The notes: generated by a model not told the origin, from the sequence alone. A stretch of DNA of 64,000 nucleotides from Zoogloea sp. (GCF_016703645.1 NZ_JADJBR010000009.1); one strand, 5' to 3'. Shown: positions 1 through 64,000, numbered from the stretch's first letter. Numbers and translations are program-made.

Positions 1-61
1 AGCCATCCAGAGCCGCAGGGGCCTCTGAATCACCGTCCAATCCCTTCAGGAGTTTCTTCAA

Positions 62-457
62 GTGGCATCCATCCCGTCTGCGGGCGCGCCCCGCGCCAAG
101 AACTGGCTCGTCTGGTTCATCGGTTTCATTGTCGTGCTCCTGGCCCTGTTGGCCGGTTACACCTGGCTGGTGCTCAACTGGAGCTATTCGACCGGCGAAC
201 GGGCAGGTTACGTCCAGAAGTTTTCCCAGAAGGGCTGGCTGTGCAAGACCTGGGAAGGCGAGATGGCCATCGTTGCCATTCCCGGCAGCCTCCCCGAGAT
301 CTTCAAGTTCACCGTGCGTGACGACGGGGTTGCCGCGATCATCAACAGCCATATGGGCAAGCGTGTTTCCATCGCCTACGAGCAGCATGTGGGTATTCCA
401 TCCACCTGCTTCGGCGAAACGGGCTACTACGTGAGCAAGATTCACGTCGTCGAGTAA
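62..457 (+). CDS. Conserved hypothetical membrane-anchored protein
   Basis: 131-aa ORF with one N-terminal hydrophobic helix followed by YSxGERAGYVQKFSxKG..CKTWEGE and a C-terminal CFGET motif; GGAG RBS upstream of GTG. Confidence 0.75.
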   Translation: MASIPSAGAPRAKNWLVWFIGFIVVLLALLAGYTWLVLNWSYSTGERAGYVQKFSQKGWLCKTWEGEMAIVAIPGSLPEIFKFTVRDDGVAAIINSHMGKRVSIAYEQHVGIPSTCFGETGYYVSKIHVVE

Positions 458-509
458 GAACCCTCGCCCGCCGGGCGTGTCGAACCGCGCTCCCCCACCG
501 GACCCTTCC

Positions 510-1712
510 ATGCCCTACATCCAGCTAGCGGCGCTCCTCGCAGCGCTCGCCACCGTCGGTCCGTTCTCGATCGACACCTATCTGCCAGCCCTTCACGCCA
601 TTGGCGAGGAGCTGAACGCCACCCCCCTCGAGGTGCAGCAAACCCTCACCGCCTACATGCTGCCCATGGGGGCCATGGTGCTCTGGCACGGCGCCTTTTC
701 CGACGCCTGGGGGCGCAAGCCGGTGATCGTCGTCTCCATGTTGCTCTTCGCGCTGGCGTCCCTGGTGTGCGTGTTTGCCGGCAGCATCGAGACCCTGCTG
801 GTGGGCCGGGCTCTCCAGGGCATCAGCGCCGGTGCCGGCATGGTGGTAGGCCGGGCGGTGGTGCGGGACATCATGGAAGGGCCCCGGGCCCAGCGCCTGA
901 TGAGCCACGTGAGCATGGCCTTCGCCCTCGGGCCGGCCATCGCCCCCATCCTCGGCGGCTGGATCCACACGGCCTTCGGCTGGCGCGCCGTGTTCGTCTT
1001 CCTGGCTCTGCTGGGGCTGGCGCTGGCGGCATTGAGCGCCTGGCGGCTCGCCGAAAGCCACCCGGTCGAGGCGCGCCACCCCCTCCACCTGCGCCCCCTG
1101 GCCCGCCGCTACCGGGCCGTGTTCGCCTCGCCGGGCTTCCTGCTGCTGAGCATCGCAGTAAGCCTCAACTTCAACGGTTTCTTCATCTATGTCTTGTCGG
1201 CCCCGGTGTTCCTGATGCGGCATCTGGGCCTCGGCGAAACCGAGTTCGGCTGGATGTTCATCCCCGGGGTGATCGGCATGATGGCCGGATCGGGCCTGTC
1301 CGCCCGCCTCGCCGGGCGCCTGTCCCAGGCCCGCACCATCCGCCTGGGCTTCGCCCTGATGCTGGGTGCCGCCGGCCTCAACCTGGCCGTGAGCTACCTG
1401 CTCCCTGCCGGCCTGCCCCAGTCGGTACTGCCCATCATGGCCTACAACTTCGGCATGGCCATTGCCATGCCCAGCCTGACCCTGCTGGCACTGGATCATT
1501 TCCCCACCCACCGTGGGCTGGCCTCTAGCTGCCAGAGCTTCGTGCAGATGGTAATCAGCTCGGTCACCGCCGGCATCGTGGCGCCAGCCCTGTGGGGCTC
1601 GGTCGGCAGCCTCGCCTTCGGCATGACGGCCATGCTGCTGCTCGGGCTCACCTGCTTCACCGCCTGGTGGTGGTTCTTTCACCGCCGCCGTCATGAAGCA
1701 GGTCCGGCATGA
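510..1712 (+). CDS. Bcr/CflA-family MFS multidrug efflux transporter
   Basis: About 12 hydrophobic segments, SIDTYLPAL and DAWGRKPV (MFS motif A); ATG at 510 preferred over GTG at 477. Confidence 0.9.
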   Translation: MPYIQLAALLAALATVGPFSIDTYLPALHAIGEELNATPLEVQQTLTAYMLPMGAMVLWHGAFSDAWGRKPVIVVSMLLFALASLVCVFAGSIETLLVGRALQGISAGAGMVVGRAVVRDIMEGPRAQRLMSHVSMAFALGPAIAPILGGWIHTAFGWRAVFVFLALLGLALAALSAWRLAESHPVEARHPLHLRPLARRYRAVFASPGFLLLSIAVSLNFNGFFIYVLSAPVFLMRHLGLGETEFGWMFIPGVIGMMAGSGLSARLAGRLSQARTIRLGFALMLGAAGLNLAVSYLLPAGLPQSVLPIMAYNFGMAIAMPSLTLLALDHFPTHRGLASSCQSFVQMVISSVTAGIVAPALWGSVGSLAFGMTAMLLLGLTCFTAWWWFFHRRRHEAGPA

Positions 1713-2392
1713 ACTGGGCCGAGAGCATTGACCTGTACTGTGAGCGCACCGACGCCAGCCTGTGGTCGGAGCCCCTCAACGCAATCAGCAATCTCGGTTT
1801 TCTGCTGATCGCCGTCCTGCTCTGGAAACGGGCGAGCGGAAAAGGGCGGGATCTGCAATCCCTCGCCGGGCTGGTTTTCGCCGTCGGGCTGGGCAGCCTG
1901 GTCTTCCATACGGTGGCCACCCGCTGGGCGGCGCTGCTGGACATCGCCTTCATCGCGCTGTTCGTGCTGATCTTTCACCAGCGCTTCCAGGTTCGCGTGC
2001 TGGGTACCGGCGACGGAAAGGCCTGGGCGGGGACGGCCGCATTCGTGGCACTGGCAGCCCTCTTTGTGGCGGCAACGCGAGGCCTGCCACCGCTCCCCCT
2101 CAACGGCTCGGAGATCTACCTGCCCCCCTTCGCGCTGCTGCTGTGGTGCGCCCGGGCTGCCCGCCGGACTCAACCCGCCAGTGCGCGCTGGCTGACCCGG
2201 GCCGCGGGGCTGTTCGTCATCAGCCTGGTCTGCCGGACCAGTGACACCTTGCTCTGCGGCATCTGGCCCGTCGGCACCCACGTGGGCTGGCACCTGGTCA
2301 ATGCTGGGGTACTGTACTGCTGCATGTGTGCCCTGCTGGCGGTGTCAGCGCCACCGAGCGTACCCGCTACGCACCACGCGCCGCGGGTCTGA
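1709..2392 (+). CDS. Ceramidase-domain (CREST superfamily) membrane protein
   Basis: N-terminal YCER..EPLNAISN motif, GSLVFH and C-terminal THxGWH metal-binding histidines; ATGA overlap with the MFS gene. Confidence 0.8.
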   Translation: MNWAESIDLYCERTDASLWSEPLNAISNLGFLLIAVLLWKRASGKGRDLQSLAGLVFAVGLGSLVFHTVATRWAALLDIAFIALFVLIFHQRFQVRVLGTGDGKAWAGTAAFVALAALFVAATRGLPPLPLNGSEIYLPPFALLLWCARAARRTQPASARWLTRAAGLFVISLVCRTSDTLLCGIWPVGTHVGWHLVNAGVLYCCMCALLAVSAPPSVPATHHAPRV

Positions 2393-2452
2393 CTCCGCCC
2401 ACGGCCTTGCCAATCCGGCTGCGCTGCACACACCCGGGTTCAACACGGCGGG

Positions 2453-2609
2453 GCTGGCGGGCTCCGGCTCACCGTTGACGGTTGCCGGCACGGGAGCCCG
2501 CCGGCCACCGTCGGATGGCGGACAGCATTGCGGAAGCCCTTCCGGCCCACGTGATCGGCCGGCAGATCACGCCGGGAGCGAAAGGGAGAGCCCTGGCCGG
2601 GGCTCCCGG
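2453..2609. repeat. Cluster of inverted repeats between convergent genes
   Basis: GCTGGCGGGCTCC(2453-2465)/GGAGCCCGCCGGC(2493-2505); GTGATC(2551-2556)/GATCAC(2565-2570); CCGGGAGC(2572-2579)/GCTCCCGG(2602-2609). Confidence 0.55.
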
Positions 2610-2614
2610 GTGCT

Positions 2615-3871
2615 TTAACTGAAGCTGTCGGCGAACAGGTTGTTGGCCCAGCCGAACATGTCCTCGTAGTGATCGCCGGATGGGGCCGGGGCTTCGGCAA
2701 GGGTGTTGGGCACCGGCTTCATCAGCCCAGTGGCGGCGTCATAGCCAAACACCACCGTCAGCCAGGAGGCGGTCTTTGAGGTGATCGGGCTATAACAGGC
2801 CGAGCTGGTCATCGGTGCCGGGTCCGGTGCCTCACCGGCGAAATAGCGGATCAAGGCATCGGCGCACACCTTGGCCTGGGAGTTGGCCATGTGGCCCGAC
2901 TTGGGCTGACCCGTCCCCTGGGAATCACCGATCACGTGAATGTGCGGCACCACGGTCGACTCATAACTCAGCGGATTGACTGGCGCCCAGCGTGTTGCGG
3001 GATTGGTGCCGAGCAGACCAGCCGCGACAACGAGCTTTCCGGCCTTCTGGGGCGGGATGATGTTGGCGCCATCGGCACGGATCGGTCCCCAGTTGGTATG
3101 GATCGTCTTGTTGGCCCAGTCCACCGAGCTCACCACGCTGTTCGGGCGGTACTCGATCACGCTGGCATAGGTGGTCCGGAAAGCCGTATGGAAGGTGTGG
3201 GGCTCGGCCACCACGTCGTTGTTGGCGTCCAGCACGATGACACGCCCGGCACGACGCCGGCGCAGTAGGGAGTCGGCCAGCAGACAGGCCCGTTCGTACG
3301 GCCCCGGTGGGCAACGATAGGGCGCCGGCGGAATGGACATGACGAAGGTGCCACCCGCGGGCACCGCATCCAGTTGGCCCTTCAGGGCCAGGGTCTGGGG
3401 GCCGGCCTGCCAGGCGTGGGGCAGCACGGCGGTGTCCAGGCCCGGCACCGCATCAAAATCGATGCCCGGAGCCAGCACCAATTTGTCGTAGGGGATGCGG
3501 CTTCCGTTCTGGGTGGTCACGATGCGGTTCACCGCATCAATCCCGACGGCCCGGTCGGCCACCAGGCTCACCCCGTACTTGCTGCGCAGAGTGTCGTAGC
3601 GCAGGGTGATGGCATTCATGCCCAGCGCCCCGGTCATCACCAGGTTGCTGAGAATGCACGAGACGTGGCTGGGATTCGGCTCGATCAGCGTGACCTGGAT
3701 CTTCGGGTTCCACATGCGGACATACTTGGCCAGCGTTGCGCCGGCAAAGCCGCCACCGATCACGACAACCCGGGGTGCGGCCACCTGGGCACGGGCAAGG
3801 AGGGGCACGGAGCCGGCGGCAGCGAGTGCACCGGAGGCCTGCAGGAGTTTGCGACGATTGTGCGAAAACAT
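2615..3871 (-). CDS. fccB: Flavocytochrome c sulfide dehydrogenase, flavoprotein subunit (FccB/SoxF-like)
   Basis: Tat signal (NRRKLL), GGGFAG FAD-binding motif, YRCPPGPYERA, QPKSGHMANSQAK and C-terminal SACYS cysteine. Confidence 0.85.
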   Translation of the reverse strand: MFSHNRRKLLQASGALAAAGSVPLLARAQVAAPRVVVIGGGFAGATLAKYVRMWNPKIQVTLIEPNPSHVSCILSNLVMTGALGMNAITLRYDTLRSKYGVSLVADRAVGIDAVNRIVTTQNGSRIPYDKLVLAPGIDFDAVPGLDTAVLPHAWQAGPQTLALKGQLDAVPAGGTFVMSIPPAPYRCPPGPYERACLLADSLLRRRRAGRVIVLDANNDVVAEPHTFHTAFRTTYASVIEYRPNSVVSSVDWANKTIHTNWGPIRADGANIIPPQKAGKLVVAAGLLGTNPATRWAPVNPLSYESTVVPHIHVIGDSQGTGQPKSGHMANSQAKVCADALIRYFAGEAPDPAPMTSSACYSPITSKTASWLTVVFGYDAATGLMKPVPNTLAEAPAPSGDHYEDMFGWANNLFADSFS

Positions 3872-3888
3872 GATCTATCCCTTCAGGC

Positions 3889-4269
3889 TCAGTCGTCGCC
3901 CCGCGACTTGTTCCGGCTGGCGGTGCCGGTCGTCGGGGTGGTCGAGGTCGTGGTGGAAACCTTGCCGGAGGTGGCAAAGTAGCGGGCGATGAGCCGGATC
4001 TGCGCATCGGTATAGCCAGCCGCCTGACGGTGCATGATCTCGTCCGGCTTGATCCTGGCCTTCATCTCGATCAGCTCCTTGTAGATCTCGCCCTCACTCT
4101 CGCCGGCAAGCTTCTCCATGCCGGACACGGCCTGACCGTTGGTGCCATGGCACTGGGCACACTGGGATGCCAGCAGGCGGCCGGCCGGCGGTGCGCCGTG
4201 GGCCGCAGCCGTGGCCATCAACAAGGCCAGCGCGGACGCGCCGGACAGGTACTTCCGGATCTGTTTCAT
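3889..4269 (-). CDS. Monoheme c-type cytochrome (FccA-like partner)
   Basis: Signal peptide, CAQCH heme motif, IMHRQAAGY distal Met region; immediately upstream of fccB. Confidence 0.85.
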   Translation of the reverse strand: MKQIRKYLSGASALALLMATAAAHGAPPAGRLLASQCAQCHGTNGQAVSGMEKLAGESEGEIYKELIEMKARIKPDEIMHRQAAGYTDAQIRLIARYFATSGKVSTTTSTTPTTGTASRNKSRGDD

Positions 4270-4318
4270 GTTTTCTCCTCCTCCTGGATGCCCGCAGGGG
4301 CGGGCACACCCAAAAAAT

Positions 4319-5521
4319 CTAGTGTTCGAACTCGATCCGCGCGGCGACGATGGCCCCGCTGCCGCTGTCGAAACGGCCCTTCACCTCCACATGGCGGCCA
4401 TTCGCCAGCTCAGCCCGGGTGCCACCCTCGAAGATCACCGCGCCGCCGGCGTCGATCCACTGGCCGCGGAGGCGGAAGCGCTGGGTGAGCGGGTCAAAGT
4501 CCTGCATCACGCCGCTCAGGTCGAAGGCCTCGTCATCGGACGCGTCCTCGTCGCTGCTCTCCACCTCCCGGGCGACCAGAACGCCGTTGCGCACGAAACC
4601 CTCCACCTCCACCCGCAGCCCCACCGCCAGCGGGCCGTCAATGCGGGCGGCGCTGGCATCCACGTGGACGCCATCAACGACGAAGGCCGTCTGGGTGCTC
4701 AGGCTGGAGATGCTGCCTTCGAGCTTGCTTTCGCCGCTGGTCAGCATCGCGCGCTGGGCAGGCAACACGCCCTCCACACGCCAGACACCACCCGACGGAA
4801 GGCGCGAGCCAGACACCTGGACGAGAGCACCTTCGGCGAGGGCCGACAGCTCACTGGCGGGTACCGCTGCGTAGTTGATGAGGACCCCAGCCAGCGTGAA
4901 ACGACGCTGCACGCCGTCGAGCCCGCTCACCGACCCACGCAGCTTGAAAGCGCCGGGCTGACTCCGCGGCTCGATGCGGGTGGCCGTGTAGGCACCGGCT
5001 GCAGCGTTGTAGCCGCCGTAAACCTCCACCACGTCGCCGGGCCTCAGCGCAGCAAGACCCGCCAGGCGCTCATCGAAGACCGTGGAGGCCTTGACGCTGA
5101 CGCTGGCGCCAAGGACGGTGAAACGACCGCCCGCCAGATCGACGCTCTCCACCGGGCCCACCAGCTCGCTGCCGTAGCGGATGCTCTCCGCCACGCCGCT
5201 GCCCGCCACGAAGTCGGCACTGCCGCGGATGGTGGTGACCATGCCCAGCTTCAAGGCATCGCGGCCGCGCACATTGCCCTCTTCGTCGGTGACCACGGCG
5301 TGGCTGTCTTCGTAGCGCACCCCGGCGACGATCACCGAACCAAAGCCCGAGATCGGCCCCATGGAGACAACACTCGACACGGTACCCGTGCCGCCGGTCC
5401 CGACGCCGGCCATGTCCCCACTGCCACTCCCGCCACAGGCCATCAACACCACCGTCACGAGGATGGCCGCCAGCCACCCGGACAGTCCGCTGCGGCCGAC
5501 ACGACAACGCGCCCCCATCAT
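4319..5521 (-). CDS. DUF5666-domain lipoprotein
   Basis: Lipobox LMAC, GVGTGGTG, MGPISGFGSVIVAG, then repeated OB-like units (G.V..VD....RFTV.G..V). Confidence 0.75.
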   Translation of the reverse strand: MMGARCRVGRSGLSGWLAAILVTVVLMACGGSGSGDMAGVGTGGTGTVSSVVSMGPISGFGSVIVAGVRYEDSHAVVTDEEGNVRGRDALKLGMVTTIRGSADFVAGSGVAESIRYGSELVGPVESVDLAGGRFTVLGASVSVKASTVFDERLAGLAALRPGDVVEVYGGYNAAAGAYTATRIEPRSQPGAFKLRGSVSGLDGVQRRFTLAGVLINYAAVPASELSALAEGALVQVSGSRLPSGGVWRVEGVLPAQRAMLTSGESKLEGSISSLSTQTAFVVDGVHVDASAARIDGPLAVGLRVEVEGFVRNGVLVAREVESSDEDASDDEAFDLSGVMQDFDPLTQRFRLRGQWIDAGGAVIFEGGTRAELANGRHVEVKGRFDSGSGAIVAARIEFEH

Positions 5522-6414
5522 GGCCGGATCTCCCCGTCGTCCGGGTCAGAAGGGGATGGCCTCGCCATGGGCGCCGAGTAGCTGTAAAGACCGATCCGAA
5601 CACGCTGCTGCCGGGGTCGCCCGAGCTTGCGGTCCTCCTCGATGAGTCCTTCCAGCACAGGGACGGCAGCCTTCATCAGGCGCGCCCAACTGCCCAGCAC
5701 CATGCGCCGCACGGCCTCCAACGACTCCAGCGACAACTCGTCGGCAAATACGGCCTGCTCGAAGTGCGGCGGCTCCGCAGCGATCACGTTGCTGACCGCC
5801 GCGCTAAGGTGATCGCCAACGTTGTCCCCGAGAAAACCCAGCATCGCCGCCTGGGCGTCGTTCGGCACAAAGGTGTTGCGCACCAGCACAACCTGGTCGG
5901 TCTCCCCATCCAGCCGGGCAATGCCCAGCCGGCACAACTCGTCGAGCAGGCTGCGTGGATGCACGTCCCGGGTCACCGAGTGGGCCAGGCTTTCAAAGCT
6001 GGGCTCTCCCTGCGCCTGCGGCAGGCGCGGCAAGGGCCGCGGAACACCATTCCCGTCGCAGCACGCGGGGTCGGTCAGCCAGCGGGTGAAGACTTCCGCA
6101 GCCGGCGGGTGGCGCACTTCGCGGGCATCGCGCCGGTGCTGCGTGAGACGCGTGACTTCGCGCCGGTTGAGCCCGGTGGCCACACTGATCCGGCTGACCA
6201 CGCGCGACGGTGTCTGGGCCGACTGTGCCTTCAGTGCTTCGTCCACAACCGCCTCCTTGAGCATTTCTTCCAGTGCCGCAAATGACACCCCCTGCGCCAG
6301 CGCCAGCCTGGCCATCGGCCCCAGCAAGGCACGCAAGGCATCGGCCAGGGCGGGGTCCAGGGACTGCCCACCGCCTGCCGTTCCCCGGGCAGGCCCTGCG
6401 GGATCGGCGCTCAT
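5518..6414 (-). CDS. DUF6502-family protein
   Basis: SRISVATGLNRREV, FESLAHSVTRDVHPRSLLDELCRLG, HFEQAVF motifs; ATG at 6414 preferred; overlaps the start of the DUF5666 gene. Confidence 0.75.
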   Translation of the reverse strand: MSADPAGPARGTAGGGQSLDPALADALRALLGPMARLALAQGVSFAALEEMLKEAVVDEALKAQSAQTPSRVVSRISVATGLNRREVTRLTQHRRDAREVRHPPAAEVFTRWLTDPACCDGNGVPRPLPRLPQAQGEPSFESLAHSVTRDVHPRSLLDELCRLGIARLDGETDQVVLVRNTFVPNDAQAAMLGFLGDNVGDHLSAAVSNVIAAEPPHFEQAVFADELSLESLEAVRRMVLGSWARLMKAAVPVLEGLIEEDRKLGRPRQQRVRIGLYSYSAPMARPSPSDPDDGEIRP

Positions 6415-6524
6415 TGCTTCCCCCCCGCCCGTATCCGGCACACCGGGAAACAGGATCCGCCGCCTTCGGGGCGGCCCAGCGGGTTCATGGCAAAACCTCT
6501 GACAACATGATTGCTCCAAATACT

Positions 6525-6545
6525 AAATGTGTGATTTGCACATTT
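6525..6545. promoter_or_regulatory. Palindromic operator candidate AAATGTG-N7-CACATTT
   Basis: Perfect 7-bp inverted repeat in the AT-rich region upstream of the DUF6502 operon. Confidence 0.4.
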
Positions 6546-6576
6546 CAAGACAGTGTAAGGGTTTTCTTATGTAAGT

Positions 6577-6608
6577 AAAAAATACTGCGGGGCGCCTTGG
6601 CGCCCCGC
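6577..6608 (-). terminator. Rho-independent terminator of the NUDIX gene
   Basis: GCGGGGCGCC-AA-GGCGCCCCGC hairpin followed by AGTATTTTTT on the minus strand. Confidence 0.75.
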
Positions 6609-6641
6609 ATCGACTACAGACCCGGCAGCCACGCGGCCGGT

Positions 6642-7199
6642 TCAACCCTCTCTCAACTCCCGCTCGGCCCAGTACAGGGCCGTGATGGTCTTGGCGTCGG
6701 TGATGCGCCCGTCAAACACCGCCTCCCGCGCCTCGGCCAGGCTCAGGGTCAGGATCTCCAGGAACTCGCCCTCATCCCAGGCATGCCCCACGTGCTTCAG
6801 GCCACGGGCAATGAAGATCTCGATGCGCTCGTTGGAATAGCCGATGCACGGGTGCATCACCCCCAGGTAGCGCCAGTCCTCGGTGACATGGCCGGTCTCC
6901 TCCTGCAGCTCGCGCTGCGCGCAGCGCAGGATGTCCTCACCCGGATCGATCTTGCCGGCCGGCAACTCGAGAAAGGCTCGCCCCACCGGATAGCGGAACT
7001 GGCGCTCGAACACCAGCCGTCCATCCGGCAACACCGGAATCACCACCACCGCACCGGGGTGCTTGACGTACTCCCGCAGGCCTTCCTTACCATCAGGGAG
7101 GCTGACCCTGTCCCGGAATACTTTCAGCAGGCGGCCCTCGAAAACGGCTTCCGACGAGAGGGCTTCTTCATGCAAGGGGTCCTTCATCCCGTTCTCCAT
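6642..7199 (-). CDS. nudF: ADP-ribose pyrophosphatase (NUDIX hydrolase)
   Basis: Nudix box LELPAGKIDPGEDILRCAQRELQEETG; REYVKHPGAV; TDAKT. Confidence 0.85.
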   Translation of the reverse strand: MENGMKDPLHEEALSSEAVFEGRLLKVFRDRVSLPDGKEGLREYVKHPGAVVVIPVLPDGRLVFERQFRYPVGRAFLELPAGKIDPGEDILRCAQRELQEETGHVTEDWRYLGVMHPCIGYSNERIEIFIARGLKHVGHAWDEGEFLEILTLSLAEAREAVFDGRITDAKTITALYWAERELREG

Positions 7200-7295
7200 T
7201 CCTGATCTCGCTCAAAACACAAAGACCGCAGCATGGCATCTGCGAGCCATGGCTGACCAGTCATAATCGCGCCACCTTGCACCGGAAAACGGACC

Positions 7296-7991
7296 GTGCA
7301 CGACTCCTTCCCCACCCTGCGTGACCATTTGTTAGACCCCAGCGGCGGCCTGACGTACCAGTTGCGCGCCTTCCGCTACCGCCGCAGCCTGTGGGCCGGC
7401 TTCCATGCGGCCGTGGCCGGCTGGCTGAGCGACTGGCAGCCGGACGGCTCCACCCTGGTGATTGTCGGCCCGAACGCCGGTCATGCCTTGCCGCCGGGCT
7501 TCCTGGAACGCTTCGAACAGGTCGTCGCGCTGGAACCGGACCCCATCGCGCGCCACCTGCTGGCACGGCGGCCGGATGCCCGCCGGCTACGCTTCGACAA
7601 GCTCGACTGCCTGAGCACCCCGGATGGCCTGGCCCTGCTGGCGGCACGCTTTCCCGACGCCGCCTTCCTTTTTTCCAATGTACTCGGGCAGGTCGCCGCG
7701 CCAGGCGGGAGCTGGACGGCCCTGCTCTCACGCCATCTGCAGGCACGGCACTGGGCGAGCTATCACGATGTGATCTCCACCACCCGGGTGCCGGATCATC
7801 GCGCGCCGTTGCGAAGCGCAACGGCCCCGAGCCTCGAGACCCTCCTGGCGCATTTCTGGACCCGGGGCGAGATCGCCGTGACCGACCACGAAACCCTGCA
7901 CCTGGGCGGACGCGGCGCCTTCAGCTATGCCCTGTGGCCGATCACGCCGGCACGCTGGCAGGTGGTGGAATGGGTGGTGAATCAGGCGTAG
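7296..7991 (+). CDS. Hypothetical protein (possible Rossmann/methyltransferase-like fold)
   Basis: 231-aa ORF filling the intergenic space; LVIVGPNAGH and VVALEPDP resemble SAM-MTase motifs I/II. Confidence 0.55.
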   Translation: MHDSFPTLRDHLLDPSGGLTYQLRAFRYRRSLWAGFHAAVAGWLSDWQPDGSTLVIVGPNAGHALPPGFLERFEQVVALEPDPIARHLLARRPDARRLRFDKLDCLSTPDGLALLAARFPDAAFLFSNVLGQVAAPGGSWTALLSRHLQARHWASYHDVISTTRVPDHRAPLRSATAPSLETLLAHFWTRGEIAVTDHETLHLGGRGAFSYALWPITPARWQVVEWVVNQA

Positions 7992-8548
7992 GTGTCGAGG
8001 GCAGAGCCGGTTTCCGGCGCGCGCCCCCCGCTCTCAGCCAGCCGGTAGGCCTGGGCGGGCCCGGCGGCGTCTTCATCACGGGAGCGGGTGGCCAGTTCGA
8101 CGCGGGCTTCGGCCGCCATGCTGGCGGCACGGGCGGCGATCTGGCGGTCCTGACCCGACGGGTCGGCGGGCGCCAGGGCGGCAGCGCGGATCTTCTCGGC
8201 CCGGCTCAGGGTTTCTTCGGGCGTGCGCCCGGGGGACACGTTGATGCCAACCTCGCCGCCCACGGCATAGCGTCGGCCATCGGGACCGGTCTCATAGGAA
8301 TAGCTGGCGCCGCTGGTCACCACCCCCGCCCCGGCCGCCACGTGGGCCATCTCGTGGGCACGGACTTCCCGGTCACGCTGCTTCAGTTGCTCGACCCTGT
8401 GCAGGTCGGCCTCGCTCAACCCTTGAGTCTTGCCTGGAGCATCGCCTTGCGCCTGACCCGAACGCAAGCCCGCGCCATCGGCCCGACTGGCGGGCGCGGC
8501 TGCTGAGGGACTGAATGCCGAGGACGGACCGATCGCGGAAACGGACAT
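7982..8548 (-). CDS. SprA-related family protein
   Basis: LKQRDREVRAHEMAH, YETGPDGRRYAVGGEV, AALAPADPSGQDRQIAA motifs. Confidence 0.85.
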   Translation of the reverse strand: MSVSAIGPSSAFSPSAAAPASRADGAGLRSGQAQGDAPGKTQGLSEADLHRVEQLKQRDREVRAHEMAHVAAGAGVVTSGASYSYETGPDGRRYAVGGEVGINVSPGRTPEETLSRAEKIRAAALAPADPSGQDRQIAARAASMAAEARVELATRSRDEDAAGPAQAYRLAESGGRAPETGSALDTYA

Positions 8549-8634
8549 GAGCAAACACCTGCGAACCTTGCTTTCAGCCTAGACGCTCAAGCCCCTGGCG
8601 TCAGCCCGAATGCACGGTGAACGCCAACAAGTGC

Positions 8635-9366
8635 TCACTCCCCCAGGTAGGCGGCCCGCACCTTGGGATTGGCCAGCAGATCCGCGCCCGAGCCGCTGAG
8701 GGTGATCGCCCCCGACTCCATCACGTAGGCCCGGCTCGAAAACTCCAGGGCGAGGGTGGCGTTCTGCTCCACCAGCAGCACGGTGACACCTTCGGCCGCC
8801 ACCGAGGCAATGACTTCAAAGATCTTCTCCACCACCAGCGGCGCCAGGCCCATGGAGGGCTCGTCCAGCAGCAGCAGGCGGGGGCGGGACAACAGCGCCC
8901 GGCCGATGGCGACCATCTGCTGCTCACCGCCGGAAAGGGTGCCGGCCACCTGCTGCAGGCGCTCCCTGACCCGCGGCAGCATGCCGAAGATGCGCTCCAT
9001 GTCGGCTTCCACGGCCTCGTCGTCACGCCGGCAATAGGCCCCCATGCGCAGGTTCTCCTCCACCGTCAGGCGGGTGAAGATGCCCCGCCCTTCCGGCACC
9101 AGGGCCAGGCCCTGGCGCAGGCGCTTGTGGGCCGGCAGCTTGTCGATGGCCTGACCGTCGTAGAGGATCTGCCCGCCGGCTGTACCCAGGGTGCCGGCGA
9201 TGGCGTTGAGGGTGGTGGTCTTGCCGGCGCCATTGGCCCCGATCAGGGACACCAGCTCGCCCCGGGCCAGTTCCAGACTGATGCCCTTGACAGCCTCGAT
9301 GGCGCCATAGGCCACCCGGGTGTCGCGCAGTTGCAGGATGGGAGCGGCGTTGTGGGTGGTGCTCAT
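8635..9366 (-). CDS. livF: Branched-chain amino acid ABC transporter ATP-binding protein
   Basis: GANGAGKTT, LSGGEQQM, LDEPSMGLAP; start set at MSTTH (9366). Confidence 0.95.
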   Translation of the reverse strand: MSTTHNAAPILQLRDTRVAYGAIEAVKGISLELARGELVSLIGANGAGKTTTLNAIAGTLGTAGGQILYDGQAIDKLPAHKRLRQGLALVPEGRGIFTRLTVEENLRMGAYCRRDDEAVEADMERIFGMLPRVRERLQQVAGTLSGGEQQMVAIGRALLSRPRLLLLDEPSMGLAPLVVEKIFEVIASVAAEGVTVLLVEQNATLALEFSSRAYVMESGAITLSGSGADLLANPKVRAAYLGE

Positions 9367-10151
9367 GCCGCGGCTCCTGCCTTGCGGGTGCCATGGCCGC
9401 CCAGGTAGGCGGAGATCACGGCGTCGTTCTTCTGGACCTCGGCGGGCACGTCCTCGGCGATCTTCCTGCCGAAATCGAGCACCGCCAGACGGTCGCACAG
9501 GCCCATCACCAGCTTCACGTCGTGCTCGATGAGCAGCACGGTGACACCGTCGTGGCGGATGGTCTGGACCAGCTCGCGCAGCTTGCCGGTCTCGGTGGCG
9601 TTCATGCCCGCCGCCGGTTCGTCGAGGGCCAGTAGCTGGGGCTCGGTGGCCAGGGCGCGGGCGATCTCCAGGCGGCGTTGATCGCCGTAGGAGAGGTTTT
9701 TCGACACGGTATCGGCAAAGCGCTCGATGCCCACGTAGCGGAGCAGCTCGAAGGCGCGCTCGGTGATGAGGCGCTCTTCCTCCCGGGCATGCCTGGTCTG
9801 CAGCAGGATGGAGAAGGGGTTGGCCCGGGAGCGGATGTGATGGCCGGCCATCACGTTCTCCAGGGCGGTGAGCTCCCGGAAGAGCCGGATGTTCTGGAAG
9901 GTGCGGGCAATACCCGCGGCCACCACCTCGTGGGGCTTACCGGTGGGCAGCTCGGTGCCGTTGAAAACGATCTCGCCTTCTTCGGGCACGTAGGCGCCGG
10001 TAAGCACGTTGAAGAAGGTGGTCTTGCCCGCGCCGTTGGGGCCGATCAGGCCATACACCTCGCCCTTGCGGATGGTCAGGGACACGTCGGACAGGGCCGT
10101 GAGGCCGCCAAAGCGCTTGGTGACGTGCTTCGCTTCGAGCAGGGTGATCAC
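9363..10151 (-). CDS. livG: Branched-chain amino acid ABC transporter ATP-binding protein
   Basis: GPNGAGKTT, ARTFQNIRLF, LSYGDQRRLEIARA, LDEPAAGMN. Confidence 0.95.
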   Translation of the reverse strand: MITLLEAKHVTKRFGGLTALSDVSLTIRKGEVYGLIGPNGAGKTTFFNVLTGAYVPEEGEIVFNGTELPTGKPHEVVAAGIARTFQNIRLFRELTALENVMAGHHIRSRANPFSILLQTRHAREEERLITERAFELLRYVGIERFADTVSKNLSYGDQRRLEIARALATEPQLLALDEPAAGMNATETGKLRELVQTIRHDGVTVLLIEHDVKLVMGLCDRLAVLDFGRKIAEDVPAEVQKNDAVISAYLGGHGTRKAGAAA

Positions 10152-11260
10152 TTGGCCGCCTCCGCGGGGGCGGGCTTGCCCACCACCAGCTCCGGACGGG
10201 AATAGCGGCTGTGGGCCGGAATCAGGCCCGCCGGGCGCAGCAGCATCATGAAGATCATGGCCAGGGAGAGCAGCAGCATGCGCAGCACTTCCGGGTCAAG
10301 AATGACCTGGTTGAACACCGCCTGCTGCACCGGCACGGCCACATGGCGCAGGATCTCGGGCAGGGCCGTGAGCGCCAGCGCGCCCACCACCACCCCGGCC
10401 AGATTGCCCATGCCGCCGAACACCACCATGGTGAGCACGGCGATGGACTCCATCAGCGAGAAGCTCTCGGGGGACACGAAGCCCTGGAAGGCGGCAAACA
10501 GCCCGCCAGCCACACCGCCAAAGGTGGCCCCCAGGGAGAAGGCCAGCAGCTTCATGTTGCGGGTATTGATGCCGATGGCCTTGGCGGCCAGCTCATCATC
10601 ACGGATCGCCGCCCAGGCCCGCCCGACCCGGGAGATCTGCAGGCGCTGGACCAGGATGATGGACAGCACCACGAAGGCCAGGAAAACGTAGTAGTACAGG
10701 AACAGGGAGTTGATGGTGATGTCGTCGCCGATCTTCAGGGGCCGGGAGATGTCCCAGCCGAAGAGCACCAGCGGGTCGATCATGTTGATGCCCTGGGGCC
10801 CGTTGGTGATGTTGATCGGGTGGTTCAGGTTGTTCAGGAAGATGCGCACGATCTCGCCGAAACCCAGGGTCACGATGGCCAGGTAATCACCGCGCAGCCG
10901 CAGGGTGGGCAGGCCGAGGATGATCCCCGCCAGCGCCGCAAACACGGCCCCCAGCGGCAGCACCAGCCAGAAGGGCAGGTGCAGCTCGAAGTGGGGCGAG
11001 GCCAGGAAGGCGAAGGTATAGGCCCCCACCGCGTAGAAGGCGATGTAGCCCAGATCGAGCAGGCCCGCAAAGCCCACCACCAGGTTGAGGCCGATGGCCA
11101 ACATCACGTAGAGCAGGGCGAAATCGAGAATGCGCACCCAGGTCTTGCCGAAAAGCATGGCAATGAGGGGGGCGCCGAGGGCCAGGGCCAGCACCACCCA
11201 GCGGGCTGCAGCCGGGTTGCGCTTGCCGAGCCAGGGAATGGCGAGGGCGAGTTCATTCAT
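10148..11260 (-). CDS. livM: Branched-chain amino acid ABC transporter permease
   Basis: GLNLVVGFAGLLDLGYIAFY, LRGDYLAIVTLGFGEI motifs. Confidence 0.95.
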   Translation of the reverse strand: MNELALAIPWLGKRNPAAARWVVLALALGAPLIAMLFGKTWVRILDFALLYVMLAIGLNLVVGFAGLLDLGYIAFYAVGAYTFAFLASPHFELHLPFWLVLPLGAVFAALAGIILGLPTLRLRGDYLAIVTLGFGEIVRIFLNNLNHPINITNGPQGINMIDPLVLFGWDISRPLKIGDDITINSLFLYYYVFLAFVVLSIILVQRLQISRVGRAWAAIRDDELAAKAIGINTRNMKLLAFSLGATFGGVAGGLFAAFQGFVSPESFSLMESIAVLTMVVFGGMGNLAGVVVGALALTALPEILRHVAVPVQQAVFNQVILDPEVLRMLLLSLAMIFMMLLRPAGLIPAHSRYSRPELVVGKPAPAEAAK

Positions 11261-11320
11261 GGGGAGACACTCTCAATGGCAGCGAGCGCGATGGATGAGG
11301 GCAGATCCGGGGCTTCCGCC

Positions 11321-11381
11321 GGGCCGCCCCAGGGAAGTCCCGCGCGCCCCTGGGGGGCGGCGAACGCAGTGAGCGTGGGGG
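11321..11381. repeat. REP-like palindromic intergenic repeat
   Basis: GCCGCCCCAGGG...CCCCTGGGGGGCGGCGAACGCAGTGAGCGTGGGGG resembles a short dispersed repeat style common in betaproteobacteria; lies between livH and livM. Confidence 0.5.
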
Positions 11382-11389
11382 TCGTCATA

Positions 11390-12322
11390 TCAGGCGCGGT
11401 CTGCGACGCGTTCACCCAGCAGGCCGGTGGGCCGGAAGATGAGCACGATGCCCAGAATGATGAAGGCGAAGATGTCCTGGTAGCTGGAGTTGAGGAATCC
11501 GAAGCTCATGTCCTCGATGTAGCCGGCACCGATGGACTCCACCAGCCCCAGCAGCAGCCCGCCGAGCATGGCGCCACCCAGGTTGCCGATGCCCCCCAGC
11601 ACCGCCGCGGTGAAGGCCTTGAGGCCGGGCATGAAGCCCATGGCGTAGTGGGCGATGCCGTAGTTGGACGAATACATCACCCCGGCCACGGCGGCCAGCG
11701 CCGAGCCGATGATGAAGGTGGCGGCGATGATCTTGTTGGTGTCCACGCCCATCAGGCTGGCCACCTTGTGGTTCTCGGCAGTGGCCCGCATGGCGCGGCC
11801 GAGGCGGGTCTTGTTGACCAGCAGCACCAGGGCCACCATCAGCACCGCCGACACCCCCAGGATGACGATCTGCACCGGGGTGATGAAAACACCGGCGACG
11901 GGTTCCAGGGGCGTGGTGGACACCAGTTGCGGGAAGGTGTGGTAGTTGCGGCCCCAGATGATCATGGCGAGGGTCTGGAGCAGGAAGGACACGCCGATGG
12001 CGGTGATCAGGGGCGCCAGCCGGGGCGCATTGCGCAGGCGGCGGTAGGCGGTACGTTCAATGGTATAGCCGAGGATCATGCACACCACCACCGAGATCGA
12101 CAGGCCCGCCAGCAGGGTGGGCACGAGGCCGAGTTCGGGGGCGTGGATCTGGAGCAGGCGGATCGCCTCGAGGGCGACCAGGGCGCCGACCATCAGGATG
12201 TCGCCGTGGGCGAAATTGATGAGGCCGAGAATGCCGTAGACCATGGTGTAACCGAGGGCGACGAGGGCATACACGCTACCCACGACGAGGCCGTTTACGG
12301 TTTGCTGGAGAAGGGTTTCCAT
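11390..12322 (-). CDS. livH: Branched-chain amino acid ABC transporter permease
   Basis: NGLVVGSVYALVALGYTMVYGILGLINFAHG, GLKAFTAAVLGGIG; start METLL at 12322. Confidence 0.95.
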   Translation of the reverse strand: METLLQQTVNGLVVGSVYALVALGYTMVYGILGLINFAHGDILMVGALVALEAIRLLQIHAPELGLVPTLLAGLSISVVVCMILGYTIERTAYRRLRNAPRLAPLITAIGVSFLLQTLAMIIWGRNYHTFPQLVSTTPLEPVAGVFITPVQIVILGVSAVLMVALVLLVNKTRLGRAMRATAENHKVASLMGVDTNKIIAATFIIGSALAAVAGVMYSSNYGIAHYAMGFMPGLKAFTAAVLGGIGNLGGAMLGGLLLGLVESIGAGYIEDMSFGFLNSSYQDIFAFIILGIVLIFRPTGLLGERVADRA

Positions 12323-12420
12323 GGAAACGACCGGAAAAGATGAAAGGAATGCCGGGGCGGGTGCTGCAGCGTGGAGGCCCATTCCTGCGCCTCCACCGCC
12401 CCGGCGCGGTCAGACGGATC

Positions 12421-13533
12421 TTATTGCAGGGCTTCCCACTTGCCGGCCTTGAACTGATAGACCGTCACGGCGCCGTCCTTGATGTCGCCCTTGGCGTCGA
12501 AGGCCACAGTGCCGATCACGCCCGGGAAGTTGACCTTGGCGATGCTGCCGGCGTACTTGGCCGGATCGGCGCTGTTGGCGGCCTTCATGGCCTCAATGAT
12601 GGCCGAGGCGGCGTCGTAGGAATACGGGGCGTAGATCTGCACGTCGGCATTGAAGCGCTTCTTGAAGCGTTCGTTGAAGTTCTTGCCGCCCGGCATCTTT
12701 TCAAGGGGCAGGCCCGGCTGGGTGCAGTAGGTGTTGCCGCTGATCGCATCGCCGGCCAGCTTGATGACTTCGCCGGTACAGCCGCCGTCACCGGTGATGA
12801 ACTTGGCGTTGATGCCGAGCTGCTTGATCTGCTTGAGCATGGGGCCGGCCTGGGTGTCCATGCCGCTGTATACGATCACGTCGGGGTTCTGGGCCTTGAT
12901 GCGGGTCAGGATGGCCAGGAAGTCGGTGGCCTTGTCGCTGGTGAACTCGCGCCCGGTGAGGCTGCCGCCGTTGGCCTTGACGGCTTTCTCCACCTCGTCG
13001 GCGAGGCCCTGGCCGTAGGCGGTGCGGTCGTCGATCAGCGCAATCTTCTTGCCCAGCTTGGTGGCGGCATACTTGCCGATGGCCAGCCCCTGCTGCACGT
13101 CGTTGGCGATGGTGCGGAAGGTGGCCTTGAAGTTCTGCTGGGTCAGCTTGGGGTTGGTGGAGGCGGGAGAAACCTGGGGCAGGCCGGCCTCGTTGTAGAT
13201 GCGCGAGGCGGGAATGGAGGCGCCGGAGTTGAGGTGCCCGACAACCCCCTTCACTCCACTGTCAGCCAGACGCTGGGCCACGGTGGTGGCAGTCTTGGGG
13301 TCGGCCTGGTCGTCCTCGGCCTGCACATCAAACTTCACCTTCTTGCCGCCGAGGGTCACGCCCTTGGCGTTGTAGTCCTCGATGGCCAGGCGGACGCCGT
13401 TCTCGATGTCCTTGCCCAGGTGCGACTGGGTGCCGGTGAGCGGCGCAGCGACGCCCAGCTTCACAACTTCCTGGGCGGATACGGCAGATGCACCAAGACC
13501 GAGCACGGCAAGGGCGACAAGGCGGTATTTCAT
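12421..13533 (-). CDS. livK: Branched-chain amino acid ABC substrate-binding protein
   Basis: Signal peptide MKYRLVAL.., EDDQADP, VVGHLNSGASIPAS, DDRTAYGQGLAD; start at 13533. Confidence 0.92.
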   Translation of the reverse strand: MKYRLVALAVLGLGASAVSAQEVVKLGVAAPLTGTQSHLGKDIENGVRLAIEDYNAKGVTLGGKKVKFDVQAEDDQADPKTATTVAQRLADSGVKGVVGHLNSGASIPASRIYNEAGLPQVSPASTNPKLTQQNFKATFRTIANDVQQGLAIGKYAATKLGKKIALIDDRTAYGQGLADEVEKAVKANGGSLTGREFTSDKATDFLAILTRIKAQNPDVIVYSGMDTQAGPMLKQIKQLGINAKFITGDGGCTGEVIKLAGDAISGNTYCTQPGLPLEKMPGGKNFNERFKKRFNADVQIYAPYSYDAASAIIEAMKAANSADPAKYAGSIAKVNFPGVIGTVAFDAKGDIKDGAVTVYQFKAGKWEALQ

Positions 13534-13684
13534 GCGGGTTTCTCCTCTGGTTTGTAGGGTACGACGCTGACTAGCAACTTCGGGGCCGGGCTGCGGGACA
13601 GCCCTCCTGTCACGATGTGACATCCTCCCCAAGGGAGGGACGCGCGCCCTTCGGGCGGCCGGGCGGGCGCGCTCGCGCTGTGTT

Positions 13685-14809
13685 TCAGGGCCGGGCTTCC
13701 CACTTTCCGGCATTGAACTGGTAGAGGGTCACGCCACCCTCACGGCTGTCGCCGCTCGCATCGAAGGCGATATTGCCGGTCACGCCCTTGAAGCTCAGCT
13801 TCTGCATCTGGGGCAGGTATTTGGCCGGGTCGGAAGAGCCAGCCGCCTTCATGGCCTCGATCAGGGCCGTGGTGGCGTCGTAGCTGTAGGGGGCGTAGAG
13901 CTGCACGGGCACGCCGAAACGCTTCTTGAAGCGCTCGTTGAACTCCTTGCCGCCCGGCATTTTGTCCATGGGGATGCCCGCCTGGGTGCAGTACACATCG
14001 CTGCTCATGGCCGCGCCGGCAATCTTGATCATCTCGGCAGTGCAGGCACCGTCGCCTCCCAGGTACTTGGCGGTGATGCCGAGCTGCTTCATCTGCTTGA
14101 GCAGTGGTGCCCCCTGGGCATCCATGCCGCCATAGAAGATGGCATCGGGCTGGGCTGCCTTGAGCTTGGTGAGGATGGCGGCAAAATCGGTGGCCTTGTC
14201 GGTGGTGAACTCACGCCCCACCGGCGGGGTGCCGAGTTTCTTCAGGCTATCCACCAATGCGTCGGCCAGCCCCTGACCGTAGGCGGTGCGGTCGTCGATC
14301 ACGGCGATGCGTTTGGCCTTCAGCACCTCGGTGGCAAAGCGGGCCATGGCGGCGCCCTGCTGCAGGTCGTTGGCAATGACCCGGTAGGTGGTCTTGAACT
14401 TCTGCTGGGTCAGCTTGGGGCTGGTGGAAGACGGGGTGATCGCCGGGATGCCCGACTGCTCGTAGATGCGCGAGGCCGGAATCGACGCACCCGAGGTGAC
14501 ATGGCCCACCACGCCCTTCACGCCCGCATCGGCCAGGCGCTGGGCCACCGTGGTGGCGGTGCGCGGGTCGGCCTGGTCGTCCTCGGCCTGCAGCTCGAAT
14601 TTCACCTTCTGGCCACCGATGCTCACGCCCTTGGCGTTGGCGTCGTCGAGGGCCAGCTGGGCGCCGTACTGCTCATCCTTGCCCACGTGGGCAATCGGGC
14701 CGGTCAAAGGGCCGGCAAAGCCGATCTTCACCACTGCCTGGGCCAGGCTTGCAGAACTGCCCGCCACCATCACACCGGCCAGGGCCAGCTTCAATGCGCC
14801 GTGTTTCAC
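13685..14809 (-). CDS. livK: Branched-chain amino acid ABC substrate-binding protein (tandem paralog)
   Basis: Same motifs as the neighbouring paralog; GTG start at 14809 with GGAGG RBS. Confidence 0.9.
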   Translation of the reverse strand: MKHGALKLALAGVMVAGSSASLAQAVVKIGFAGPLTGPIAHVGKDEQYGAQLALDDANAKGVSIGGQKVKFELQAEDDQADPRTATTVAQRLADAGVKGVVGHVTSGASIPASRIYEQSGIPAITPSSTSPKLTQQKFKTTYRVIANDLQQGAAMARFATEVLKAKRIAVIDDRTAYGQGLADALVDSLKKLGTPPVGREFTTDKATDFAAILTKLKAAQPDAIFYGGMDAQGAPLLKQMKQLGITAKYLGGDGACTAEMIKIAGAAMSSDVYCTQAGIPMDKMPGGKEFNERFKKRFGVPVQLYAPYSYDATTALIEAMKAAGSSDPAKYLPQMQKLSFKGVTGNIAFDASGDSREGGVTLYQFNAGKWEARP

Positions 14810-14934
14810 CTGTTCATCCTCCGCAAAGGGTCTTCGTGCCAGAATGGGCACCCGATTTTTCCGCCCACAATGAGGTGGATTGTAACCAAGCCCGGCCGCT
14901 TTGGCGGGATACGGGCCTATCCGGAGAATCCCCG

Positions 14935-15417
14935 ATGCGCAGGCTGTTTTCCCTCTTTGCCGCTACCCTCACCGTGGCCGGACTGGCCGCCTGTGATGCG
15001 GTCACCCTGAATGAACTCAAGCCGGGCATCTCTACAGGCTATGAGGTGCGCGACAAGCTGGGCAAACCCGGCATCGAGTGGCGCAATGACGACGGCAGCG
15101 TGACCTGGGAATACACCCGTCAGCCGGAAGGGACGGAGTGCTTCATGGTGACGGTGGGCCCCGACAATGTCCTGAAGAGCATCGAGAACGTGCTCACGCC
15201 ACAGAACTTTGCACGGGTTCAGGCGGGCTGGACCAAGGACCAGGTGCGGCGCCTGCTGGGCAAACCACGTTCGGTTCAGGTCTTCGCCATGAAGAAGGAG
15301 GAAGTCTGGGACTGGCGCCTGCCCCCCGAAGTCAGTGCCGAAGTGTTCTTCAACATCCACTTCGGTGAGAACGGGCAGGTCAGCACCACCAGCCGCACGG
15401 TCCAGCCGCAGCGCTGA
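14935..15417 (+). CDS. SmpA/OmlA (BamE-like) domain lipoprotein
   Basis: Lipobox LAAC; two SmpA-like repeats (EVRDKLGKP..W.Y; QVRRLLGKP..WDW); GGAG RBS. Confidence 0.75.
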   Translation: MRRLFSLFAATLTVAGLAACDAVTLNELKPGISTGYEVRDKLGKPGIEWRNDDGSVTWEYTRQPEGTECFMVTVGPDNVLKSIENVLTPQNFARVQAGWTKDQVRRLLGKPRSVQVFAMKKEEVWDWRLPPEVSAEVFFNIHFGENGQVSTTSRTVQPQR

Positions 15418-15513
15418 TCCAGGGCACCGTCCCGCGGCGTACCGGCGAGAAACCCCTCAAGCCGGCGGCTCCGGGGCCGATAGCTAGGGCAACGTCATGC
15501 CCTGGAACCTGTC

Positions 15514-17295
15514 ATGCGTCAAAATCTGCCCGTCACATCGAACGAATACCCCATCGCCGACGGTGCCGCCATCATCAGTCGCACCGATCTTGCCGGCAAC
15601 ATCACCTACTGCAATGAGGAGTTCATTGCAGCCAGCGGCTTCACCCGCGAGGAGGTCATGGGCAAGCCCCACAACATCCTCCGCCATCCGGACATGCCCT
15701 CCGAAGCCTATCGGGACATGTGGGCCACCCTGCAGCGGGGCCGGCCGTGGAGCGGCATCGTCAAGAACCGGCGCAAGAACGGCGACTTCTATTGGGTCCG
15801 CGCCACGGCCACCCCCATCGCCGACCGCTCGGGCTACATGTCGGTGCGCATCAAGGCAAGCCGCGATGAAATCGCGGATGCCAGTGCCCTCCATGCACGC
15901 ATGCGCGAGAAGCCGGGGATCCGTCTGGCCGAGGGGCAGCTGGCCCCCACCGGGCTAACCGCCACCCTGACGCACCTGCTTCCCCGCAGCACCCTGGGGA
16001 CCCGCATCGCCCTGATCAGCGGGGGCCTTGCTGCACTCTGTGTGCTTGCCGGCGTTGCCGGGCTGCATGCCGCCAGCCAGAGCCGGAACACCATGGACGC
16101 GCTCGTGCAGGAGCAGGCTCGCCTCCTGGTGCAGATCCCCCCGGATGACCCCGCCCGCCCTTTTCTGAAACAGCTCACCGATGCGGGCAACACCTCCCTC
16201 GCCGCCCAGGATGCCGACCATGCCCGTACCCAAAGGCTGCTGTCCGCCCTGATCGGGGGCGGGTTGAGCCTCGCTGCGCTGGCCTCCGTTCTGCTCATCC
16301 GCCGCCTGCACCGTTCCGTCGAGGCGGGCAAGCGCGCCGCAGCGGCCATCGCGGCGGGCGATATGCTGCAGCCCCTGCCCCCCGCCAGCGAGGACGAACT
16401 GGGCAGCCTGATCGTGCATATGGCGGTGATGCGCAACAACCTCCACGAATTGATCGCCTCGATCCGGAATGAGGTCAGGATCCTGCTGGGCAACGCCAGT
16501 GGCCTGAGCGCCACGGCGGGAGAGACCCGGATGCTGGCAGAGGCCCAGTCGGAGTCTGCAGCGGCAATGGCCAGTGCGATCGAGCAGCTCTCCGTTTCCA
16601 TCGACCACATCAGCGACCATGCCCGGGAATCCCGCGAACTGTCGGAGCATTCCCGCACTCAGGCCGCCCTGGGCGCCCAAGTGATCGGCGATGCCCTCTC
16701 CGAAATGCAGGTCATTGCCGACTCGGTCAATCAGACCGCCCGGTCCGTGCGCAACCTGGAGAGCCTGTCCGGAGAGATCTCCATGATCGTCGGGGTGATC
16801 CGCGAGATCGCCGACCAGACCAACCTGCTGGCCCTGAATGCCGCCATCGAGGCTGCGCGTGCCGGTGAATCGGGCCGGGGTTTCGCCGTTGTGGCCGACG
16901 AGGTACGCAAGCTGGCGGAACGCACCTCCAGCTCCACCTCGGAAATCGCCGCCATGATCGAACGCATCCAGGCTGCCACCCGCAGTGCCGCCGCGGACAT
17001 GGATGGCGGCGTGGAGCGGGTGACCCGCGGACTCGCCCTCGCCGACGAGGCGGGCAGCACCATCCAGCACCTGCAGGAGGGCAGCAGTCAGGTTCTCGGC
17101 GCGGTGGAGGGCATCACCCTTGGTCTGGGCGAGCAATCGGCCGCCGCACGGGACATCGCCCAGCGTGTGGAGCAAGTCGCGGGCGCCTCGGAATCCAATG
17201 CGGCGAGTGCCGCGCGGATCACCCGGGCGGCAGGCGAACTCGAAGACCTGGCCCGCACGCTGGAAGCCCTTTCCGCCCGCTTCCGCATCGCGTGA
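15514..17295 (+). CDS. aer: Aerotaxis receptor (PAS-HAMP-MCP)
   Basis: [33 protein letters not shown] domain; MCP core [40 protein letters not shown]. Confidence 0.9.
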
Positions 17296-17347
17296 AAAGA
17301 CCGGGCGGGGCGCCCGGTGCTCCATCGTGCACTTTGCATGGAGCAAC

Positions 17348-17480
17348 TGTTCATTTTCGATACACACCGCCAAATCAGTTGCGGCAATGCACCAATCTCG
17401 AGCAGCTAGCACAAGGGGTTGATAAAGATAGACTTTCTACTGATAGATGCGACTGATCACCCTCTGGCACGCCACCTGCT
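17348..17480 (+). promoter_or_regulatory. Sigma54 promoter of aldB with IHF site and candidate enhancer
   Basis: -24/-12 TGGCAC-N5-CTGCT at 17465-17480; IHF consensus WATCAANNNNTTR on the minus strand at 17412-17424; TGT-N11-ACA at 17348-17364. Confidence 0.7.
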
Positions 17481-17536
17481 GATAGGAGATAACGCTGCGC
17501 AAAGCGTTTTCAATCCAAATCCAGGAGGAGACTTCC

Positions 17537-19057
<1,521 letters not shown>

Positions 19058-19093
19058 TCCAAGTGTCGTAGTTAGTGTAAGGCAAGGTGTTAC

Positions 19094-19120
19094 GGGGCGA
19101 GGTCACTCGCCCCTTTTTTT
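19094..19120 (+). terminator. Rho-independent terminator after aldB
   Basis: GGGGCGAG-GTCA-CTCGCCCC followed by T7. Confidence 0.85.
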
Positions 19121-19146
19121 CGTTTACCTCATCCAAGGACACGACC

Positions 19147-19515
19147 ATGGTTGATCGCGTCACCGCCACCGAGGCGGCCCTGCAGTTCATCGAAGAACTG
19201 CGTGCCGAATTCGGCCCCCTGATGTTCCTCCTCTCCGGAGGCTGCTGCGACGGCAGCGTCCCCAACTGTTACAAGGTCGGCGAAGTCCTGCCCGGGCAAA
19301 CGATGATCCTTCTCGGCCAGGTCGGTGGCGCCGATTTCTATCTCGGCCATCAGGAATTCCAGTATTACGAGAACAGCCAGCTGGTTCTCGACGTCCAGCC
19401 CGGCAACGGTGGAGACTTCTCCCTTGATTGCGGGCGCGGCAAGGCCTTCACCACGCGCTCCCGCCTCTTCACCGATGCGGAGCAGGCCACACTCAGGCCC
19501 ATCGACGCTCCTTGA
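19147..19515 (+). CDS. DUF779-family protein
   Basis: SGGCCDGS motif, LDVQPGNGGDFSL, TRSRLF; the usual partner of aldB. Confidence 0.85.
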   Translation: MVDRVTATEAALQFIEELRAEFGPLMFLLSGGCCDGSVPNCYKVGEVLPGQTMILLGQVGGADFYLGHQEFQYYENSQLVLDVQPGNGGDFSLDCGRGKAFTTRSRLFTDAEQATLRPIDAP

Positions 19516-19586
19516 GAGGGGGGTGACCAAGCCGGCTGCGCGGCGCGATCTCATCCCTTTGCAGGCCCGGCCCACGGGCACCGGGA

Positions 19587-19859
19587 CTACTCGGGAACGA
19601 CCACCAGGGATCCGTCGGGCAGGCGGTAGGCCGTCCCGGCACGGACCCCGCCCTCAACCGAGGTCGTCGCCCCCTCGCCCTGAAAGCGCTCGACCTTCTT
19701 CGCTTCCGCTACCCGGCGTGATGCTCCGGTGGCGGGGTCTCGCGCCACCGCCAGCAGCAGGGCAGCCACCAGGACCAGGAACACGTCGATCAGGTTGACC
19801 AGCGACAACAGGGGGTCGTCGTCCCCTTCATCGTCAAGGCGCAGGCGGATCCGGTTCAT
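19587..19859 (-). CDS. DUF2149-family protein
   Basis: DDPLLSLVNLIDVFLVLVAALL; C-terminal GTAYRLPDGSLVVVPE. Confidence 0.8.
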   Translation of the reverse strand: MNRIRLRLDDEGDDDPLLSLVNLIDVFLVLVAALLLAVARDPATGASRRVAEAKKVERFQGEGATTSVEGGVRAGTAYRLPDGSLVVVPE

Positions 19860-20341
19860 CGCGGCATCTCGCTCTTTTCGAGGGTCAGCAGATCGCTGGC
19901 ATACCAGCGCCGGCGCACGCTGACCACCCAGTAGCCAAGGGCTGCCGCGATCAAAGCCAGGATCACTGCCGAGAAAGCCACCATCAGGCTACGCGACACA
20001 TCCCCCAGCTCGCCGTCCCCCAATGCCTTGAGCGCCGGCCCCATGGGAATCATGGTGGCAGCCAGGCCAAGCATGGGTGCCACCCGGGTTGCAATGCGGG
20101 CGAACTCCAGGCGGGCCAGCGCGAGCGCCTCCAGGTCAACAATCCGCAGGCCCGGGTCCTGGCGGCGGGCCTCGATCAATTCGAAGCCCGCCGCCAGCCC
20201 GACCCTACGTTGTCGGGCCTGCCAGAGAAAGGCCCCGAGGGCATGGAAGGCGTGCAGGAAGAGCACGCCGATGGCCAGCAGCACCGGTATCAGAAACAAC
20301 TGACTGGCGGCGTACATCAGGCCTTCGATGGCTTGGTTCAT
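19856..20341 (-). CDS. MotA/TolQ/ExbB proton-channel family protein
   Basis: RIATRVAPMLGLAATMIPMGPAL..VAFSAVILAL..RRRWYASDL. Confidence 0.85.
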   Translation of the reverse strand: MNQAIEGLMYAASQLFLIPVLLAIGVLFLHAFHALGAFLWQARQRRVGLAAGFELIEARRQDPGLRIVDLEALALARLEFARIATRVAPMLGLAATMIPMGPALKALGDGELGDVSRSLMVAFSAVILALIAAALGYWVVSVRRRWYASDLLTLEKSEMPR

Positions 20342-20344
20342 GGG

Positions 20345-21238
20345 TCAGACTCCATAGGGAAGGAAAGGGGGCCGCCTGCGCTGCTGGCGCAGGGCACCAC
20401 CCAGCACCAAGGTCAGCAGAAGGGCGGAGAGCACGGCAGGCTGCGTCCAGGTGGGCGCAGCGACACGGGGAGGAGGCAGCAGGCGCTGCCCCATCACCCG
20501 TTGCGGCGGCAACGGAACCGCCGGCGTCACGGGCACGGCCGGGGGCGCCACGACGAGACGACGGGCCATCGGCGCAGGAGAAGGCGTGGCCATGGGCGGC
20601 GGGCGGCCGGGTGCGGCAGCCTCCTCCAGCAGGACACCGGGCAAGGGCATGGCACCGGCGACTGGCGGTACCGTGCCCACCCCACGGGCCTGACCATCCC
20701 GGTCCCCCACGTGGTAGCCGGTCCGCAGGAACTCGATGGCATCGGGGTTGCCCTCCGCCGCCGCGGCCTCGAACCAGGTGCGCGCCGCCGCCACATCCCG
20801 GGGCACCCCCTTCCCCTCCTGCAGGGCACTCGCGTAGTGGAGCTTGCCGAGGGTGGCATAGGGCGAGTCCCCGGCCTCGGCGGCGCGGCGCATCAGCTCG
20901 GCGGCGGCAGGCAGGTCGGGATTGCCAAGGGCTCCGTCCTGCAGCATCAGCGCCTTCCAGATCATGGCGCCGATGTAGCCCGCCTCGATGCAGCGGTCGA
21001 AGATGCGCATGGCGGTCTCGTGGTCGCCGCATTTCTCGAACAGATAGCCCTTGCTGCACACCATCAGGCTGGCGGGCTGATCCGCCATGTATTCAAGGGT
21101 CTGGTCGCCGACCACGTGGGCCAGATCGGTGGGTTCGCCCGTCTGGGGTACAGGCCCGCCGCAGAAAAGGTTGCTCGCCAGCGCCGTGCCGGATAACAGG
21201 GCCATGGCCAGCAGTGCCGCCATTGAGGGTATTCGCAT
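20345..21238 (-). CDS. Secreted Sel1-repeat protein with Pro-rich linker and C-terminal membrane anchor
   Basis: Signal peptide MRIPSMAALL; Sel1 repeats (AAELMRRAAEAG; GKGVPRDVAAARTWFEAAAAEGNPDA); hydrophobic tail followed by RQQRRR. Confidence 0.75.
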   Translation of the reverse strand: MRIPSMAALLAMALLSGTALASNLFCGGPVPQTGEPTDLAHVVGDQTLEYMADQPASLMVCSKGYLFEKCGDHETAMRIFDRCIEAGYIGAMIWKALMLQDGALGNPDLPAAAELMRRAAEAGDSPYATLGKLHYASALQEGKGVPRDVAAARTWFEAAAAEGNPDAIEFLRTGYHVGDRDGQARGVGTVPPVAGAMPLPGVLLEEAAAPGRPPPMATPSPAPMARRLVVAPPAVPVTPAVPLPPQRVMGQRLLPPPRVAAPTWTQPAVLSALLLTLVLGGALRQQRRRPPFLPYGV

Positions 21239-21343
21239 GCTTGTTCCCGGGTGGAAAGGCGGACGGGGCCGACCGACCCGTCCTTTCACCCCACTGTAAG
21301 ACGCCCTCCCCATCCGCTCAGCGGCATCCTGCCCCGAAAGGCG

Positions 21344-21360
21344 CAGGCAATTTGCCCGAC
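21344..21360. promoter_or_regulatory. Putative operator CAGGCAATTTGCCCGAC (copy 1)
   Basis: 16/17 identical to 24163-24179; imperfect palindrome; in the divergent Sel1/cupin intergenic region. Confidence 0.5.
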
Positions 21361-21485
21361 GCACGCTTCCGGTGAAGGGCGGGAGAAATGCCTGCTGCTT
21401 CGCGGGCAGGCTGACCTCGGCACGGTCTCCCCACACGGTTTCTACTGGCGTCTGCCATCCGGCTCAACCCACAAGGAGACAACCC

Positions 21486-21926
21486 ATGCCCCAGCACTTC
21501 GACGCCAGCACCATCCCCTGGCAGCCCTTCGGTGACTTTCCCCACTTCGCCTTCACCATCCTGCAGGTGGACATGCAGCAGCGCATTGCCGACGTGCTCT
21601 TCCGGTTCGACGCAGGGCAGCAGATCGTGCTGCATCGCCACAAGGCCCTCAACCACACCTTTGTGGTGCAGGGAGAGCACCGCGTGTACGAGATGGATGG
21701 ACGCCTGCGCGAAACGCGCCCCACCGGCAGCTACACGATCTCGCCCGCCAGCGAAACGCCCCATCGGGAGGGCGGCGGCGCCACGGATGCCATCGTCCTG
21801 TTCAGCATGCGGCCACAGCCGGGGGAGATCCTCTACGAAATCCTGGATGATGCCGGGCAGCCCATCGCCGAGATCACCCTGGAAACCCTTCAAGCCATCT
21901 TCGAGGCGCAGAAACAGGCGGCCTGA
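21486..21926 (+). CDS. Cupin (ChrR-like) domain protein
   Basis: VLHRHKALNHTFVVQGEH..PHREGG cupin metal motifs; AAGGAG RBS before ATG 21486. Confidence 0.75.
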   Translation: MPQHFDASTIPWQPFGDFPHFAFTILQVDMQQRIADVLFRFDAGQQIVLHRHKALNHTFVVQGEHRVYEMDGRLRETRPTGSYTISPASETPHREGGGATDAIVLFSMRPQPGEILYEILDDAGQPIAEITLETLQAIFEAQKQAA

Positions 21927-22036
21927 GCAAGCCGGCGCGAATGGTGGAAACGGGGCCGGCCGCCCCGTTCCTCTGCGGGAGGCGCCGCCATGAAGGGGGC
22001 GCTGAGATCAGGCCACGCAGCGCCCCCCGCCCACCC

Positions 22037-22672
22037 TCAGATCAGACCCATGCGCAGGGCCAGACGGGTCAGCTCGATGTCGCTGCGCACGCCCAGCTTG
22101 CTCTTGATCTGGTAGTGGCAGTTCTGCACCGTCTTGGCAGAGATGGACAGGCGCACGCCGATCTCGTCGGCGCTGCAGCCATCCAGCAGCAGGCGCAGGA
22201 TCTCGAACTCCCGCGGGGCCAGTTCGGCAAGGCGCTCCCGAGGTCGGTCGATGAGGGCCAGGGCGAGTTCAGGTGCGATGTCCGGGCTGATCACCTGGCG
22301 CCTCGCTGCAATCTGGTAGACCGCGTTCACCAGCACCTCCGGCGGGCTGCTCTTGGTCACATAGCCCAGGGCTCCGGCACGCAGGGCCTGGGTGGCGAAG
22401 AGCGGCTCGCGGTGCATGGTGAACACCAGGATGCGCGCGGCGGGGTCACGCTGCAGCAAGCGCCGGATCAACTCGACGCCCCCCATGTCCGGCAACCCCA
22501 GGTCGAGCACCAGCACATCGGGCACCAGGGTCTTGAACAGCTCAAGGGCATCGCGAGCGGTGGCAGCCTCCCCGACGATGAGCAGGTCCGGACGGGACTC
22601 GAGCAGGCGCCGGTAGCCTTCCCGCACGATGGCATGGTCATCCACCAGCACCAGGCGTGTGGCCTCAGTCAT
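22037..22672 (-). CDS. LuxR/NarL-family response regulator
   Basis: LVDDHAIVREG, DLGLPDMGG, FTMH, GYVTK; C-terminal HTH LAPREFEILRLL..ISAKTV. Confidence 0.92.
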   Translation of the reverse strand: MTEATRLVLVDDHAIVREGYRRLLESRPDLLIVGEAATARDALELFKTLVPDVLVLDLGLPDMGGVELIRRLLQRDPAARILVFTMHREPLFATQALRAGALGYVTKSSPPEVLVNAVYQIAARRQVISPDIAPELALALIDRPRERLAELAPREFEILRLLLDGCSADEIGVRLSISAKTVQNCHYQIKSKLGVRSDIELTRLALRMGLI

Positions 22673-24065
22673 GGGTCATCTCCACGGTACGCACCGCCTC
22701 TGCCGGAAAATCCGCCTCCACCCGCATCCCGCGGGGCGTCAGGGGCGTCAGGGCAAAACGCCCTCCCAGGGCCTCGACCCGCTCATGCATGCCGAGAACG
22801 CCCAGGCCGCTGCCCGCCGTCGGCCCCTCGCGACCGGCGCCGTCGTCGTCCACCCGCAGACGACAGCCCGCCCCATCGCAGCGCACGTCCACCTTCACCC
22901 GTCCGGGATCCCCATGGCGCAGGGCGTTGGTCAGGCTTTCCTGGACGATCCGGTACAGACTGGTGCGCAGCGCGTCGGGCAAGGCATCAATCTCCCCGAC
23001 CACCTTCAGCTCGAACACGCAATCGGCCTGCCGACGCCGCCAGCCCCCCACCAGGGCCTCGAGGGCCGCGCTCAGGCCGAACTCCTCCAGTCCCACCGGG
23101 CGCAATTGCAGGAGGATGCCCTGCAGGCTCTCCATCATGTGGGCGGTCACCGCCGCGATCGCCCGGGCCGCCGGCAGCACGTCCGGATCGCGTGCCTCCG
23201 CCCGGCCGCCGATGAAAGCCGCTTCGGCACCGATGGAGGCCAGACATTGGCCAAACTCGTCGTGCAGTTCCCGCGCCAGACGCCGGCGCTCTTCCTCACG
23301 CACTGCCAGCAAGCGCAGGGCGAGGTGGCGCTGGGAAGCCAGGGTCTTCTGCAATTGCTCGGCGAGATGATCGAAGCCCGCAGCGATGCGGCGCAATTCG
23401 ATCAGGCGGGGGCGCGGCATGCGTGCCGACAGCTCCCCCGCCTCCATCCGCGCCAGCACCGCCAGAATCTGGTCGGTCGGCCGCAGGGCGCGGCGCACGG
23501 GCCGGTAGATCAGCAGGTTGAGCAGCAGGATGCCCAGCGTCATGCCGAGCACCGTGCGGATCTGGTTCCATACCGCCACACTTTCGCTGTCCAGATCGGG
23601 CGTGACGACAAACTCCCCCACCTTGACACCCGGATACTGGCCGATCACACCCCGATAGTGGAGATCAGGCCCGATCAGCAAGGCCAGCAACCAGCGAAGC
23701 ACGCCCGGCGCAGCGCCCCCGTCATGAAAGCAGCGCTGCACCACCGCACGCTTGTAGATGTCCTCCACCGCCACGCAGATACCCAGCAAAGGCCCGATGC
23801 CGTCAAGGGACTTCAGATCCATGCCCTCCAGACTGCGCCGGAAGGCATCCCGGGTCTGGTCCGCCTCCCCGGCAATCAGCCGCTCGACCGTATTGCCGGT
23901 GCGCTGAATATGCGTGCCGATGCGCGCCACCGCCTGCTGCAGGACGATGGCCCCCGCAGCCAGACCAATGACCAGGGCAAACAGGCTCACCCGCAGCAAG
24001 AGGTGGCGCTTGAGGTCCACTGCCGCCGCGGTGGCCTCGGTTGCCTTCATCGTGTGCTCATTCAT
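22665..24065 (-). CDS. Membrane sensor histidine kinase (HAMP + HisKA_3 + HATPase)
   Basis: Two TM helices, HAMP, EEERRRLARELHDEFGQ, RIVQESLTNALRH, DDGAG, GLGVLGMHERV; start at 24065. Confidence 0.9.
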   Translation of the reverse strand: MNEHTMKATEATAAAVDLKRHLLLRVSLFALVIGLAAGAIVLQQAVARIGTHIQRTGNTVERLIAGEADQTRDAFRRSLEGMDLKSLDGIGPLLGICVAVEDIYKRAVVQRCFHDGGAAPGVLRWLLALLIGPDLHYRGVIGQYPGVKVGEFVVTPDLDSESVAVWNQIRTVLGMTLGILLLNLLIYRPVRRALRPTDQILAVLARMEAGELSARMPRPRLIELRRIAAGFDHLAEQLQKTLASQRHLALRLLAVREEERRRLARELHDEFGQCLASIGAEAAFIGGRAEARDPDVLPAARAIAAVTAHMMESLQGILLQLRPVGLEEFGLSAALEALVGGWRRRQADCVFELKVVGEIDALPDALRTSLYRIVQESLTNALRHGDPGRVKVDVRCDGAGCRLRVDDDGAGREGPTAGSGLGVLGMHERVEALGGRFALTPLTPRGMRVEADFPAEAVRTVEMTHD

Positions 24066-24162
24066 GCTTCCCCCGGAGCCCGTGGAGCCATACCATACTG
24101 AATTAGTCGGATTTACGGATGGCGCCTCCCGCGCCCCGGTCCGCAGCTTAGCCGATCCCCGA

Positions 24163-24179
24163 CAGGCAAATTGCCCGAC
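24163..24179. promoter_or_regulatory. Putative operator CAGGCAAATTGCCCGAC (copy 2)
   Basis: Matches 21344-21360; in the divergent kinase/selO intergenic region. Confidence 0.5.
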
Positions 24180-24211
24180 CCCAACAACGCCAGCCCCACG
24201 ACCAGACCACC

Positions 24212-25696
24212 ATGCATACCCTCGAAACCCTGCCCTTCGACAACGCCTTCGCGCGCCTGCCACCCCATTTCTACACCCGCCTCCACCCCGAGCCCCTGCC
24301 CCGCCCCTACCTGGTGGCGGCCAGCGCGGAAGTCGCCGGGCTGATCGGGCTTGATCCGGCCGAACTGAGCCGCCCCGAGTTCACCCAGTTCTTTGCCGGC
24401 AACCGCCCCTTGCCGGGCAGCGACCCCCTCGCCGCGGTCTATTCCGGCCACCAGTTCGGCGTATGGGCCGGGCAGCTCGGTGACGGCCGCGCCCACCTGC
24501 TGGGTGAAGTGGCAGGCCCGGCCGGCGGCTGGGAAATCCAGCTCAAGGGCGCAGGGCAGACGCCCTACTCGCGCTTCGCTGACGGCCGCGCCGTACTGCG
24601 CTCGAGCATCCGCGAATACCTGTGTTCAGAGGCCATGGCCGGCCTCGGCATTCCCACCACCCGGGCCTTGTGCGTGGTCGGCTCGAGCGCCCCGGTGCGC
24701 CGCGAGACCATCGAAACCGCCGCCGTCGTCACCCGCCTGGCGCCCAGCTTCATCCGCTTCGGCTCCTTCGAGCACTGGCGGGTGCTGCGCCAGATGGATG
24801 AACTGCGCCAGCTCGCCGACCACGTGATCGAACGCTTCCGCCCCGAATGCCGTGCCGCGGCGAATCCCTACGATGCCCTGCTGCGGGATGTGGGCCGCCG
24901 CACCGGCGAGCTGATCGCCCACTGGCAGGCGGTCGGCTTCATGCACGGGGTGATGAACACCGACAACATGTCCATCCTCGGCCTGACCCTCGACTACGGC
25001 CCCTTCGGCTTCATGGACGCCTTCGACGCCGGCCACATCTGCAACCACTCCGATGACGACGGCCGCTATAGCTACAAGTCGCAACCGCAGATCGGCCACT
25101 GGAACCTCTATGCCCTGGGCCGCGCCCTGGCCCCGCTGATCGGCGACCAGGCTGCCGTTCAGGCCGCCATCGAGGAAAGCTACGCCCCGGCCTTCGAGGG
25201 ACACTTCATGGACCTGATGCGTGCCAAGCTTGGCCTTGCCCAGGCGCTCCCCGGCGATGAGGACTTCATCGGCGAGACCTTCGGAGTCCTGCAGCAGAAC
25301 CACCCGGACTACACCCAGTTCTTCCGCCAGCTCGGGCGCCTGCCGGGACGGGAAGACGCAGCCGGCCGCGGCGCCACCGACGCGCCGGTGCGCGATCTCT
25401 TCATCGACCGCGCCGCCGCCGACGCGTGGATCGTGCTATGGCGTGCCCGCCTGGGCGCGGAAGGCCGCAGCGACGCCGAGCGCCAGGCCGCGATGCAGGC
25501 CGTCAATCCGAAGTACGTGCTGCGCAACTGGATCGCCGAGTCCGCGATCCGGGCGGCCCGCGCGGGCGACTACAGCGAAGTCACGGCTGTCCACGACTGC
25601 CTGCGCCATCCCTTCGACGAACAACCCGAGTACGAACGCTTCGCCGCCGCCCCTCCCGACTGGGCTGAAGGACTCGCGGTGAGCTGCTCAAGCTGA
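24212..25696 (+). CDS. selO: Protein adenylyltransferase SelO/YdiU
   Basis: [55 protein letters not shown]-terminal VSCSS. Confidence 0.95.
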
Positions 25697-25763
25697 TTTC
25701 CAGGCTGCGGGATGGGCCTTGGTGGCGGGCACTCGGGACGGTGCCCGGGTAGCTGACTTGCCG

Positions 25764-26255
25764 CTAGCCGAAGAACACGCCGCCGTGGCTACCCGCCACG
25801 GCACCCACCAGCACCACCAGGCTCACACCCAGCAGGACCGTGTGGAGGCGCTGGATGGTCGCCATGGCCCCCAAGGGATCGCGCCGCGCCCGCGCTTCGA
25901 ATACGCGATGCAGCACGAAGGGCTCCAGGACGAACAGCATCAGCGCGAATATCGTCCATACCGCCACCATGCCATGCATCCACCACCAGGAAAGCGGGTC
26001 GGCAAACCGCGCCCAGGCATCCAGGCGCCAGGTCAGCCACAGGCCCGACGCCCCGGCGAGCAGCACGCTCCACCGGGCAATCGCGGCAAAGCGCTGCTCC
26101 AGACGTTCGAACAGGTCAAGCTGGGCCTGGGGCTCGGCCAGCGCACGACAGGCCGGCAGCAGCACCCAGGTGACGAAAGCCACCCCACCGATCCAGAGCA
26201 GAACGGCAAGAACGTGCAGGGCACGGGCGATGGCAAAATCATTGAAACCGCTCAC
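25764..26255 (-). CDS. Conserved membrane protein (CopD/DUF2269-like)
   Basis: ARALHVLAVLLWIGGVAF, WWMHGM, GSHG; four TM helices with conserved His residues. Confidence 0.7.
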   Translation of the reverse strand: MSGFNDFAIARALHVLAVLLWIGGVAFVTWVLLPACRALAEPQAQLDLFERLEQRFAAIARWSVLLAGASGLWLTWRLDAWARFADPLSWWWMHGMVAVWTIFALMLFVLEPFVLHRVFEARARRDPLGAMATIQRLHTVLLGVSLVVLVGAVAGSHGGVFFG

Positions 26256-27241
26256 GGTATCTTCCTTTCCTGTTTTGGCGCCTGGAAGGCCGCCTCGTTG
26301 TCACGGGCCGCCGCATCACTCACCCATCGCAGCAGCGGCCCCTGCGGATTGTCCCGCTGGGTGGTTTCGCAAGCGCTGACGCATTGGGCGCACTGGGTGC
26401 AAGTGAACATGGCACGCTTGATGTTGCGCGGCTTGAGGCGCATGGGGCAGACGTGGTCGCAGGCGCTGTAGCAGCTTGCGCAGTCCGCCGCCCTGTCCCG
26501 GGTGAAACCCACCACCATCGCGGCGCGGTTGCCCATCCAGGCCAGACTCTGGAACAGGCCGACGGCGCAGGCGTAGCGGCAGAAAAGGTGACGCGCGAAC
26601 AGGAACTCCGCCGACAGCACCAGGGTGCCCGCCCCGATGAAGATGAACTCGTTGCGTGTCGGCGTGCCGGCCAGCAGATGGCCATAGACCTGGAAGGGCG
26701 GCAACAGGTAGGTCAGCAGGACCACGGCCCAGACAAAGGCGAAGCCCACGGCCAGGGGCACCGTCACCAGCCACCATGCCCGGCCATAGTGCACCGGCGT
26801 TCCATCCGGCTCCCGCGGCGGCAGCGGTCGCGACTCCCACAGGCTCGGACGGCCGGTGGCGCGGCGCATGCAGGCATTGATGGTTTCAACCACCGAAAAA
26901 TGCGGGCACAGCCAGCCACAGTACAGCCGCCCCCAGCGCCAGGCCACCCAGATCAGCAGCGCCCCCACGCCGAGGATGGGCAGCAGAACCCGGCCGATCA
27001 CCCGCAGCACCACCCCGGGGGCGTCGATGCCCCCGCGGGAAAAATCCTCCAGGCCCGCATGCCACTCGAAACCCAGCAGCCAGGCATGCCCGGCGACCAG
27101 ATCAAAACGCAGCAGGTTGAACACCGGCGCCAGTACAAAGAGCACGAAAAACCCGGCCTGGGCCCAGCGCCGCAAGGCCTGACGCGGCGGGCGCCCCGAA
27201 GCGGCCACCGACAGGATGGGAATGACCCGTGCGGAGCCCAT
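26252..27241 (-). CDS. 4Fe-4S binding protein (CcoG/FixG/RdxA-like)
   Basis: GRLYCGWLCPH, FCRYACAVG, CASCYSACDHVCP, CTQCAQCVSAC; ATG at 27241 overlaps the upstream stop. Confidence 0.85.
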   Translation of the reverse strand: MGSARVIPILSVAASGRPPRQALRRWAQAGFFVLFVLAPVFNLLRFDLVAGHAWLLGFEWHAGLEDFSRGGIDAPGVVLRVIGRVLLPILGVGALLIWVAWRWGRLYCGWLCPHFSVVETINACMRRATGRPSLWESRPLPPREPDGTPVHYGRAWWLVTVPLAVGFAFVWAVVLLTYLLPPFQVYGHLLAGTPTRNEFIFIGAGTLVLSAEFLFARHLFCRYACAVGLFQSLAWMGNRAAMVVGFTRDRAADCASCYSACDHVCPMRLKPRNIKRAMFTCTQCAQCVSACETTQRDNPQGPLLRWVSDAAARDNEAAFQAPKQERKIP

Positions 27242-27630
27242 CAGCGCGGCCCGATGAGGGGAAAGCGGAAAGGCTTGCCGGCCAGGGCCCGGGCCAACCC
27301 GATGGCCCCGCAGAAGATCAGGGTCGAATGGCAGACGGTGAAGTACAGGATCACCACCACCCAGGTCGAGGCCGCCCCGTAGCCCCCGGCGAGGAGGATC
27401 AGGCCGTTCGCCAGGACCAGCAGCACGCCTGCCCACACGCTCGCCGCCAGCGTCTGGCGCAGATGCCCGCGGGCGAGCGCAGGCGCCTTGCGGCGCTGCT
27501 GCCACCACAGCACCAGCAGGGCCACAAAGCCCAGGCCGGGGATGAGCATCAGGTTGGCCAGGTACAGGGCCTCGGCGGCCACTGCAATCTCGCGGCCGGG
27601 TATCTCGGGATCGGTTGTCAGGTCTTCCAT
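27241..27630 (-). CDS. Hypothetical membrane protein (3 TM)
   Basis: AEALYLANL..GHLRQT..CHSTLI..LARALAGKPFRFPLIG; translationally coupled to the Fe-S gene. Confidence 0.7.
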   Translation of the reverse strand: MEDLTTDPEIPGREIAVAAEALYLANLMLIPGLGFVALLVLWWQQRRKAPALARGHLRQTLAASVWAGVLLVLANGLILLAGGYGAASTWVVVILYFTVCHSTLIFCGAIGLARALAGKPFRFPLIGPR

Positions 27631-27738
27631 GGGCAGCCCCAGCTTAGCCCGGGAATCCGGAAGGAGACTTGACCCGGGACAAGCCCCGCCCCGGCGACGA
27701 AACCGGCCCTCAGGGGAGGGAGACCCGTTCGCTCCCCC

Positions 27739-28251
27739 TCAGATCACCTCAAGCAGCTTGCCACGTAGCTGTTCCGCCTCACGGCGGCCGTCCCGGGACG
27801 ACACGATGGCGTGATACCACTCGTCAAACAAGGCTCGCAGTTCCGCCGGACTGCGTGCCGCCTCGACCCGGTCCTGCAGGGAACTGGTTCCAAGGGCACC
27901 GACGAAGGCATTGAGGGTATTGAGCATGAAATTGCGGGCTTGCTGCAGGCGCACCGGATCATCACCCGGAGGATGCAAGCGGAAAGCGGTGAGGGATGGC
28001 TGGGAAACGGGCGCCACCGGGATGCTCGCCGTCGCACTGCCTGCCGGGCCGATCATTTCGATGAAACCGTCTTCTTCGAGCATGCCCAGGGTGTGCTGCA
28101 GGTCGTCGTACTGCAACATGCCCCGCAGATCCTCCACGCTACGCTTTCCATCCACAAAGATCAGTACCCGGCGCACCCGGGGGCTCAGACCGCCGGAGCG
28201 GGTCTCGATCTCTTCATGCCCTTTGCGGGTCTTGGCAAATATCACACCCAT
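27739..28251 (-). CDS. Conserved hypothetical protein
   Basis: IFAKTRKGHEEI..LSPRVRRVLIFVDGKRS; C-terminal ARNFMLNTL; GGAGG RBS before ATG 28251. Confidence 0.7.
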   Translation of the reverse strand: MGVIFAKTRKGHEEIETRSGGLSPRVRRVLIFVDGKRSVEDLRGMLQYDDLQHTLGMLEEDGFIEMIGPAGSATASIPVAPVSQPSLTAFRLHPPGDDPVRLQQARNFMLNTLNAFVGALGTSSLQDRVEAARSPAELRALFDEWYHAIVSSRDGRREAEQLRGKLLEVI

Positions 28252-28514
28252 GCTTCCTCCTTCATGCAAGCCGGCTCTCCTGGGTACTGCCCATCCTTCC
28301 GGTGACGGTCATTGTAACGACATGGGAATGTGGCGGGCGATTGGTGCCCCCAAGGGGCGGGATGCGTCCCGGTTCGGTCGGTCGCGGCCGGGACCGGAAG
28401 CGGCTCAGGACATGTCGGGAATTCGACGCAGCAATTCCAGCCCGCGCCGGAAAGCGCAGCCAGACATGGATTAGGGTGAGCAGATCGGGCCGTGCAGTTT
28501 GATCTGTTCAGCCG

Positions 28515-29600
28515 TCAATGCTCCGCGGCGAGCTGGACGGCCAGCCGGCGTGCCTGGGCCAGACACTGCTCACCCCGCTCCAGACCATCGATGAATCGGC
28601 GGGGGATACCCGCCAGACCAACCTGCGCCCCAGCCAGGGCGCCGGCGAGCATCGCCCGTGCCTGATTCTGTCCGCCGCCATTGACCGCGTGCAGCACCGC
28701 CGACTCGAAATCATCGCGGAAGCGCGCAGCCAGATAATAGGCAGCGGGAAACTGGTGGTACACCGCACAGGGCATGCCATAGACCAGTGACACCTTCCAG
28801 GCCGGCTCGATGCGGATGTCGGGATCGTGAGCAGCGCTGGCCATCGCCGACGGCCCCAGCAAGGCATCCGGCGAAGGAAAGCGCCCCGCCACGGCGGTCT
28901 CGGGTTCACCCGGACGTGGCGCCCCCAGACGGCCACGGGTGACCGTATGGAAGGGCAACTCTCCGGTCTTGACCCGCGCCATCAGCTTGCCTGACAGCCT
29001 GGCATCCAGGGCATGCCCCTCCACCAGCATGCCCAGTACGGCGCCAAAGGCCACGGTCATGGCCACCACGGTGCCGTCGGTCTGCGTGAGCAGGGTATTG
29101 CGGGTCAGGGCAGCGGCCAGTTCGGCCGGGCGCAGGGCGTAGCGCACGGCAATTGCCAGCCCCCGCTCCGCCGCCTCGGTGGTGTCCGCGTTGCCTCCAC
29201 ACTGCCCCCAGGGCAGGCCCTCGCCCACCCGGCGGCGCCAGGCCTCACGGATCGACTGACTGGTGTAGCCCCCGGGGCCGGCCATGGGCGTCCCATCGAT
29301 CAGGGGAAAGAAGTCCTCGTCGATCCGGCGGCAGAAGTCCGCCTCGTCGTAGCCGCCCGCGGCCACCAGGGAATCCAGGGTCAGGGCCAGCAGGACACCG
29401 GCCTGGGAAGCCTGGCCCGCCTTCAACCCGGCGTGGTAGCGCCCGGGGCGTGGGTCGGTGTAGCCGGAAATCCAGTCACCGTAGTCGGCCCGGAGCTCAT
29501 CCAGGTCGTAGTACCAGTGGGGGCCGAGGGCCAGGGCATCACCGATGAAGGCCCCCATCAGGGCACCGGCGGCTCGATCCTGCAGGGATTGGGTCGGCAT
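28515..29600 (-). CDS. ADP-ribosylglycohydrolase family protein
   Basis: GAFIGDALALG, ADTTEA, AVNGGGQNQARAML..ALAGA. Confidence 0.85.
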   Translation of the reverse strand: MPTQSLQDRAAGALMGAFIGDALALGPHWYYDLDELRADYGDWISGYTDPRPGRYHAGLKAGQASQAGVLLALTLDSLVAAGGYDEADFCRRIDEDFFPLIDGTPMAGPGGYTSQSIREAWRRRVGEGLPWGQCGGNADTTEAAERGLAIAVRYALRPAELAAALTRNTLLTQTDGTVVAMTVAFGAVLGMLVEGHALDARLSGKLMARVKTGELPFHTVTRGRLGAPRPGEPETAVAGRFPSPDALLGPSAMASAAHDPDIRIEPAWKVSLVYGMPCAVYHQFPAAYYLAARFRDDFESAVLHAVNGGGQNQARAMLAGALAGAQVGLAGIPRRFIDGLERGEQCLAQARRLAVQLAAEH

Positions 29601-29624
29601 GGCAGGCTCCACAGTCGAAAGCTG

Positions 29625-30701
29625 TCAGACGGCTTTGTCCGGCGCCCGTTCCATCACCGCGGCAAAGAACTGCCAGGCCAGACGCAGGGCATCGGGCCCC
29701 TCGGGATCGGAGAAGGCCTGCCCGGCCGCCCCGCCGCTCCAGGCATGCCCCATCCCATGCACGCGCAGCAGGCGCACATAGGTCTGACGCCCCACCTTCC
29801 AGTCCTGGCGGGTAATGCGACGCCGGCTGCCGCGGCGGATCTCGCCGCTGGCTACGCTCATCTTCGTGCCCTCGGGTAACAGGTCGGCCCACAACCCGGC
29901 CGAGGTCTCGGCGTTGGCAAAGGACACCACGGGGTCGAAATCCCCATGGATCAGCAGTAGCGGTGGCGCGGCACGTCCATTCAGGGCCCGGGCGATGGGC
30001 TCGGCATCGGGGGAGCGCCGGCCGCGCATGGTCTGCCCCGCCTGCAAAGGGGTGACCGCACTGTGGGGCGCCGCCCCCGAGTGACTGCCCACAGCAACGA
30101 AACGCTCCGGATGCTCAAGGCCGAGGGTCAGCGCCATCGAGCCCCCGGCCGACAGGCCAATCGCGAACAATGGCCCGCCGATGCGCGGATGGCCACTTAC
30201 CGCATGATCGACGATGGCCATCAGGATGCGGGTCTCCATCCCCACCCGGGCATCACTGCCGAACCAGTTCCAGCAGCGCTGGGGGTTGGCCTCCTGGGCC
30301 TGCTCGGGCATCAGCACGGCAAAGCCCCGCTCCCGGGCCACCGCGGCGCAGCGGGTGGACGCGGCAAAGGCCGCCGTATCCTGGGCGCAGCCGTGCAGCA
30401 GCAGGAGCAGTGGAATCGGGCGGCGGGTGCTCGCCCCGGTGGGAATGAACAGCCGATAGCGGCGCATGGCCAACGGCCCAAGCCCCCAGCGCCCTTCATG
30501 CCAGCGCCCACCGGTTACCGCGGCCGGAGCATCGGCCGGGGTTGCAATGCCCGACATCACATGGCGAGCCGAGCTAGCCAGGCGCCCGCCGGCGGCGATG
30601 CCCTGGCGGGTGGCGGCCTTGCCGATCTTGGTCGATTGACGCACACCGGCCCGGGTCAGCTTGAAGAGCGCGGAGACGAGGGGTGACTTGCGACGGGCCA
30701 T
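29625..30701 (-). CDS. PHB depolymerase-family esterase (LpqC-like)
   Basis: LLHGCAQ, ANPQRCWNWF, lipase box GLSAG, IHGDFD, HAWSGG. Confidence 0.85.
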   Translation of the reverse strand: MARRKSPLVSALFKLTRAGVRQSTKIGKAATRQGIAAGGRLASSARHVMSGIATPADAPAAVTGGRWHEGRWGLGPLAMRRYRLFIPTGASTRRPIPLLLLLHGCAQDTAAFAASTRCAAVARERGFAVLMPEQAQEANPQRCWNWFGSDARVGMETRILMAIVDHAVSGHPRIGGPLFAIGLSAGGSMALTLGLEHPERFVAVGSHSGAAPHSAVTPLQAGQTMRGRRSPDAEPIARALNGRAAPPLLLIHGDFDPVVSFANAETSAGLWADLLPEGTKMSVASGEIRRGSRRRITRQDWKVGRQTYVRLLRVHGMGHAWSGGAAGQAFSDPEGPDALRLAWQFFAAVMERAPDKAV

Positions 30702-30716
30702 GCGTGACTCCTCAGA

Positions 30717-32554
30717 ATCGGGATAGGGGCGGTCAGCTAACCTGACCGTTCCCCTCCCACACCACCCGGCATGCGGGTCCGCACCGGGCGGTTCGAGCAG
30801 TTGAGGTCATGAAAGCCGAGGCACGCCGAGCCGATCAAAGTAGGCAACAGGCATGGCGCGGTTCAGCAGGAAGCGGCTGTTACGCCACCACCTCCGACTG
30901 TTCGCGGCCACCTGCCGGGCGTCCGTTTTCGAGGCGCCCATTGCCTTCAGTTCCCGATATATCGTCGTGCCCCGACGCCAGTGCTTGAGCTGCAACGCAC
31001 GCAGCCGGTGACGAAGCCACTCGTCGAGTTCGCGGAACACCTTGGGCGTCTGCGCAAGTTGGAAGTACGCCTTCCAGCCCGGCATGTAAGTCCGTAGTCG
31101 TTCGGCGACCTCCGGCAGGCTGCGCCCACCCGAGCGACGCGTCATTTCCCGAATGCGTTGCTTGAAGGCTTCGAGCGCCTTTCGAGCGACCGCACACTTG
31201 ATCCGATCCCCCGTACTGTGCCACAGCTCGTAGCCCAGAAACTTGCGACCGGTCGCCGGCGCGACCGCCGTCTTGGCCTCGTTGACCTTCAGATGGAGCC
31301 GGTCGTAGCGCTTGCGCAGCCCTTTCAGCACCCGTTCGCCCGCGTTGTGACTGCGCACGTATAATGTTGCAGTCGTCGGCATAGCGCACGAACCGATGGC
31401 CACGCACCCTCCAGTTCCCGATCCACCTCGTCCAACAGCACGTTGGCCAAGAGCGGCGACAGCGGCCGCCTTGCGGCGTGCCTTCGTAGCGCTCCATGAC
31501 CACTCCGCCATCCATGATGCCGGCCACAAGGTAGCGACGGATCAGCCGCAACACGGCCTTATCCTCGATTCGTCTCGATAAGCGTTCCATCAGAATATCG
31601 TGATTGACCCGGTCGAAGAACTTCTCCAAATCCACATCGACCACCACCCGGTAGCCGTCCTGCACGTAGCGCTGTGCTTCGAGCACCGCGTCGTGCGCGC
31701 GGCGGCCCGGCCGGAAGCCGTAGCTGTGTTCGGAGAACGTCCGATCAATCATGGGCTGCAAGACTTGCAGCAGGGCTTGCTGGATCAGCCGATCCGTCAC
31801 CGTCGGAATCCCAACTCGCGCACCCCGCCACCGGGCTGGGATCTGGACGCGGCGCACCGGCGCAGGCCGGTAGCTGCCATCGAACAAGGATTCCCGAATC
31901 CGGGGCCAATGCGCTTTCAGGTAGTCCGCCGTCTCGGCAATCGACAGCCCATCCACCCCAGCACTGCCGCCATTGGATTTGACGCGTTTCCACGCCGCCT
32001 CCATGTTCGCTTTCGCGAGCGCCCGCGCAAGCAGGTCATCTCGCCCCGGGCTTCCAGTTTCATGCCGCGCCGTCCGTGCTTCATCACACACCGCTTCAGA
32101 CTCGGCTTCACCTCGCCCTCCCCGTTGCGCCCCAGTTTCCCAGGCTTCTGATGCATTGCACGTCCGAGCAACACGGCCTTCGGCCCTCCTATTCGTTCGG
32201 CCCTTCGCCCCAAACCAGCAGCTACTGCGGCCTCTGCTGACTTCTCGCTCCGGCTCAGCACCGTCGCCCTTTCAGGCACAAGGCGAGATCTCCCCAGGTA
32301 AGAACGCACTCCTTCGCTGCACAACCGCCGGATTTACGCCACTTCGCCTTGATCACGAGAGCTTCGCGGTTCATTGCCCGCTCGCCCTGCTCGGCAGCGC
32401 CTTCTATCCGGTTCTTGTTCATCGGCTCGCAGCTTATGCTCCACGCTTCCTTCCCACGCTCGGTCGCCCTCACGCAGTTGCGCTTCACTTCGTTCGCTGT
32501 GATCAACTTACGGCGGGACTTACACCCGCAGGAGTGCGCCCATGCTGGGCGCAC
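30717..32554 (-). mobile_element. Class C (IIC) group II intron, 1838 nt
   Basis: 5' end GTGCGCCCAGCATGGGCGC at 32554, 6 nt downstream of a terminator; domain V GAACCGCCCGGTGCGGACCCGCATGCCGGGTGGTGT and domain VI ending CCTATCCCGAT at 30717; internal RT. Confidence 0.93.
30807..32156 (-). pseudogene. ltrA: Group II intron reverse transcriptase/maturase, frameshifted as written
   Basis: GVDG, GIPTVTDRLIQQA, SYGFRPGR, VDVDLEKFFDRVNH, GTPQGG, RYADD, FLGY and maturase X domain spread over several frames; no endonuclease domain. Confidence 0.85.
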
Positions 32555-32560
32555 CAATGC

Positions 32561-32584
32561 AAAAAGGCCCCGAAGGGCCTTTTT
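32561..32584 (-). terminator. Bidirectional intrinsic terminator of the phasin gene (intron target)
   Basis: AAAAAGGCCC-TTCG-GGGCCTTTTT on the minus strand. Confidence 0.9.
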
Positions 32585-32613
32585 ACTTCAATCCCGAAGG
32601 ATTGATTGAAACA

Positions 32614-33192
32614 TCAGGCAACCTTGAGGGCGCTGGCAGCGGCCTTGGTGCCCTTTTCAACGTTCTCGACGGCAACCAGGGTGGCCTTCTCGACGCTGGC
32701 CTGGGCGGCAGCGGCGACTTGCTTGGCGGCCTTCTGGGCACCTTCGTAGGCCGAGCTGGCATTGGCCAGAGCGGTCTTCACGGCCTTGATGGCGGGCTCG
32801 GAGCCAGCGGGAGCGTTCTTGAAGAGGTTCTCAAGGGCGCCATCCATGTTCTTGGACAGGGCAGCGGCTTCGGCTTCGACCAGCTTGGTCAGCTCTTCCT
32901 GGGTGTCGCCACCGATCTCGGACAGGCTGCGGCCGTAGGCCACGGACTTCTCGACGGCCGGGGTCACGGCGCCCAGGTTCAGGGCGGCCAGGGCCTTCGG
33001 GTCCTTGGCGGCCAGCACAGCCTTGGAGAAGGCAACGCTGTCGTCAAAGGCGCCGCGGGCGGTGGCCAGGTTCAGGCTGGAAACACGCTCGACAGCGGTG
33101 AAGAGGGTGGTGATGAAGCTGGTGGCGGTCTTCAGACCGGCTTCAGCATTGGCCTTGGAGGCGGCGACGATGGTTTCGGGGGTAACGGTCAT
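32614..33192 (-). CDS. phaP: Phasin (PHA granule-associated protein)
   Basis: Ala/Lys-rich; TPETIVAASKAN..VERVSSLNL..KAVAYGRSL-like pattern; GGAGA RBS before ATG 33192. Confidence 0.8.
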   Translation of the reverse strand: MTVTPETIVAASKANAEAGLKTATSFITTLFTAVERVSSLNLATARGAFDDSVAFSKAVLAAKDPKALAALNLGAVTPAVEKSVAYGRSLSEIGGDTQEELTKLVEAEAAALSKNMDGALENLFKNAPAGSEPAIKAVKTALANASSAYEGAQKAAKQVAAAAQASVEKATLVAVENVEKGTKAAASALKVA

Positions 33193-33233
33193 GATGATCT
33201 CCTGAGAAAGGTTGGTGTTTCGGTATGGCTCTA

Positions 33234-33284
33234 TGTTGCACCGCAACAAAAACAATTGCAAGCGTTTTTTGTGCAACGCAGCAA
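33234..33284. promoter_or_regulatory. Two PhaR-type operator boxes upstream of the phasin
   Basis: TGTTGC-ACC-GCAACA (33234-33248) and TTGTGCAACGCAGCAA (33269-33284), TGC-N3-GCA-type cores. Confidence 0.6.
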
Positions 33285-33366
33285 AATAGTTTCGCATACC
33301 CCTGAAACCGTTCCGGACCCACTGCGAGTCCGCAGGAAATCACTCGGCCAGCAGGTCGTCACGCAG

Positions 33367-33660
33367 CTAACGCAGGCCCTCCGGCATGCACAGCGTCGCG
33401 ATGTCCCAGCCCTCGGCAATCAGGACGTCACTCAGGCATTGTTCCATCTCCGCATGCGTCCGCTGGACGGACTCCATGATGCGGGCGTGCACACCGAAAT
33501 CCTCAGTCCGCGCACTCGAGCAGGCGTACTGGTAGCGGTACAGCTCGCGCAGGCTGAAAATGTGCTGGGCCACCTGGGCGGGACAGACACATTGATAGAT
33601 CATCGCCTCCTCGATGATGTGGGCGAGCTGTGACGTGGCAAAGACCGATGGCATTTCCAT
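33367..33660 (-). CDS. Hypothetical protein (CxC motif), possibly truncated by TAG
   Basis: MEMPSVF..QCVCPAQV..MEQCLSDVLIAEGWD..MPEGLR*; GGAG RBS; frame continues LRDDLLAE to TGA at 33340. Confidence 0.65.
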   Translation of the reverse strand: MEMPSVFATSQLAHIIEEAMIYQCVCPAQVAQHIFSLRELYRYQYACSSARTEDFGVHARIMESVQRTHAEMEQCLSDVLIAEGWDIATLCMPEGLR

Positions 33661-33664
33661 GGGT

Positions 33665-34225
33665 TTACTCCTTCTCGTCAAAGGCTTCGCCGGTGACAAA
33701 GAAGTTGCCTCCGGCGACGTAGTGGATACTGCGCAATGCGTCGTCCTGGAAATGCCAGTGACCATCGGAGAATGAGGCCGGGTCGGCCCAGGCTGCCAGC
33801 ACTTCGGCAAGGAACAGGTCGTAAGTGCACTGAATATGGGGCTCTTCGATCACCCGGCATTCCAGCCAGCCGATGCACCCTGCCGGCAGCGGCGCCGCCA
33901 CCAGGCTGGCGGGATGGGTCTCAAGCCCGAGCGTGTTGAACTTGTCACCATCTCGCCCGGATGAGGAACCCGCCGCCAGTGTCTGTGCGGCCAGGCTGCG
34001 GGTCGGCAGCGCCAGGACAAACTCGCCGGACGCTTCGATCAGCTCGCGGGTGAAGGTGGACTTATCGATCACCACGGCCACCTTGGGCGGGTCGAAATCC
34101 AGGGGCATCGTCCACGCTGCCGCCATCACATTGCGTCGCCCGGCGTGGGCCGAGGACACCAGCACGGTCGGGCCGTGGTTGAGGAGACGGCAGGCTTTGG
34201 AAAGAGGGACGGGCTGGAGGGTCAT
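33665..34225 (-). CDS. Flavin reductase-like (FMN-binding split barrel) protein
   Basis: RLLNHGPTVLVSS..NVMAAAW..PLDFDPP..GSSSGRDGDKF..WLECR. Confidence 0.85.
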   Translation of the reverse strand: MTLQPVPLSKACRLLNHGPTVLVSSAHAGRRNVMAAAWTMPLDFDPPKVAVVIDKSTFTRELIEASGEFVLALPTRSLAAQTLAAGSSSGRDGDKFNTLGLETHPASLVAAPLPAGCIGWLECRVIEEPHIQCTYDLFLAEVLAAWADPASFSDGHWHFQDDALRSIHYVAGGNFFVTGEAFDEKE

Positions 34226-34262
34226 GGGACGTGACGGAAAGCCGGTAGTACGGCCCACAAGT

Positions 34263-34619
34263 CTACCCCCTCGGCGCCTCCTGACGTGAGACCGAAACGG
34301 GCTGCAGTGCAGCCTCGATCACTGCTACCGCCCGCTCCGGCCGGGCGCTACCGCACATGAACACGTCCACCGCCGCAAAGCCGTGTTCCGGCCAGGTGTG
34401 GATGCTGATGTGGGACTCCTGCAACAGCAGCACGCCAGTGACGCCCAGCCCCGGACCGAAGGGGTGGAAATTGCTGCCCACCGGCGTGGCACCGGCGGCC
34501 CGGGCGGCTTCGCGCAGCAGGGTCTCGATGGCCAGAGTATCCGTCAGGCGCTCGGCATCAACACCGTGAAAATCGGCCAGCAGGTGCAGGCCCCGGGGCA
34601 GATGGGCGCCGCCGCTCAC
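34263..34619 (-). CDS. speD: S-adenosylmethionine decarboxylase proenzyme (class 1B)
   Basis: GLHLLADF, GVTGVLLLQESHISIHTWPE (E-S autocleavage site), AAVDVFMCG. Confidence 0.92.
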   Translation of the reverse strand: MSGGAHLPRGLHLLADFHGVDAERLTDTLAIETLLREAARAAGATPVGSNFHPFGPGLGVTGVLLLQESHISIHTWPEHGFAAVDVFMCGSARPERAVAVIEAALQPVSVSRQEAPRG

Positions 34620-34780
34620 TTGTGGCCCCCGCCGCCGGACGACCAGCCTCCGGAACTGCTGCCGCTGCTGCCACTGCTCCAGCTACGGCTGCCGTCCCGA
34701 TCATTGACATGCCCCAGGTTGAAGAGGGTGACCACCGCCACCACGATCAAACCGAGAACGATGTAGTTCAGCCGTGACAT
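34616..34780 (-). CDS. 54-aa membrane peptide with Ser/Gly-rich tail (below the ORF-track cutoff)
   Basis: MSRLNYIVLGLIVVAVVTLFNLGHVNDRDGSRSWSSGSSGSSSGGWSSGGGGHK*; starts 3 nt after the DUF4178 stop; GTGA overlap with speD. Confidence 0.7.
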   Translation of the reverse strand: MSRLNYIVLGLIVVAVVTLFNLGHVNDRDGSRSWSSGSSGSSSGGWSSGGGGHK

Positions 34781-34783
34781 CGC

Positions 34784-36262
34784 TCAGTCGTCCAGTACAT
34801 CGGTGTAAACGGGGAGCCACAGGATGCCGATGGCGATGAGGATCAACACCCAGCTATACAACCCGCCCCGGAAGGCAATGGGTACATTGATCAGCAGCAC
34901 CAGCACCGTGAAGACCCAGGCCAGGGGGCGCAGCTTGCCCCGGTCCGCCGCCATGCTCGTGGAGGCCAGGGCGGCGAGGGAGGTGACCGATGGGGTGATG
35001 CGCCCCTTACCGCCGAACCAGCCATCCACGGTGGCAGCCGGCACCCGCTGGGCCAGGGACCAGCCCAGCTCGGAGGGGCTGCGCTCGCTGGTGAGGGTGC
35101 CGCGACTGCCCCGATAATCGGTGATGGAGACACTGTCACCCACCTTGACCCGCCAGTTGAAGGCGCCGGCCACCTGAATCACCCGGGAGGCGTAGGCCTG
35201 CATGCGGGTATAGGCCGCCCCTTCGTAACGCACGGCACTGGAAGAGACCGACTCCGGCCAGGTATCGAGGACCCGCACCTTGTCCCAACCGGCTGAGGAC
35301 TCCACCAGCCACAGGAAACCGGCCGTCTCGTTGAACATCAGATACTCGACCCACTCCTCCGCCTCGCCGACCTCCTGGCACTTCATCAGGCCGATCAGCG
35401 TCCAGGTCTTGCCGTCGATGCTGGCCTCCTCACCCAGGGACAGGGTGGTGACCAGCCTGGCCTCCCGGCGACCGGCATCCATGACCTCGGCCGTACCGGT
35501 GGTGGCATCGCTCTCAGTTCCGCAGGCCGGACAATGGAGGTGGGCGGCCACCGCCGGGCGCCACTCGATGGCGCCGCCACAGGCCGGGCAGGCCAGGATG
35601 GCGGCCTTGCCCTTGAGACGACCGGCGCTGCCGGCAATCTCCCCGGGCGTGCGCAGCAACTGGCAGCGCAGATCCCCCAGGCCCACCGCCTTGCCCGCAT
35701 AGCGGCGTGGCCGCGCGCCCTCGGAGTAATCGAGGGTGAGAAAGCGCACCCCCTGGCGATAATCCGCCACCTTGGCCTGCCAGCCGGGGCCGACCTGGAA
35801 AGGCAGCTCGCCCTCGCCGGCAATGCAGCGTGCGGTGCGCAGATCGGAGGCCGTGAAGGTGGCACCGTCCCAGGTGTACTGCCCGCCCGGCACGATCTGG
35901 CCGAAGGGCGGGGCGTCGTCGGCCAGCCCGGTGTCGAGGGTCACCGCGTACTGGCCGGAGGCATCCGACAGCCAGCCGGCGCTGCCATCGTCGAAGAGGA
36001 TGTACCACTCGTTCCAGAAGCCATCCTCGTAACGCAACTGGATGCGCCCGACCACCCCGAAGGCCTGGCCGGCATACATGCCCGAGGTGGTGATGCGGAT
36101 GGGGGAGTAGTCCTCCAGCACCACGGCCATCTTGCCCGCATCGCGCACCGCGTCGCCCTCCCGCAGCAAGGTGCTGCGGCAGTACTCGCACACGGCCATG
36201 GCCGAGGTGGCCGAGCGGAAGACGACCTCCGCGCCGCAACTGGGGCAGGCGAGCTTGAACAC
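34784..36262 (-). CDS. DUF4178-domain protein with zinc ribbons
   Basis: CPSCG..CEYC and CPACG..CPACG ribbons, two DUF4178-like units (W.EWYILFDDG; W.EYLMFN..GFLWL), C-terminal TM hairpin. Confidence 0.8.
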   Translation of the reverse strand: MFKLACPSCGAEVVFRSATSAMAVCEYCRSTLLREGDAVRDAGKMAVVLEDYSPIRITTSGMYAGQAFGVVGRIQLRYEDGFWNEWYILFDDGSAGWLSDASGQYAVTLDTGLADDAPPFGQIVPGGQYTWDGATFTASDLRTARCIAGEGELPFQVGPGWQAKVADYRQGVRFLTLDYSEGARPRRYAGKAVGLGDLRCQLLRTPGEIAGSAGRLKGKAAILACPACGGAIEWRPAVAAHLHCPACGTESDATTGTAEVMDAGRREARLVTTLSLGEEASIDGKTWTLIGLMKCQEVGEAEEWVEYLMFNETAGFLWLVESSAGWDKVRVLDTWPESVSSSAVRYEGAAYTRMQAYASRVIQVAGAFNWRVKVGDSVSITDYRGSRGTLTSERSPSELGWSLAQRVPAATVDGWFGGKGRITPSVTSLAALASTSMAADRGKLRPLAWVFTVLVLLINVPIAFRGGLYSWVLILIAIGILWLPVYTDVLDD

Positions 36263-36269
36263 CCGGTAT

Positions 36270-37286
36270 TTATCCGATCAGCTTCTTGAGGATCTCCGCC
36301 TTGGCGGAGTCGTAGTCGGCCTGGGTCACCAGCCCCTTGTCGAGCAGGGCCTTGAGCTTGCCCAGGCGGGCCTCCGGATCATCGGCAGCCACTGCCGGGG
36401 CAGCGACCGGGGCCGCCGCGGGGGCCTGACTGCCGCGCAGGGCATCCATCATCACCTGCCCCATGCCCACACCGGCGGCCAGGCCGGCGCCCACACCCGC
36501 CAGACCGCCCTCGTTCTGGGCAGCCAGGGGCACCGAGTTGGCCACCTGGTACTGGGTGTACTTGCCCAGATCGCCCACCATGCCCATGGAGATGCGGGTG
36601 TCGATGGCCTTCTGCAGCTCTTCGGGCAGGGAGATGTTCTCCACCGCGAAGTTGTCGAGCGTCATGCCGTAACGCTCGAAGGTGGGCGTCATGGCCTCGC
36701 GCATGCGCTCGGCCAGCAGGACCTGGTTGGCGGCCATGTCCAGGAAGGGCACATCCGAACCGCCCAGGGTGGCGCTCATGGTCGCCACCACCAGGTTGCG
36801 CAGCTGCTGCTCCAGCTCATCCACGGTGTACTCGGCACGGGTGCCGCTGATCTCGGTGAAGAACTTGCGGGGGTCGGCCAGCTTGTAGGAATACATGCCG
36901 AAGGCGCGCAGGCGCACCATGCCGAAGTCCTTGTCACGAAGGGTGATCGGCTGGGGTGTGCCCCACTTGCGCCCAAGCTGCAGGCGGGTACTGAAGAAGT
37001 AAACGTCGGACTTGAAGGGCGACTCGAAGAGCTTGTCCCAGTTCTTCAGGTAGGTCAGCACCGGGATGGTCTGGGTGGTGAGCTTGTACATGCCCGGTCC
37101 GAACACATCGGCCACCTTGCCCTCGTTGACGAAGACGGCCATCTGGGAGTCCCGCACGGTCAGGCTGGCCCCGTACTGGATCTCGAAATCCTCCATGGGA
37201 TAGCGCCAGGCCAGGGTGCCGTCGGCATCCTCGTTCCACTGGAGGACGTCGATGAACTGCTTCTTGATGAAGGATCCGATGCTCAT
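36270..37286 (-). CDS. SPFH/band-7 domain protein (YdjI-like)
   Basis: FIDVLQW, LTVRDSQMAVFVNEG, KWGTPQPI, RLRAFGMYS; C-terminal SHOCT-like LGKLKALLDKGLVTQADYDSAK. Confidence 0.85.
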   Translation of the reverse strand: MSIGSFIKKQFIDVLQWNEDADGTLAWRYPMEDFEIQYGASLTVRDSQMAVFVNEGKVADVFGPGMYKLTTQTIPVLTYLKNWDKLFESPFKSDVYFFSTRLQLGRKWGTPQPITLRDKDFGMVRLRAFGMYSYKLADPRKFFTEISGTRAEYTVDELEQQLRNLVVATMSATLGGSDVPFLDMAANQVLLAERMREAMTPTFERYGMTLDNFAVENISLPEELQKAIDTRISMGMVGDLGKYTQYQVANSVPLAAQNEGGLAGVGAGLAAGVGMGQVMMDALRGSQAPAAAPVAAPAVAADDPEARLGKLKALLDKGLVTQADYDSAKAEILKKLIG

Positions 37287-37747
37287 GCTTGCTCCCGATG
37301 TTGTCTTTCCAGGTATTCACTGACCGCCAGGCCGCTCAGGCCGAGGCTGCGGGCAATGGCGATTTCCAGTAGCTCGGTGGTCATCACCGCCCCGCAGCCA
37401 GGGCACTTGTCCCACTGTTCCGGAAAGGCCGTCATGCCATCAATCAGCCGTGGCCGTTCCCAATCGTGACCGCAGGCGGGGCAGACGCCCCGGGCCGGGG
37501 GCTTACGCAAACGCCGGATGCCATGCACGTACATGGACACCACCATGCCCCCCACCGCGCCAGCCATGATGCGCCGGTAGGCCGGGGTCGGATCCACGCC
37601 ATCAATGGCCCACCAGGCGCCGCCAAGCACCAGCCCGGCCAGCGCGCCGGTGAGTAATGGTGCGCCTGCATGGTGGCGATTGCGGAAAGCACGGGACTTG
37701 GCGTCGAGCGCCTTGCGCGCGTAGTCCGGGTCAATGACCGGAATCAC
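37283..37747 (-). CDS. Hypothetical membrane protein with C-terminal zinc finger
   Basis: GTG start overlapping the DUF350 stop (GTGA); two TM helices, then CPACGHDW..KCPGCG; stop overlaps the SPFH start. Confidence 0.6.
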   Translation of the reverse strand: MIPVIDPDYARKALDAKSRAFRNRHHAGAPLLTGALAGLVLGGAWWAIDGVDPTPAYRRIMAGAVGGMVVSMYVHGIRRLRKPPARGVCPACGHDWERPRLIDGMTAFPEQWDKCPGCGAVMTTELLEIAIARSLGLSGLAVSEYLERQHREQA

Positions 37748-38130
37748 GACATGCAGGCCGCATTCAGGATGCCGACCACCAGCGCCACCGTTCCGGCGAA
37801 GGCGCCGGCGGCCACGTTGTTGGCGGCCAACTGCTCGGGCAGGCGCGGCACCAGGCGCCCGAGGAGGACATAGGCGAGCACCTGCACCGACAGCCCTGCG
37901 ACGCTCCAGATCAGGAACAACTGCAGGCTGTCGTTGTGGAGAATGCTCGATGCCACGGTGAGGGAGAAGCCGATGACGGCCCCCCCCAGGGACAGGGCGG
38001 GCGCGACCACGCCCTGACGGATCAGGGACAATTCGCACAAGGGCGTGACCCGCAGGTAGATGTTGGCAAACACCAGCACCATGAACAGGCCGGACAGCAG
38101 ATGCACGACGTAATTGTAGAGCGGCTCCAT
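37744..38130 (-). CDS. DUF350-family membrane protein
   Basis: YLRVTPLCELSLIRQG..ALSLGGAVIGF..ANNVAAGAF..GILNAACMS. Confidence 0.85.
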   Translation of the reverse strand: MEPLYNYVVHLLSGLFMVLVFANIYLRVTPLCELSLIRQGVVAPALSLGGAVIGFSLTVASSILHNDSLQLFLIWSVAGLSVQVLAYVLLGRLVPRLPEQLAANNVAAGAFAGTVALVVGILNAACMS

Positions 38131-38213
38131 CAGCGGAATCCTCGGGGACCGGGCCGTTATTTAGCCAGCATTCCCCGTGCCCGGCAAGCGCTTTCCGGGT
38201 AGAGTCCGCAGCC

Positions 38214-39769
38214 ATGCACCCGCCCCAGAATGCCGCTCCGCCCCCCGCCGGGACCCGCCTGCCCGACCGCCTGCTGATCCTGTCGGTCTTCGTCGTGGCC
38301 TCCTGCGGCCTCGCCTACGAGCTGATCGCCGGCGCCCTGTCGAGTTACCTGCTGGGCGACTCGGTGCTGCAGTTCTCGTCCATCATCGGCTGCTACCTGT
38401 TCGCCATGGGGGTCGGCTCCCACCTTTCAAAGTATGTGGACGACCGGGACGTGCTGGCCCGCTTCATCGACATCGAACTGCTGGTGGGACTGATCGGTGG
38501 CGTGTCGGCCACCCTCCTGTTCCTGCTCTTCGCCTGGATGGCGGCCCCCTTCCGCACCGCCCTGTACGCACTGGTGTTCATCCTCGGGGTGCTGGTGGGC
38601 ATGGAGATTCCGCTGGTGATGCGCGTCCTGCACAAACGCCAGGCCAGCTTCAGCGAACTGGTGAGCCGGGTGCTGACCTTCGACTACCTGGGCGCCCTGG
38701 CGGTGTCCCTGCTGTTTCCTCTGGTGCTGGCGCCCAAGCTGGGCCTGTCCCGCACCGGCTTCCTGTTCGGCATGGCCAACGTGGCCGTGGCCCTGTGGAC
38801 GCTCTGGTACTACCGCCACGAAATCCCCCGCCTGCGCAGCCGCCTCACCCGCGGCGCCCTGGTGATGGCCTTCCTGGCCGGCGGCCTGGTGGCCTCGGAA
38901 AAGCTCACCCACTGGGCCGAGCGCGGCCTGTTCGGCGACGAGGTGATCTTCGCCACCACCACGCCCTACCAGCGCATCGCCGTGACCCGCTGGAAGGACG
39001 ACACCCGCCTCCACATCAACGGCAACCTGCAGTTCTCCAGCCGCGACGAGCACCGCTACCACGAAGCCCTGGTGCATCCGGCCCTGCAGACCCTGCCCTG
39101 GGCCCGCTCGGTGCTGGTGCTGGGCGGCGGCGATGGGTTGGCGGTGCGCGAAGTCCTGCGCCATGCCCAGGTGGAGCGCGTCACCCTGGTGGACCTGGAC
39201 CCGGCCATGACCGACCTGTTCACCCGCAACGAATACCTGTCCGGGCTCAACGGACAGGCCCTGTCCAACCCCCGGGTCACGGTCATCAACGCGGACGCCG
39301 GCCAGTGGCTGGAGACCCACAGCGAGGTCTTCGACCTGATCATCGCCGACTTCCCCGACCCCTCCAGTTTCGGCCTCGGCAAACTCTACTCCGTGCCCAT
39401 GTACCGCCTGATGGGCAAGCACCTGTCGGCGCGGGGCGTGCTGGTGGTCCAGTCCACCTCCCCGTGGTTCGCACCGCGCAGCTTCTGGTGCATCGACGCC
39501 ACCCTGCGCGAGGCCGGCTTCCACACTCACCCCTACCATGCCCACGTGCCCTCCTTCGGCGAGTGGGGCTTCAACCTCGCCACCCGGCAGCCGGGCTACA
39601 CGCCCCCCACCACCTACAGCGTGCCCACCCGCTACCTGGATGCGGAAACCACCCGGCTGATGTTCCGGTTCCCCCCGACATGCAGCGCCTGCCCGTCGAT
39701 CCCAATCACCTCAACGACCAGCGCCTGGTGCACTACTTCCAGCAGGACTGGAGCAACGTGGTGCGCTGA
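38214..39769 (+). CDS. speE: Membrane-bound polyamine aminopropyltransferase (spermidine synthase-like); 1-nt frameshift near the 3' end
   Basis: 7-TM N-terminus (CGLAYELI..DSVLQFS), DEHRYHEALVHP, VLGGGDGLA, IADFPDP; true C-terminus DMQRLPVDPNHLNDQRLVHYF follows the C-run at 39671-39676 in another frame. Confidence 0.85.
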
Positions 39770-39784
39770 TGAATCAGTCAAAAC

Positions 39785-39813
39785 TTGGACTTTTTCTTAA
39801 CATTGCCGATAAT
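39785..39813 (+). promoter_or_regulatory. Sigma70-type promoter candidate for the ATPase-RloB cassette
   Basis: TTGGAC-17 nt-GATAAT within an AT-rich patch. Confidence 0.55.
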
Positions 39814-39848
39814 CAACATAATTTTGTTTATTGCGGGCTTTAACGACC

Positions 39849-41030
39849 ATGCTTCACAGCTACACCTTCTCCAACTTCCAATCGTTTCGGCAGCAAACGG
39901 AGGTGTCCACCAAAGTCGGAGAGAAGGTGGTGGCCAGCGACTGGATCGCCACAAGCCCAACCGGCGACCGGGTCAATAAAGTAATGGCGGTGATGGGCGC
40001 CAATGGCAGCGGCAAGACCACCCTGCTGAAGCCCCTGGTCTTCGTGGACTGGTTCATCTGCCACTCCTTTGGCCTCGCTCCAGATGCTCCGATTCCCCTT
40101 ACCCCCCACTTTTCCGCCGAGGACGAACCCATCGAATTCTCGGTTACCGGCGATCTCGAAGGCCACGTGTGGCGCTATGTACTCCGCTGCACACCTCAAC
40201 GGGTCTTGCACGAAGCGCTTTACAAGAAGAAGGAGCGCTTCAACTATGTCTTTGTCCGGGATTGGGATGAGAGCCTGCAGAGCTACCTGATCAAACAGCA
40301 GGATTTCGGCTTCGCTTCGGGAGAGGCGCGCAAGGTCAGAGAGAACGCCTCGCTGATCTCCACTGCCGCGCAGTATGGCGTCCCCCTGGCCAAGCGCTTG
40401 GCTCAGCCAAAGGTTCACTCCAACATCACCGCACTCGGCCGGCAGCCTTTGTCGCAAGACTTGCTGCTCAACGCGGCGACCCACTTCAGCCAGCAGATTG
40501 CGCAGAGAAACCTGATGACCCGCCTTCTGCGGGACTGGGACCTGGGCCTCGACAACGTAGAGCTGGAAGAGATCGCGGTTCCCCAGCCGGATGGGTCCAG
40601 CCACAAGATCTGGTTACCTGTGGGTGTTCACCAAACCAGCGCGGGCCCCCGGAAACTGAACTTCCTGCTTGAATCGAGTGGCACCCAGGGGGCACTTGTG
40701 CTGCTCTCCCACCTTATACCCGCGTTGCATCAGGGTGGACTGGCGATCATCGACGAATTCGAGAACGACCTGCACCCCCACATGCTCGAGCCCATACTGG
40801 GCCTGTTTGCGAGCCCGGTGACGAACCCAGAGAACGCACGACTGCTATTCACTTGCCATTCTGCGGAAGTACTCAACCTGCTGCACAAATCCCAGATCCT
40901 GCTGGTTGAGAAGGACCAGAACTGCGAAAGCACGGCCTGGCGCCTGGATGACATAGAGGGCGTGCGCAACGACGACAATTTCTACGCCAAGTACATGGCC
41001 GGTGCATATGGTGCAGTGCCACGCCTATGA
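39849..41030 (+). CDS. ABC-type AAA ATPase (AAA_21/AbiLi-like)
   Basis: FSNFQSF, Walker A GANGSGKT, signature ESSGT, Walker B IIDEFENDLHP, H-loop FTCHS, YMAGAYGAVP. Confidence 0.85.
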   Translation: MLHSYTFSNFQSFRQQTEVSTKVGEKVVASDWIATSPTGDRVNKVMAVMGANGSGKTTLLKPLVFVDWFICHSFGLAPDAPIPLTPHFSAEDEPIEFSVTGDLEGHVWRYVLRCTPQRVLHEALYKKKERFNYVFVRDWDESLQSYLIKQQDFGFASGEARKVRENASLISTAAQYGVPLAKRLAQPKVHSNITALGRQPLSQDLLLNAATHFSQQIAQRNLMTRLLRDWDLGLDNVELEEIAVPQPDGSSHKIWLPVGVHQTSAGPRKLNFLLESSGTQGALVLLSHLIPALHQGGLAIIDEFENDLHPHMLEPILGLFASPVTNPENARLLFTCHSAEVLNLLHKSQILLVEKDQNCESTAWRLDDIEGVRNDDNFYAKYMAGAYGAVPRL

Positions 41031-41557
41031 ACGCCCGAAAACAGATGCCGCCAGGGCGGGTACTGCGCAAGACCTTGCTGATCGTCGGAGAGGGGGACGC
41101 AGAAGAAGCCTTTCTCAAACACCTGAAAGCCCTGTTCGTCGGCCGAACAGGCGGGATTGAGGTGAAAGTCGGCAATGCCCGTGGCAAAGGAGCAAGAAAT
41201 GTCATCAACCATGCCCGCAAGCAATGGGCCTCCATCGCCTATGATCAGGTCGCCGTGCTGCTCGATACGGATACGGACTGGTCGCCCGAGGTGGAGAAGC
41301 TCGCAAGAGATGCCGGCATCGTTGTGCTGGCGTGTACACCCTGCCTTGAAACCGAACTCCCCATTCTTGCGGGAAAACCCGGGCCGGAACGCACTCCGGA
41401 GGCAAAACGGAGCTTTCACAAGGCGTTCAACACCGATGCCCACAGACCGGCCCTTTACCCCGACGCCTTTCCGCTCGCCCTGCTGAAAGAGCACATGGCC
41501 GCAAGACCGGGCGGGCTCGTATCCCGCCTGATCCGGCTGATGACGCATACGGCTTGA
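41027..41557 (+). CDS. RloB-like (TOPRIM-fold, AbiLii-like) protein
   Basis: LLIVGEGDAEEAFL, AVLLDTD (DxD), CTPCLE; ATGA overlap with the ATPase. Confidence 0.75.
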   Translation: MNARKQMPPGRVLRKTLLIVGEGDAEEAFLKHLKALFVGRTGGIEVKVGNARGKGARNVINHARKQWASIAYDQVAVLLDTDTDWSPEVEKLARDAGIVVLACTPCLETELPILAGKPGPERTPEAKRSFHKAFNTDAHRPALYPDAFPLALLKEHMAARPGGLVSRLIRLMTHTA

Positions 41558-41569
41558 CAGCACGCGCCC

Positions 41570-43180
41570 ATGCGCCGCAGATCCTTTCTGGCCCTCGCTG
41601 GCATGGCCTTCAGCCCCTCCGGCTGCCGCCGCCTCGAACACTTGGGCATTCCACTAGCCGTGCACCAACCCGGCCTTGTCGAAGGCCATCGCCTGCGGGA
41701 TGGCACGCCCCTGCCTACCCCCACCCGCGAGCTGCGCACCGGCGTGGCCATCCTCGGCAGCGGCGTGGCCGGGCTCACCGCGGCATGGCGGCTCGCCCGG
41801 GACGGCCATGACGACTTCCTCCTTCTGGATGGCCCGGAGCCCGACGGGAATGCCGCGGGCGGGCGCTTCGACAGCCCCTCCGGCCCCCTGCTCCACCCCT
41901 GCGGCGCCCACTACCTGCCCCTGCCGTCGATGGAATCCCGGGGCGTGCGGGAGCTCCTTTTCGAACTCGGCGTGATCGAGGCCGAGCCCTTCTCCGAACA
42001 CCCGCGCTTCAGCGAAACGGCCCTGGTTCACGCCCCGGACGAGCGCCTGTTCTTCGATGGCGCCTGGCACGAGGGCTTGCTGCCCACCGAGCAGGTCAAG
42101 GCCGAGGACGCCGGGCAGCATCGACGCTTTCTCGCCGAGATGGCAGACCTGACCCGGCGCCGCGGCCGCGACGGACGGCGCCTGTTCTGCGTGCCCAAGG
42201 CGCTTTCATCCATGGATGCGGAATGGCGCCAGCTCGACGCCCTACCCTTTCGCGACTGGCTGGTGGCCCGGGGCTACAGCGCGCCCAGCCTGCACACCTG
42301 GCTCGACTACGTGTGCCGGGACGAATACGGTGCCGGCCCGGAGCACGTGTCGGCCTGGGCCGGCCTGCACTATTTCGCCGGCCGCGGCGGGCACGCGGCC
42401 AATGCCGCCGACGGCACGGTGCTGACCTGGCCCGAGGGTCTGGCCTTCCTGACCCGGGGCCTGCGCGTCCGGGTGCCCGTCGCCCGGCAGCAGGCCGGTC
42501 ATGCCCTGCGGGTGGATGAAACCCGGGAGGGCGTGCGCATTCTCTGCCAGGACGCCGCCGGCGCCTTCCTGGTCCACGCCCGCCGCGCCATCTGCGCCAT
42601 GCCCCTGCATGTGGCAGCGCGGGTCGTCCCGCATCTGCGCGACTACGGTTTCGACCCGGCCCGGCACCTGCCCGCCCAGGCGCCCTGGCTGGTGGCCAAC
42701 TTCCTGCTGGATGGTTTTCCCGCCGAACCGCCGGATGCCCCCCTGGCCTGGGACAACGTAATCCATGGCAGCCCGGGCCTGGGCTGGGTCGTTTCCACCC
42801 ACCAGTGGCTGCGGGCCGCCAAACCGGCCCATACGGTGTTCACCGCTTACCGCGCGCTGGCCGACCAGGCGCCCGCCGAAGCCCGGCGACAGCTACTGAC
42901 CCTGACCGGGGATGAACTCCTGGAGCTCGCCGCCGTCGATCTGAAACAGGCCTATGGCGCCTTTGAACTGTGGCGCCGGACCCGCGCCGTGCACATCACC
43001 GTGCGCGGCCACGGCATGGCCATCCCGGGCTGCGGCAGCCTAACCAACCCGGGGCTGACCGCCCTGCAGGCGGCCGACGGGCGATTGCTCTTCGCCCATG
43101 CCGACCTGTCCGGCTATTCGGTTTTCGAGGAAGCGAGCTGGTGGGGTGAGCGCGCCGCCAGGCTGGCCGCCAACAGCTAG
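41570..43180 (+). CDS. FAD-dependent amine oxidase-like protein (Tat-like signal)
   Basis: MRRRSFLAL, ILGSGVAGLTAAW, GAHYLPLP, WAGLHYFAGR, HADLSGYSVFEEA. Confidence 0.85.
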   Translation: MRRRSFLALAGMAFSPSGCRRLEHLGIPLAVHQPGLVEGHRLRDGTPLPTPTRELRTGVAILGSGVAGLTAAWRLARDGHDDFLLLDGPEPDGNAAGGRFDSPSGPLLHPCGAHYLPLPSMESRGVRELLFELGVIEAEPFSEHPRFSETALVHAPDERLFFDGAWHEGLLPTEQVKAEDAGQHRRFLAEMADLTRRRGRDGRRLFCVPKALSSMDAEWRQLDALPFRDWLVARGYSAPSLHTWLDYVCRDEYGAGPEHVSAWAGLHYFAGRGGHAANAADGTVLTWPEGLAFLTRGLRVRVPVARQQAGHALRVDETREGVRILCQDAAGAFLVHARRAICAMPLHVAARVVPHLRDYGFDPARHLPAQAPWLVANFLLDGFPAEPPDAPLAWDNVIHGSPGLGWVVSTHQWLRAAKPAHTVFTAYRALADQAPAEARRQLLTLTGDELLELAAVDLKQAYGAFELWRRTRAVHITVRGHGMAIPGCGSLTNPGLTALQAADGRLLFAHADLSGYSVFEEASWWGERAARLAANS

Positions 43181-43191
43181 GAGGAGTCGCC

Positions 43192-44064
43192 ATGCAGCCG
43201 TCCCCCGCCCACGTCCCGCCCCCGGCACGCCGGAAGCGGCCCTGGCTGATCGGCCTGCTGGCCGCCCCGGTGGTGATGTATGGGGTCGTCCTCGCCGGCA
43301 TCGGCCTGAAACAGGAAGACCTGCTCTTTCACCCGGAGCCCCTGCCCGCCGGCTTCAGCTTTGCCGGCCTCTACCCGCCGGAGCAGGATTTCGAAGAGCT
43401 GCGCATTCCGGTGGACGGCGCCGAACTCAATGCCTTGCTGTTCCGCCAGCCGGCCAGCCGCGGCCTGGTCTTCTACCTGCACGGCAATGCAGGCAACCTG
43501 GTGAGCTGGACCCGCAACATCGCCTTTTACCGGCAGCTCGGCTTCGATCTCTTCATGCTCGACTACCGGGGCTTCGGCAAGAGTACCGGCCGCATCGCCA
43601 GCGAGGCACAACTCCACGCCGACGTGCGTGCCGCCTGGGCGCGGGTGGCGCCAGCCTACGCGGGCAAGCCGGTGGTGATCCTGGGCCGCTCCCTGGGCAG
43701 CGGCCTGGCCACCCGCCTTGCCGCGGACGCGCCACCGGCCTTGCTGGTACTGGTAACGCCCTACACCAGTGTGGAACGCCTAGCCACCGAGCAGTTTCCG
43801 CTGGTCCCGGCAGCGCTGCTGAAATATCCCCTGCACACGGACCGACTGATCGGCGAAGTGAAAAGCCCGATCCTGATTGCCCACGGCGACGCGGACGAGT
43901 TGATTCCCTTTGATCACGCACGCCAACTGGCGGCTGCCAGCGGCGGGCGGGCAACGCTGCTGCGGGTGGACGGCGCACGCCATGGTGACATTCACCAGTT
44001 CCCGGCCTACCTGGCGGGGCTGTCGCAAAGAATGGAAGAGATCGCGAGCCGGCCGGCCAAGTAA
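43192..44064 (+). CDS. Alpha/beta hydrolase (Bem46/ABHD-like)
   Basis: YLHGNAGN, DYRGFGKS, nucleophile GRSLG, AHGDADE, GARH. Confidence 0.85.
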   Translation: MQPSPAHVPPPARRKRPWLIGLLAAPVVMYGVVLAGIGLKQEDLLFHPEPLPAGFSFAGLYPPEQDFEELRIPVDGAELNALLFRQPASRGLVFYLHGNAGNLVSWTRNIAFYRQLGFDLFMLDYRGFGKSTGRIASEAQLHADVRAAWARVAPAYAGKPVVILGRSLGSGLATRLAADAPPALLVLVTPYTSVERLATEQFPLVPAALLKYPLHTDRLIGEVKSPILIAHGDADELIPFDHARQLAAASGGRATLLRVDGARHGDIHQFPAYLAGLSQRMEEIASRPAK

Positions 44065-44072
44065 GCCGCGCG

Positions 44073-47057
44073 TCAGGCGCGGCTCCCGGCAGCGAGACTG
44101 GCGTCCGACGCGGCTTCGTCCGTCACAGTACCTGCAGGAAGTATGCGTGCGAGCCCGCTGACGATGACCTGAAGGTGCTCCTCGAGACTCTTCAGAAGCA
44201 GGCGGGCACGACTGTTGTCACCGGCATGGGCCGCCGCCTCCAGGCGCCCGGCCAGGGCCGACACCTCGTTCATCCCGAGCAAGCCCGCGCGGCCCTTGAG
44301 GGTATGGGCGCAGGAGGCCACCTGATCCCAGGCCCTGTCCTCCACGGCCGCCTTCAACTCCACCGGGCCATCGGCAAACTGCACGCGGAATTTCGTCAGA
44401 AGGCGCGGGTAAAGGGTCGGGCTGATGCCGGTATCGTTGACCGCACAACGCGCATCCAGGCCGGGAATCGCATCCAGGCCGGCCAGCACGGTGGCGCCCG
44501 CGGCGGCCACGGGCAGATCGGCAAGATCCGGGGCGCCAGGGTAATGCTGGCGCAGCACCTTGTAGAGGTCACTCAGCTCATAGGGCTTGTTGATGCAGCC
44601 ATTCATGCCGATGGCCAGGCAGCGCTCGAGCACGGCGCGGCCGCTGTGGGCCGAGAGGGCGTAGATGGGCAAACCGGCGTAGGCGGGCTGGGCACGCAAC
44701 TGACGCACGGCCTCGTAGCCATCCATGACCGGCATCTGCAGATCCATGAAGACCAGGGCGTAGTAATCAGGGGGCTGAGCGGCGAGCTGGCCGAGGGCAT
44801 CACGGCCATCCCCGGCCGTGTCCACCTCGACCCCCCAGCGACCCATCAAGGCGATGGCCACGTCGCGCCCCGTGGCGTTGTCCTCCACCAGCAGGACACG
44901 CATGCCGTCGAGGGCGCCGGTGACCACTCCGCTGCTGCCGGAGCTTGCCACCACGCGCCCCAGCACCGCATCGCAGAGGCGACGCAGGGCGCCAGGGAGC
45001 ACCGGCTTGTCGCAGAAATGCAGGCCGTCCGGATGGATCTCCGGCGTTTCACCCTCGATGGCCCGGGGCATCGACATGAGGGCGACATGGCGGGGTGACA
45101 GATCGGGCTGCTCACGCAGGCTATCCAGGATTTCTCCTCCGTCCCGGTCGGGAAGCGACCAGTCGAGGAAGAGCAGATCGTAGGGCAACCCATCGTTTCG
45201 GGCCGCCTCGAGGCACGCCAGCACTTCAGCACCACGGCTCACCGCATCCACGTCGTCGATGCCCGCGAAGTTGAGGAGATCAATCAGGGCCAGGCGAGCC
45301 TCGGGGTAGTCATCGGCCACCAGCACACGCAAGGCCCGGCAGGCCTCATCCACCCCACCCTCCCCACCCGCGCCGGCGCCGGCGCACGCCAGAGGCAGCA
45401 GCACCTGAAAAACGCTCCCGCGCTTGGGCACGCTCTGCACGCGGATGTCGCCCCCCATCAGGTTCACAAGCCGGCGCACGATGGCCAGACCAAGCCCCGT
45501 CCCCCCGTACTGCCGGGTGGTCGCACCATCCGCCTGCACGAAATCCTCGAAAAGACGTTCGATCTGATCCGGGCGCATGCCGATCCCGGTGTCCTCGACG
45601 ATCAGGCTGAGCATCAGCCGCCCGTCCTCCGCAGCCTGCCCATCCACCCGGAGCGACACATGCCCGGAGGGCGTAAATTTGACCGCGTTCGACAGCAGGT
45701 TACCCAGCACCTGGCCGATGCGCAGGGGGTCACCGACAAGGGTTTCGGACAGCAGGCTGCCACTGCCCCGCCGTGCCTCGAAAAGGAGCTCAACCCCCTT
45801 CTCCAGGGCCGCCCGCTCAACCAGCAGATAGGCGTTGGCGACCACTTCCTCAAGGCGGAAAGGAACGCTTTCGAGTTCCAGACGGCCTGCTTCGATCTTG
45901 GAAAAATCGAGGATATCGTTGACCGTATCGAGCAGACTGCGCCCGGCCATGCGGATCTTTTCGGCGTAGTCCCGCTGCCGCGGCAGCAACGGGCTATGGA
46001 GGATCACCTCGGCCATGCCGATCACGGCATTGAGCGGAGTGCGGATCTCGTGGCTCATGTTTGCGAGGAACATGGACTTGGCCTGGGTCGCCTGTTCGGC
46101 CTTGGCACTGGCCTCCTTGAGGGCGGACTCGATGCCCTCCCGCTCCTGGATATCATGCTCGATAGCCGTGGCCATGGAGTTGAAGGCATCCCGCAGCACC
46201 CGTACCTCCTCGACGCCACCGTTGCCTGCCAAGCGTACATCATACTGGCCACGGGCCAGCCGGCCAGTGGCCGACGACATGCTCTCAAGGGGGATGAGAA
46301 CCTGGCTCCGTGTGGTGCGCAGACCGAACAGCACCAGCAGGGCGCCGCCTGCCATGCCCGAAATGACCGCCATGATCCAGTTGCGCAGATGCCCGCGTGC
46401 CTCATCCACCTGGCGCCCCGTCCGCAGGTCCACCTGCTCCAGAAGCCGGGCCACCGCCACGGCGACGCGGGCATGCTGACGATCGTAATCGAGCCCATGG
46501 ACCAGGCTCACGGCCAGTTGGGGGTGGGGCTGCCCGTCGGAGACAAAGGTCCGCGTGAGGGGATCGTAGAGCCCCTGGGTCGCCGCAAAGGCCACCTGTT
46601 CGATCTGCTTGAGGGCATCCGCCTCGGCCAGCACCTCCTCCAGCGCGGCCAGCTCAGCCCCCTGAAACCCCAGGCGTACCATGCGCGAACGCATCGACAC
46701 TCGCGCCCCCTCGAGCGGTGGCTCAAATTCTGTCTCGCCGGCAATCACCCGATCCCAATATCGGACCGCGCTGCCGTTCGCGATGGCCGGCTTCTCACCC
46801 TCGCGAATCGCCAGGATCGCGTAGTAGTAGGTGAGATAGCGCGTCTCCCGGGTCACCACGTAGCTGCGCACGAGACGGGCCAGGATGTCCATCTCGTGAC
46901 GGAGCTCGCCCACGAGGCGCAATGCCTCAACCCGCTCATCCTGAACCGCCTGGGCCCGGTCAAAGGCATCCAGAACCAACAGGGAGATCGCCCCGTTGAT
47001 CGCAACCATGAGCAACAGGGCCACGGAGAAGATCAGGGATAGTTTGCTGAGTTTCAT
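44073..47057 (-). CDS. Hybrid sensor kinase (HAMP-HisKA-HATPase-REC-REC-Hpt)
   Basis: FLANMSHEIRTPLN, NLLSNAVKFT, DTGIG, GGTGLGL, two receiver domains, Hpt AHTLKG; start MKLSK at 47057. Confidence 0.9.
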   Translation of the reverse strand: MKLSKLSLIFSVALLLMVAINGAISLLVLDAFDRAQAVQDERVEALRLVGELRHEMDILARLVRSYVVTRETRYLTYYYAILAIREGEKPAIANGSAVRYWDRVIAGETEFEPPLEGARVSMRSRMVRLGFQGAELAALEEVLAEADALKQIEQVAFAATQGLYDPLTRTFVSDGQPHPQLAVSLVHGLDYDRQHARVAVAVARLLEQVDLRTGRQVDEARGHLRNWIMAVISGMAGGALLVLFGLRTTRSQVLIPLESMSSATGRLARGQYDVRLAGNGGVEEVRVLRDAFNSMATAIEHDIQEREGIESALKEASAKAEQATQAKSMFLANMSHEIRTPLNAVIGMAEVILHSPLLPRQRDYAEKIRMAGRSLLDTVNDILDFSKIEAGRLELESVPFRLEEVVANAYLLVERAALEKGVELLFEARRGSGSLLSETLVGDPLRIGQVLGNLLSNAVKFTPSGHVSLRVDGQAAEDGRLMLSLIVEDTGIGMRPDQIERLFEDFVQADGATTRQYGGTGLGLAIVRRLVNLMGGDIRVQSVPKRGSVFQVLLPLACAGAGAGGEGGVDEACRALRVLVADDYPEARLALIDLLNFAGIDDVDAVSRGAEVLACLEAARNDGLPYDLLFLDWSLPDRDGGEILDSLREQPDLSPRHVALMSMPRAIEGETPEIHPDGLHFCDKPVLPGALRRLCDAVLGRVVASSGSSGVVTGALDGMRVLLVEDNATGRDVAIALMGRWGVEVDTAGDGRDALGQLAAQPPDYYALVFMDLQMPVMDGYEAVRQLRAQPAYAGLPIYALSAHSGRAVLERCLAIGMNGCINKPYELSDLYKVLRQHYPGAPDLADLPVAAAGATVLAGLDAIPGLDARCAVNDTGISPTLYPRLLTKFRVQFADGPVELKAAVEDRAWDQVASCAHTLKGRAGLLGMNEVSALAGRLEAAAHAGDNSRARLLLKSLEEHLQVIVSGLARILPAGTVTDEAASDASLAAGSRA

Positions 47058-47088
47058 GGCCAGGCCACAGCTTACACGGACGGGACCT

Positions 47089-47736
47089 TCAGCTTGCGTG
47101 GCAGGCTTTACGGCGACGCACAGATTCACTAAGCAGATCAAGGACGCAATAGAAAGCCCCGGCCGCCAGGGGCGGATTGGCCACCGGCCAGCCCAGCCCC
47201 GGCAGGGCTGAACGCCAGGTCCAGTTACCCAGCCAGGTACCCCACAGCTCCATGGCGAGGGACAGCAGGAACATCGTGATGTAGAGACGCGGCGACGGCC
47301 CCCGCCATACACAGACCAGGAACACCGCCAGCAGGGCCGGCCCCGTCCAGTCGATGCCAGCCACGGCCAGGGCGCTGACGCCCGCCAGGGCCAGCCACGG
47401 CGTCAGGGCGATCACCCGTCCGGGCAGGCGCCCGGCCCACTGCAGGCCCAGCCAGTAAAGGAGCACATGCCCCGGCGGCACGAACAGGGGCAGGTTGCCG
47501 AGGCGATAGTCGTACAGCCCCCAAACCAGGGACAGCACCCCTTCACCTGCTGTTGCGATGAGCAGGCACGCCAACAGGCGCAGACGCAAAGCCGCAGCCT
47601 GGAACATCAGCACGCCGAAGAGCAGCCACACCCACAGGCTGACCAGTGGCTGCCCCCAGGCGCCGCCGTGGCGATCCACCACCAGCCCCACCAGGATGGT
47701 GAGAACAACGAGAGTGGGCTGGATGACGGGTTTCAC
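47089..47736 (-). CDS. Hypothetical membrane protein
   Basis: Multi-TM; GEGVLSLVWGLYDYRLGNLPLFVPPGH, MELWGTWLGNWTW. Confidence 0.7.
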   Translation of the reverse strand: MKPVIQPTLVVLTILVGLVVDRHGGAWGQPLVSLWVWLLFGVLMFQAAALRLRLLACLLIATAGEGVLSLVWGLYDYRLGNLPLFVPPGHVLLYWLGLQWAGRLPGRVIALTPWLALAGVSALAVAGIDWTGPALLAVFLVCVWRGPSPRLYITMFLLSLAMELWGTWLGNWTWRSALPGLGWPVANPPLAAGAFYCVLDLLSESVRRRKACHAS

Positions 47737-47796
47737 GGTGGCATGGGTGCCGCACCCAGGCGCGCGGCGGCCCCTGCAATGGGGCCGCCGCGGCGC

Positions 47797-49428
47797 TTAC
47801 TGGATGCCCTGGCTGGACAGGTATTCCTCGTAGGTGCCGCGGTAGTCCACGATGTCGCCCGGGCCGCGGATCTCGAGGATGCGGGTGGCGATGGACGACA
47901 CGAAGGCCCGGTCATGGGACACGAAGAACAGGGTGCCGCTGAAGTCGGCAATGCCCGAGTTGAGGGATTCGATGGACTCCATGTCCATGTGGTTGGTCGG
48001 CTCATCCATCAGCAGCACGTTCTTGCGCTGGAGCATGAGCTTGCCGAACAGCATGCGGCCCTGCTCGCCCCCGGAGATCACCTTGACCGACTTCTTCACG
48101 TCGTCGCCCTTGAAGAGCAGACGGCCGAGGGTGCCGCGGATCAGGGTCTCGGCGTCGTCGCCCTCATAGCCGCCTTCACGCACATAGCCGCTGATCCAGT
48201 CGGTCAGGTTCTCGCCACTGGCGAAGTCATCGGCGTGATCCTGGGCGTAGTAGCCGAGCTTGGCCTTCTCGGCCCACTTGACGGTGCCGAACTGGGGAGC
48301 CAGACCATGCAGCCCCGGCCCGACCAGCAGCTTCAGCAGCGTGGTCTTGCCGATGCCGTTCTCACCGATGATGGCGATACGGTCGTTGGCGTCGGCCGTG
48401 AAGGTGAAGTTCTTGATGATCGGGTTGGCCGGATCGTAGCCGAAGGTGAGGTTCTCGATCTCGACGGCCTGGCGGTGCAGCTTTTCCTTCTCGTCGTAGT
48501 CGAAGCGGATCCACGGGTACTGGCGGCTCGAGGGCTTGAACTCCTCGATCTTGATCTTCTCGATCTGCTTGGCGCGGCTGGTGGCCTGGCGGGCCTTGGA
48601 CTTGTTGGCCGAGAAGCGGCGCACGAACTCCTGCAGCTCCTGGACCTTCTCCTTGGCCTTCTGGTTGGCGTTGGACTGACGCTCACGGGCCTGGGTGGAG
48701 GCCTCAATGTAGTCGTCCCAGTTGCCGGGCCACACCTGGATGCGGCCGTAGTCCAGATCCGCCATGTGGGTACACACCTGGTTCAGGAAGTGGCGATCGT
48801 GGGAGATGATGATCATGGTGGAGTTGCGCTCGTTGAGCACATCCTCCAGCCAGCGGATGGTGTTGATGTCCAGGTTGTTGGTGGGTTCGTCCAGCAGCAG
48901 GATGTCCGGATTGGCGAACAGGGCCTGGGCCAGCAGCACGCGCAGCTTCCAGCCCGGCGCCACCTCACGCATCGGGCCATTGTGCTGCTCGGTGGGGATG
49001 CCCACCCCGTGCAGCAACTCACCGGCCCGGGCCTCGGCGGTGTAGCCGTCGTACTCGGCGAAATGGCCTTCCAGTTCGGCGGCCTTCATGTAGTCCTCTT
49101 CGGTGGCCTCCGGGTTGGCATAGATGGCGTCCTTCTGCTGCATGCATTCCCACATCTGGGTATGGCCCTGCATGACCACGTCGAGCACTCGCACATCTTC
49201 ATAGGCAAACTGGTCCTGCTTCAGGAAGGCCATGCGCTCGCCGCTGTCGAGGGCCACGTTGCCGGCCGAGGGCTCCAGCACGCCGGCCAGGATCTTCATG
49301 AAAGTGGACTTGCCGGCCCCGTTGGCACCGATCAGGCCATAGCGATTGCCGTCACCGAACTTGACGGAAACGTTCTCGAAGAGGGGCTTGGCCCCGAACT
49401 GCATGGTGATGTTGTTGGCGATGAGCAC
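47797..49428 (-). CDS. ABC-F family ATPase (YbiT-like)
   Basis: Two NBDs (GANGAGKS; GENGIGKT), [19 protein letters not shown], no TM domain. Confidence 0.92.
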
Positions 49429-49650
49429 GGCACGAATTCCTCAGGTTCCGGCAAGCGGAACGGCAAAGCGGATCAATCATGGAAAACGCCGGCTCATGGC
49501 CGGCGAAGCTGATGCAGAATTTATCATATCTTTCAAGCACCTGGGCAGATTAAACCTGGAAACCCCAGTTAGCCGCCTGCAGCTCCTTGATCAGCCGGAT
49601 GAACAGAGGCCTTGGTGCCATCAAGGTGATTCACCCGATGGGTGACGGTG

Positions 49651-50076
49651 CTAGATCAGGGAAGGCCCCGTGACGATCGCCGCCGCCTCCTTCTCGGAGA
49701 TGCGGATGGTCGCCGTGGCGATCACATGAACCGTCAGCCAGTCGTGCAGTCGGGCAGCCCCCTCGCCCTCGAACGAAAGGAAGCGGCAACCGAACAATCC
49801 GCCCTCCGCCCCGAGCACGAAATTCATGCCTTCGGCCATCCCCCGCACCTCGTCCGGAACGCCGTCAATCTGCAGCACAAACGGAAACGCCCCGCTCCCG
49901 AGGGGCGGCACCCCGGCAGGCAGGCTAAAGCCTTCCAGGGACAGATCGTTCAGCGGGAGACGCTGCCCATTGATGACGATCCAGAAGCAGACACTTCCCC
50001 AACGCTTCGCCACAAAGCGCTGACGCCGCCGCCGCTCCCTGTGATCAGCGCCACCGTTCCCCAGATCTTCAGCCAT
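49651..50076 (-). CDS. PilZ-like domain protein
   Basis: RERRRRQR followed by NDLSLEGF (RxxxR..DxSxxG c-di-GMP motif). Confidence 0.7.
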   Translation of the reverse strand: MAEDLGNGGADHRERRRRQRFVAKRWGSVCFWIVINGQRLPLNDLSLEGFSLPAGVPPLGSGAFPFVLQIDGVPDEVRGMAEGMNFVLGAEGGLFGCRFLSFEGEGAARLHDWLTVHVIATATIRISEKEAAAIVTGPSLI

Positions 50077-50240
50077 TCGCTCTCCTCGATAACGACAAAT
50101 CCGAATATTCTTCCCAGATATACAACAAAAACAAAGAAATCTTCATTCCTGTTACAAACAATTCATCCCCATTGACCCGAAAGTACATTCCCGCGATTCA
50201 ACCAGAATCAGCGCGATGAATTCAACATTAATTTACATTT

Positions 50241-50339
50241 GAGTGTCGGCAAATTTGACACTCCTTAACTGTGACTTTTTTAACAGTTTGCAACTCATTG
50301 ACTTAAAAAGAATATCCCGATTCGGGCACGGGTCTTGCT
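50241..50339 (+). promoter_or_regulatory. Sigma54 promoter with upstream palindromic activator (PrsR-type) site
   Basis: GAGTGTC-N9-GACACTC at 50241-50263; -24/-12 GGGCAC-N5-TTGCT at 50324-50339. Confidence 0.7.
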
Positions 50340-50413
50340 GAATAACCACCAGGCAGCGCCGTCACCACCAAGCTGCCACTGCTTTTCTCAAATTTCTCAC
50401 TGGAGCTTCATTC

Positions 50414-51055
50414 ATGAAAAAGATCCTCGCCGCTGCCGTTCTGGCTGCCCTGTCCGTTGGCTCCGCCAACGCAGCCCTGTCCTTCAGCAACGCCGAGCAG
50501 ACCACCGAGATCAGCCAGACCGGCTTCCTCGACCTGTTCGATTCCAGTCTGGGCACCCTGAACAGCGTGACCCTGACCCTGAACGGCTCGATGACCACGA
50601 CGCTGACGGCACTCCACACCTCTTCCGGCCCCGCTAACGGCAGCATCACCGGCACTGTCGATCTGTACTTTTCCAGCAACCTGGGCGGCCTGGATCTCAG
50701 CGCTGTGACGCTCGGCATGACCGCCACCACCGGCCTCATCCGCAACCTGGACCCGAACACTCCCCTCCCGGTTGGCCCGCTGACCGACGCTGACACCATT
50801 GTCCTGACCCCGACCAGCAGCCTCTTCGCCGCCGCGGGCGGTGGCCAATTCTCCATCACCTGCGAATCGATCAGCGGCATCGGTGCATCTGGCTTCAACG
50901 GCAACGCCCAAGCCAGCCAAAGCACTGCCGCCGGCTGCGGCGCTTCCATCGTCTACGACTACACCCCGACCACCCAGCGCGTGCCCGAACCCGCCTCCAT
51001 GGCGCTGGTTGGCCTCGGCATGATGGATCTGGCTGCCATCCGTCGTCGCAAGTAA
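50414..51055 (+). CDS. PEP-CTERM protein (choice-of-anchor E-like)
   Basis: Signal peptide, LDLFDSSLGTLNSVTLTL, Ser/Thr/Gly-rich body, C-terminal VPEPASMALVGLG..RRRK. Confidence 0.9.
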   Translation: MKKILAAAVLAALSVGSANAALSFSNAEQTTEISQTGFLDLFDSSLGTLNSVTLTLNGSMTTTLTALHTSSGPANGSITGTVDLYFSSNLGGLDLSAVTLGMTATTGLIRNLDPNTPLPVGPLTDADTIVLTPTSSLFAAAGGGQFSITCESISGIGASGFNGNAQASQSTAAGCGASIVYDYTPTTQRVPEPASMALVGLGMMDLAAIRRRK

Positions 51056-51096
51056 TCCTCTTCGTCTCCCGGACTCCGGGAGACATGGAAGGATGG

Positions 51097-51127
51097 AAAA
51101 AAGGCTGCCGCAGGGCAGCCTTTTTTT
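51097..51127 (+). terminator. Rho-independent terminator after the first PEP-CTERM gene
   Basis: AAAAAAGGCTGCC-GCAG-GGCAGCC followed by T7. Confidence 0.9.
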
Positions 51128-51379
51128 GCTTAAGCGCCTTGCAGCGTGACACCCCCGCACCACCGACACTGCATTTTCACCCAAAGCGCAAACCGACGCC
51201 CTTTGTAAGTGATAAATTTCCTCAAAAAGATCAAAATTAACTCAAACGAGAAATACAATACAGGCTTTGGAAATTCAGGCCGTCTAGCCTCCGCAGTGTC
51301 AATCGCTGTTCCAGCGACTCCGGCCGCCTCCCAAGAGGGGTGACCGTGCATCGCATCCGGAGAGGATGCCTTAATCAAG

Positions 51380-52069
51380 ATGAGGTGCTCCGTGATCAAA
51401 CCTGTTCTGACACTGGCCCTGATGGCCGGTATCGCGGCCGGCCCGGCGCACGGGGCGAGCCTGAGCTTCAGCAACGCCGAGTCCCTGACGCCGATCTCCC
51501 AGGATGGGCTGCTCGCGCTGTTCGATACCAATATGGGCATCCTGCAGGGTGTGCGGCTGACCCTGTCCGGCACCGGAAGCAGCAGCTTCACCCTCACCAA
51601 CAACGCGGGCAGCAGCCAGGCTGTCACCGCGTCCTCCCGCATCCCGATGTATTTCAGCAGCTCGCGGCCAGGCATCAGCGCCACCCTTGATGCCCTCGTG
51701 CCCGCGCTGCTGCTCGAAGCATCCACTGGACCGCTACTGCTCGCCCCCGGCGCCACTTCCACCTTCGGCCCCATCATCAGCAACCAGTCTCTGGTACTGG
51801 ACACCCTGGCGCCCAGCCTGTTCTCCCAGTCCGGCGGCGGCAGCTTCTCCCTGTATTGCGAGAACTCCGACGAGAAGAGGCTGGCCGGAGGCAACACCGC
51901 CGTCAGCCTCAGTCTGGTGACCCAGGCCGGTTGTGGCGCCACCGTGGTCTATGACTACACGCCCTATCCGGTATCGGAACCTACCTCCGTGGCACTCATC
52001 GGACTGGGGGTGATAGGACTGCTTGCCAGTCTCCGCCGAACCCGCCGGAGCGCTCGGTCTGCACCCTGA
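51380..52069 (+). CDS. PEP-CTERM-like paralog (variant VSEP sorting motif)
   Basis: Collinear with the previous gene (LSFSNAE..ISQ.G.L.LFD..G.L..V.LTL; AGCGA..VYDYTP); tail VSEPTSVALIGLG..RRTRR. Confidence 0.85.
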   Translation: MRCSVIKPVLTLALMAGIAAGPAHGASLSFSNAESLTPISQDGLLALFDTNMGILQGVRLTLSGTGSSSFTLTNNAGSSQAVTASSRIPMYFSSSRPGISATLDALVPALLLEASTGPLLLAPGATSTFGPIISNQSLVLDTLAPSLFSQSGGGSFSLYCENSDEKRLAGGNTAVSLSLVTQAGCGATVVYDYTPYPVSEPTSVALIGLGVIGLLASLRRTRRSARSAP

Positions 52070-52124
52070 AAAAATGGCCACCTCACGGGTGGCCATCGTC
52101 GGGACGCTTGAGACTGGCGCCGGA

Positions 52125-52245
52125 GAGGGTGTGAAGAAATCGTAGCGAGCGGTTCGAGTTCGCCTCGAGAAGCGCAGCCGTACAAGGGTACGGTGAGCAT
52201 CGCAGGGGCGAAATCGGATCGCGCAGCAGATTTATTCACGCCCTC
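52125..52245. mobile_element. 121-bp MITE-like element
   Basis: 17-bp imperfect terminal inverted repeats GAGGGTGTGAAGAAATC / GATTTATTCACGCCCTC; GGA on both flanks; internal CCGTAC-AAGG-GTACGG hairpin. Confidence 0.65.
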
Positions 52246-52250
52246 GGAGA

Positions 52251-52979
52251 TCATTCCTCGTCCAAGGCCGCAGACGTATACACCGCCTGCACATCGTCCA
52301 GGGACTCCAGCGCATCGAGCAGCTTCTGCATGCGCGTTGCGTCTTCACCGGCGAGCTCGGTCTCGTTGAGGGGCTTCATGGTGACTTCGCCGAATTCCGC
52401 CTTGAAACCGGCCTTCTCGAGGGCCTCCCGCACGTCACCGAACTGGTAGGGGTCGGTCAGCACCTCAATGGAGCCGTCGTCGTTGGTGGCCACATCATCG
52501 GCGCCGGCTTCGAGGGCGGCTTCCATCAGTGCGTCTTCCGAGGTGCCCGGCGCAAACAGCAACTGCCCGCAGTGCTTGAACTGGAAGGCCACGCAGCCAT
52601 CCGTCCCCATGTTGCCGCCGTACTTGTTGAAGGCATGGCGCACATCGGCCACGGTCCGGGTCTTGTTGTCGGTCAGGCAATCCACCATCACCGCAGCGCC
52701 GGCAATGCCATAGCCCTCGTAGCGCGATTCTTCATAGGTCACGCCCTCCAGCTCGCCAGTGCCCTTCTTGACCGCACGGTCGATGTTGTCGGCGGGCATG
52801 TTGACAGCCTTGGCCTTATCCACCGCCAGGCGCAGGCGCGGGTTGAAGGCGGCATCGCCTCCGCCCATGCGGGCAGCCACGGTGATTTCCTTGGCCAGCC
52901 GGGAAAAGACCCGACCGCGCTTCTCGTCCTGCCGGCCCTTGCGGTGCTGGATATTGGCCCACTTGGAATGACCCGCCAT
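52251..52979 (-). CDS. yebC: YebC/PmpR family protein
   Basis: [41 protein letters not shown]. Confidence 0.95.
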
Positions 52980-53161
52980 GATTCTGTGTCCTTGCTTCGC
53001 GACGTAAAGGCGCGATTTTACCCCGCCGCCTGTTTTTCGCGCAGCTTCAGGACTGAGCCGCGTCAATTTCACCCGGATTCCTGCGGATTTCATGCCCAAG
53101 GCAGATCCTTGCCCGATAATCCGGTTCACCGCTTTTTCGCCCCGTCTGTCAGGAGAGACCC

Positions 53162-54694
53162 ATGATCGCGCCGCTGCTCATCGCCAAGTCCAAGGACAAG
53201 GAAATCCATCTGCTGCCCCAGCTGGCCAACCGCCACGGCCTCATCACCGGCGCCACCGGCACCGGCAAGACCGTCACCCTGCAGAAGATGGCCGAGGCCT
53301 TCGCCAGCATCGGCGTCCCGGTCTTCATGGCCGACGTGAAGGGCGACCTGTCCGGCGCAGGCGCGCCGGGGGTCGAGTCACCCAAGCTCAAAGAGCGCCT
53401 GGCCGCCCTGGGCATCACCGAATTCACCCCCCGGGCCAACACCACCGTGTTCTGGGACGTCTTCGGCGAGGCCGGCCACCCGGTACGGGCCACCGTCTCC
53501 GACATGGGCCCGCTGCTGCTGGCACGCCTGCTCAACCTCAACGACACCCAGGCCGGCGTGCTCCAGCTGGTCTTCAAGATCGCCGACGACCAGGGCCTGC
53601 TGATCATCGACCTGAAGGACCTGCGCGCCACCATCCAGTACGTGGGTGACAACGCCAAGGAGTTCACCACCCAGTACGGCAACATCTCCGCCGCCAGCAT
53701 CGGCGCCATCCAGCGCGGCCTGCTCGGCATCGAAACCCAGGGCGGCGACAAGTTCTTCGGCGAGCCCATGCTCGACATCGCCGACCTGATGCAGACCGAC
53801 GCCGACGGCCGCGGCGTGATCAACATCCTGGCCGCCGACAAGCTCTACAACTCCCCCAAGCTGTACTCCACCTTCCTGCTGTGGATGCTCGCCGAGCTCT
53901 TTGAGCAACTGCCGGAGGTGGGCGACGTGGACAAGCCCAAGCTGGTGTTCTTCTTCGACGAGGCCCACCTGCTCTTCAACGAGGCCCCCAAGGCCCTGCT
54001 CGAGAAGATCGAACAGGTGGTGCGCCTGATCCGCTCCAAGGGCGTCGGCGTGTACTTCGTTACCCAGAACCCGCTGGATGTCCCGGAGACCGTCCTCGGC
54101 CAGCTCGGCAACCGCGTCCAGCACGCCCTGCGCGCCTTCACCCCGCGGGACCAGAAGGCCGTCAAGACCGCCGCCGAGACCATGCGCGCCAACCCCGAGT
54201 TCGACGCCGCCACGGTCATCACCGAACTCGGCGTGGGCGAGGCCCTGATCTCCTTCCTCGACGAAAAGGGCCGCCCCCACATCGTCGAGCGCACCTCAAT
54301 CATCGCCCCGGCCTCCCGCCTCGGGCCCCTCACCCCCAGCGAACGCAAGGCCGCCATCGAAGGCTCGGTGATCTACGGGCACTACGAGGAAGTGGTGGAC
54401 CGGGAATCGGCCTTCGAGAAGCTCCAGGGCGGTGGCGGCACTACGGCGGCGGCTGGCGACAGTCCGGCGCCCCGCGGCGGTCAGGCCGCCCCGGCGGAAG
54501 AGAGCGGCGGCGGCCTGTTCGGCGGCCTCAGCAACATCCTCTTCGGCACCACCGGCCCCCGCGGCGGGCGTCACCCCGGCCTGGCCGAAACCGCGGCCAA
54601 GAGCGTGGCCCGCACCGTCGGCTCCACCATCGGACGGGAGATCGTGCGCGGCGTGCTCGGCTCCATCCTCGGCGGCGGCAGCCGGCGTCGCTGA
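53162..54694 (+). CDS. HerA-like helicase domain ATPase (DUF853/YjgR)
   Basis: [48 protein letters not shown]. Confidence 0.9.
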
Positions 54695-54698
54695 GCCG

Positions 54699-56057
54699 GT
54701 GTCGGACAGCCGCCCGCCCAAGCCTCCCGCGCCCTTCGCCGTTCCCGGCAGCCGCCTGTCGCGCCTCGCGCGGCTGGGCGGCCTCGCCTCGGGGGTGGCG
54801 GGTGGCATGCTCGCCGAGGGCATGCGCCAGCTCGCCCAGGGCCGCCGACCCAGTGTCAGTGAGCTGCTGCTGACGCCGGCCAACGCCCGTCGGGTCACCG
54901 ACCAGCTCGCACAGCTGCGCGGTGCGGCCATGAAGGTGGGGCAGCTGCTGTCCATGGACGCCGGCGACCTGCTGCCCCCGGAACTCGCCGACATCCTCTC
55001 CCGCCTGCGCGCCGATGCCCGCCCCATGCCCATGAGCCAGCTGGTCACGGTGCTGGAGGCCAACTGGGGGCCGGGCTGGGAAAAACAGTTCAAGCGCTTT
55101 TCCTTCACCCCCATGGCCGCCGCCTCCATCGGCCAGGTGCATGCCGCCGAAGCCGTGGACGGGCGGCCCCTGGCCATCAAGGTGCAATACCCGGGCGTGC
55201 GCCAGAGCATTTCCAGCGATGTGGACAACGTCGCCACCCTGCTGCGCCTGTCAGGGCTGCTGCCATCCACCCTTGATGTGGCGCCCCTGCTCGGTGAGGC
55301 CAAGCGCCAGCTCCACGAAGAAGCCGACTACCTGCGGGAGGGGGAGCAGCTCCAGCGCTTCGGCGCCCTGCTGGCCGACAGCCCGGACTACGCCCTCCCC
55401 GGGGTACTCCAGGGGCTCACCACCCCTGACATCCTGGTCATGGGCTTCGTGGACGGCCTCCCCGTGGAGTCACTGGACGCCGCGCCCCAGGCGGAGCGCG
55501 ACCGGGTGATGGGCCTGCTGTTCTCCCTGCTGTTCCGGGAGATCCTGGAGTTTCACCTGGTCCAGACCGATCCCAATTTCGCCAACTACCGCTACGACAC
55601 CGCCTCCCGGCGCCTGGTGCTGCTGGATTTCGGGGCCACCCGGGCCTACTCCCCCGCCATGGTGGATGCCTACCGGCGCCTGCTGAGTGGCGGCGCCCTG
55701 GGCGACACGACCGGCATGAACGCCGCCGCCAGCGAGATCGGCTACTTCCAGGTCGACATTCGGGAACACCATCGCCGCCTGGTGCTGGACATCTTCACCC
55801 AGGCCTGCGAACCCCTGCGCCACAGCGGCCCCTACGACTTCGGCGCCTCAGACCTGGCCCTGCGCATCCGCGACGTGGGCTTCAAGCTGGGCATGGACCG
55901 GGAGTTCTGGCACACCCCGCCGGCCGATGCCCTGTTCCTGCACCGCAAGATCGGCGGCCTCTACCTGCTGGCGGCGCGGCTCAAGGCCAGGGTGGATATC
56001 CGTGCCCTGTTCCTGCGCCACGCCGTGAAGGCCAGCGCCGTTCTCAAGCACCCTTGA
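54699..56057 (+). CDS. ABC1/UbiB (AarF) family kinase
   Basis: [45 protein letters not shown]; GTG start at 54699 inferred. Confidence 0.88.
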
Positions 56058-56949
56058 GGACGGGGGCTTCCCAATCCTGGTAGTCGTCGGTCTGGCGCAT
56101 GGAGAGGGCGCGCTCCGCCGAGCGCAGGGTGTTCTCGATCAGCATGGTCACCGTCATCGGGCCAACGCCGCCCGGCACCGGGGTGATCCAGCTCGCCTTC
56201 TCTTTCACCCCCTCAAAATCCACGTCGCCGACGATCTTGCCGTCAGGCAAACGGTTGATGCCCACGTCGATGACGATGGCCCCCTGCTTGACCATCTGCG
56301 GCACGATCAGCCCCGGCTTGCCGGCGGCCACGATGAGGATGTCGGCCAGGATGGTGTGCTGGGCCAAGTCGCGGGTCTTGGCGTGGCAGAGCGTCACCGT
56401 CGCCTCCCGCTGCAGCAGCATCAGGGCCATGGGCTTGCCGACGATGTTGCTGGCCCCCACCACCACCACGTTCTGGCCGGCCACGTCGGTGCCGGTGGTG
56501 TCGAGCAGCAGCTGCACGCCGTAGGGGGTGCAGGGCGGGAAGATGGTGTTGCCCACCACCAGCCCGCCCACGTTGTAGAGGTGAAAGCCGTCCACGTCCT
56601 TGTGCACGCTGATGGCCTCCAGCACCTTGCGCCCGTCGATGTGGGGCGGCAGGGGTAGCTGAATCAGGATGCCATGCACGGCCGGGTCGGCGTTGAGGCG
56701 GGCGATGGTGGCGAGGACTTCCGATTCCAGCGTGTCGTCCGGCAGGGCGATGTGGAAGGAACGCACTCCGCACTCCTCGCAGGCCTTCACCTTGTTGCCC
56801 ACATAGACCCGGCTGGCCGGGTTGTCGCCCACCAGGATCACCGCCAGGCCGGGGGTGACGCCCTGGGCCACGAGGGCGCCGACGCGGGTCTTGAAGCCTT
56901 CGCGGAGCTGTTTCGAGAGGGCCTTGCCGTCGATGATGCGGGCAGTCAT
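56044..56949 (-). CDS. folD: Methylene-THF dehydrogenase/cyclohydrolase
   Basis: [44 protein letters not shown]. Confidence 0.95.
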
Positions 56950-57094
56950 GGGTTCACACTCCTGCTTGAAGGAATGAGGCAGCTAGCTGCCCTTGTGGGG
57001 TCGAATTCATCCTGCTTTCCTCGGTTAAAAGTCGTCTGACACTCTGAGCTCGCAATAACACCATCCGCGGCTTTCGGTTGTTTGGCGTGACATT

Positions 57095-57300
57095 GGCCGG
57101 GTCTCGCCCCGGCAGGCGACATCCTTTCTTGTTGCACGACAAGAAAGGATGCAAAGAAGCGTGCCCCGCTGTCACGCCCCCTTCGGGGGTGCCCTTCTTC
57201 CGGGTCCGTCAGGCGGGGTCGCAAACTGCCTGCGGGCTCAAACATGCGGAGCCTTTTCCGCCTGCCGAACCCTCCAGTCGGCGCGCCAGAGGGGACCGGA
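57095..57300. repeat. About 200-bp multi-hairpin intergenic repeat (REPIN/BIME-like)
   Basis: GCCGGG/CCCGGC; perfect 13-bp stem CATCCTTTCTTGT(57120-57132)/ACAAGAAAGGATG(57139-57151); cTTCGg loop; CAGGCGG/CCGCCTG. Confidence 0.55.
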
Positions 57301-57352
57301 AATGCAGGTGATCAACGCCAGGTGCAACTGCGCCGGTCGGGGGTGACTCAGC

Positions 57353-58213
57353 TCATCGGAAGACGACGGTCTTGTTGCCGTGGACCAGCACCCGGTCTTC
57401 CAGGTGGTAGCGCAGGCCCCGGGCCAGCACGGCCTTCTCGATGTCCTTGCCGTAGCGCACCAGATCTTCGGGGGCGTCCGAGTGATCCACACGGATCACG
57501 TCCTGCTCGATGATCGGGCCCTGGTCCAGCTCGCTCGTCACGTAGTGGCAGGTGGCCCCGATCAGCTTCACGCCCCGGGTGTAGGCCTGGTGGTAGGGCT
57601 TGGCCCCGACGAAGCTGGGCAGGAAGCTGTGGTGGATGTTGATGATCTGCCCCGGGTAGTTCTCGCACAGCTCGGGGGACAGGATCTGCATGTAGCGGGC
57701 CAGCACCATCACGTCTCCCTCCGCCTCGCGGAACAGATCCGCCACCTTGGCGTAGGCCGCCGGCTTGTTCTCCGGCGTCACCGGCACGTGGTGGAAGGGG
57801 ATGCCGTGCCACTCCACGAAGCCGCGGAAGGTTTCGTGGTTGGAGATGACGCAGGGGATCTCGATGTTCAGCTCGTCCGCCTGCCAGCGCGCCAGCAGGT
57901 CGTACAGGCAGTGCTCCTGCTTGGACACCAGGATCACCACGCGCTTGCGCGCGCTGTCACTGATGCGCCAGTCCATGTCGAAGCCGGCGGCGATGGGGGC
58001 GAACTTGTCGCGCAGGGCGTCGATGCCGAAGGGCAGGGAGTCGGCGAGGATTTCCTGGCGCATGAAGAAGCGGCCGGCCTCGGCGTCGGCGTGGTTGTTG
58101 GCCTCGGTGATCCAGCCCTTGTGGTGGGCAAGGAAGGCACTGACCGTGGCCACGATGCCGACGCGATCGGGGCAGGACAGGGACAGGGTGTAACGTCGGG
58201 TGGGGGTGCTCAT
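57353..58213 (-). CDS. purU: Formyltetrahydrofolate deformylase
   Basis: ACT domain LSCPDRVGIVA, VLARYMQILS, INIHHSFLPSFVGAKPY, GATCHYVT.ELDQGPII. Confidence 0.95.
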   Translation of the reverse strand: MSTPTRRYTLSLSCPDRVGIVATVSAFLAHHKGWITEANNHADAEAGRFFMRQEILADSLPFGIDALRDKFAPIAAGFDMDWRISDSARKRVVILVSKQEHCLYDLLARWQADELNIEIPCVISNHETFRGFVEWHGIPFHHVPVTPENKPAAYAKVADLFREAEGDVMVLARYMQILSPELCENYPGQIINIHHSFLPSFVGAKPYHQAYTRGVKLIGATCHYVTSELDQGPIIEQDVIRVDHSDAPEDLVRYGKDIEKAVLARGLRYHLEDRVLVHGNKTVVFR

Positions 58214-58345
58214 GCTGTTTTCCTTTTGCTCGGCCTCTGCTGGGCCATTCGTTCATCCGGGGGATGGAAGCGGCACGTAAGAAGGCGACGCCGCAGGGGC
58301 GACTTCGGTCGCCCCTGCAAGCCACCTCTGCGGGGAACGCAGGGC

Positions 58346-59476
58346 TCAGCCCTTGGCCGTGCGCTTGAGTTTCTGCGGGTCGTCGAAGGGCAGGGTGTGG
58401 GTGGTCGCCCCGCAGGTGAGGCTGGCACCACGCAGCTCCAGCTTACGGTCGGCCACGGCGTAGGCCGGATCGAGGCGGGCGATGGCCATGGAGCGCTCGG
58501 TGAGGCGCGAGTACATGCCGCAGGTGACGAAGCCCACCTTGGTGTCACCGTCGTAGAGGGCATCGCCGCCCAGGGCTGCTTCCTTGCTGGCCAGCTCCAC
58601 GCCGTAGATCTTGAAGCGCTCCTTGCCCTGCAGGCGGTAGTGCTCGGCGGCGCCGCGGAACTCCTTCTTGCCCGGCGACACGGTGAAGTCCAGGCCCAGC
58701 TCCCACAGGCTGTCGCCGATGGGCTCGCCTTCCATCGGGTACATGTCGGAGTTGTCGTAGGGGTAGAACAGCAGGTAGCTCTCGACCCGCAGCCAGTCGA
58801 GGGCCGTGAAGGAGCACGGCATGATGCCCATCGCCTTGCCCTCGGCCACGATGGTGTCCCAGATCAGCGGCGCGTCGGCCGCCTTGCAGAAGATCTCGTA
58901 GCCCCGCTCGCCGGTATAGCCGGTACGGGACAGCATCACCGGGCGCCCGAACAGGGTGGTCTGCAGGTGATGGAAGTAGGGCAGGTCGCGCACGCCCGGC
59001 ACGTGCTTGGCCAGGAAGTCCACCGCTGCCGGCCCCTGCAGGGACAGATCGTGCAGGTCGTCATCGAACAGCACCACCACGTTGCGACCCACCGCGCCGC
59101 GGGTCAGGATCTCGTGCCCGGCGCCGGAGCCATGCACCACCATGAAGGCGTTGGGCCCGTTGCGGTAGATCACGCAGTCGTCGATGAACTTGCCGGCTTC
59201 GTTGAGCATGCAGGCGTACACCGACTTGCCCGGGTAAAGCTTGCTGACGTTGCGGGTGGTGGCAAAGTTGATCAGCGCTTCGGCGTGGGGGCCGATGATG
59301 TGCATCTTCTTGAGGCCCGACACGTCCATCAGCCCCGCCGTAGTGCGGATGGCCGCGTGCTCGTCGGCCAGGCTGGTGGAATAGGTCCATGCGGTGCCCA
59401 TGCCGTTCCAGTCTTCGAGGCCGGAACCCAGGGCGCGATGGCGGTCGGCGAGGACCGAAAGTCTCCATGAACTCAT
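58346..59476 (-). CDS. Aminomethyltransferase (GcvT-fold, DmmD-like) protein
   Basis: EHAAIRTTAGLMDVSG, DDCVIYR, LSLQGP, SRTGYTGERGYEI, LRVES. Confidence 0.85.
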   Translation of the reverse strand: MSSWRLSVLADRHRALGSGLEDWNGMGTAWTYSTSLADEHAAIRTTAGLMDVSGLKKMHIIGPHAEALINFATTRNVSKLYPGKSVYACMLNEAGKFIDDCVIYRNGPNAFMVVHGSGAGHEILTRGAVGRNVVVLFDDDLHDLSLQGPAAVDFLAKHVPGVRDLPYFHHLQTTLFGRPVMLSRTGYTGERGYEIFCKAADAPLIWDTIVAEGKAMGIMPCSFTALDWLRVESYLLFYPYDNSDMYPMEGEPIGDSLWELGLDFTVSPGKKEFRGAAEHYRLQGKERFKIYGVELASKEAALGGDALYDGDTKVGFVTCGMYSRLTERSMAIARLDPAYAVADRKLELRGASLTCGATTHTLPFDDPQKLKRTAKG

Positions 59477-59543
59477 TTGAAACTCCTTGCTGAAAGGGGT
59501 TGGGGATTGAGTCCATTAGGCCAGCCGGGCCGGCGGCGGGAAA

Positions 59544-59561
59544 TACTACTCTGGTACTACT
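59544..59561. promoter_or_regulatory. Direct-repeat operator candidate TACTACT-N4-TACTACT
   Basis: Two heptamers 11 bp apart, matching NarL-type TACYNMT, upstream of the aminomethyltransferase gene. Confidence 0.4.
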
Positions 59562-59693
59562 TCAGGGAGAGGGCGGCACGAACACGCCTTTTGGGGCCGA
59601 GCGTGCAATAGTCAATACGCGGGGCACGGCCTCCCTGCTGCGGAAACGCCAAATTCAGTAAAGTAGCGAAATCCGCAGACACAAAAAGTAACC

Positions 59694-62153
59694 TTGTCAC
59701 CCCTTCTCACCGACCCCCTCCGCGACACACTCATCCGCGAGGCCTTCCGCCAGGCACGGGGCGGCATCCCCATGACCATCCTGGCCATCATCGGCATCGC
59801 CTGGATCCGATGGCTCGATACGCACACCCTGATCGCCCCCTTATGGATGGTCAGCGCACTGGCCATCAGCTTTGGCAGGGCCGTCATCCTCGGCTTTGTG
59901 CTGCGACACCAGGACCAGCTGAACATCCATCTGCGGGAGTGGCTTTTCAACGGCCCGCTGATCCTCAGCTCGCTGATCTGGGCCAGCCTGCCCGTGGTGG
60001 CCTTCCCGGCGGCATCCGACCACGAGAAGTTCGGCATCCTGTGCGTTCTTGCCGGTCTGGCCGGCGGGGCAGCCAGCGTGCTGGCCCCCGTGAAATGGCC
60101 CGCCCGGCTCTACCTGTTCTGCGTGCTGATCCCGGGCGCGGTGCTCATCCGCCTGGACACCATCGGGCCTGTCCTGAGCACACTGGGGGTCTGTTTCTTC
60201 GTGGCCATGCTGCTCAGCCATGCCACCGCCCGAAAGTTGCTCATTGAAGCCATTGGCAAGCGTTCCGAGAACCAGGGCCTGCTCGCGGATCTGCAGCGGG
60301 AGCGTGGCGAGGTTGAAAAGCTGAACCTCGATCTGCGCGCCGCCGAGACCGCCCTGCGGGCCCAGAACAGCCTCCTCGAACGGGAGGTCGCCGTCCGCAG
60401 CGAACGCAATCGGCTGGCCTTCGCGGTGATCCAGAACACCGCCGAAGGCGTGCTGGTCACCGACCCGGACGGCATGATGGTCGAGGTCAACCCGGCTTTC
60501 ACGCGCATCACCGGCTACTCGGCCGAGGACGCCATCGGCGTGTCGATGGGCCTGCTGACTCCCGAGGGGCCGACAGATCGTCAGCAGGCGCAAATGATGG
60601 AAGTGCTCGCAGAAACCGGCAAATGGGAAGGCGAGCTGTGGAGCCGGCGCAAGGACGGCAACCTCTTTCTCGAACGGCGCAGCATCGATGCGGTGCGCGA
60701 TGCCAGTGGCACGACCACCCATTACGTCTCGGTGTTCAACGACGTTACCGAGGATCACCACAAGGACGAGCAGCTACGGCACATGGCCTGCCATGACCCC
60801 CTCACCGGCCTGGCCAACCGCAGCCTGCTCAACGAGCACCTGCGCATGGCCATCGCCCAGGGCAAGCGCCAGCACGGCCGGGCGGGCATCCTCTTCCTCG
60901 ACCTCGACCAGTTCAAGTCGATCAATGACACCCTCGGCCATGATGTCGGCGACCTTCTGCTGAAGGAGGTGGCCCACCGGCTTCATTCCTGCCTGCGCGC
61001 CACCGACACCCTGGCAAGGCTCGGTGGTGACGAATTCGTGGTGCTCCTCAACAGCATCCGCCATCCCGACGACTGCGGGCTGCTGGCCGGCAAGTTGATG
61101 GAGGCGCTGGGCAAGCCCGTCGAGATCGCCGGGGTCAGCCTGCACGTCAACACCTCCATCGGCATCACTGTCTTTCCCGATGATGGCGATACGGTCGAAG
61201 TGCTGATGAAGAACGCCGACATGGCACTCTATGCCGCGAAGGGCGCGGGCAAGAACCGCTATGACTTTTTCCACGCCTCCATGTCCGAGAAGGCCTCCAT
61301 CCGCCGCGAGCTGGAAAGCGCCCTGCGTGATGCCCTTGCTGAGGCGCAACTCGGCCTGCACTTCCAGCCGAAATTCGATGCCCGCCTGGGCCACGTCTGC
61401 GGGTTCGAGGCCCTGGTGCGCTGGGATCGGGCCGGCCACGGCTTCGTGCCCCCCGATCTGTTCATTCCCGTGGCAGAGGAATCCGGTCTCATCGACGAAC
61501 TGGGGCGCACGGTGATCGATCAGGCCTGTGCCCAGCTCGCCGCCTGGCACCAGGCCGGTTACGGCTGGCAGAAAGTCGCGGTGAACGTCTCGGCGCGTCA
61601 GTTGATCCGCCAGGATCTGCCCCGCCAGCTCCGCAACAGCATGACCCGTCACGGCATTCCGGCCGGAAGCCTGGAGATCGAAGTCACCGAAAGCGTGGTC
61701 ATGACCCAGCCTGAAACGACCATCCCGCTGCTGGCCGACCTCCGCCGCATGGGTATCCGCATCGCCATCGACGATTTCGGTACCGGTCACTCCAGCCTGG
61801 CCTATCTGCGCAAGCTGCCCATCGATGTGATGAAGATCGACCGCAGCTTTGTGCAGGAAGCGGAGCACAACCCTACCTCCCAGGCCATCATCCGCACCAT
61901 TGTTTCCCTCAGTCAGGCCCTCCGGCTGAGCGTCGTCGCCGAAGGCGTCGAATCCGCCGCCCAGGCCGCGATGCTGCGCGAAGCCGGCTGTGACCAGCTA
62001 CAGGGCTTTCATCTGGCCCGCCCGGTGCCCGCGGCCGAGATCGCCCGGCGCTGGCTGGCGACGCAGCCGCCGCCCACCTCGTTCAGGCATTCCGCTCCCC
62101 CTCCCGCAGCTCCCGCAACCACACGGCCGCCTCAAAGCGATTACGCAGGTTGA
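59694..62153 (+). CDS. Membrane PAS-GGDEF-EAL signalling protein
   Basis: N-terminal TM region, PAS (VNPAFTRITGY), HDPLTGLANR, RLGGDEF, FEALVRW, IDDFGTGHSSL. Confidence 0.9.
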   Translation: MSPLLTDPLRDTLIREAFRQARGGIPMTILAIIGIAWIRWLDTHTLIAPLWMVSALAISFGRAVILGFVLRHQDQLNIHLREWLFNGPLILSSLIWASLPVVAFPAASDHEKFGILCVLAGLAGGAASVLAPVKWPARLYLFCVLIPGAVLIRLDTIGPVLSTLGVCFFVAMLLSHATARKLLIEAIGKRSENQGLLADLQRERGEVEKLNLDLRAAETALRAQNSLLEREVAVRSERNRLAFAVIQNTAEGVLVTDPDGMMVEVNPAFTRITGYSAEDAIGVSMGLLTPEGPTDRQQAQMMEVLAETGKWEGELWSRRKDGNLFLERRSIDAVRDASGTTTHYVSVFNDVTEDHHKDEQLRHMACHDPLTGLANRSLLNEHLRMAIAQGKRQHGRAGILFLDLDQFKSINDTLGHDVGDLLLKEVAHRLHSCLRATDTLARLGGDEFVVLLNSIRHPDDCGLLAGKLMEALGKPVEIAGVSLHVNTSIGITVFPDDGDTVEVLMKNADMALYAAKGAGKNRYDFFHASMSEKASIRRELESALRDALAEAQLGLHFQPKFDARLGHVCGFEALVRWDRAGHGFVPPDLFIPVAEESGLIDELGRTVIDQACAQLAAWHQAGYGWQKVAVNVSARQLIRQDLPRQLRNSMTRHGIPAGSLEIEVTESVVMTQPETTIPLLADLRRMGIRIAIDDFGTGHSSLAYLRKLPIDVMKIDRSFVQEAEHNPTSQAIIRTIVSLSQALRLSVVAEGVESAAQAAMLREAGCDQLQGFHLARPVPAAEIARRWLATQPPPTSFRHSAPPPAAPATTRPPQSDYAG

Positions 62154-62757
62154 GCTTCTGCAGCACGTGCTTCACGTGCACCTTCACCGTGCTTTCGGCG
62201 ATGCCGAGGGAGCGGGCCACGATCTTGTTGGAAGCCCCCTTCGACACCAGTTCCAGGGTCTCCTGCTCCCGCACGGTGAGGGAGGCCCAGCCGGCGTCGA
62301 TGCTCTCGCGACTGGGGGGTTGGGGCTTGGCGAGAAGGCCGCCCACCTCGGCCGACAGCACCGTGCCCCCCGCCGCCACCTGACGCAGCTTGAGGCAGAA
62401 CTCGTCGGGCTCCATGTCCTTCAGCAGGTAGCCGCTGGCCCCGGCCTTGAGGGCCTCCATCACGTCGAAGCTGGAGTCCGACACGGTCAGCATCACCAGC
62501 CGGGTGGCCGAGCCCGCCGTCTGCAGGGCACGCACCACCGAGATACCGTCGAGGCCTTTCATGTGCAGGTCCACCAGGGCCACGTCCGGGCGATGGGTGA
62601 GCACCGCCTCGATGCCCTCGGCGCCCGACGCGGCCTCGGCCACCACCTGGATGTCTCCGTACATGGACAGGAGCTGGCCAATCCCCTTGCGAAAAAGGGC
62701 GTGGTCGTCCACCACCACCAGGCGGATCGGCGGGCTGCCGGTCATAGGATGTTCCAT
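62083..62757 (-). CDS. NarL-family response regulator
   Basis: VVDDHALFRKG, DLHMKG, LTVSD, GYLLKD, LTVREQETL..ESTVKVHVKHVLQKL. Confidence 0.9.
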   Translation of the reverse strand: MEHPMTGSPPIRLVVVDDHALFRKGIGQLLSMYGDIQVVAEAASGAEGIEAVLTHRPDVALVDLHMKGLDGISVVRALQTAGSATRLVMLTVSDSSFDVMEALKAGASGYLLKDMEPDEFCLKLRQVAAGGTVLSAEVGGLLAKPQPPSRESIDAGWASLTVREQETLELVSKGASNKIVARSLGIAESTVKVHVKHVLQKLNLRNRFEAAVWLRELREGERNA

Positions 62758-62788
62758 CAAGTTCGTTTCCTTGTTTGCGTCATCGGGT

Positions 62789-64000
62789 TCAAGCCCCCGT
62801 GGCACGGGGGCGAAAGCGCATTTCCACGCAGGTGCCGAGGCCATCCACCCCGGCCTGCAGGCTCAGGCTGCCACCTAGCTGGCGAGCCCGTTCGCGCATG
62901 ATGGAGACCCCGTGGTGCCCCTCCCCCCCGCTGTCGGGCTGGATACCGCGGCCGTCGTCCTCCACCCGCACCCGCACCTCGCCCCCTTCAGCACAATCGA
63001 GGCTGATCAGGGCATGGTCGGCGCGGGCGTGGCGGATCACGTTGGTCAGGGCTTCGCGGACGATCTGCAGCAGATGGAACTCCTCGTTCACCGACAGGGC
63101 CGCATCCCCCAGCCGGTAGTCCAGCCCGATCTCGGTGCCGGCCCGGGCCGACAGCTCCTCCACCACCTCCCGCAGAGCCTGCTGGAGCCCACCCGGCGGC
63201 ATGCTGGTGCGAAAGGCCGAGAGCAGCTCGCGCAGATGGCGATAGGCGCTGTCGAGCCCGGTCTTGATCTCGGCCGACACCTCCAGCACCCGCCCACCGG
63301 GGGCACAGGCGGCGCAGCTACGGCCGATCTCCAGTTGCAGGCGGGCGATCTGCAGCTTCATGTAGGAGAGGGCCTGGGCCAGGGAATCGTGCAGCTCGCC
63401 GGCAATGGCGTTGCGCTCGTCCATCAGGGCCAGGCGACGGCGGCGCTGGTTACGCTGCAGATTGCCCAGGGACAGGGCAAACAGCCCGGCAAGCGCGTCC
63501 ACCAGGCGGCTGTGGCGGCTCTCGAAGAGGAATTCCCCCGGTGCCTCGACGATCAGTACCCCGTAGATGTTGTCGGCGTCCCGCACCGGCACGGCCAGCT
63601 CGACGATCTCCCCGTCCGGCCCGGCCACCGAGCGGCGCAGGCCGCCGCCCCGGGCCAAGGCCTCTGCGTCGAATTCGTCAAGCAGGCGGGCCAGGCGCGG
63701 CGCCCCCAACTGCGCCGGCACGCCCAGCCCCTCGGCCACCGGATCGAGCAGTGCCAGCGAGCAGCAGCGCGCCTGCAGGCAACCGGCCATGTCTTCCAGC
63801 AGCGCCGTCAGCCAGGGCGTGCTGGCGCTGTTCTCGGCCAGACAGGCACAGGCCCGGTAGATGAACTCCAGGGAGCGGGCCGCAAAACGCTCATGCTCGC
63901 GGGCATGGCGCGACAGGCGCTCACCGTCGGCCAGGTGCCCACCCAGCTGGTCCGCCACCCCGTCCAGGGCACGCACCAGGCGGTCGATCTCGTCGGCGCC
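62789..64000 (-). CDS. NarX/NarQ-like sensor kinase, 5'-truncated by the window edge
   Basis: Frame open to 64000 (HAMP GADEIDRL), GAF-like region, ERNAIAGELHDSLAQ, REALTNVIRH, DDGRG. Confidence 0.85.
   Translation of the reverse strand, partial: GADEIDRLVRALDGVADQLGGHLADGERLSRHAREHERFAARSLEFIYRACACLAENSASTPWLTALLEDMAGCLQARCCSLALLDPVAEGLGVPAQLGAPRLARLLDEFDAEALARGGGLRRSVAGPDGEIVELAVPVRDADNIYGVLIVEAPGEFLFESRHSRLVDALAGLFALSLGNLQRNQRRRRLALMDERNAIAGELHDSLAQALSYMKLQIARLQLEIGRSCAACAPGGRVLEVSAEIKTGLDSAYRHLRELLSAFRTSMPPGGLQQALREVVEELSARAGTEIGLDYRLGDAALSVNEEFHLLQIVREALTNVIRHARADHALISLDCAEGGEVRVRVEDDGRGIQPDSGGEGHHGVSIMRERARQLGGSLSLQAGVDGLGTCVEMRFRPRATGA

What the first reader, a model, noticed from the sequence alone, without database searches (positions are those of the whole stretch)
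33665..43180. Uncharacterised membrane-associated polyamine system: DUF350, Zn-finger, SPFH, DUF4178, peptide and speD, divergent from membrane speE and amine oxidase
A dedicated AdoMet decarboxylase and a 7-TM aminopropyltransferase supply a complete aminopropyl-transfer pathway (established chemistry). They are clustered with a Tat-like FAD amine oxidase, an SPFH scaffold with a SHOCT-like tail, a double zinc-ribbon DUF4178 protein, DUF350 and a Gly/Ser-tailed peptide, with tightly coupled genes on the left arm. The membrane anchoring and non-enzymatic partners suggest the product is not bulk spermidine. Possible roles are aminopropylation of an envelope substrate or protein (for example the small peptide or DUF4178), or an envelope-stress or anti-phage response in which a polyamine signal is made and then oxidised (inference). 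Similar clusters recur in other bacteria, but I know of no demonstrated function. This is my best candidate for the undescribed system in the window.
Basis: partly seen in the sequence, partly recalled or inferred. Interest (0 to 1): 0.72.

Follow-up and report, generated by a model that had tools for sequence, protein, structure and literature searches.

The report
Known membrane aminopropyl-transfer envelope module
This is a real, strongly conserved gene module joining a membrane-embedded spermidine-synthase-like enzyme, its own SAM decarboxylase and an exported amine oxidase to membrane-scaffold proteins; the type has already been noted in print, its product is still unknown, and a tiny exported peptide that always ends in lysine is a testable candidate target.

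Summary
33665-34258 is a flavin reductase, not speD (speD is 34263-34619). An AbiL defence pair (39831-41557) sits between speE and the oxidase. speE carries a 1-nt deletion in a C-run (39671-39676).

The core is seven genes: DUF350, SPFH/SHOCT, 2x(Zn-ribbon+DUF4178)+TM, a 54-aa peptide and speD, divergent from 7TM-SpeE and a Tat-exported FAD amine oxidase. All are present in essentially all complete loci among the 80 fetched (Zoogloea, Cupriavidus, Oxalobacteraceae, Chitinibacteraceae, Moraxellaceae). The Zn-finger gene, flavin reductase and hydrolase are lineage-specific extras.

In Zoogloea, speD is present exactly when the fused speE is, so it is a dedicated donor supply.

The peptide ends in His-Lys in 70 of 71 loci. 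More distant variants carry an equivalent exported Gly-rich protein that also ends in Lys.

The neighbourhood was already described by Ravi et al. 2024 and, from memory, Li et al. 2019. No function is demonstrated. No PADLOC model matches as a defence protein.

Verdict: a real member of a known but uncharacterised kind. Most likely it aminopropylates a non-putrescine acceptor at the envelope.

The parts
37744..38130 (-). DUF350 (YjfL-family) small integral membrane protein; first gene of the left arm and a core component
   Evidence: PF03994 3e-29. Present next to the SPFH gene and speE in 79 of 80 related loci. Its stop overlaps the next start (GTGA).
37283..37747 (-). Accessory 2-TM + Zn-ribbon protein (CxxC...CxxC); lineage-specific, not core
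   Evidence: No Pfam family above threshold, only weak zinc-ribbon hits. Found only in the window, L048, L050 (94-99% identity) and L060/L062/L042/L046 (about 47%). Absent from all other loci. GTG start at 37747 overlaps the DUF350 stop.
36270..37286 (-). SPFH (Band_7_1, YdjI/SamI-type) protein with a Gly/Ala-rich hydrophobic segment and a C-terminal SHOCT-like helix pair; core
   Evidence: PF13421 1.8e-79; SHOCT 5.9e-06 at 26.3 bits, cut-off 27. 60-99% identity across related loci. PF13421 also rings in the B. subtilis control genome.
34784..36262 (-). Two repeats of Zn-ribbon + DUF4178 beta-rich domain, followed by two C-terminal TM helices; core
   Evidence: PF13785 2.6e-28 with two stretches, plus zinc-ribbon hits at residues 4-28 and 219-257. 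Cys ligands are invariant in 40 orthologs. AF2 model has mean pLDDT 76, with two all-beta domains and helices at 441-486. No PDB fold match.
34616..34780 (-). 54-aa micropeptide: short basic N-terminus, one TM/signal-like helix, Gly/Ser/Trp-rich tail ending ...GGGGHK; core
   Evidence: Conserved ORF between DUF4178 and speD in all relatives. 59 distinct sequences. 70 of 71 loci end in HK: GHK 58, SHK 9, HHK 2, FHK 1. Distant variants carry an equivalent exported Gly-rich protein ending in K. Databases call it a hypothetical protein.
34263..34619 (-). speD: class 1b pyruvoyl S-adenosylmethionine decarboxylase (ESH processing motif); dedicated donor supply; core
   Evidence: PF02675 1.2e-36. TIGR03330 128 bits, above its cut-off. 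Only copy in the genome. Present exactly when the fused speE is present in 24 Zoogloea genomes.
33665..34258 (-). Flavin reductase-like protein, 4 nt downstream of speD; a Zoogloea-specific neighbour, not core
   Evidence: PF01613 1.3e-26. Present in most Zoogloea loci, fragmentary in L031/L052, absent in L032/L033 and in all other genera.
38131..38213 (.). 83-bp divergent intergenic region that must hold both promoters
   Evidence: Read directly. The consensus scan found no sigma-70-like match here.
38214..39769 (+). 7TM-fused polyamine aminopropyltransferase (PRK03612 type). The frame is broken by a 1-nt deletion in a C-run at 39671-39676; the open frame as it stands runs to 39800.
   Evidence: PF01564 3.8e-36. 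In-frame ortholog scores 689 bits on NF002956. Catalytic motifs YQ, DExxYHE, GGGDG, VDLD and DFPDP are invariant. Best PDB sequence matches are thermospermine synthase ACL5 and the T. thermophilus aminopropyltransferase. Frameshift shown.
39831..41557 (+). AbiLi (AAA_21 ATPase) + AbiLii (RloB-like) cassette inserted between speE and the oxidase; not part of the module
   Evidence: PADLOC AbiLi 6.1e-73, AbiLii 1.2e-05. G+C 0.59 against about 0.68 around it. Relatives without it have speE TGA overlapping the oxidase ATG (TGATG). The same site is occupied in L050 and L033.
41570..43180 (+). Tat-exported, probably lipid-anchored FAD amine oxidase/dehydrogenase-fold protein; core
   Evidence: PF01593 21.7 bits (cut-off 19.8) and NAD_binding_8 1.8e-07. 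RRxFL conserved in orthologs, many with a lipobox Cys. AF2 pLDDT 92. Foldseek top hits are P. aeruginosa spermidine dehydrogenase SpdH, then protoporphyrinogen oxidase, putrescine oxidase and MAO.
43192..44064 (+). Alpha/beta hydrolase with an N-terminal TM helix; Zoogloea-specific downstream neighbour, not core
   Evidence: PF12146 7.5e-21. Found only in Zoogloea loci.

Best explanation
The region encodes a PspA-less member of the conserved 'membrane aminopropyl-transfer' envelope module.

Shown:
- A class 1b AdoMetDC gene is kept only together with a 7TM-fused aminopropyltransferase that has all canonical dcSAM-binding and amine-binding motifs.
- These two always travel with DUF350, an SPFH/SHOCT protein, a membrane-anchored double Zn-ribbon/DUF4178 protein, a small Gly-rich peptide ending in Lys, and (in this beta-proteobacterial form) a Tat-exported FAD amine-oxidase-fold enzyme.

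Inferred mechanism:
- SpeD makes decarboxylated SAM solely for the membrane SpeE.
- SpeE transfers the aminopropyl group to an acceptor held at the membrane rather than to bulk putrescine.
- The product faces the periplasm. There the SpdH-like oxidase cleaves or oxidises the new secondary amine, as turnover or as a second step.
- DUF350, SPFH/SHOCT and DUF4178 assemble and confine the complex in the membrane. This resembles how SamG and SamH recruit the SPFH protein SamI in B. subtilis.

My leading candidate acceptor is the epsilon-amine of the invariant C-terminal lysine of the micropeptide (roughly 25-30% likely). A polyamine or an amino-lipid is the alternative.

In this genome the module may be impaired. 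speE has a homopolymer frameshift, which could be a sequencing error, and an AbiL cassette uncouples the oxidase from speE.
For: - Family assignments.
- Seven-gene synteny holds in essentially all complete loci among the 80 fetched, from five or more families of Beta- and Gammaproteobacteria.
- speD is the single copy in the genome.
- speD is present if and only if the fused speE is present. In Zoogloea 19 genomes have both and 5 have neither, although 4 of those 5 keep a soluble SpeE paralogue.
- Catalytic residues are invariant.
- The oxidase has a conserved twin-arginine signal. Its confident model is closest to the polyamine-cleaving SpdH.
- The peptide ends in HK in 70 of 71 loci. Equivalent signal-peptide-bearing Gly-rich proteins ending in K lie beside speE in 10 of 12 distant loci of the same SpeE subfamily.
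- The genome has no PspA. This fits Ravi et al.'s statement that Band-7/SHOCT replaces the CesT-PspA dyad.
- SamGHI precedent for SPFH recruitment by membrane partners: PMC13713150.
- Ravi et al. cite Li et al. 2019 for 'aminopropylation of other substrates'.
Against: - No experiment here or in the held literature shows the product.
- The SpeE catalytic motifs, including the DxxDP pair that binds diamines, are fully canonical. An ordinary polyamine product is therefore not excluded.
- Topology is unresolved. The positive-inside rule gives 11.2 K+R on one face against 2.1 on the other, with seven helices. That would put the catalytic domain in the periplasm, where no dcSAM is known. If the domain is cytoplasmic instead, it cannot reach an already exported peptide tail.
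- The oxidase fold match is generic (TM about 0.6-0.7, 14-19% identity) and includes protoporphyrinogen oxidase.
- The DUF4178 model gave no functional clue.
- Some distant SpeE-fusion loci lack the peptide (L133, L146, and a lower-scoring subfamily).
Confidence: 0.6

Rival explanations
1. The module simply makes a free polyamine (spermidine, norspermidine or thermospermine) at the membrane and releases it to the cell surface to protect the envelope. This is how P. aeruginosa speD2-speE2-PA4775 works. The periplasmic oxidase would then control its level or supply 1,3-diaminopropane.
For: - Canonical aminopropyltransferase motifs.
- The closest solved relatives are thermospermine and long-chain polyamine synthases.
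- The oxidase is closest in fold to spermidine dehydrogenase SpdH, which cleaves spermidine.
- P. aeruginosa has a dedicated class 1b SpeD2 plus an atypical SpeE2 that act in resistance to cationic peptides.
Against: - It does not explain the strict co-inheritance of a Lys-terminated exported peptide, DUF4178, SPFH and DUF350.
- From memory of Li et al. 2019 (paper not held): carriers of such fusions lacked spermidine, and the fusion did not complement an E. coli speE mutant.
- SpeE2 is soluble and has none of these partners.
Confidence: 0.25
2. The acceptor is an amino-lipid head group such as phosphatidylethanolamine. The 7TM domain presents or flips the lipid, as MprF does for lysyl-phosphatidylglycerol. 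The SPFH and DUF350 proteins organise the lipid domain.
For: The enzyme is fused to a polytopic membrane domain with conserved intramembrane acidic residues. The partners are SPFH-type membrane-domain scaffolds. The exported oxidase could trim outer-leaflet product.
Against: There is no lipid-enzyme family in the cluster. The TM domain matches no Pfam family. The peptide's invariant terminal Lys is left unexplained.
Confidence: 0.08
3. The module is an anti-phage or abortive-infection system in which a polyamine signal is made and then oxidised.
For: An AbiL cassette has inserted into it, in at least three Zoogloea genomes. SPFH and SHOCT domains occur in some defence contexts (general knowledge).
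Against: - The SPFH and DUF4178 proteins match no PADLOC model. speE matches only through its generic methyltransferase fold, and the oxidase only through its Rossmann segment.
- In Zoogloea the module sits at a fixed chromosomal position between the phasin gene and a sensor kinase. It is vertically conserved across genera with housekeeping-like synteny.
- The AbiL pair has a different G+C content and its own promoter-like site, so it is an insertion.
Confidence: 0.03
4. In this particular genome the module is decaying. The frameshifted speE lacks its conserved C-terminal 32 residues, and the oxidase is cut off from its translational coupling. If so, nothing functional is made here.
For: There is a 1-nt deletion in a C-run relative to every relative. 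The AbiL insertion sits at the TGATG junction.
Against: - All other genes are intact.
- L050 carries the same AbiL insertion with an intact speE.
- A one-base change in a homopolymer is a typical assembly error. It is the only uncompensated indel in about 5.4 kb of the conserved arm when compared with L048.
Confidence: 0.15

Closest known systems
Polyamine-linked PSP-type operons of Ravi, Anantharaman et al. 2024 (mSystems, PMC11237479): the 7TM-spermine-synthase/DUF350/DUF4178/small-lipoprotein group (Shewanella SO_3765 operon) and the Band-7 + 2TM + SHOCT variant with AdoMetDC and polyamine oxidase
   Same: 7TM-fused Spermine_synth, DUF350, DUF4178 and a small exported low-complexity protein are all present. 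Band-7/SHOCT stands in place of the CesT-PspA dyad. AdoMetDC and an amine oxidase are present. The genome has no PspA.
   Different: - This locus mixes features that the paper lists under two groups.
- It has no glutathionylspermidine-synthetase-like ATP-grasp, DUF1190 or DUF2491 gene.
- The small protein here is a 50-60-aa signal-anchor-like peptide, not a clear lipoprotein. Its invariant C-terminal Lys is not mentioned in the paper or its supplement.
AdoMetDC / membrane SpdSyn-like fusion / DUF350 gene clusters of Li, Kurihara, Kim, Liang and Michael 2019 (Biochem J 476:2579; not held, content from memory and from its citation)
   Same: A class 1b AdoMetDC is linked to a membrane-fused SpdSyn-like protein and DUF350. 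The proposal is that a substrate other than putrescine is aminopropylated.
   Different: The protein here is NCBIfam NF002956 (PRK03612). It scores only 26.7 bits on the 'fused MFS/spermidine synthase' model NF037959, whose cut-off is 40. I could not verify which fusion family that paper tested.
Bacillus subtilis PspA-SamGHI (YdjGHI) membrane-stress system (PMC8581546, PMC13713150)
   Same: It has a Band_7_1-type cytosolic SPFH protein recruited by membrane partners. One partner has two Zn ribbons plus a TM segment. The other has a TM segment followed by a Gly-rich tail. JGI labels some of the micropeptides 'YgcG' for that resemblance.
   Different: There is no PspA and no TPM domain. DUF4178 is not the YdjG domain. 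SamGHI has no polyamine enzymes.
Pseudomonas aeruginosa speD2-speE2-PA4775 operon (PmrAB-regulated; norspermidine/thermospermine synthase; PMC11107197, PMC7179292)
   Same: A dedicated class 1b AdoMetDC is paired with an atypical aminopropyltransferase and serves envelope protection rather than bulk spermidine synthesis.
   Different: SpeE2 is a soluble 349-aa enzyme. That operon has no DUF350, DUF4178, SPFH, peptide or oxidase partners. Its products are free polyamines.

Membership tests
Ravi et al. 2024 polyamine-linked PSP-type operon (7TM-SpeE/DUF350/DUF4178 group with Band-7/SHOCT replacement) | Spermine/spermidine-synthase domain fused to an N-terminal 7TM domain | tested here: met
   PF01564 at residues 279-457 after seven hydrophobic helices. 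NF002956 scores 689 bits for the in-frame ortholog.
Ravi et al. 2024 polyamine-linked PSP-type operon (7TM-SpeE/DUF350/DUF4178 group with Band-7/SHOCT replacement) | YjfL/DUF350 membrane protein and DUF4178 protein in the same operon | tested here: met
   PF03994 3e-29 and PF13785 2.6e-28. They co-occur in 70 or more related loci.
Ravi et al. 2024 polyamine-linked PSP-type operon (7TM-SpeE/DUF350/DUF4178 group with Band-7/SHOCT replacement) | Small exported or lipoprotein component with a low-complexity tail (Ctha_1186 + Low-comp) | tested here: inconclusive
   A TM/signal peptide with a Gly-rich tail is present. Homology to the Ctha_1186 domain itself was not tested because no model was available.
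Ravi et al. 2024 polyamine-linked PSP-type operon (7TM-SpeE/DUF350/DUF4178 group with Band-7/SHOCT replacement) | Band-7 + membrane segment + SHOCT protein in place of CesT-PspA, with AdoMetDC and polyamine oxidase | tested here: met
   Band_7_1 1.8e-79 and SHOCT 26.3 bits. No PspA in the genome. AdoMetDC shown. The oxidase has an amine-oxidase fold.
Ravi et al. 2024 third group (glutathionylspermidine-synthetase-like ATP-grasp operons) | ATP-grasp peptide ligase, DUF1190 lipoprotein, DUF2491 | tested here: not met
   No such ORF lies in or next to the cluster. Every ORF between 33665 and 44064 is assigned to another family.
Li et al. 2019 AdoMetDC / membrane SpdSyn-fusion cluster | Class 1b AdoMetDC genetically linked to a membrane-fused SpdSyn-like gene and DUF350 | tested here: met
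   speD and the fused speE are present or absent together in 24 Zoogloea genomes.
Li et al. 2019 AdoMetDC / membrane SpdSyn-fusion cluster | Carrier lacks spermidine, and the fusion does not complement a speE mutant | not testable with these tools
   This needs polyamine analysis and complementation experiments.
Canonical spermidine synthase SpeE (TIGR00417 equivalog) | Score above the curated cut-off; soluble tetramerisation-plus-catalytic architecture | tested here: not met
   TIGR00417 scores 127 bits against a cut-off of 249.55, and the protein has an N-terminal 7TM domain. The catalytic motifs themselves are conserved.
Known anti-phage defence systems (PADLOC 2.0) | Core proteins match a defence-system model | tested here: not met
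   SPFH and DUF4178 give no hits. speE gives only a methyltransferase-fold match (mad2), and the oxidase only a Rossmann segment. AbiL models match only the inserted pair.
B. subtilis PspA-SamGHI system | PspA plus a TPM-domain protein plus a Band_7_1 SPFH protein | tested here: not met
   Band_7_1 is present, but PspA is absent from the genome and there is no TPM domain in the cluster.

The most novel reading that the evidence does not exclude
The aminopropyltransferase modifies a protein. It would put an aminopropyl group on the epsilon-amine of the invariant C-terminal lysine of the exported Gly-rich micropeptide, giving N-epsilon-aminopropyl-lysine, a new post-translational modification. 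This could happen outside the cytoplasm, with the 7TM domain handing decarboxylated SAM across the membrane. The Tat-exported flavoenzyme would then act as its eraser or convert it into a reactive aldehyde. LSD1, which evolved from polyamine oxidases, acts on alkylated lysine in a comparable way.
Probability: 0.15. Interest if true: 0.85.

Novelty: new member of a known kind. Interest (0 to 1): 0.5.

Why it matters
The only established role of S-adenosylmethionine decarboxylase is polyamine synthesis. This module is found in roughly a tenth of sampled Pseudomonadota genomes: 31 of 301 carry the full-length fusion enzyme. It is the main candidate for a polyamine-independent role, and its product has been an open question since 2019.

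The locus itself adds no new kind of system. The comparison made here sharpens the question in three ways:
- The donor gene is inherited only together with the membrane enzyme.
- The oxidase is exported and SpdH-like.
- A small exported peptide with an invariant terminal lysine accompanies the enzyme across very different operon variants.

That gives a concrete acceptor hypothesis, checkable by mass spectrometry, and a topology question that a few reporter fusions would settle.

Tried and rejected
Comparison with the nearest locus (about 94-97% DNA identity) shows only that it is the single uncompensated indel in the conserved arm.
2. Fold search of the DUF4178 model. There is no meaningful PDB match (TM about 0.1). 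Sequence search of the PDB also gave nothing for DUF4178, SPFH or the oxidase.
3. Pfam search of the 7TM domain alone. No family matched. An exhaustive search of the representatives found 2380 relatives. The 150 best listed are full-length fusions of about 500-560 aa or shorter pieces, and none has a different architecture that would fix the topology.
4. Pfam search of the micropeptide and the Zn-ribbon protein at a loose threshold. Only noise and generic ribbon hits came back.
5. Literature. Li et al. 2019 is not held. Searches for the Shewanella locus tags and for Rv2601 topology gave nothing useful.
6. A defence-system reading was rejected after the PADLOC scan.
7. The idea that the second, soluble SpeE paralogue (contig C9:962130-963035) uses this speD for ordinary spermidine synthesis was rejected as the main role. 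That paralogue persists in Zoogloea genomes that have no speD at all.

Full report
**Anatomy.** ORF listing and translation, followed by Pfam, NCBIfam and PADLOC scans, give the following map.

Minus strand, in order of transcription:
- DUF350, 37744-38130.
- A 2-TM/Zn-ribbon protein, 37283-37747.
- SPFH Band_7_1 with a SHOCT-like end, 36270-37286.
- A protein with two Zn-ribbon + DUF4178 repeats and two C-terminal TM helices, 34784-36262.
- A 54-aa TM peptide with a Gly/Ser/Trp tail ending GGGGHK, 34616-34780.
- Class 1b AdoMetDC, 34263-34619.
- A flavin reductase, 33665-34258.

The junctions are GTGA, ATGA and GTGA overlaps, or gaps of 3-7 nt.

An 83-bp divergent region separates the two arms. 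On the plus strand lie:
- A 7TM-fused aminopropyltransferase, from 38214.
- An AbiLi/AbiLii pair, 39831-41557.
- A twin-arginine FAD amine-oxidase-fold protein, 41570-43180.
- An alpha/beta hydrolase, 43192-44064.

However, the range also contains a flavin reductase it did not name and an AbiL insertion it treated elsewhere. The leftmost gene is not speD.

**Two local lesions.**
- Every relative carries speE in one frame through a conserved tail (...FPPDMQRLPVDPNHLNDQRLVHYFQQDW..VR). The stop TGA overlaps the oxidase ATG (TGATG). In the window a run of six C (39671-39676) is one base short, so the last 32 residues are replaced by out-of-frame sequence.
- The AbiL cassette has low G+C and its own promoter-like site at 39786-39813. 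It sits exactly at that TGATG junction. The same site is occupied in two other Zoogloea genomes (L050, 98/92% identity; L033, 77/60%). It is empty in the nearest relative, L048.

**Is the cluster a unit?** Relatives were fetched from the genus. A scan of named genomes then showed the genus to be Zoogloea.
- In essentially every complete locus among the 80 fetched, the order DUF350 - SPFH - DUF4178 - peptide - speD || speE - oxidase is kept. This covers Zoogloea, Cupriavidus, Duganella, Janthinobacterium, Massilia, Jeongeupia, Chitinibacter, Silvimonas and Moraxellaceae. Protein identity falls to 40-50%.
- The Zn-ribbon gene occurs in only a few Zoogloea genomes. The flavin reductase and the hydrolase occur only in Zoogloea.
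- The genome has a single AdoMetDC gene, the one in this cluster.
- Among 24 Zoogloea species genomes, 19 have both speD and the fused speE and 5 have neither. Four of those five keep a soluble SpeE paralogue.

speD is therefore a dedicated supply for the membrane enzyme, not for that paralogue.

**The enzymes.**
- SpeD passes the NCBIfam equivalog cut-off and has the ESH self-processing motif.
- The fusion enzyme belongs to NF002956/PRK03612. It keeps every canonical motif (YQ, DExxYHE, GGGDG, VDLD, DFPDP). Its nearest solved relatives by sequence are thermospermine synthase and the T. thermophilus long-chain aminopropyltransferase.
- The oxidase only just passes Pfam's Amino_oxidase threshold and has no PDB relative by sequence. 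A 41-sequence alignment gave a confident model, pLDDT 92. Its best Foldseek matches are P. aeruginosa spermidine dehydrogenase SpdH, then protoporphyrinogen oxidase, putrescine oxidase and monoamine oxidases.
- The RRxFL motif of the oxidase is conserved, and many orthologs have a lipobox Cys. It works in the periplasm.

**The micropeptide.**
- It is conserved between DUF4178 and speD in all relatives, with 59 distinct sequences.
- It ends in His-Lys in 70 of 71 loci where the interval is complete.
- A sample of 301 Pseudomonadota genomes had the full-length fusion enzyme in 31. I fetched 20 distant loci.
- Where the SpeE is of the same subfamily, 10 of 12 loci have a small signal-peptide-bearing Gly/Tyr/Ser-rich protein next to speE or DUF350. 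Its end is again Lys...PTHK...GRVK...GRIK...PGSGK...LRGGK...LHGGK...GRSGK.
- A terminal lysine on a flexible exported tail is thus the most persistent feature of this partner.
- Databases call it a hypothetical protein. JGI sometimes labels it YgcG because of the TM + Gly-rich tail.

**Topology problem.** Counting K+R in the loops of the seven-helix domain gives 11.2 on the face formed by the N-terminus and loops 2-3, 4-5 and 6-7. The other face has 2.1.
- With seven helices this predicts an exported catalytic domain. It would then sit beside the exported peptide tail and the Tat oxidase, but would need decarboxylated SAM to cross the membrane.
- If helix 7 does not span the membrane, the domain is cytoplasmic. 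Then the product, or the peptide before export, has to make the link.

I could not resolve this with the tools. The TM domain has no Pfam family, and the listed relatives show no informative fusion partners.

**What is known.**
- Ravi et al. 2024 describe operons with 7TM-spermine synthase, DUF350, DUF4178 and a small lipoprotein. They also describe a variant in which a Band-7 + 2TM + SHOCT protein replaces the CesT-PspA dyad and which adds AdoMetDC and polyamine oxidase. They propose that these operons monitor polyamines or the 'aminopropylation of other substrates', citing Li et al. 2019.
- Li et al. 2019 is not held. From memory, it reports that such AdoMetDCs are active, that carriers lack spermidine, and that the fusion does not complement a speE mutant.
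- This genome has no PspA. That matches the PspA-less variant.
- The SPFH protein is of the Band_7_1 type found in B. subtilis. There SamG and SamH recruit the SPFH protein SamI.
- P. aeruginosa speD2-speE2-PA4775 is the nearest experimentally studied analogue of a dedicated donor/transferase pair serving the envelope. It is soluble and makes free polyamines.
- PADLOC gives no defence assignment to any core gene.

**Verdict.** It is a member of a kind already noted in print, and its chemistry is unknown.
- My best reading is a dedicated membrane aminopropyl-transfer system acting on a non-putrescine acceptor at the envelope, with the exported oxidase acting on the product and the SPFH/DUF4178/DUF350 proteins as the scaffold.
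- The lysine-terminated micropeptide is the leading candidate acceptor, at about 25-30%.
- Free-polyamine production for surface protection is the main rival.
- Earlier notes of this scan on the same module in other genomes reached the same points. I read them after my own analysis and do not count them as independent evidence.

Noticed in passing
window 39831-41557 (junctions at about 39769-39775 and 41560-41572): An AbiLi/AbiLii cassette is inserted exactly at the speE-stop/oxidase-start overlap (TGATG in relatives). The same site is occupied in two other Zoogloea genomes by alleles 98/92% and 77/60% identical. In the occupied loci the first part of the oxidase signal peptide differs but keeps the RR motif and the Cys.
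   Followed up: partly
window 39671-39676: A run of six C where the closest relative (L027/L047) has seven and other relatives have one more base in an interrupted run. This shifts the speE frame for its last 32 codons. It may be a homopolymer assembly error.
   Followed up: partly
genome contig C9:962130-963035 (outside the window): A second, soluble SpeE-like gene (301 aa, PF01564 8e-35) lies next to a TauE/SafE-type membrane gene. Its orthologs persist in Zoogloea genomes that have no AdoMetDC gene at all, so its donor and role are unclear.
   Followed up: partly
whole genome (G000): No PspA/IM30 homolog (PF04012) exists anywhere in this complete genome, although the same search rings in 9 of the 14 control genomes.
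   Followed up: yes
window 30880-32091 (-): A group II intron-type reverse transcriptase ORF lies between the phasin gene and the PHB depolymerase gene. Its translation looks out of frame between the GTPQGG motif and the YADD motif, and again after YADD, which suggests indels.
   Followed up: no
L031/L052 about 5295-5459 (Zoogloea oleivorans), L032, L033: The flavin reductase downstream of speD is reduced to fragments in Z. oleivorans and absent in two other Zoogloea genomes. It is therefore dispensable for the module.
   Followed up: partly
L038/L063 about 4400-9350 (Zoogloea sp. XM6): About 5 kb of unrelated DNA separates DUF350 from the SPFH gene in this one genome. This is another insertion into the module and was not examined.
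   Followed up: no
L078 and L097 (Moraxellaceae/Agitococcus): The gene order differs here. speD lies between the SPFH gene and DUF4178, and the peptide follows DUF4178. The set of genes is conserved more strictly than their order.
   Followed up: no
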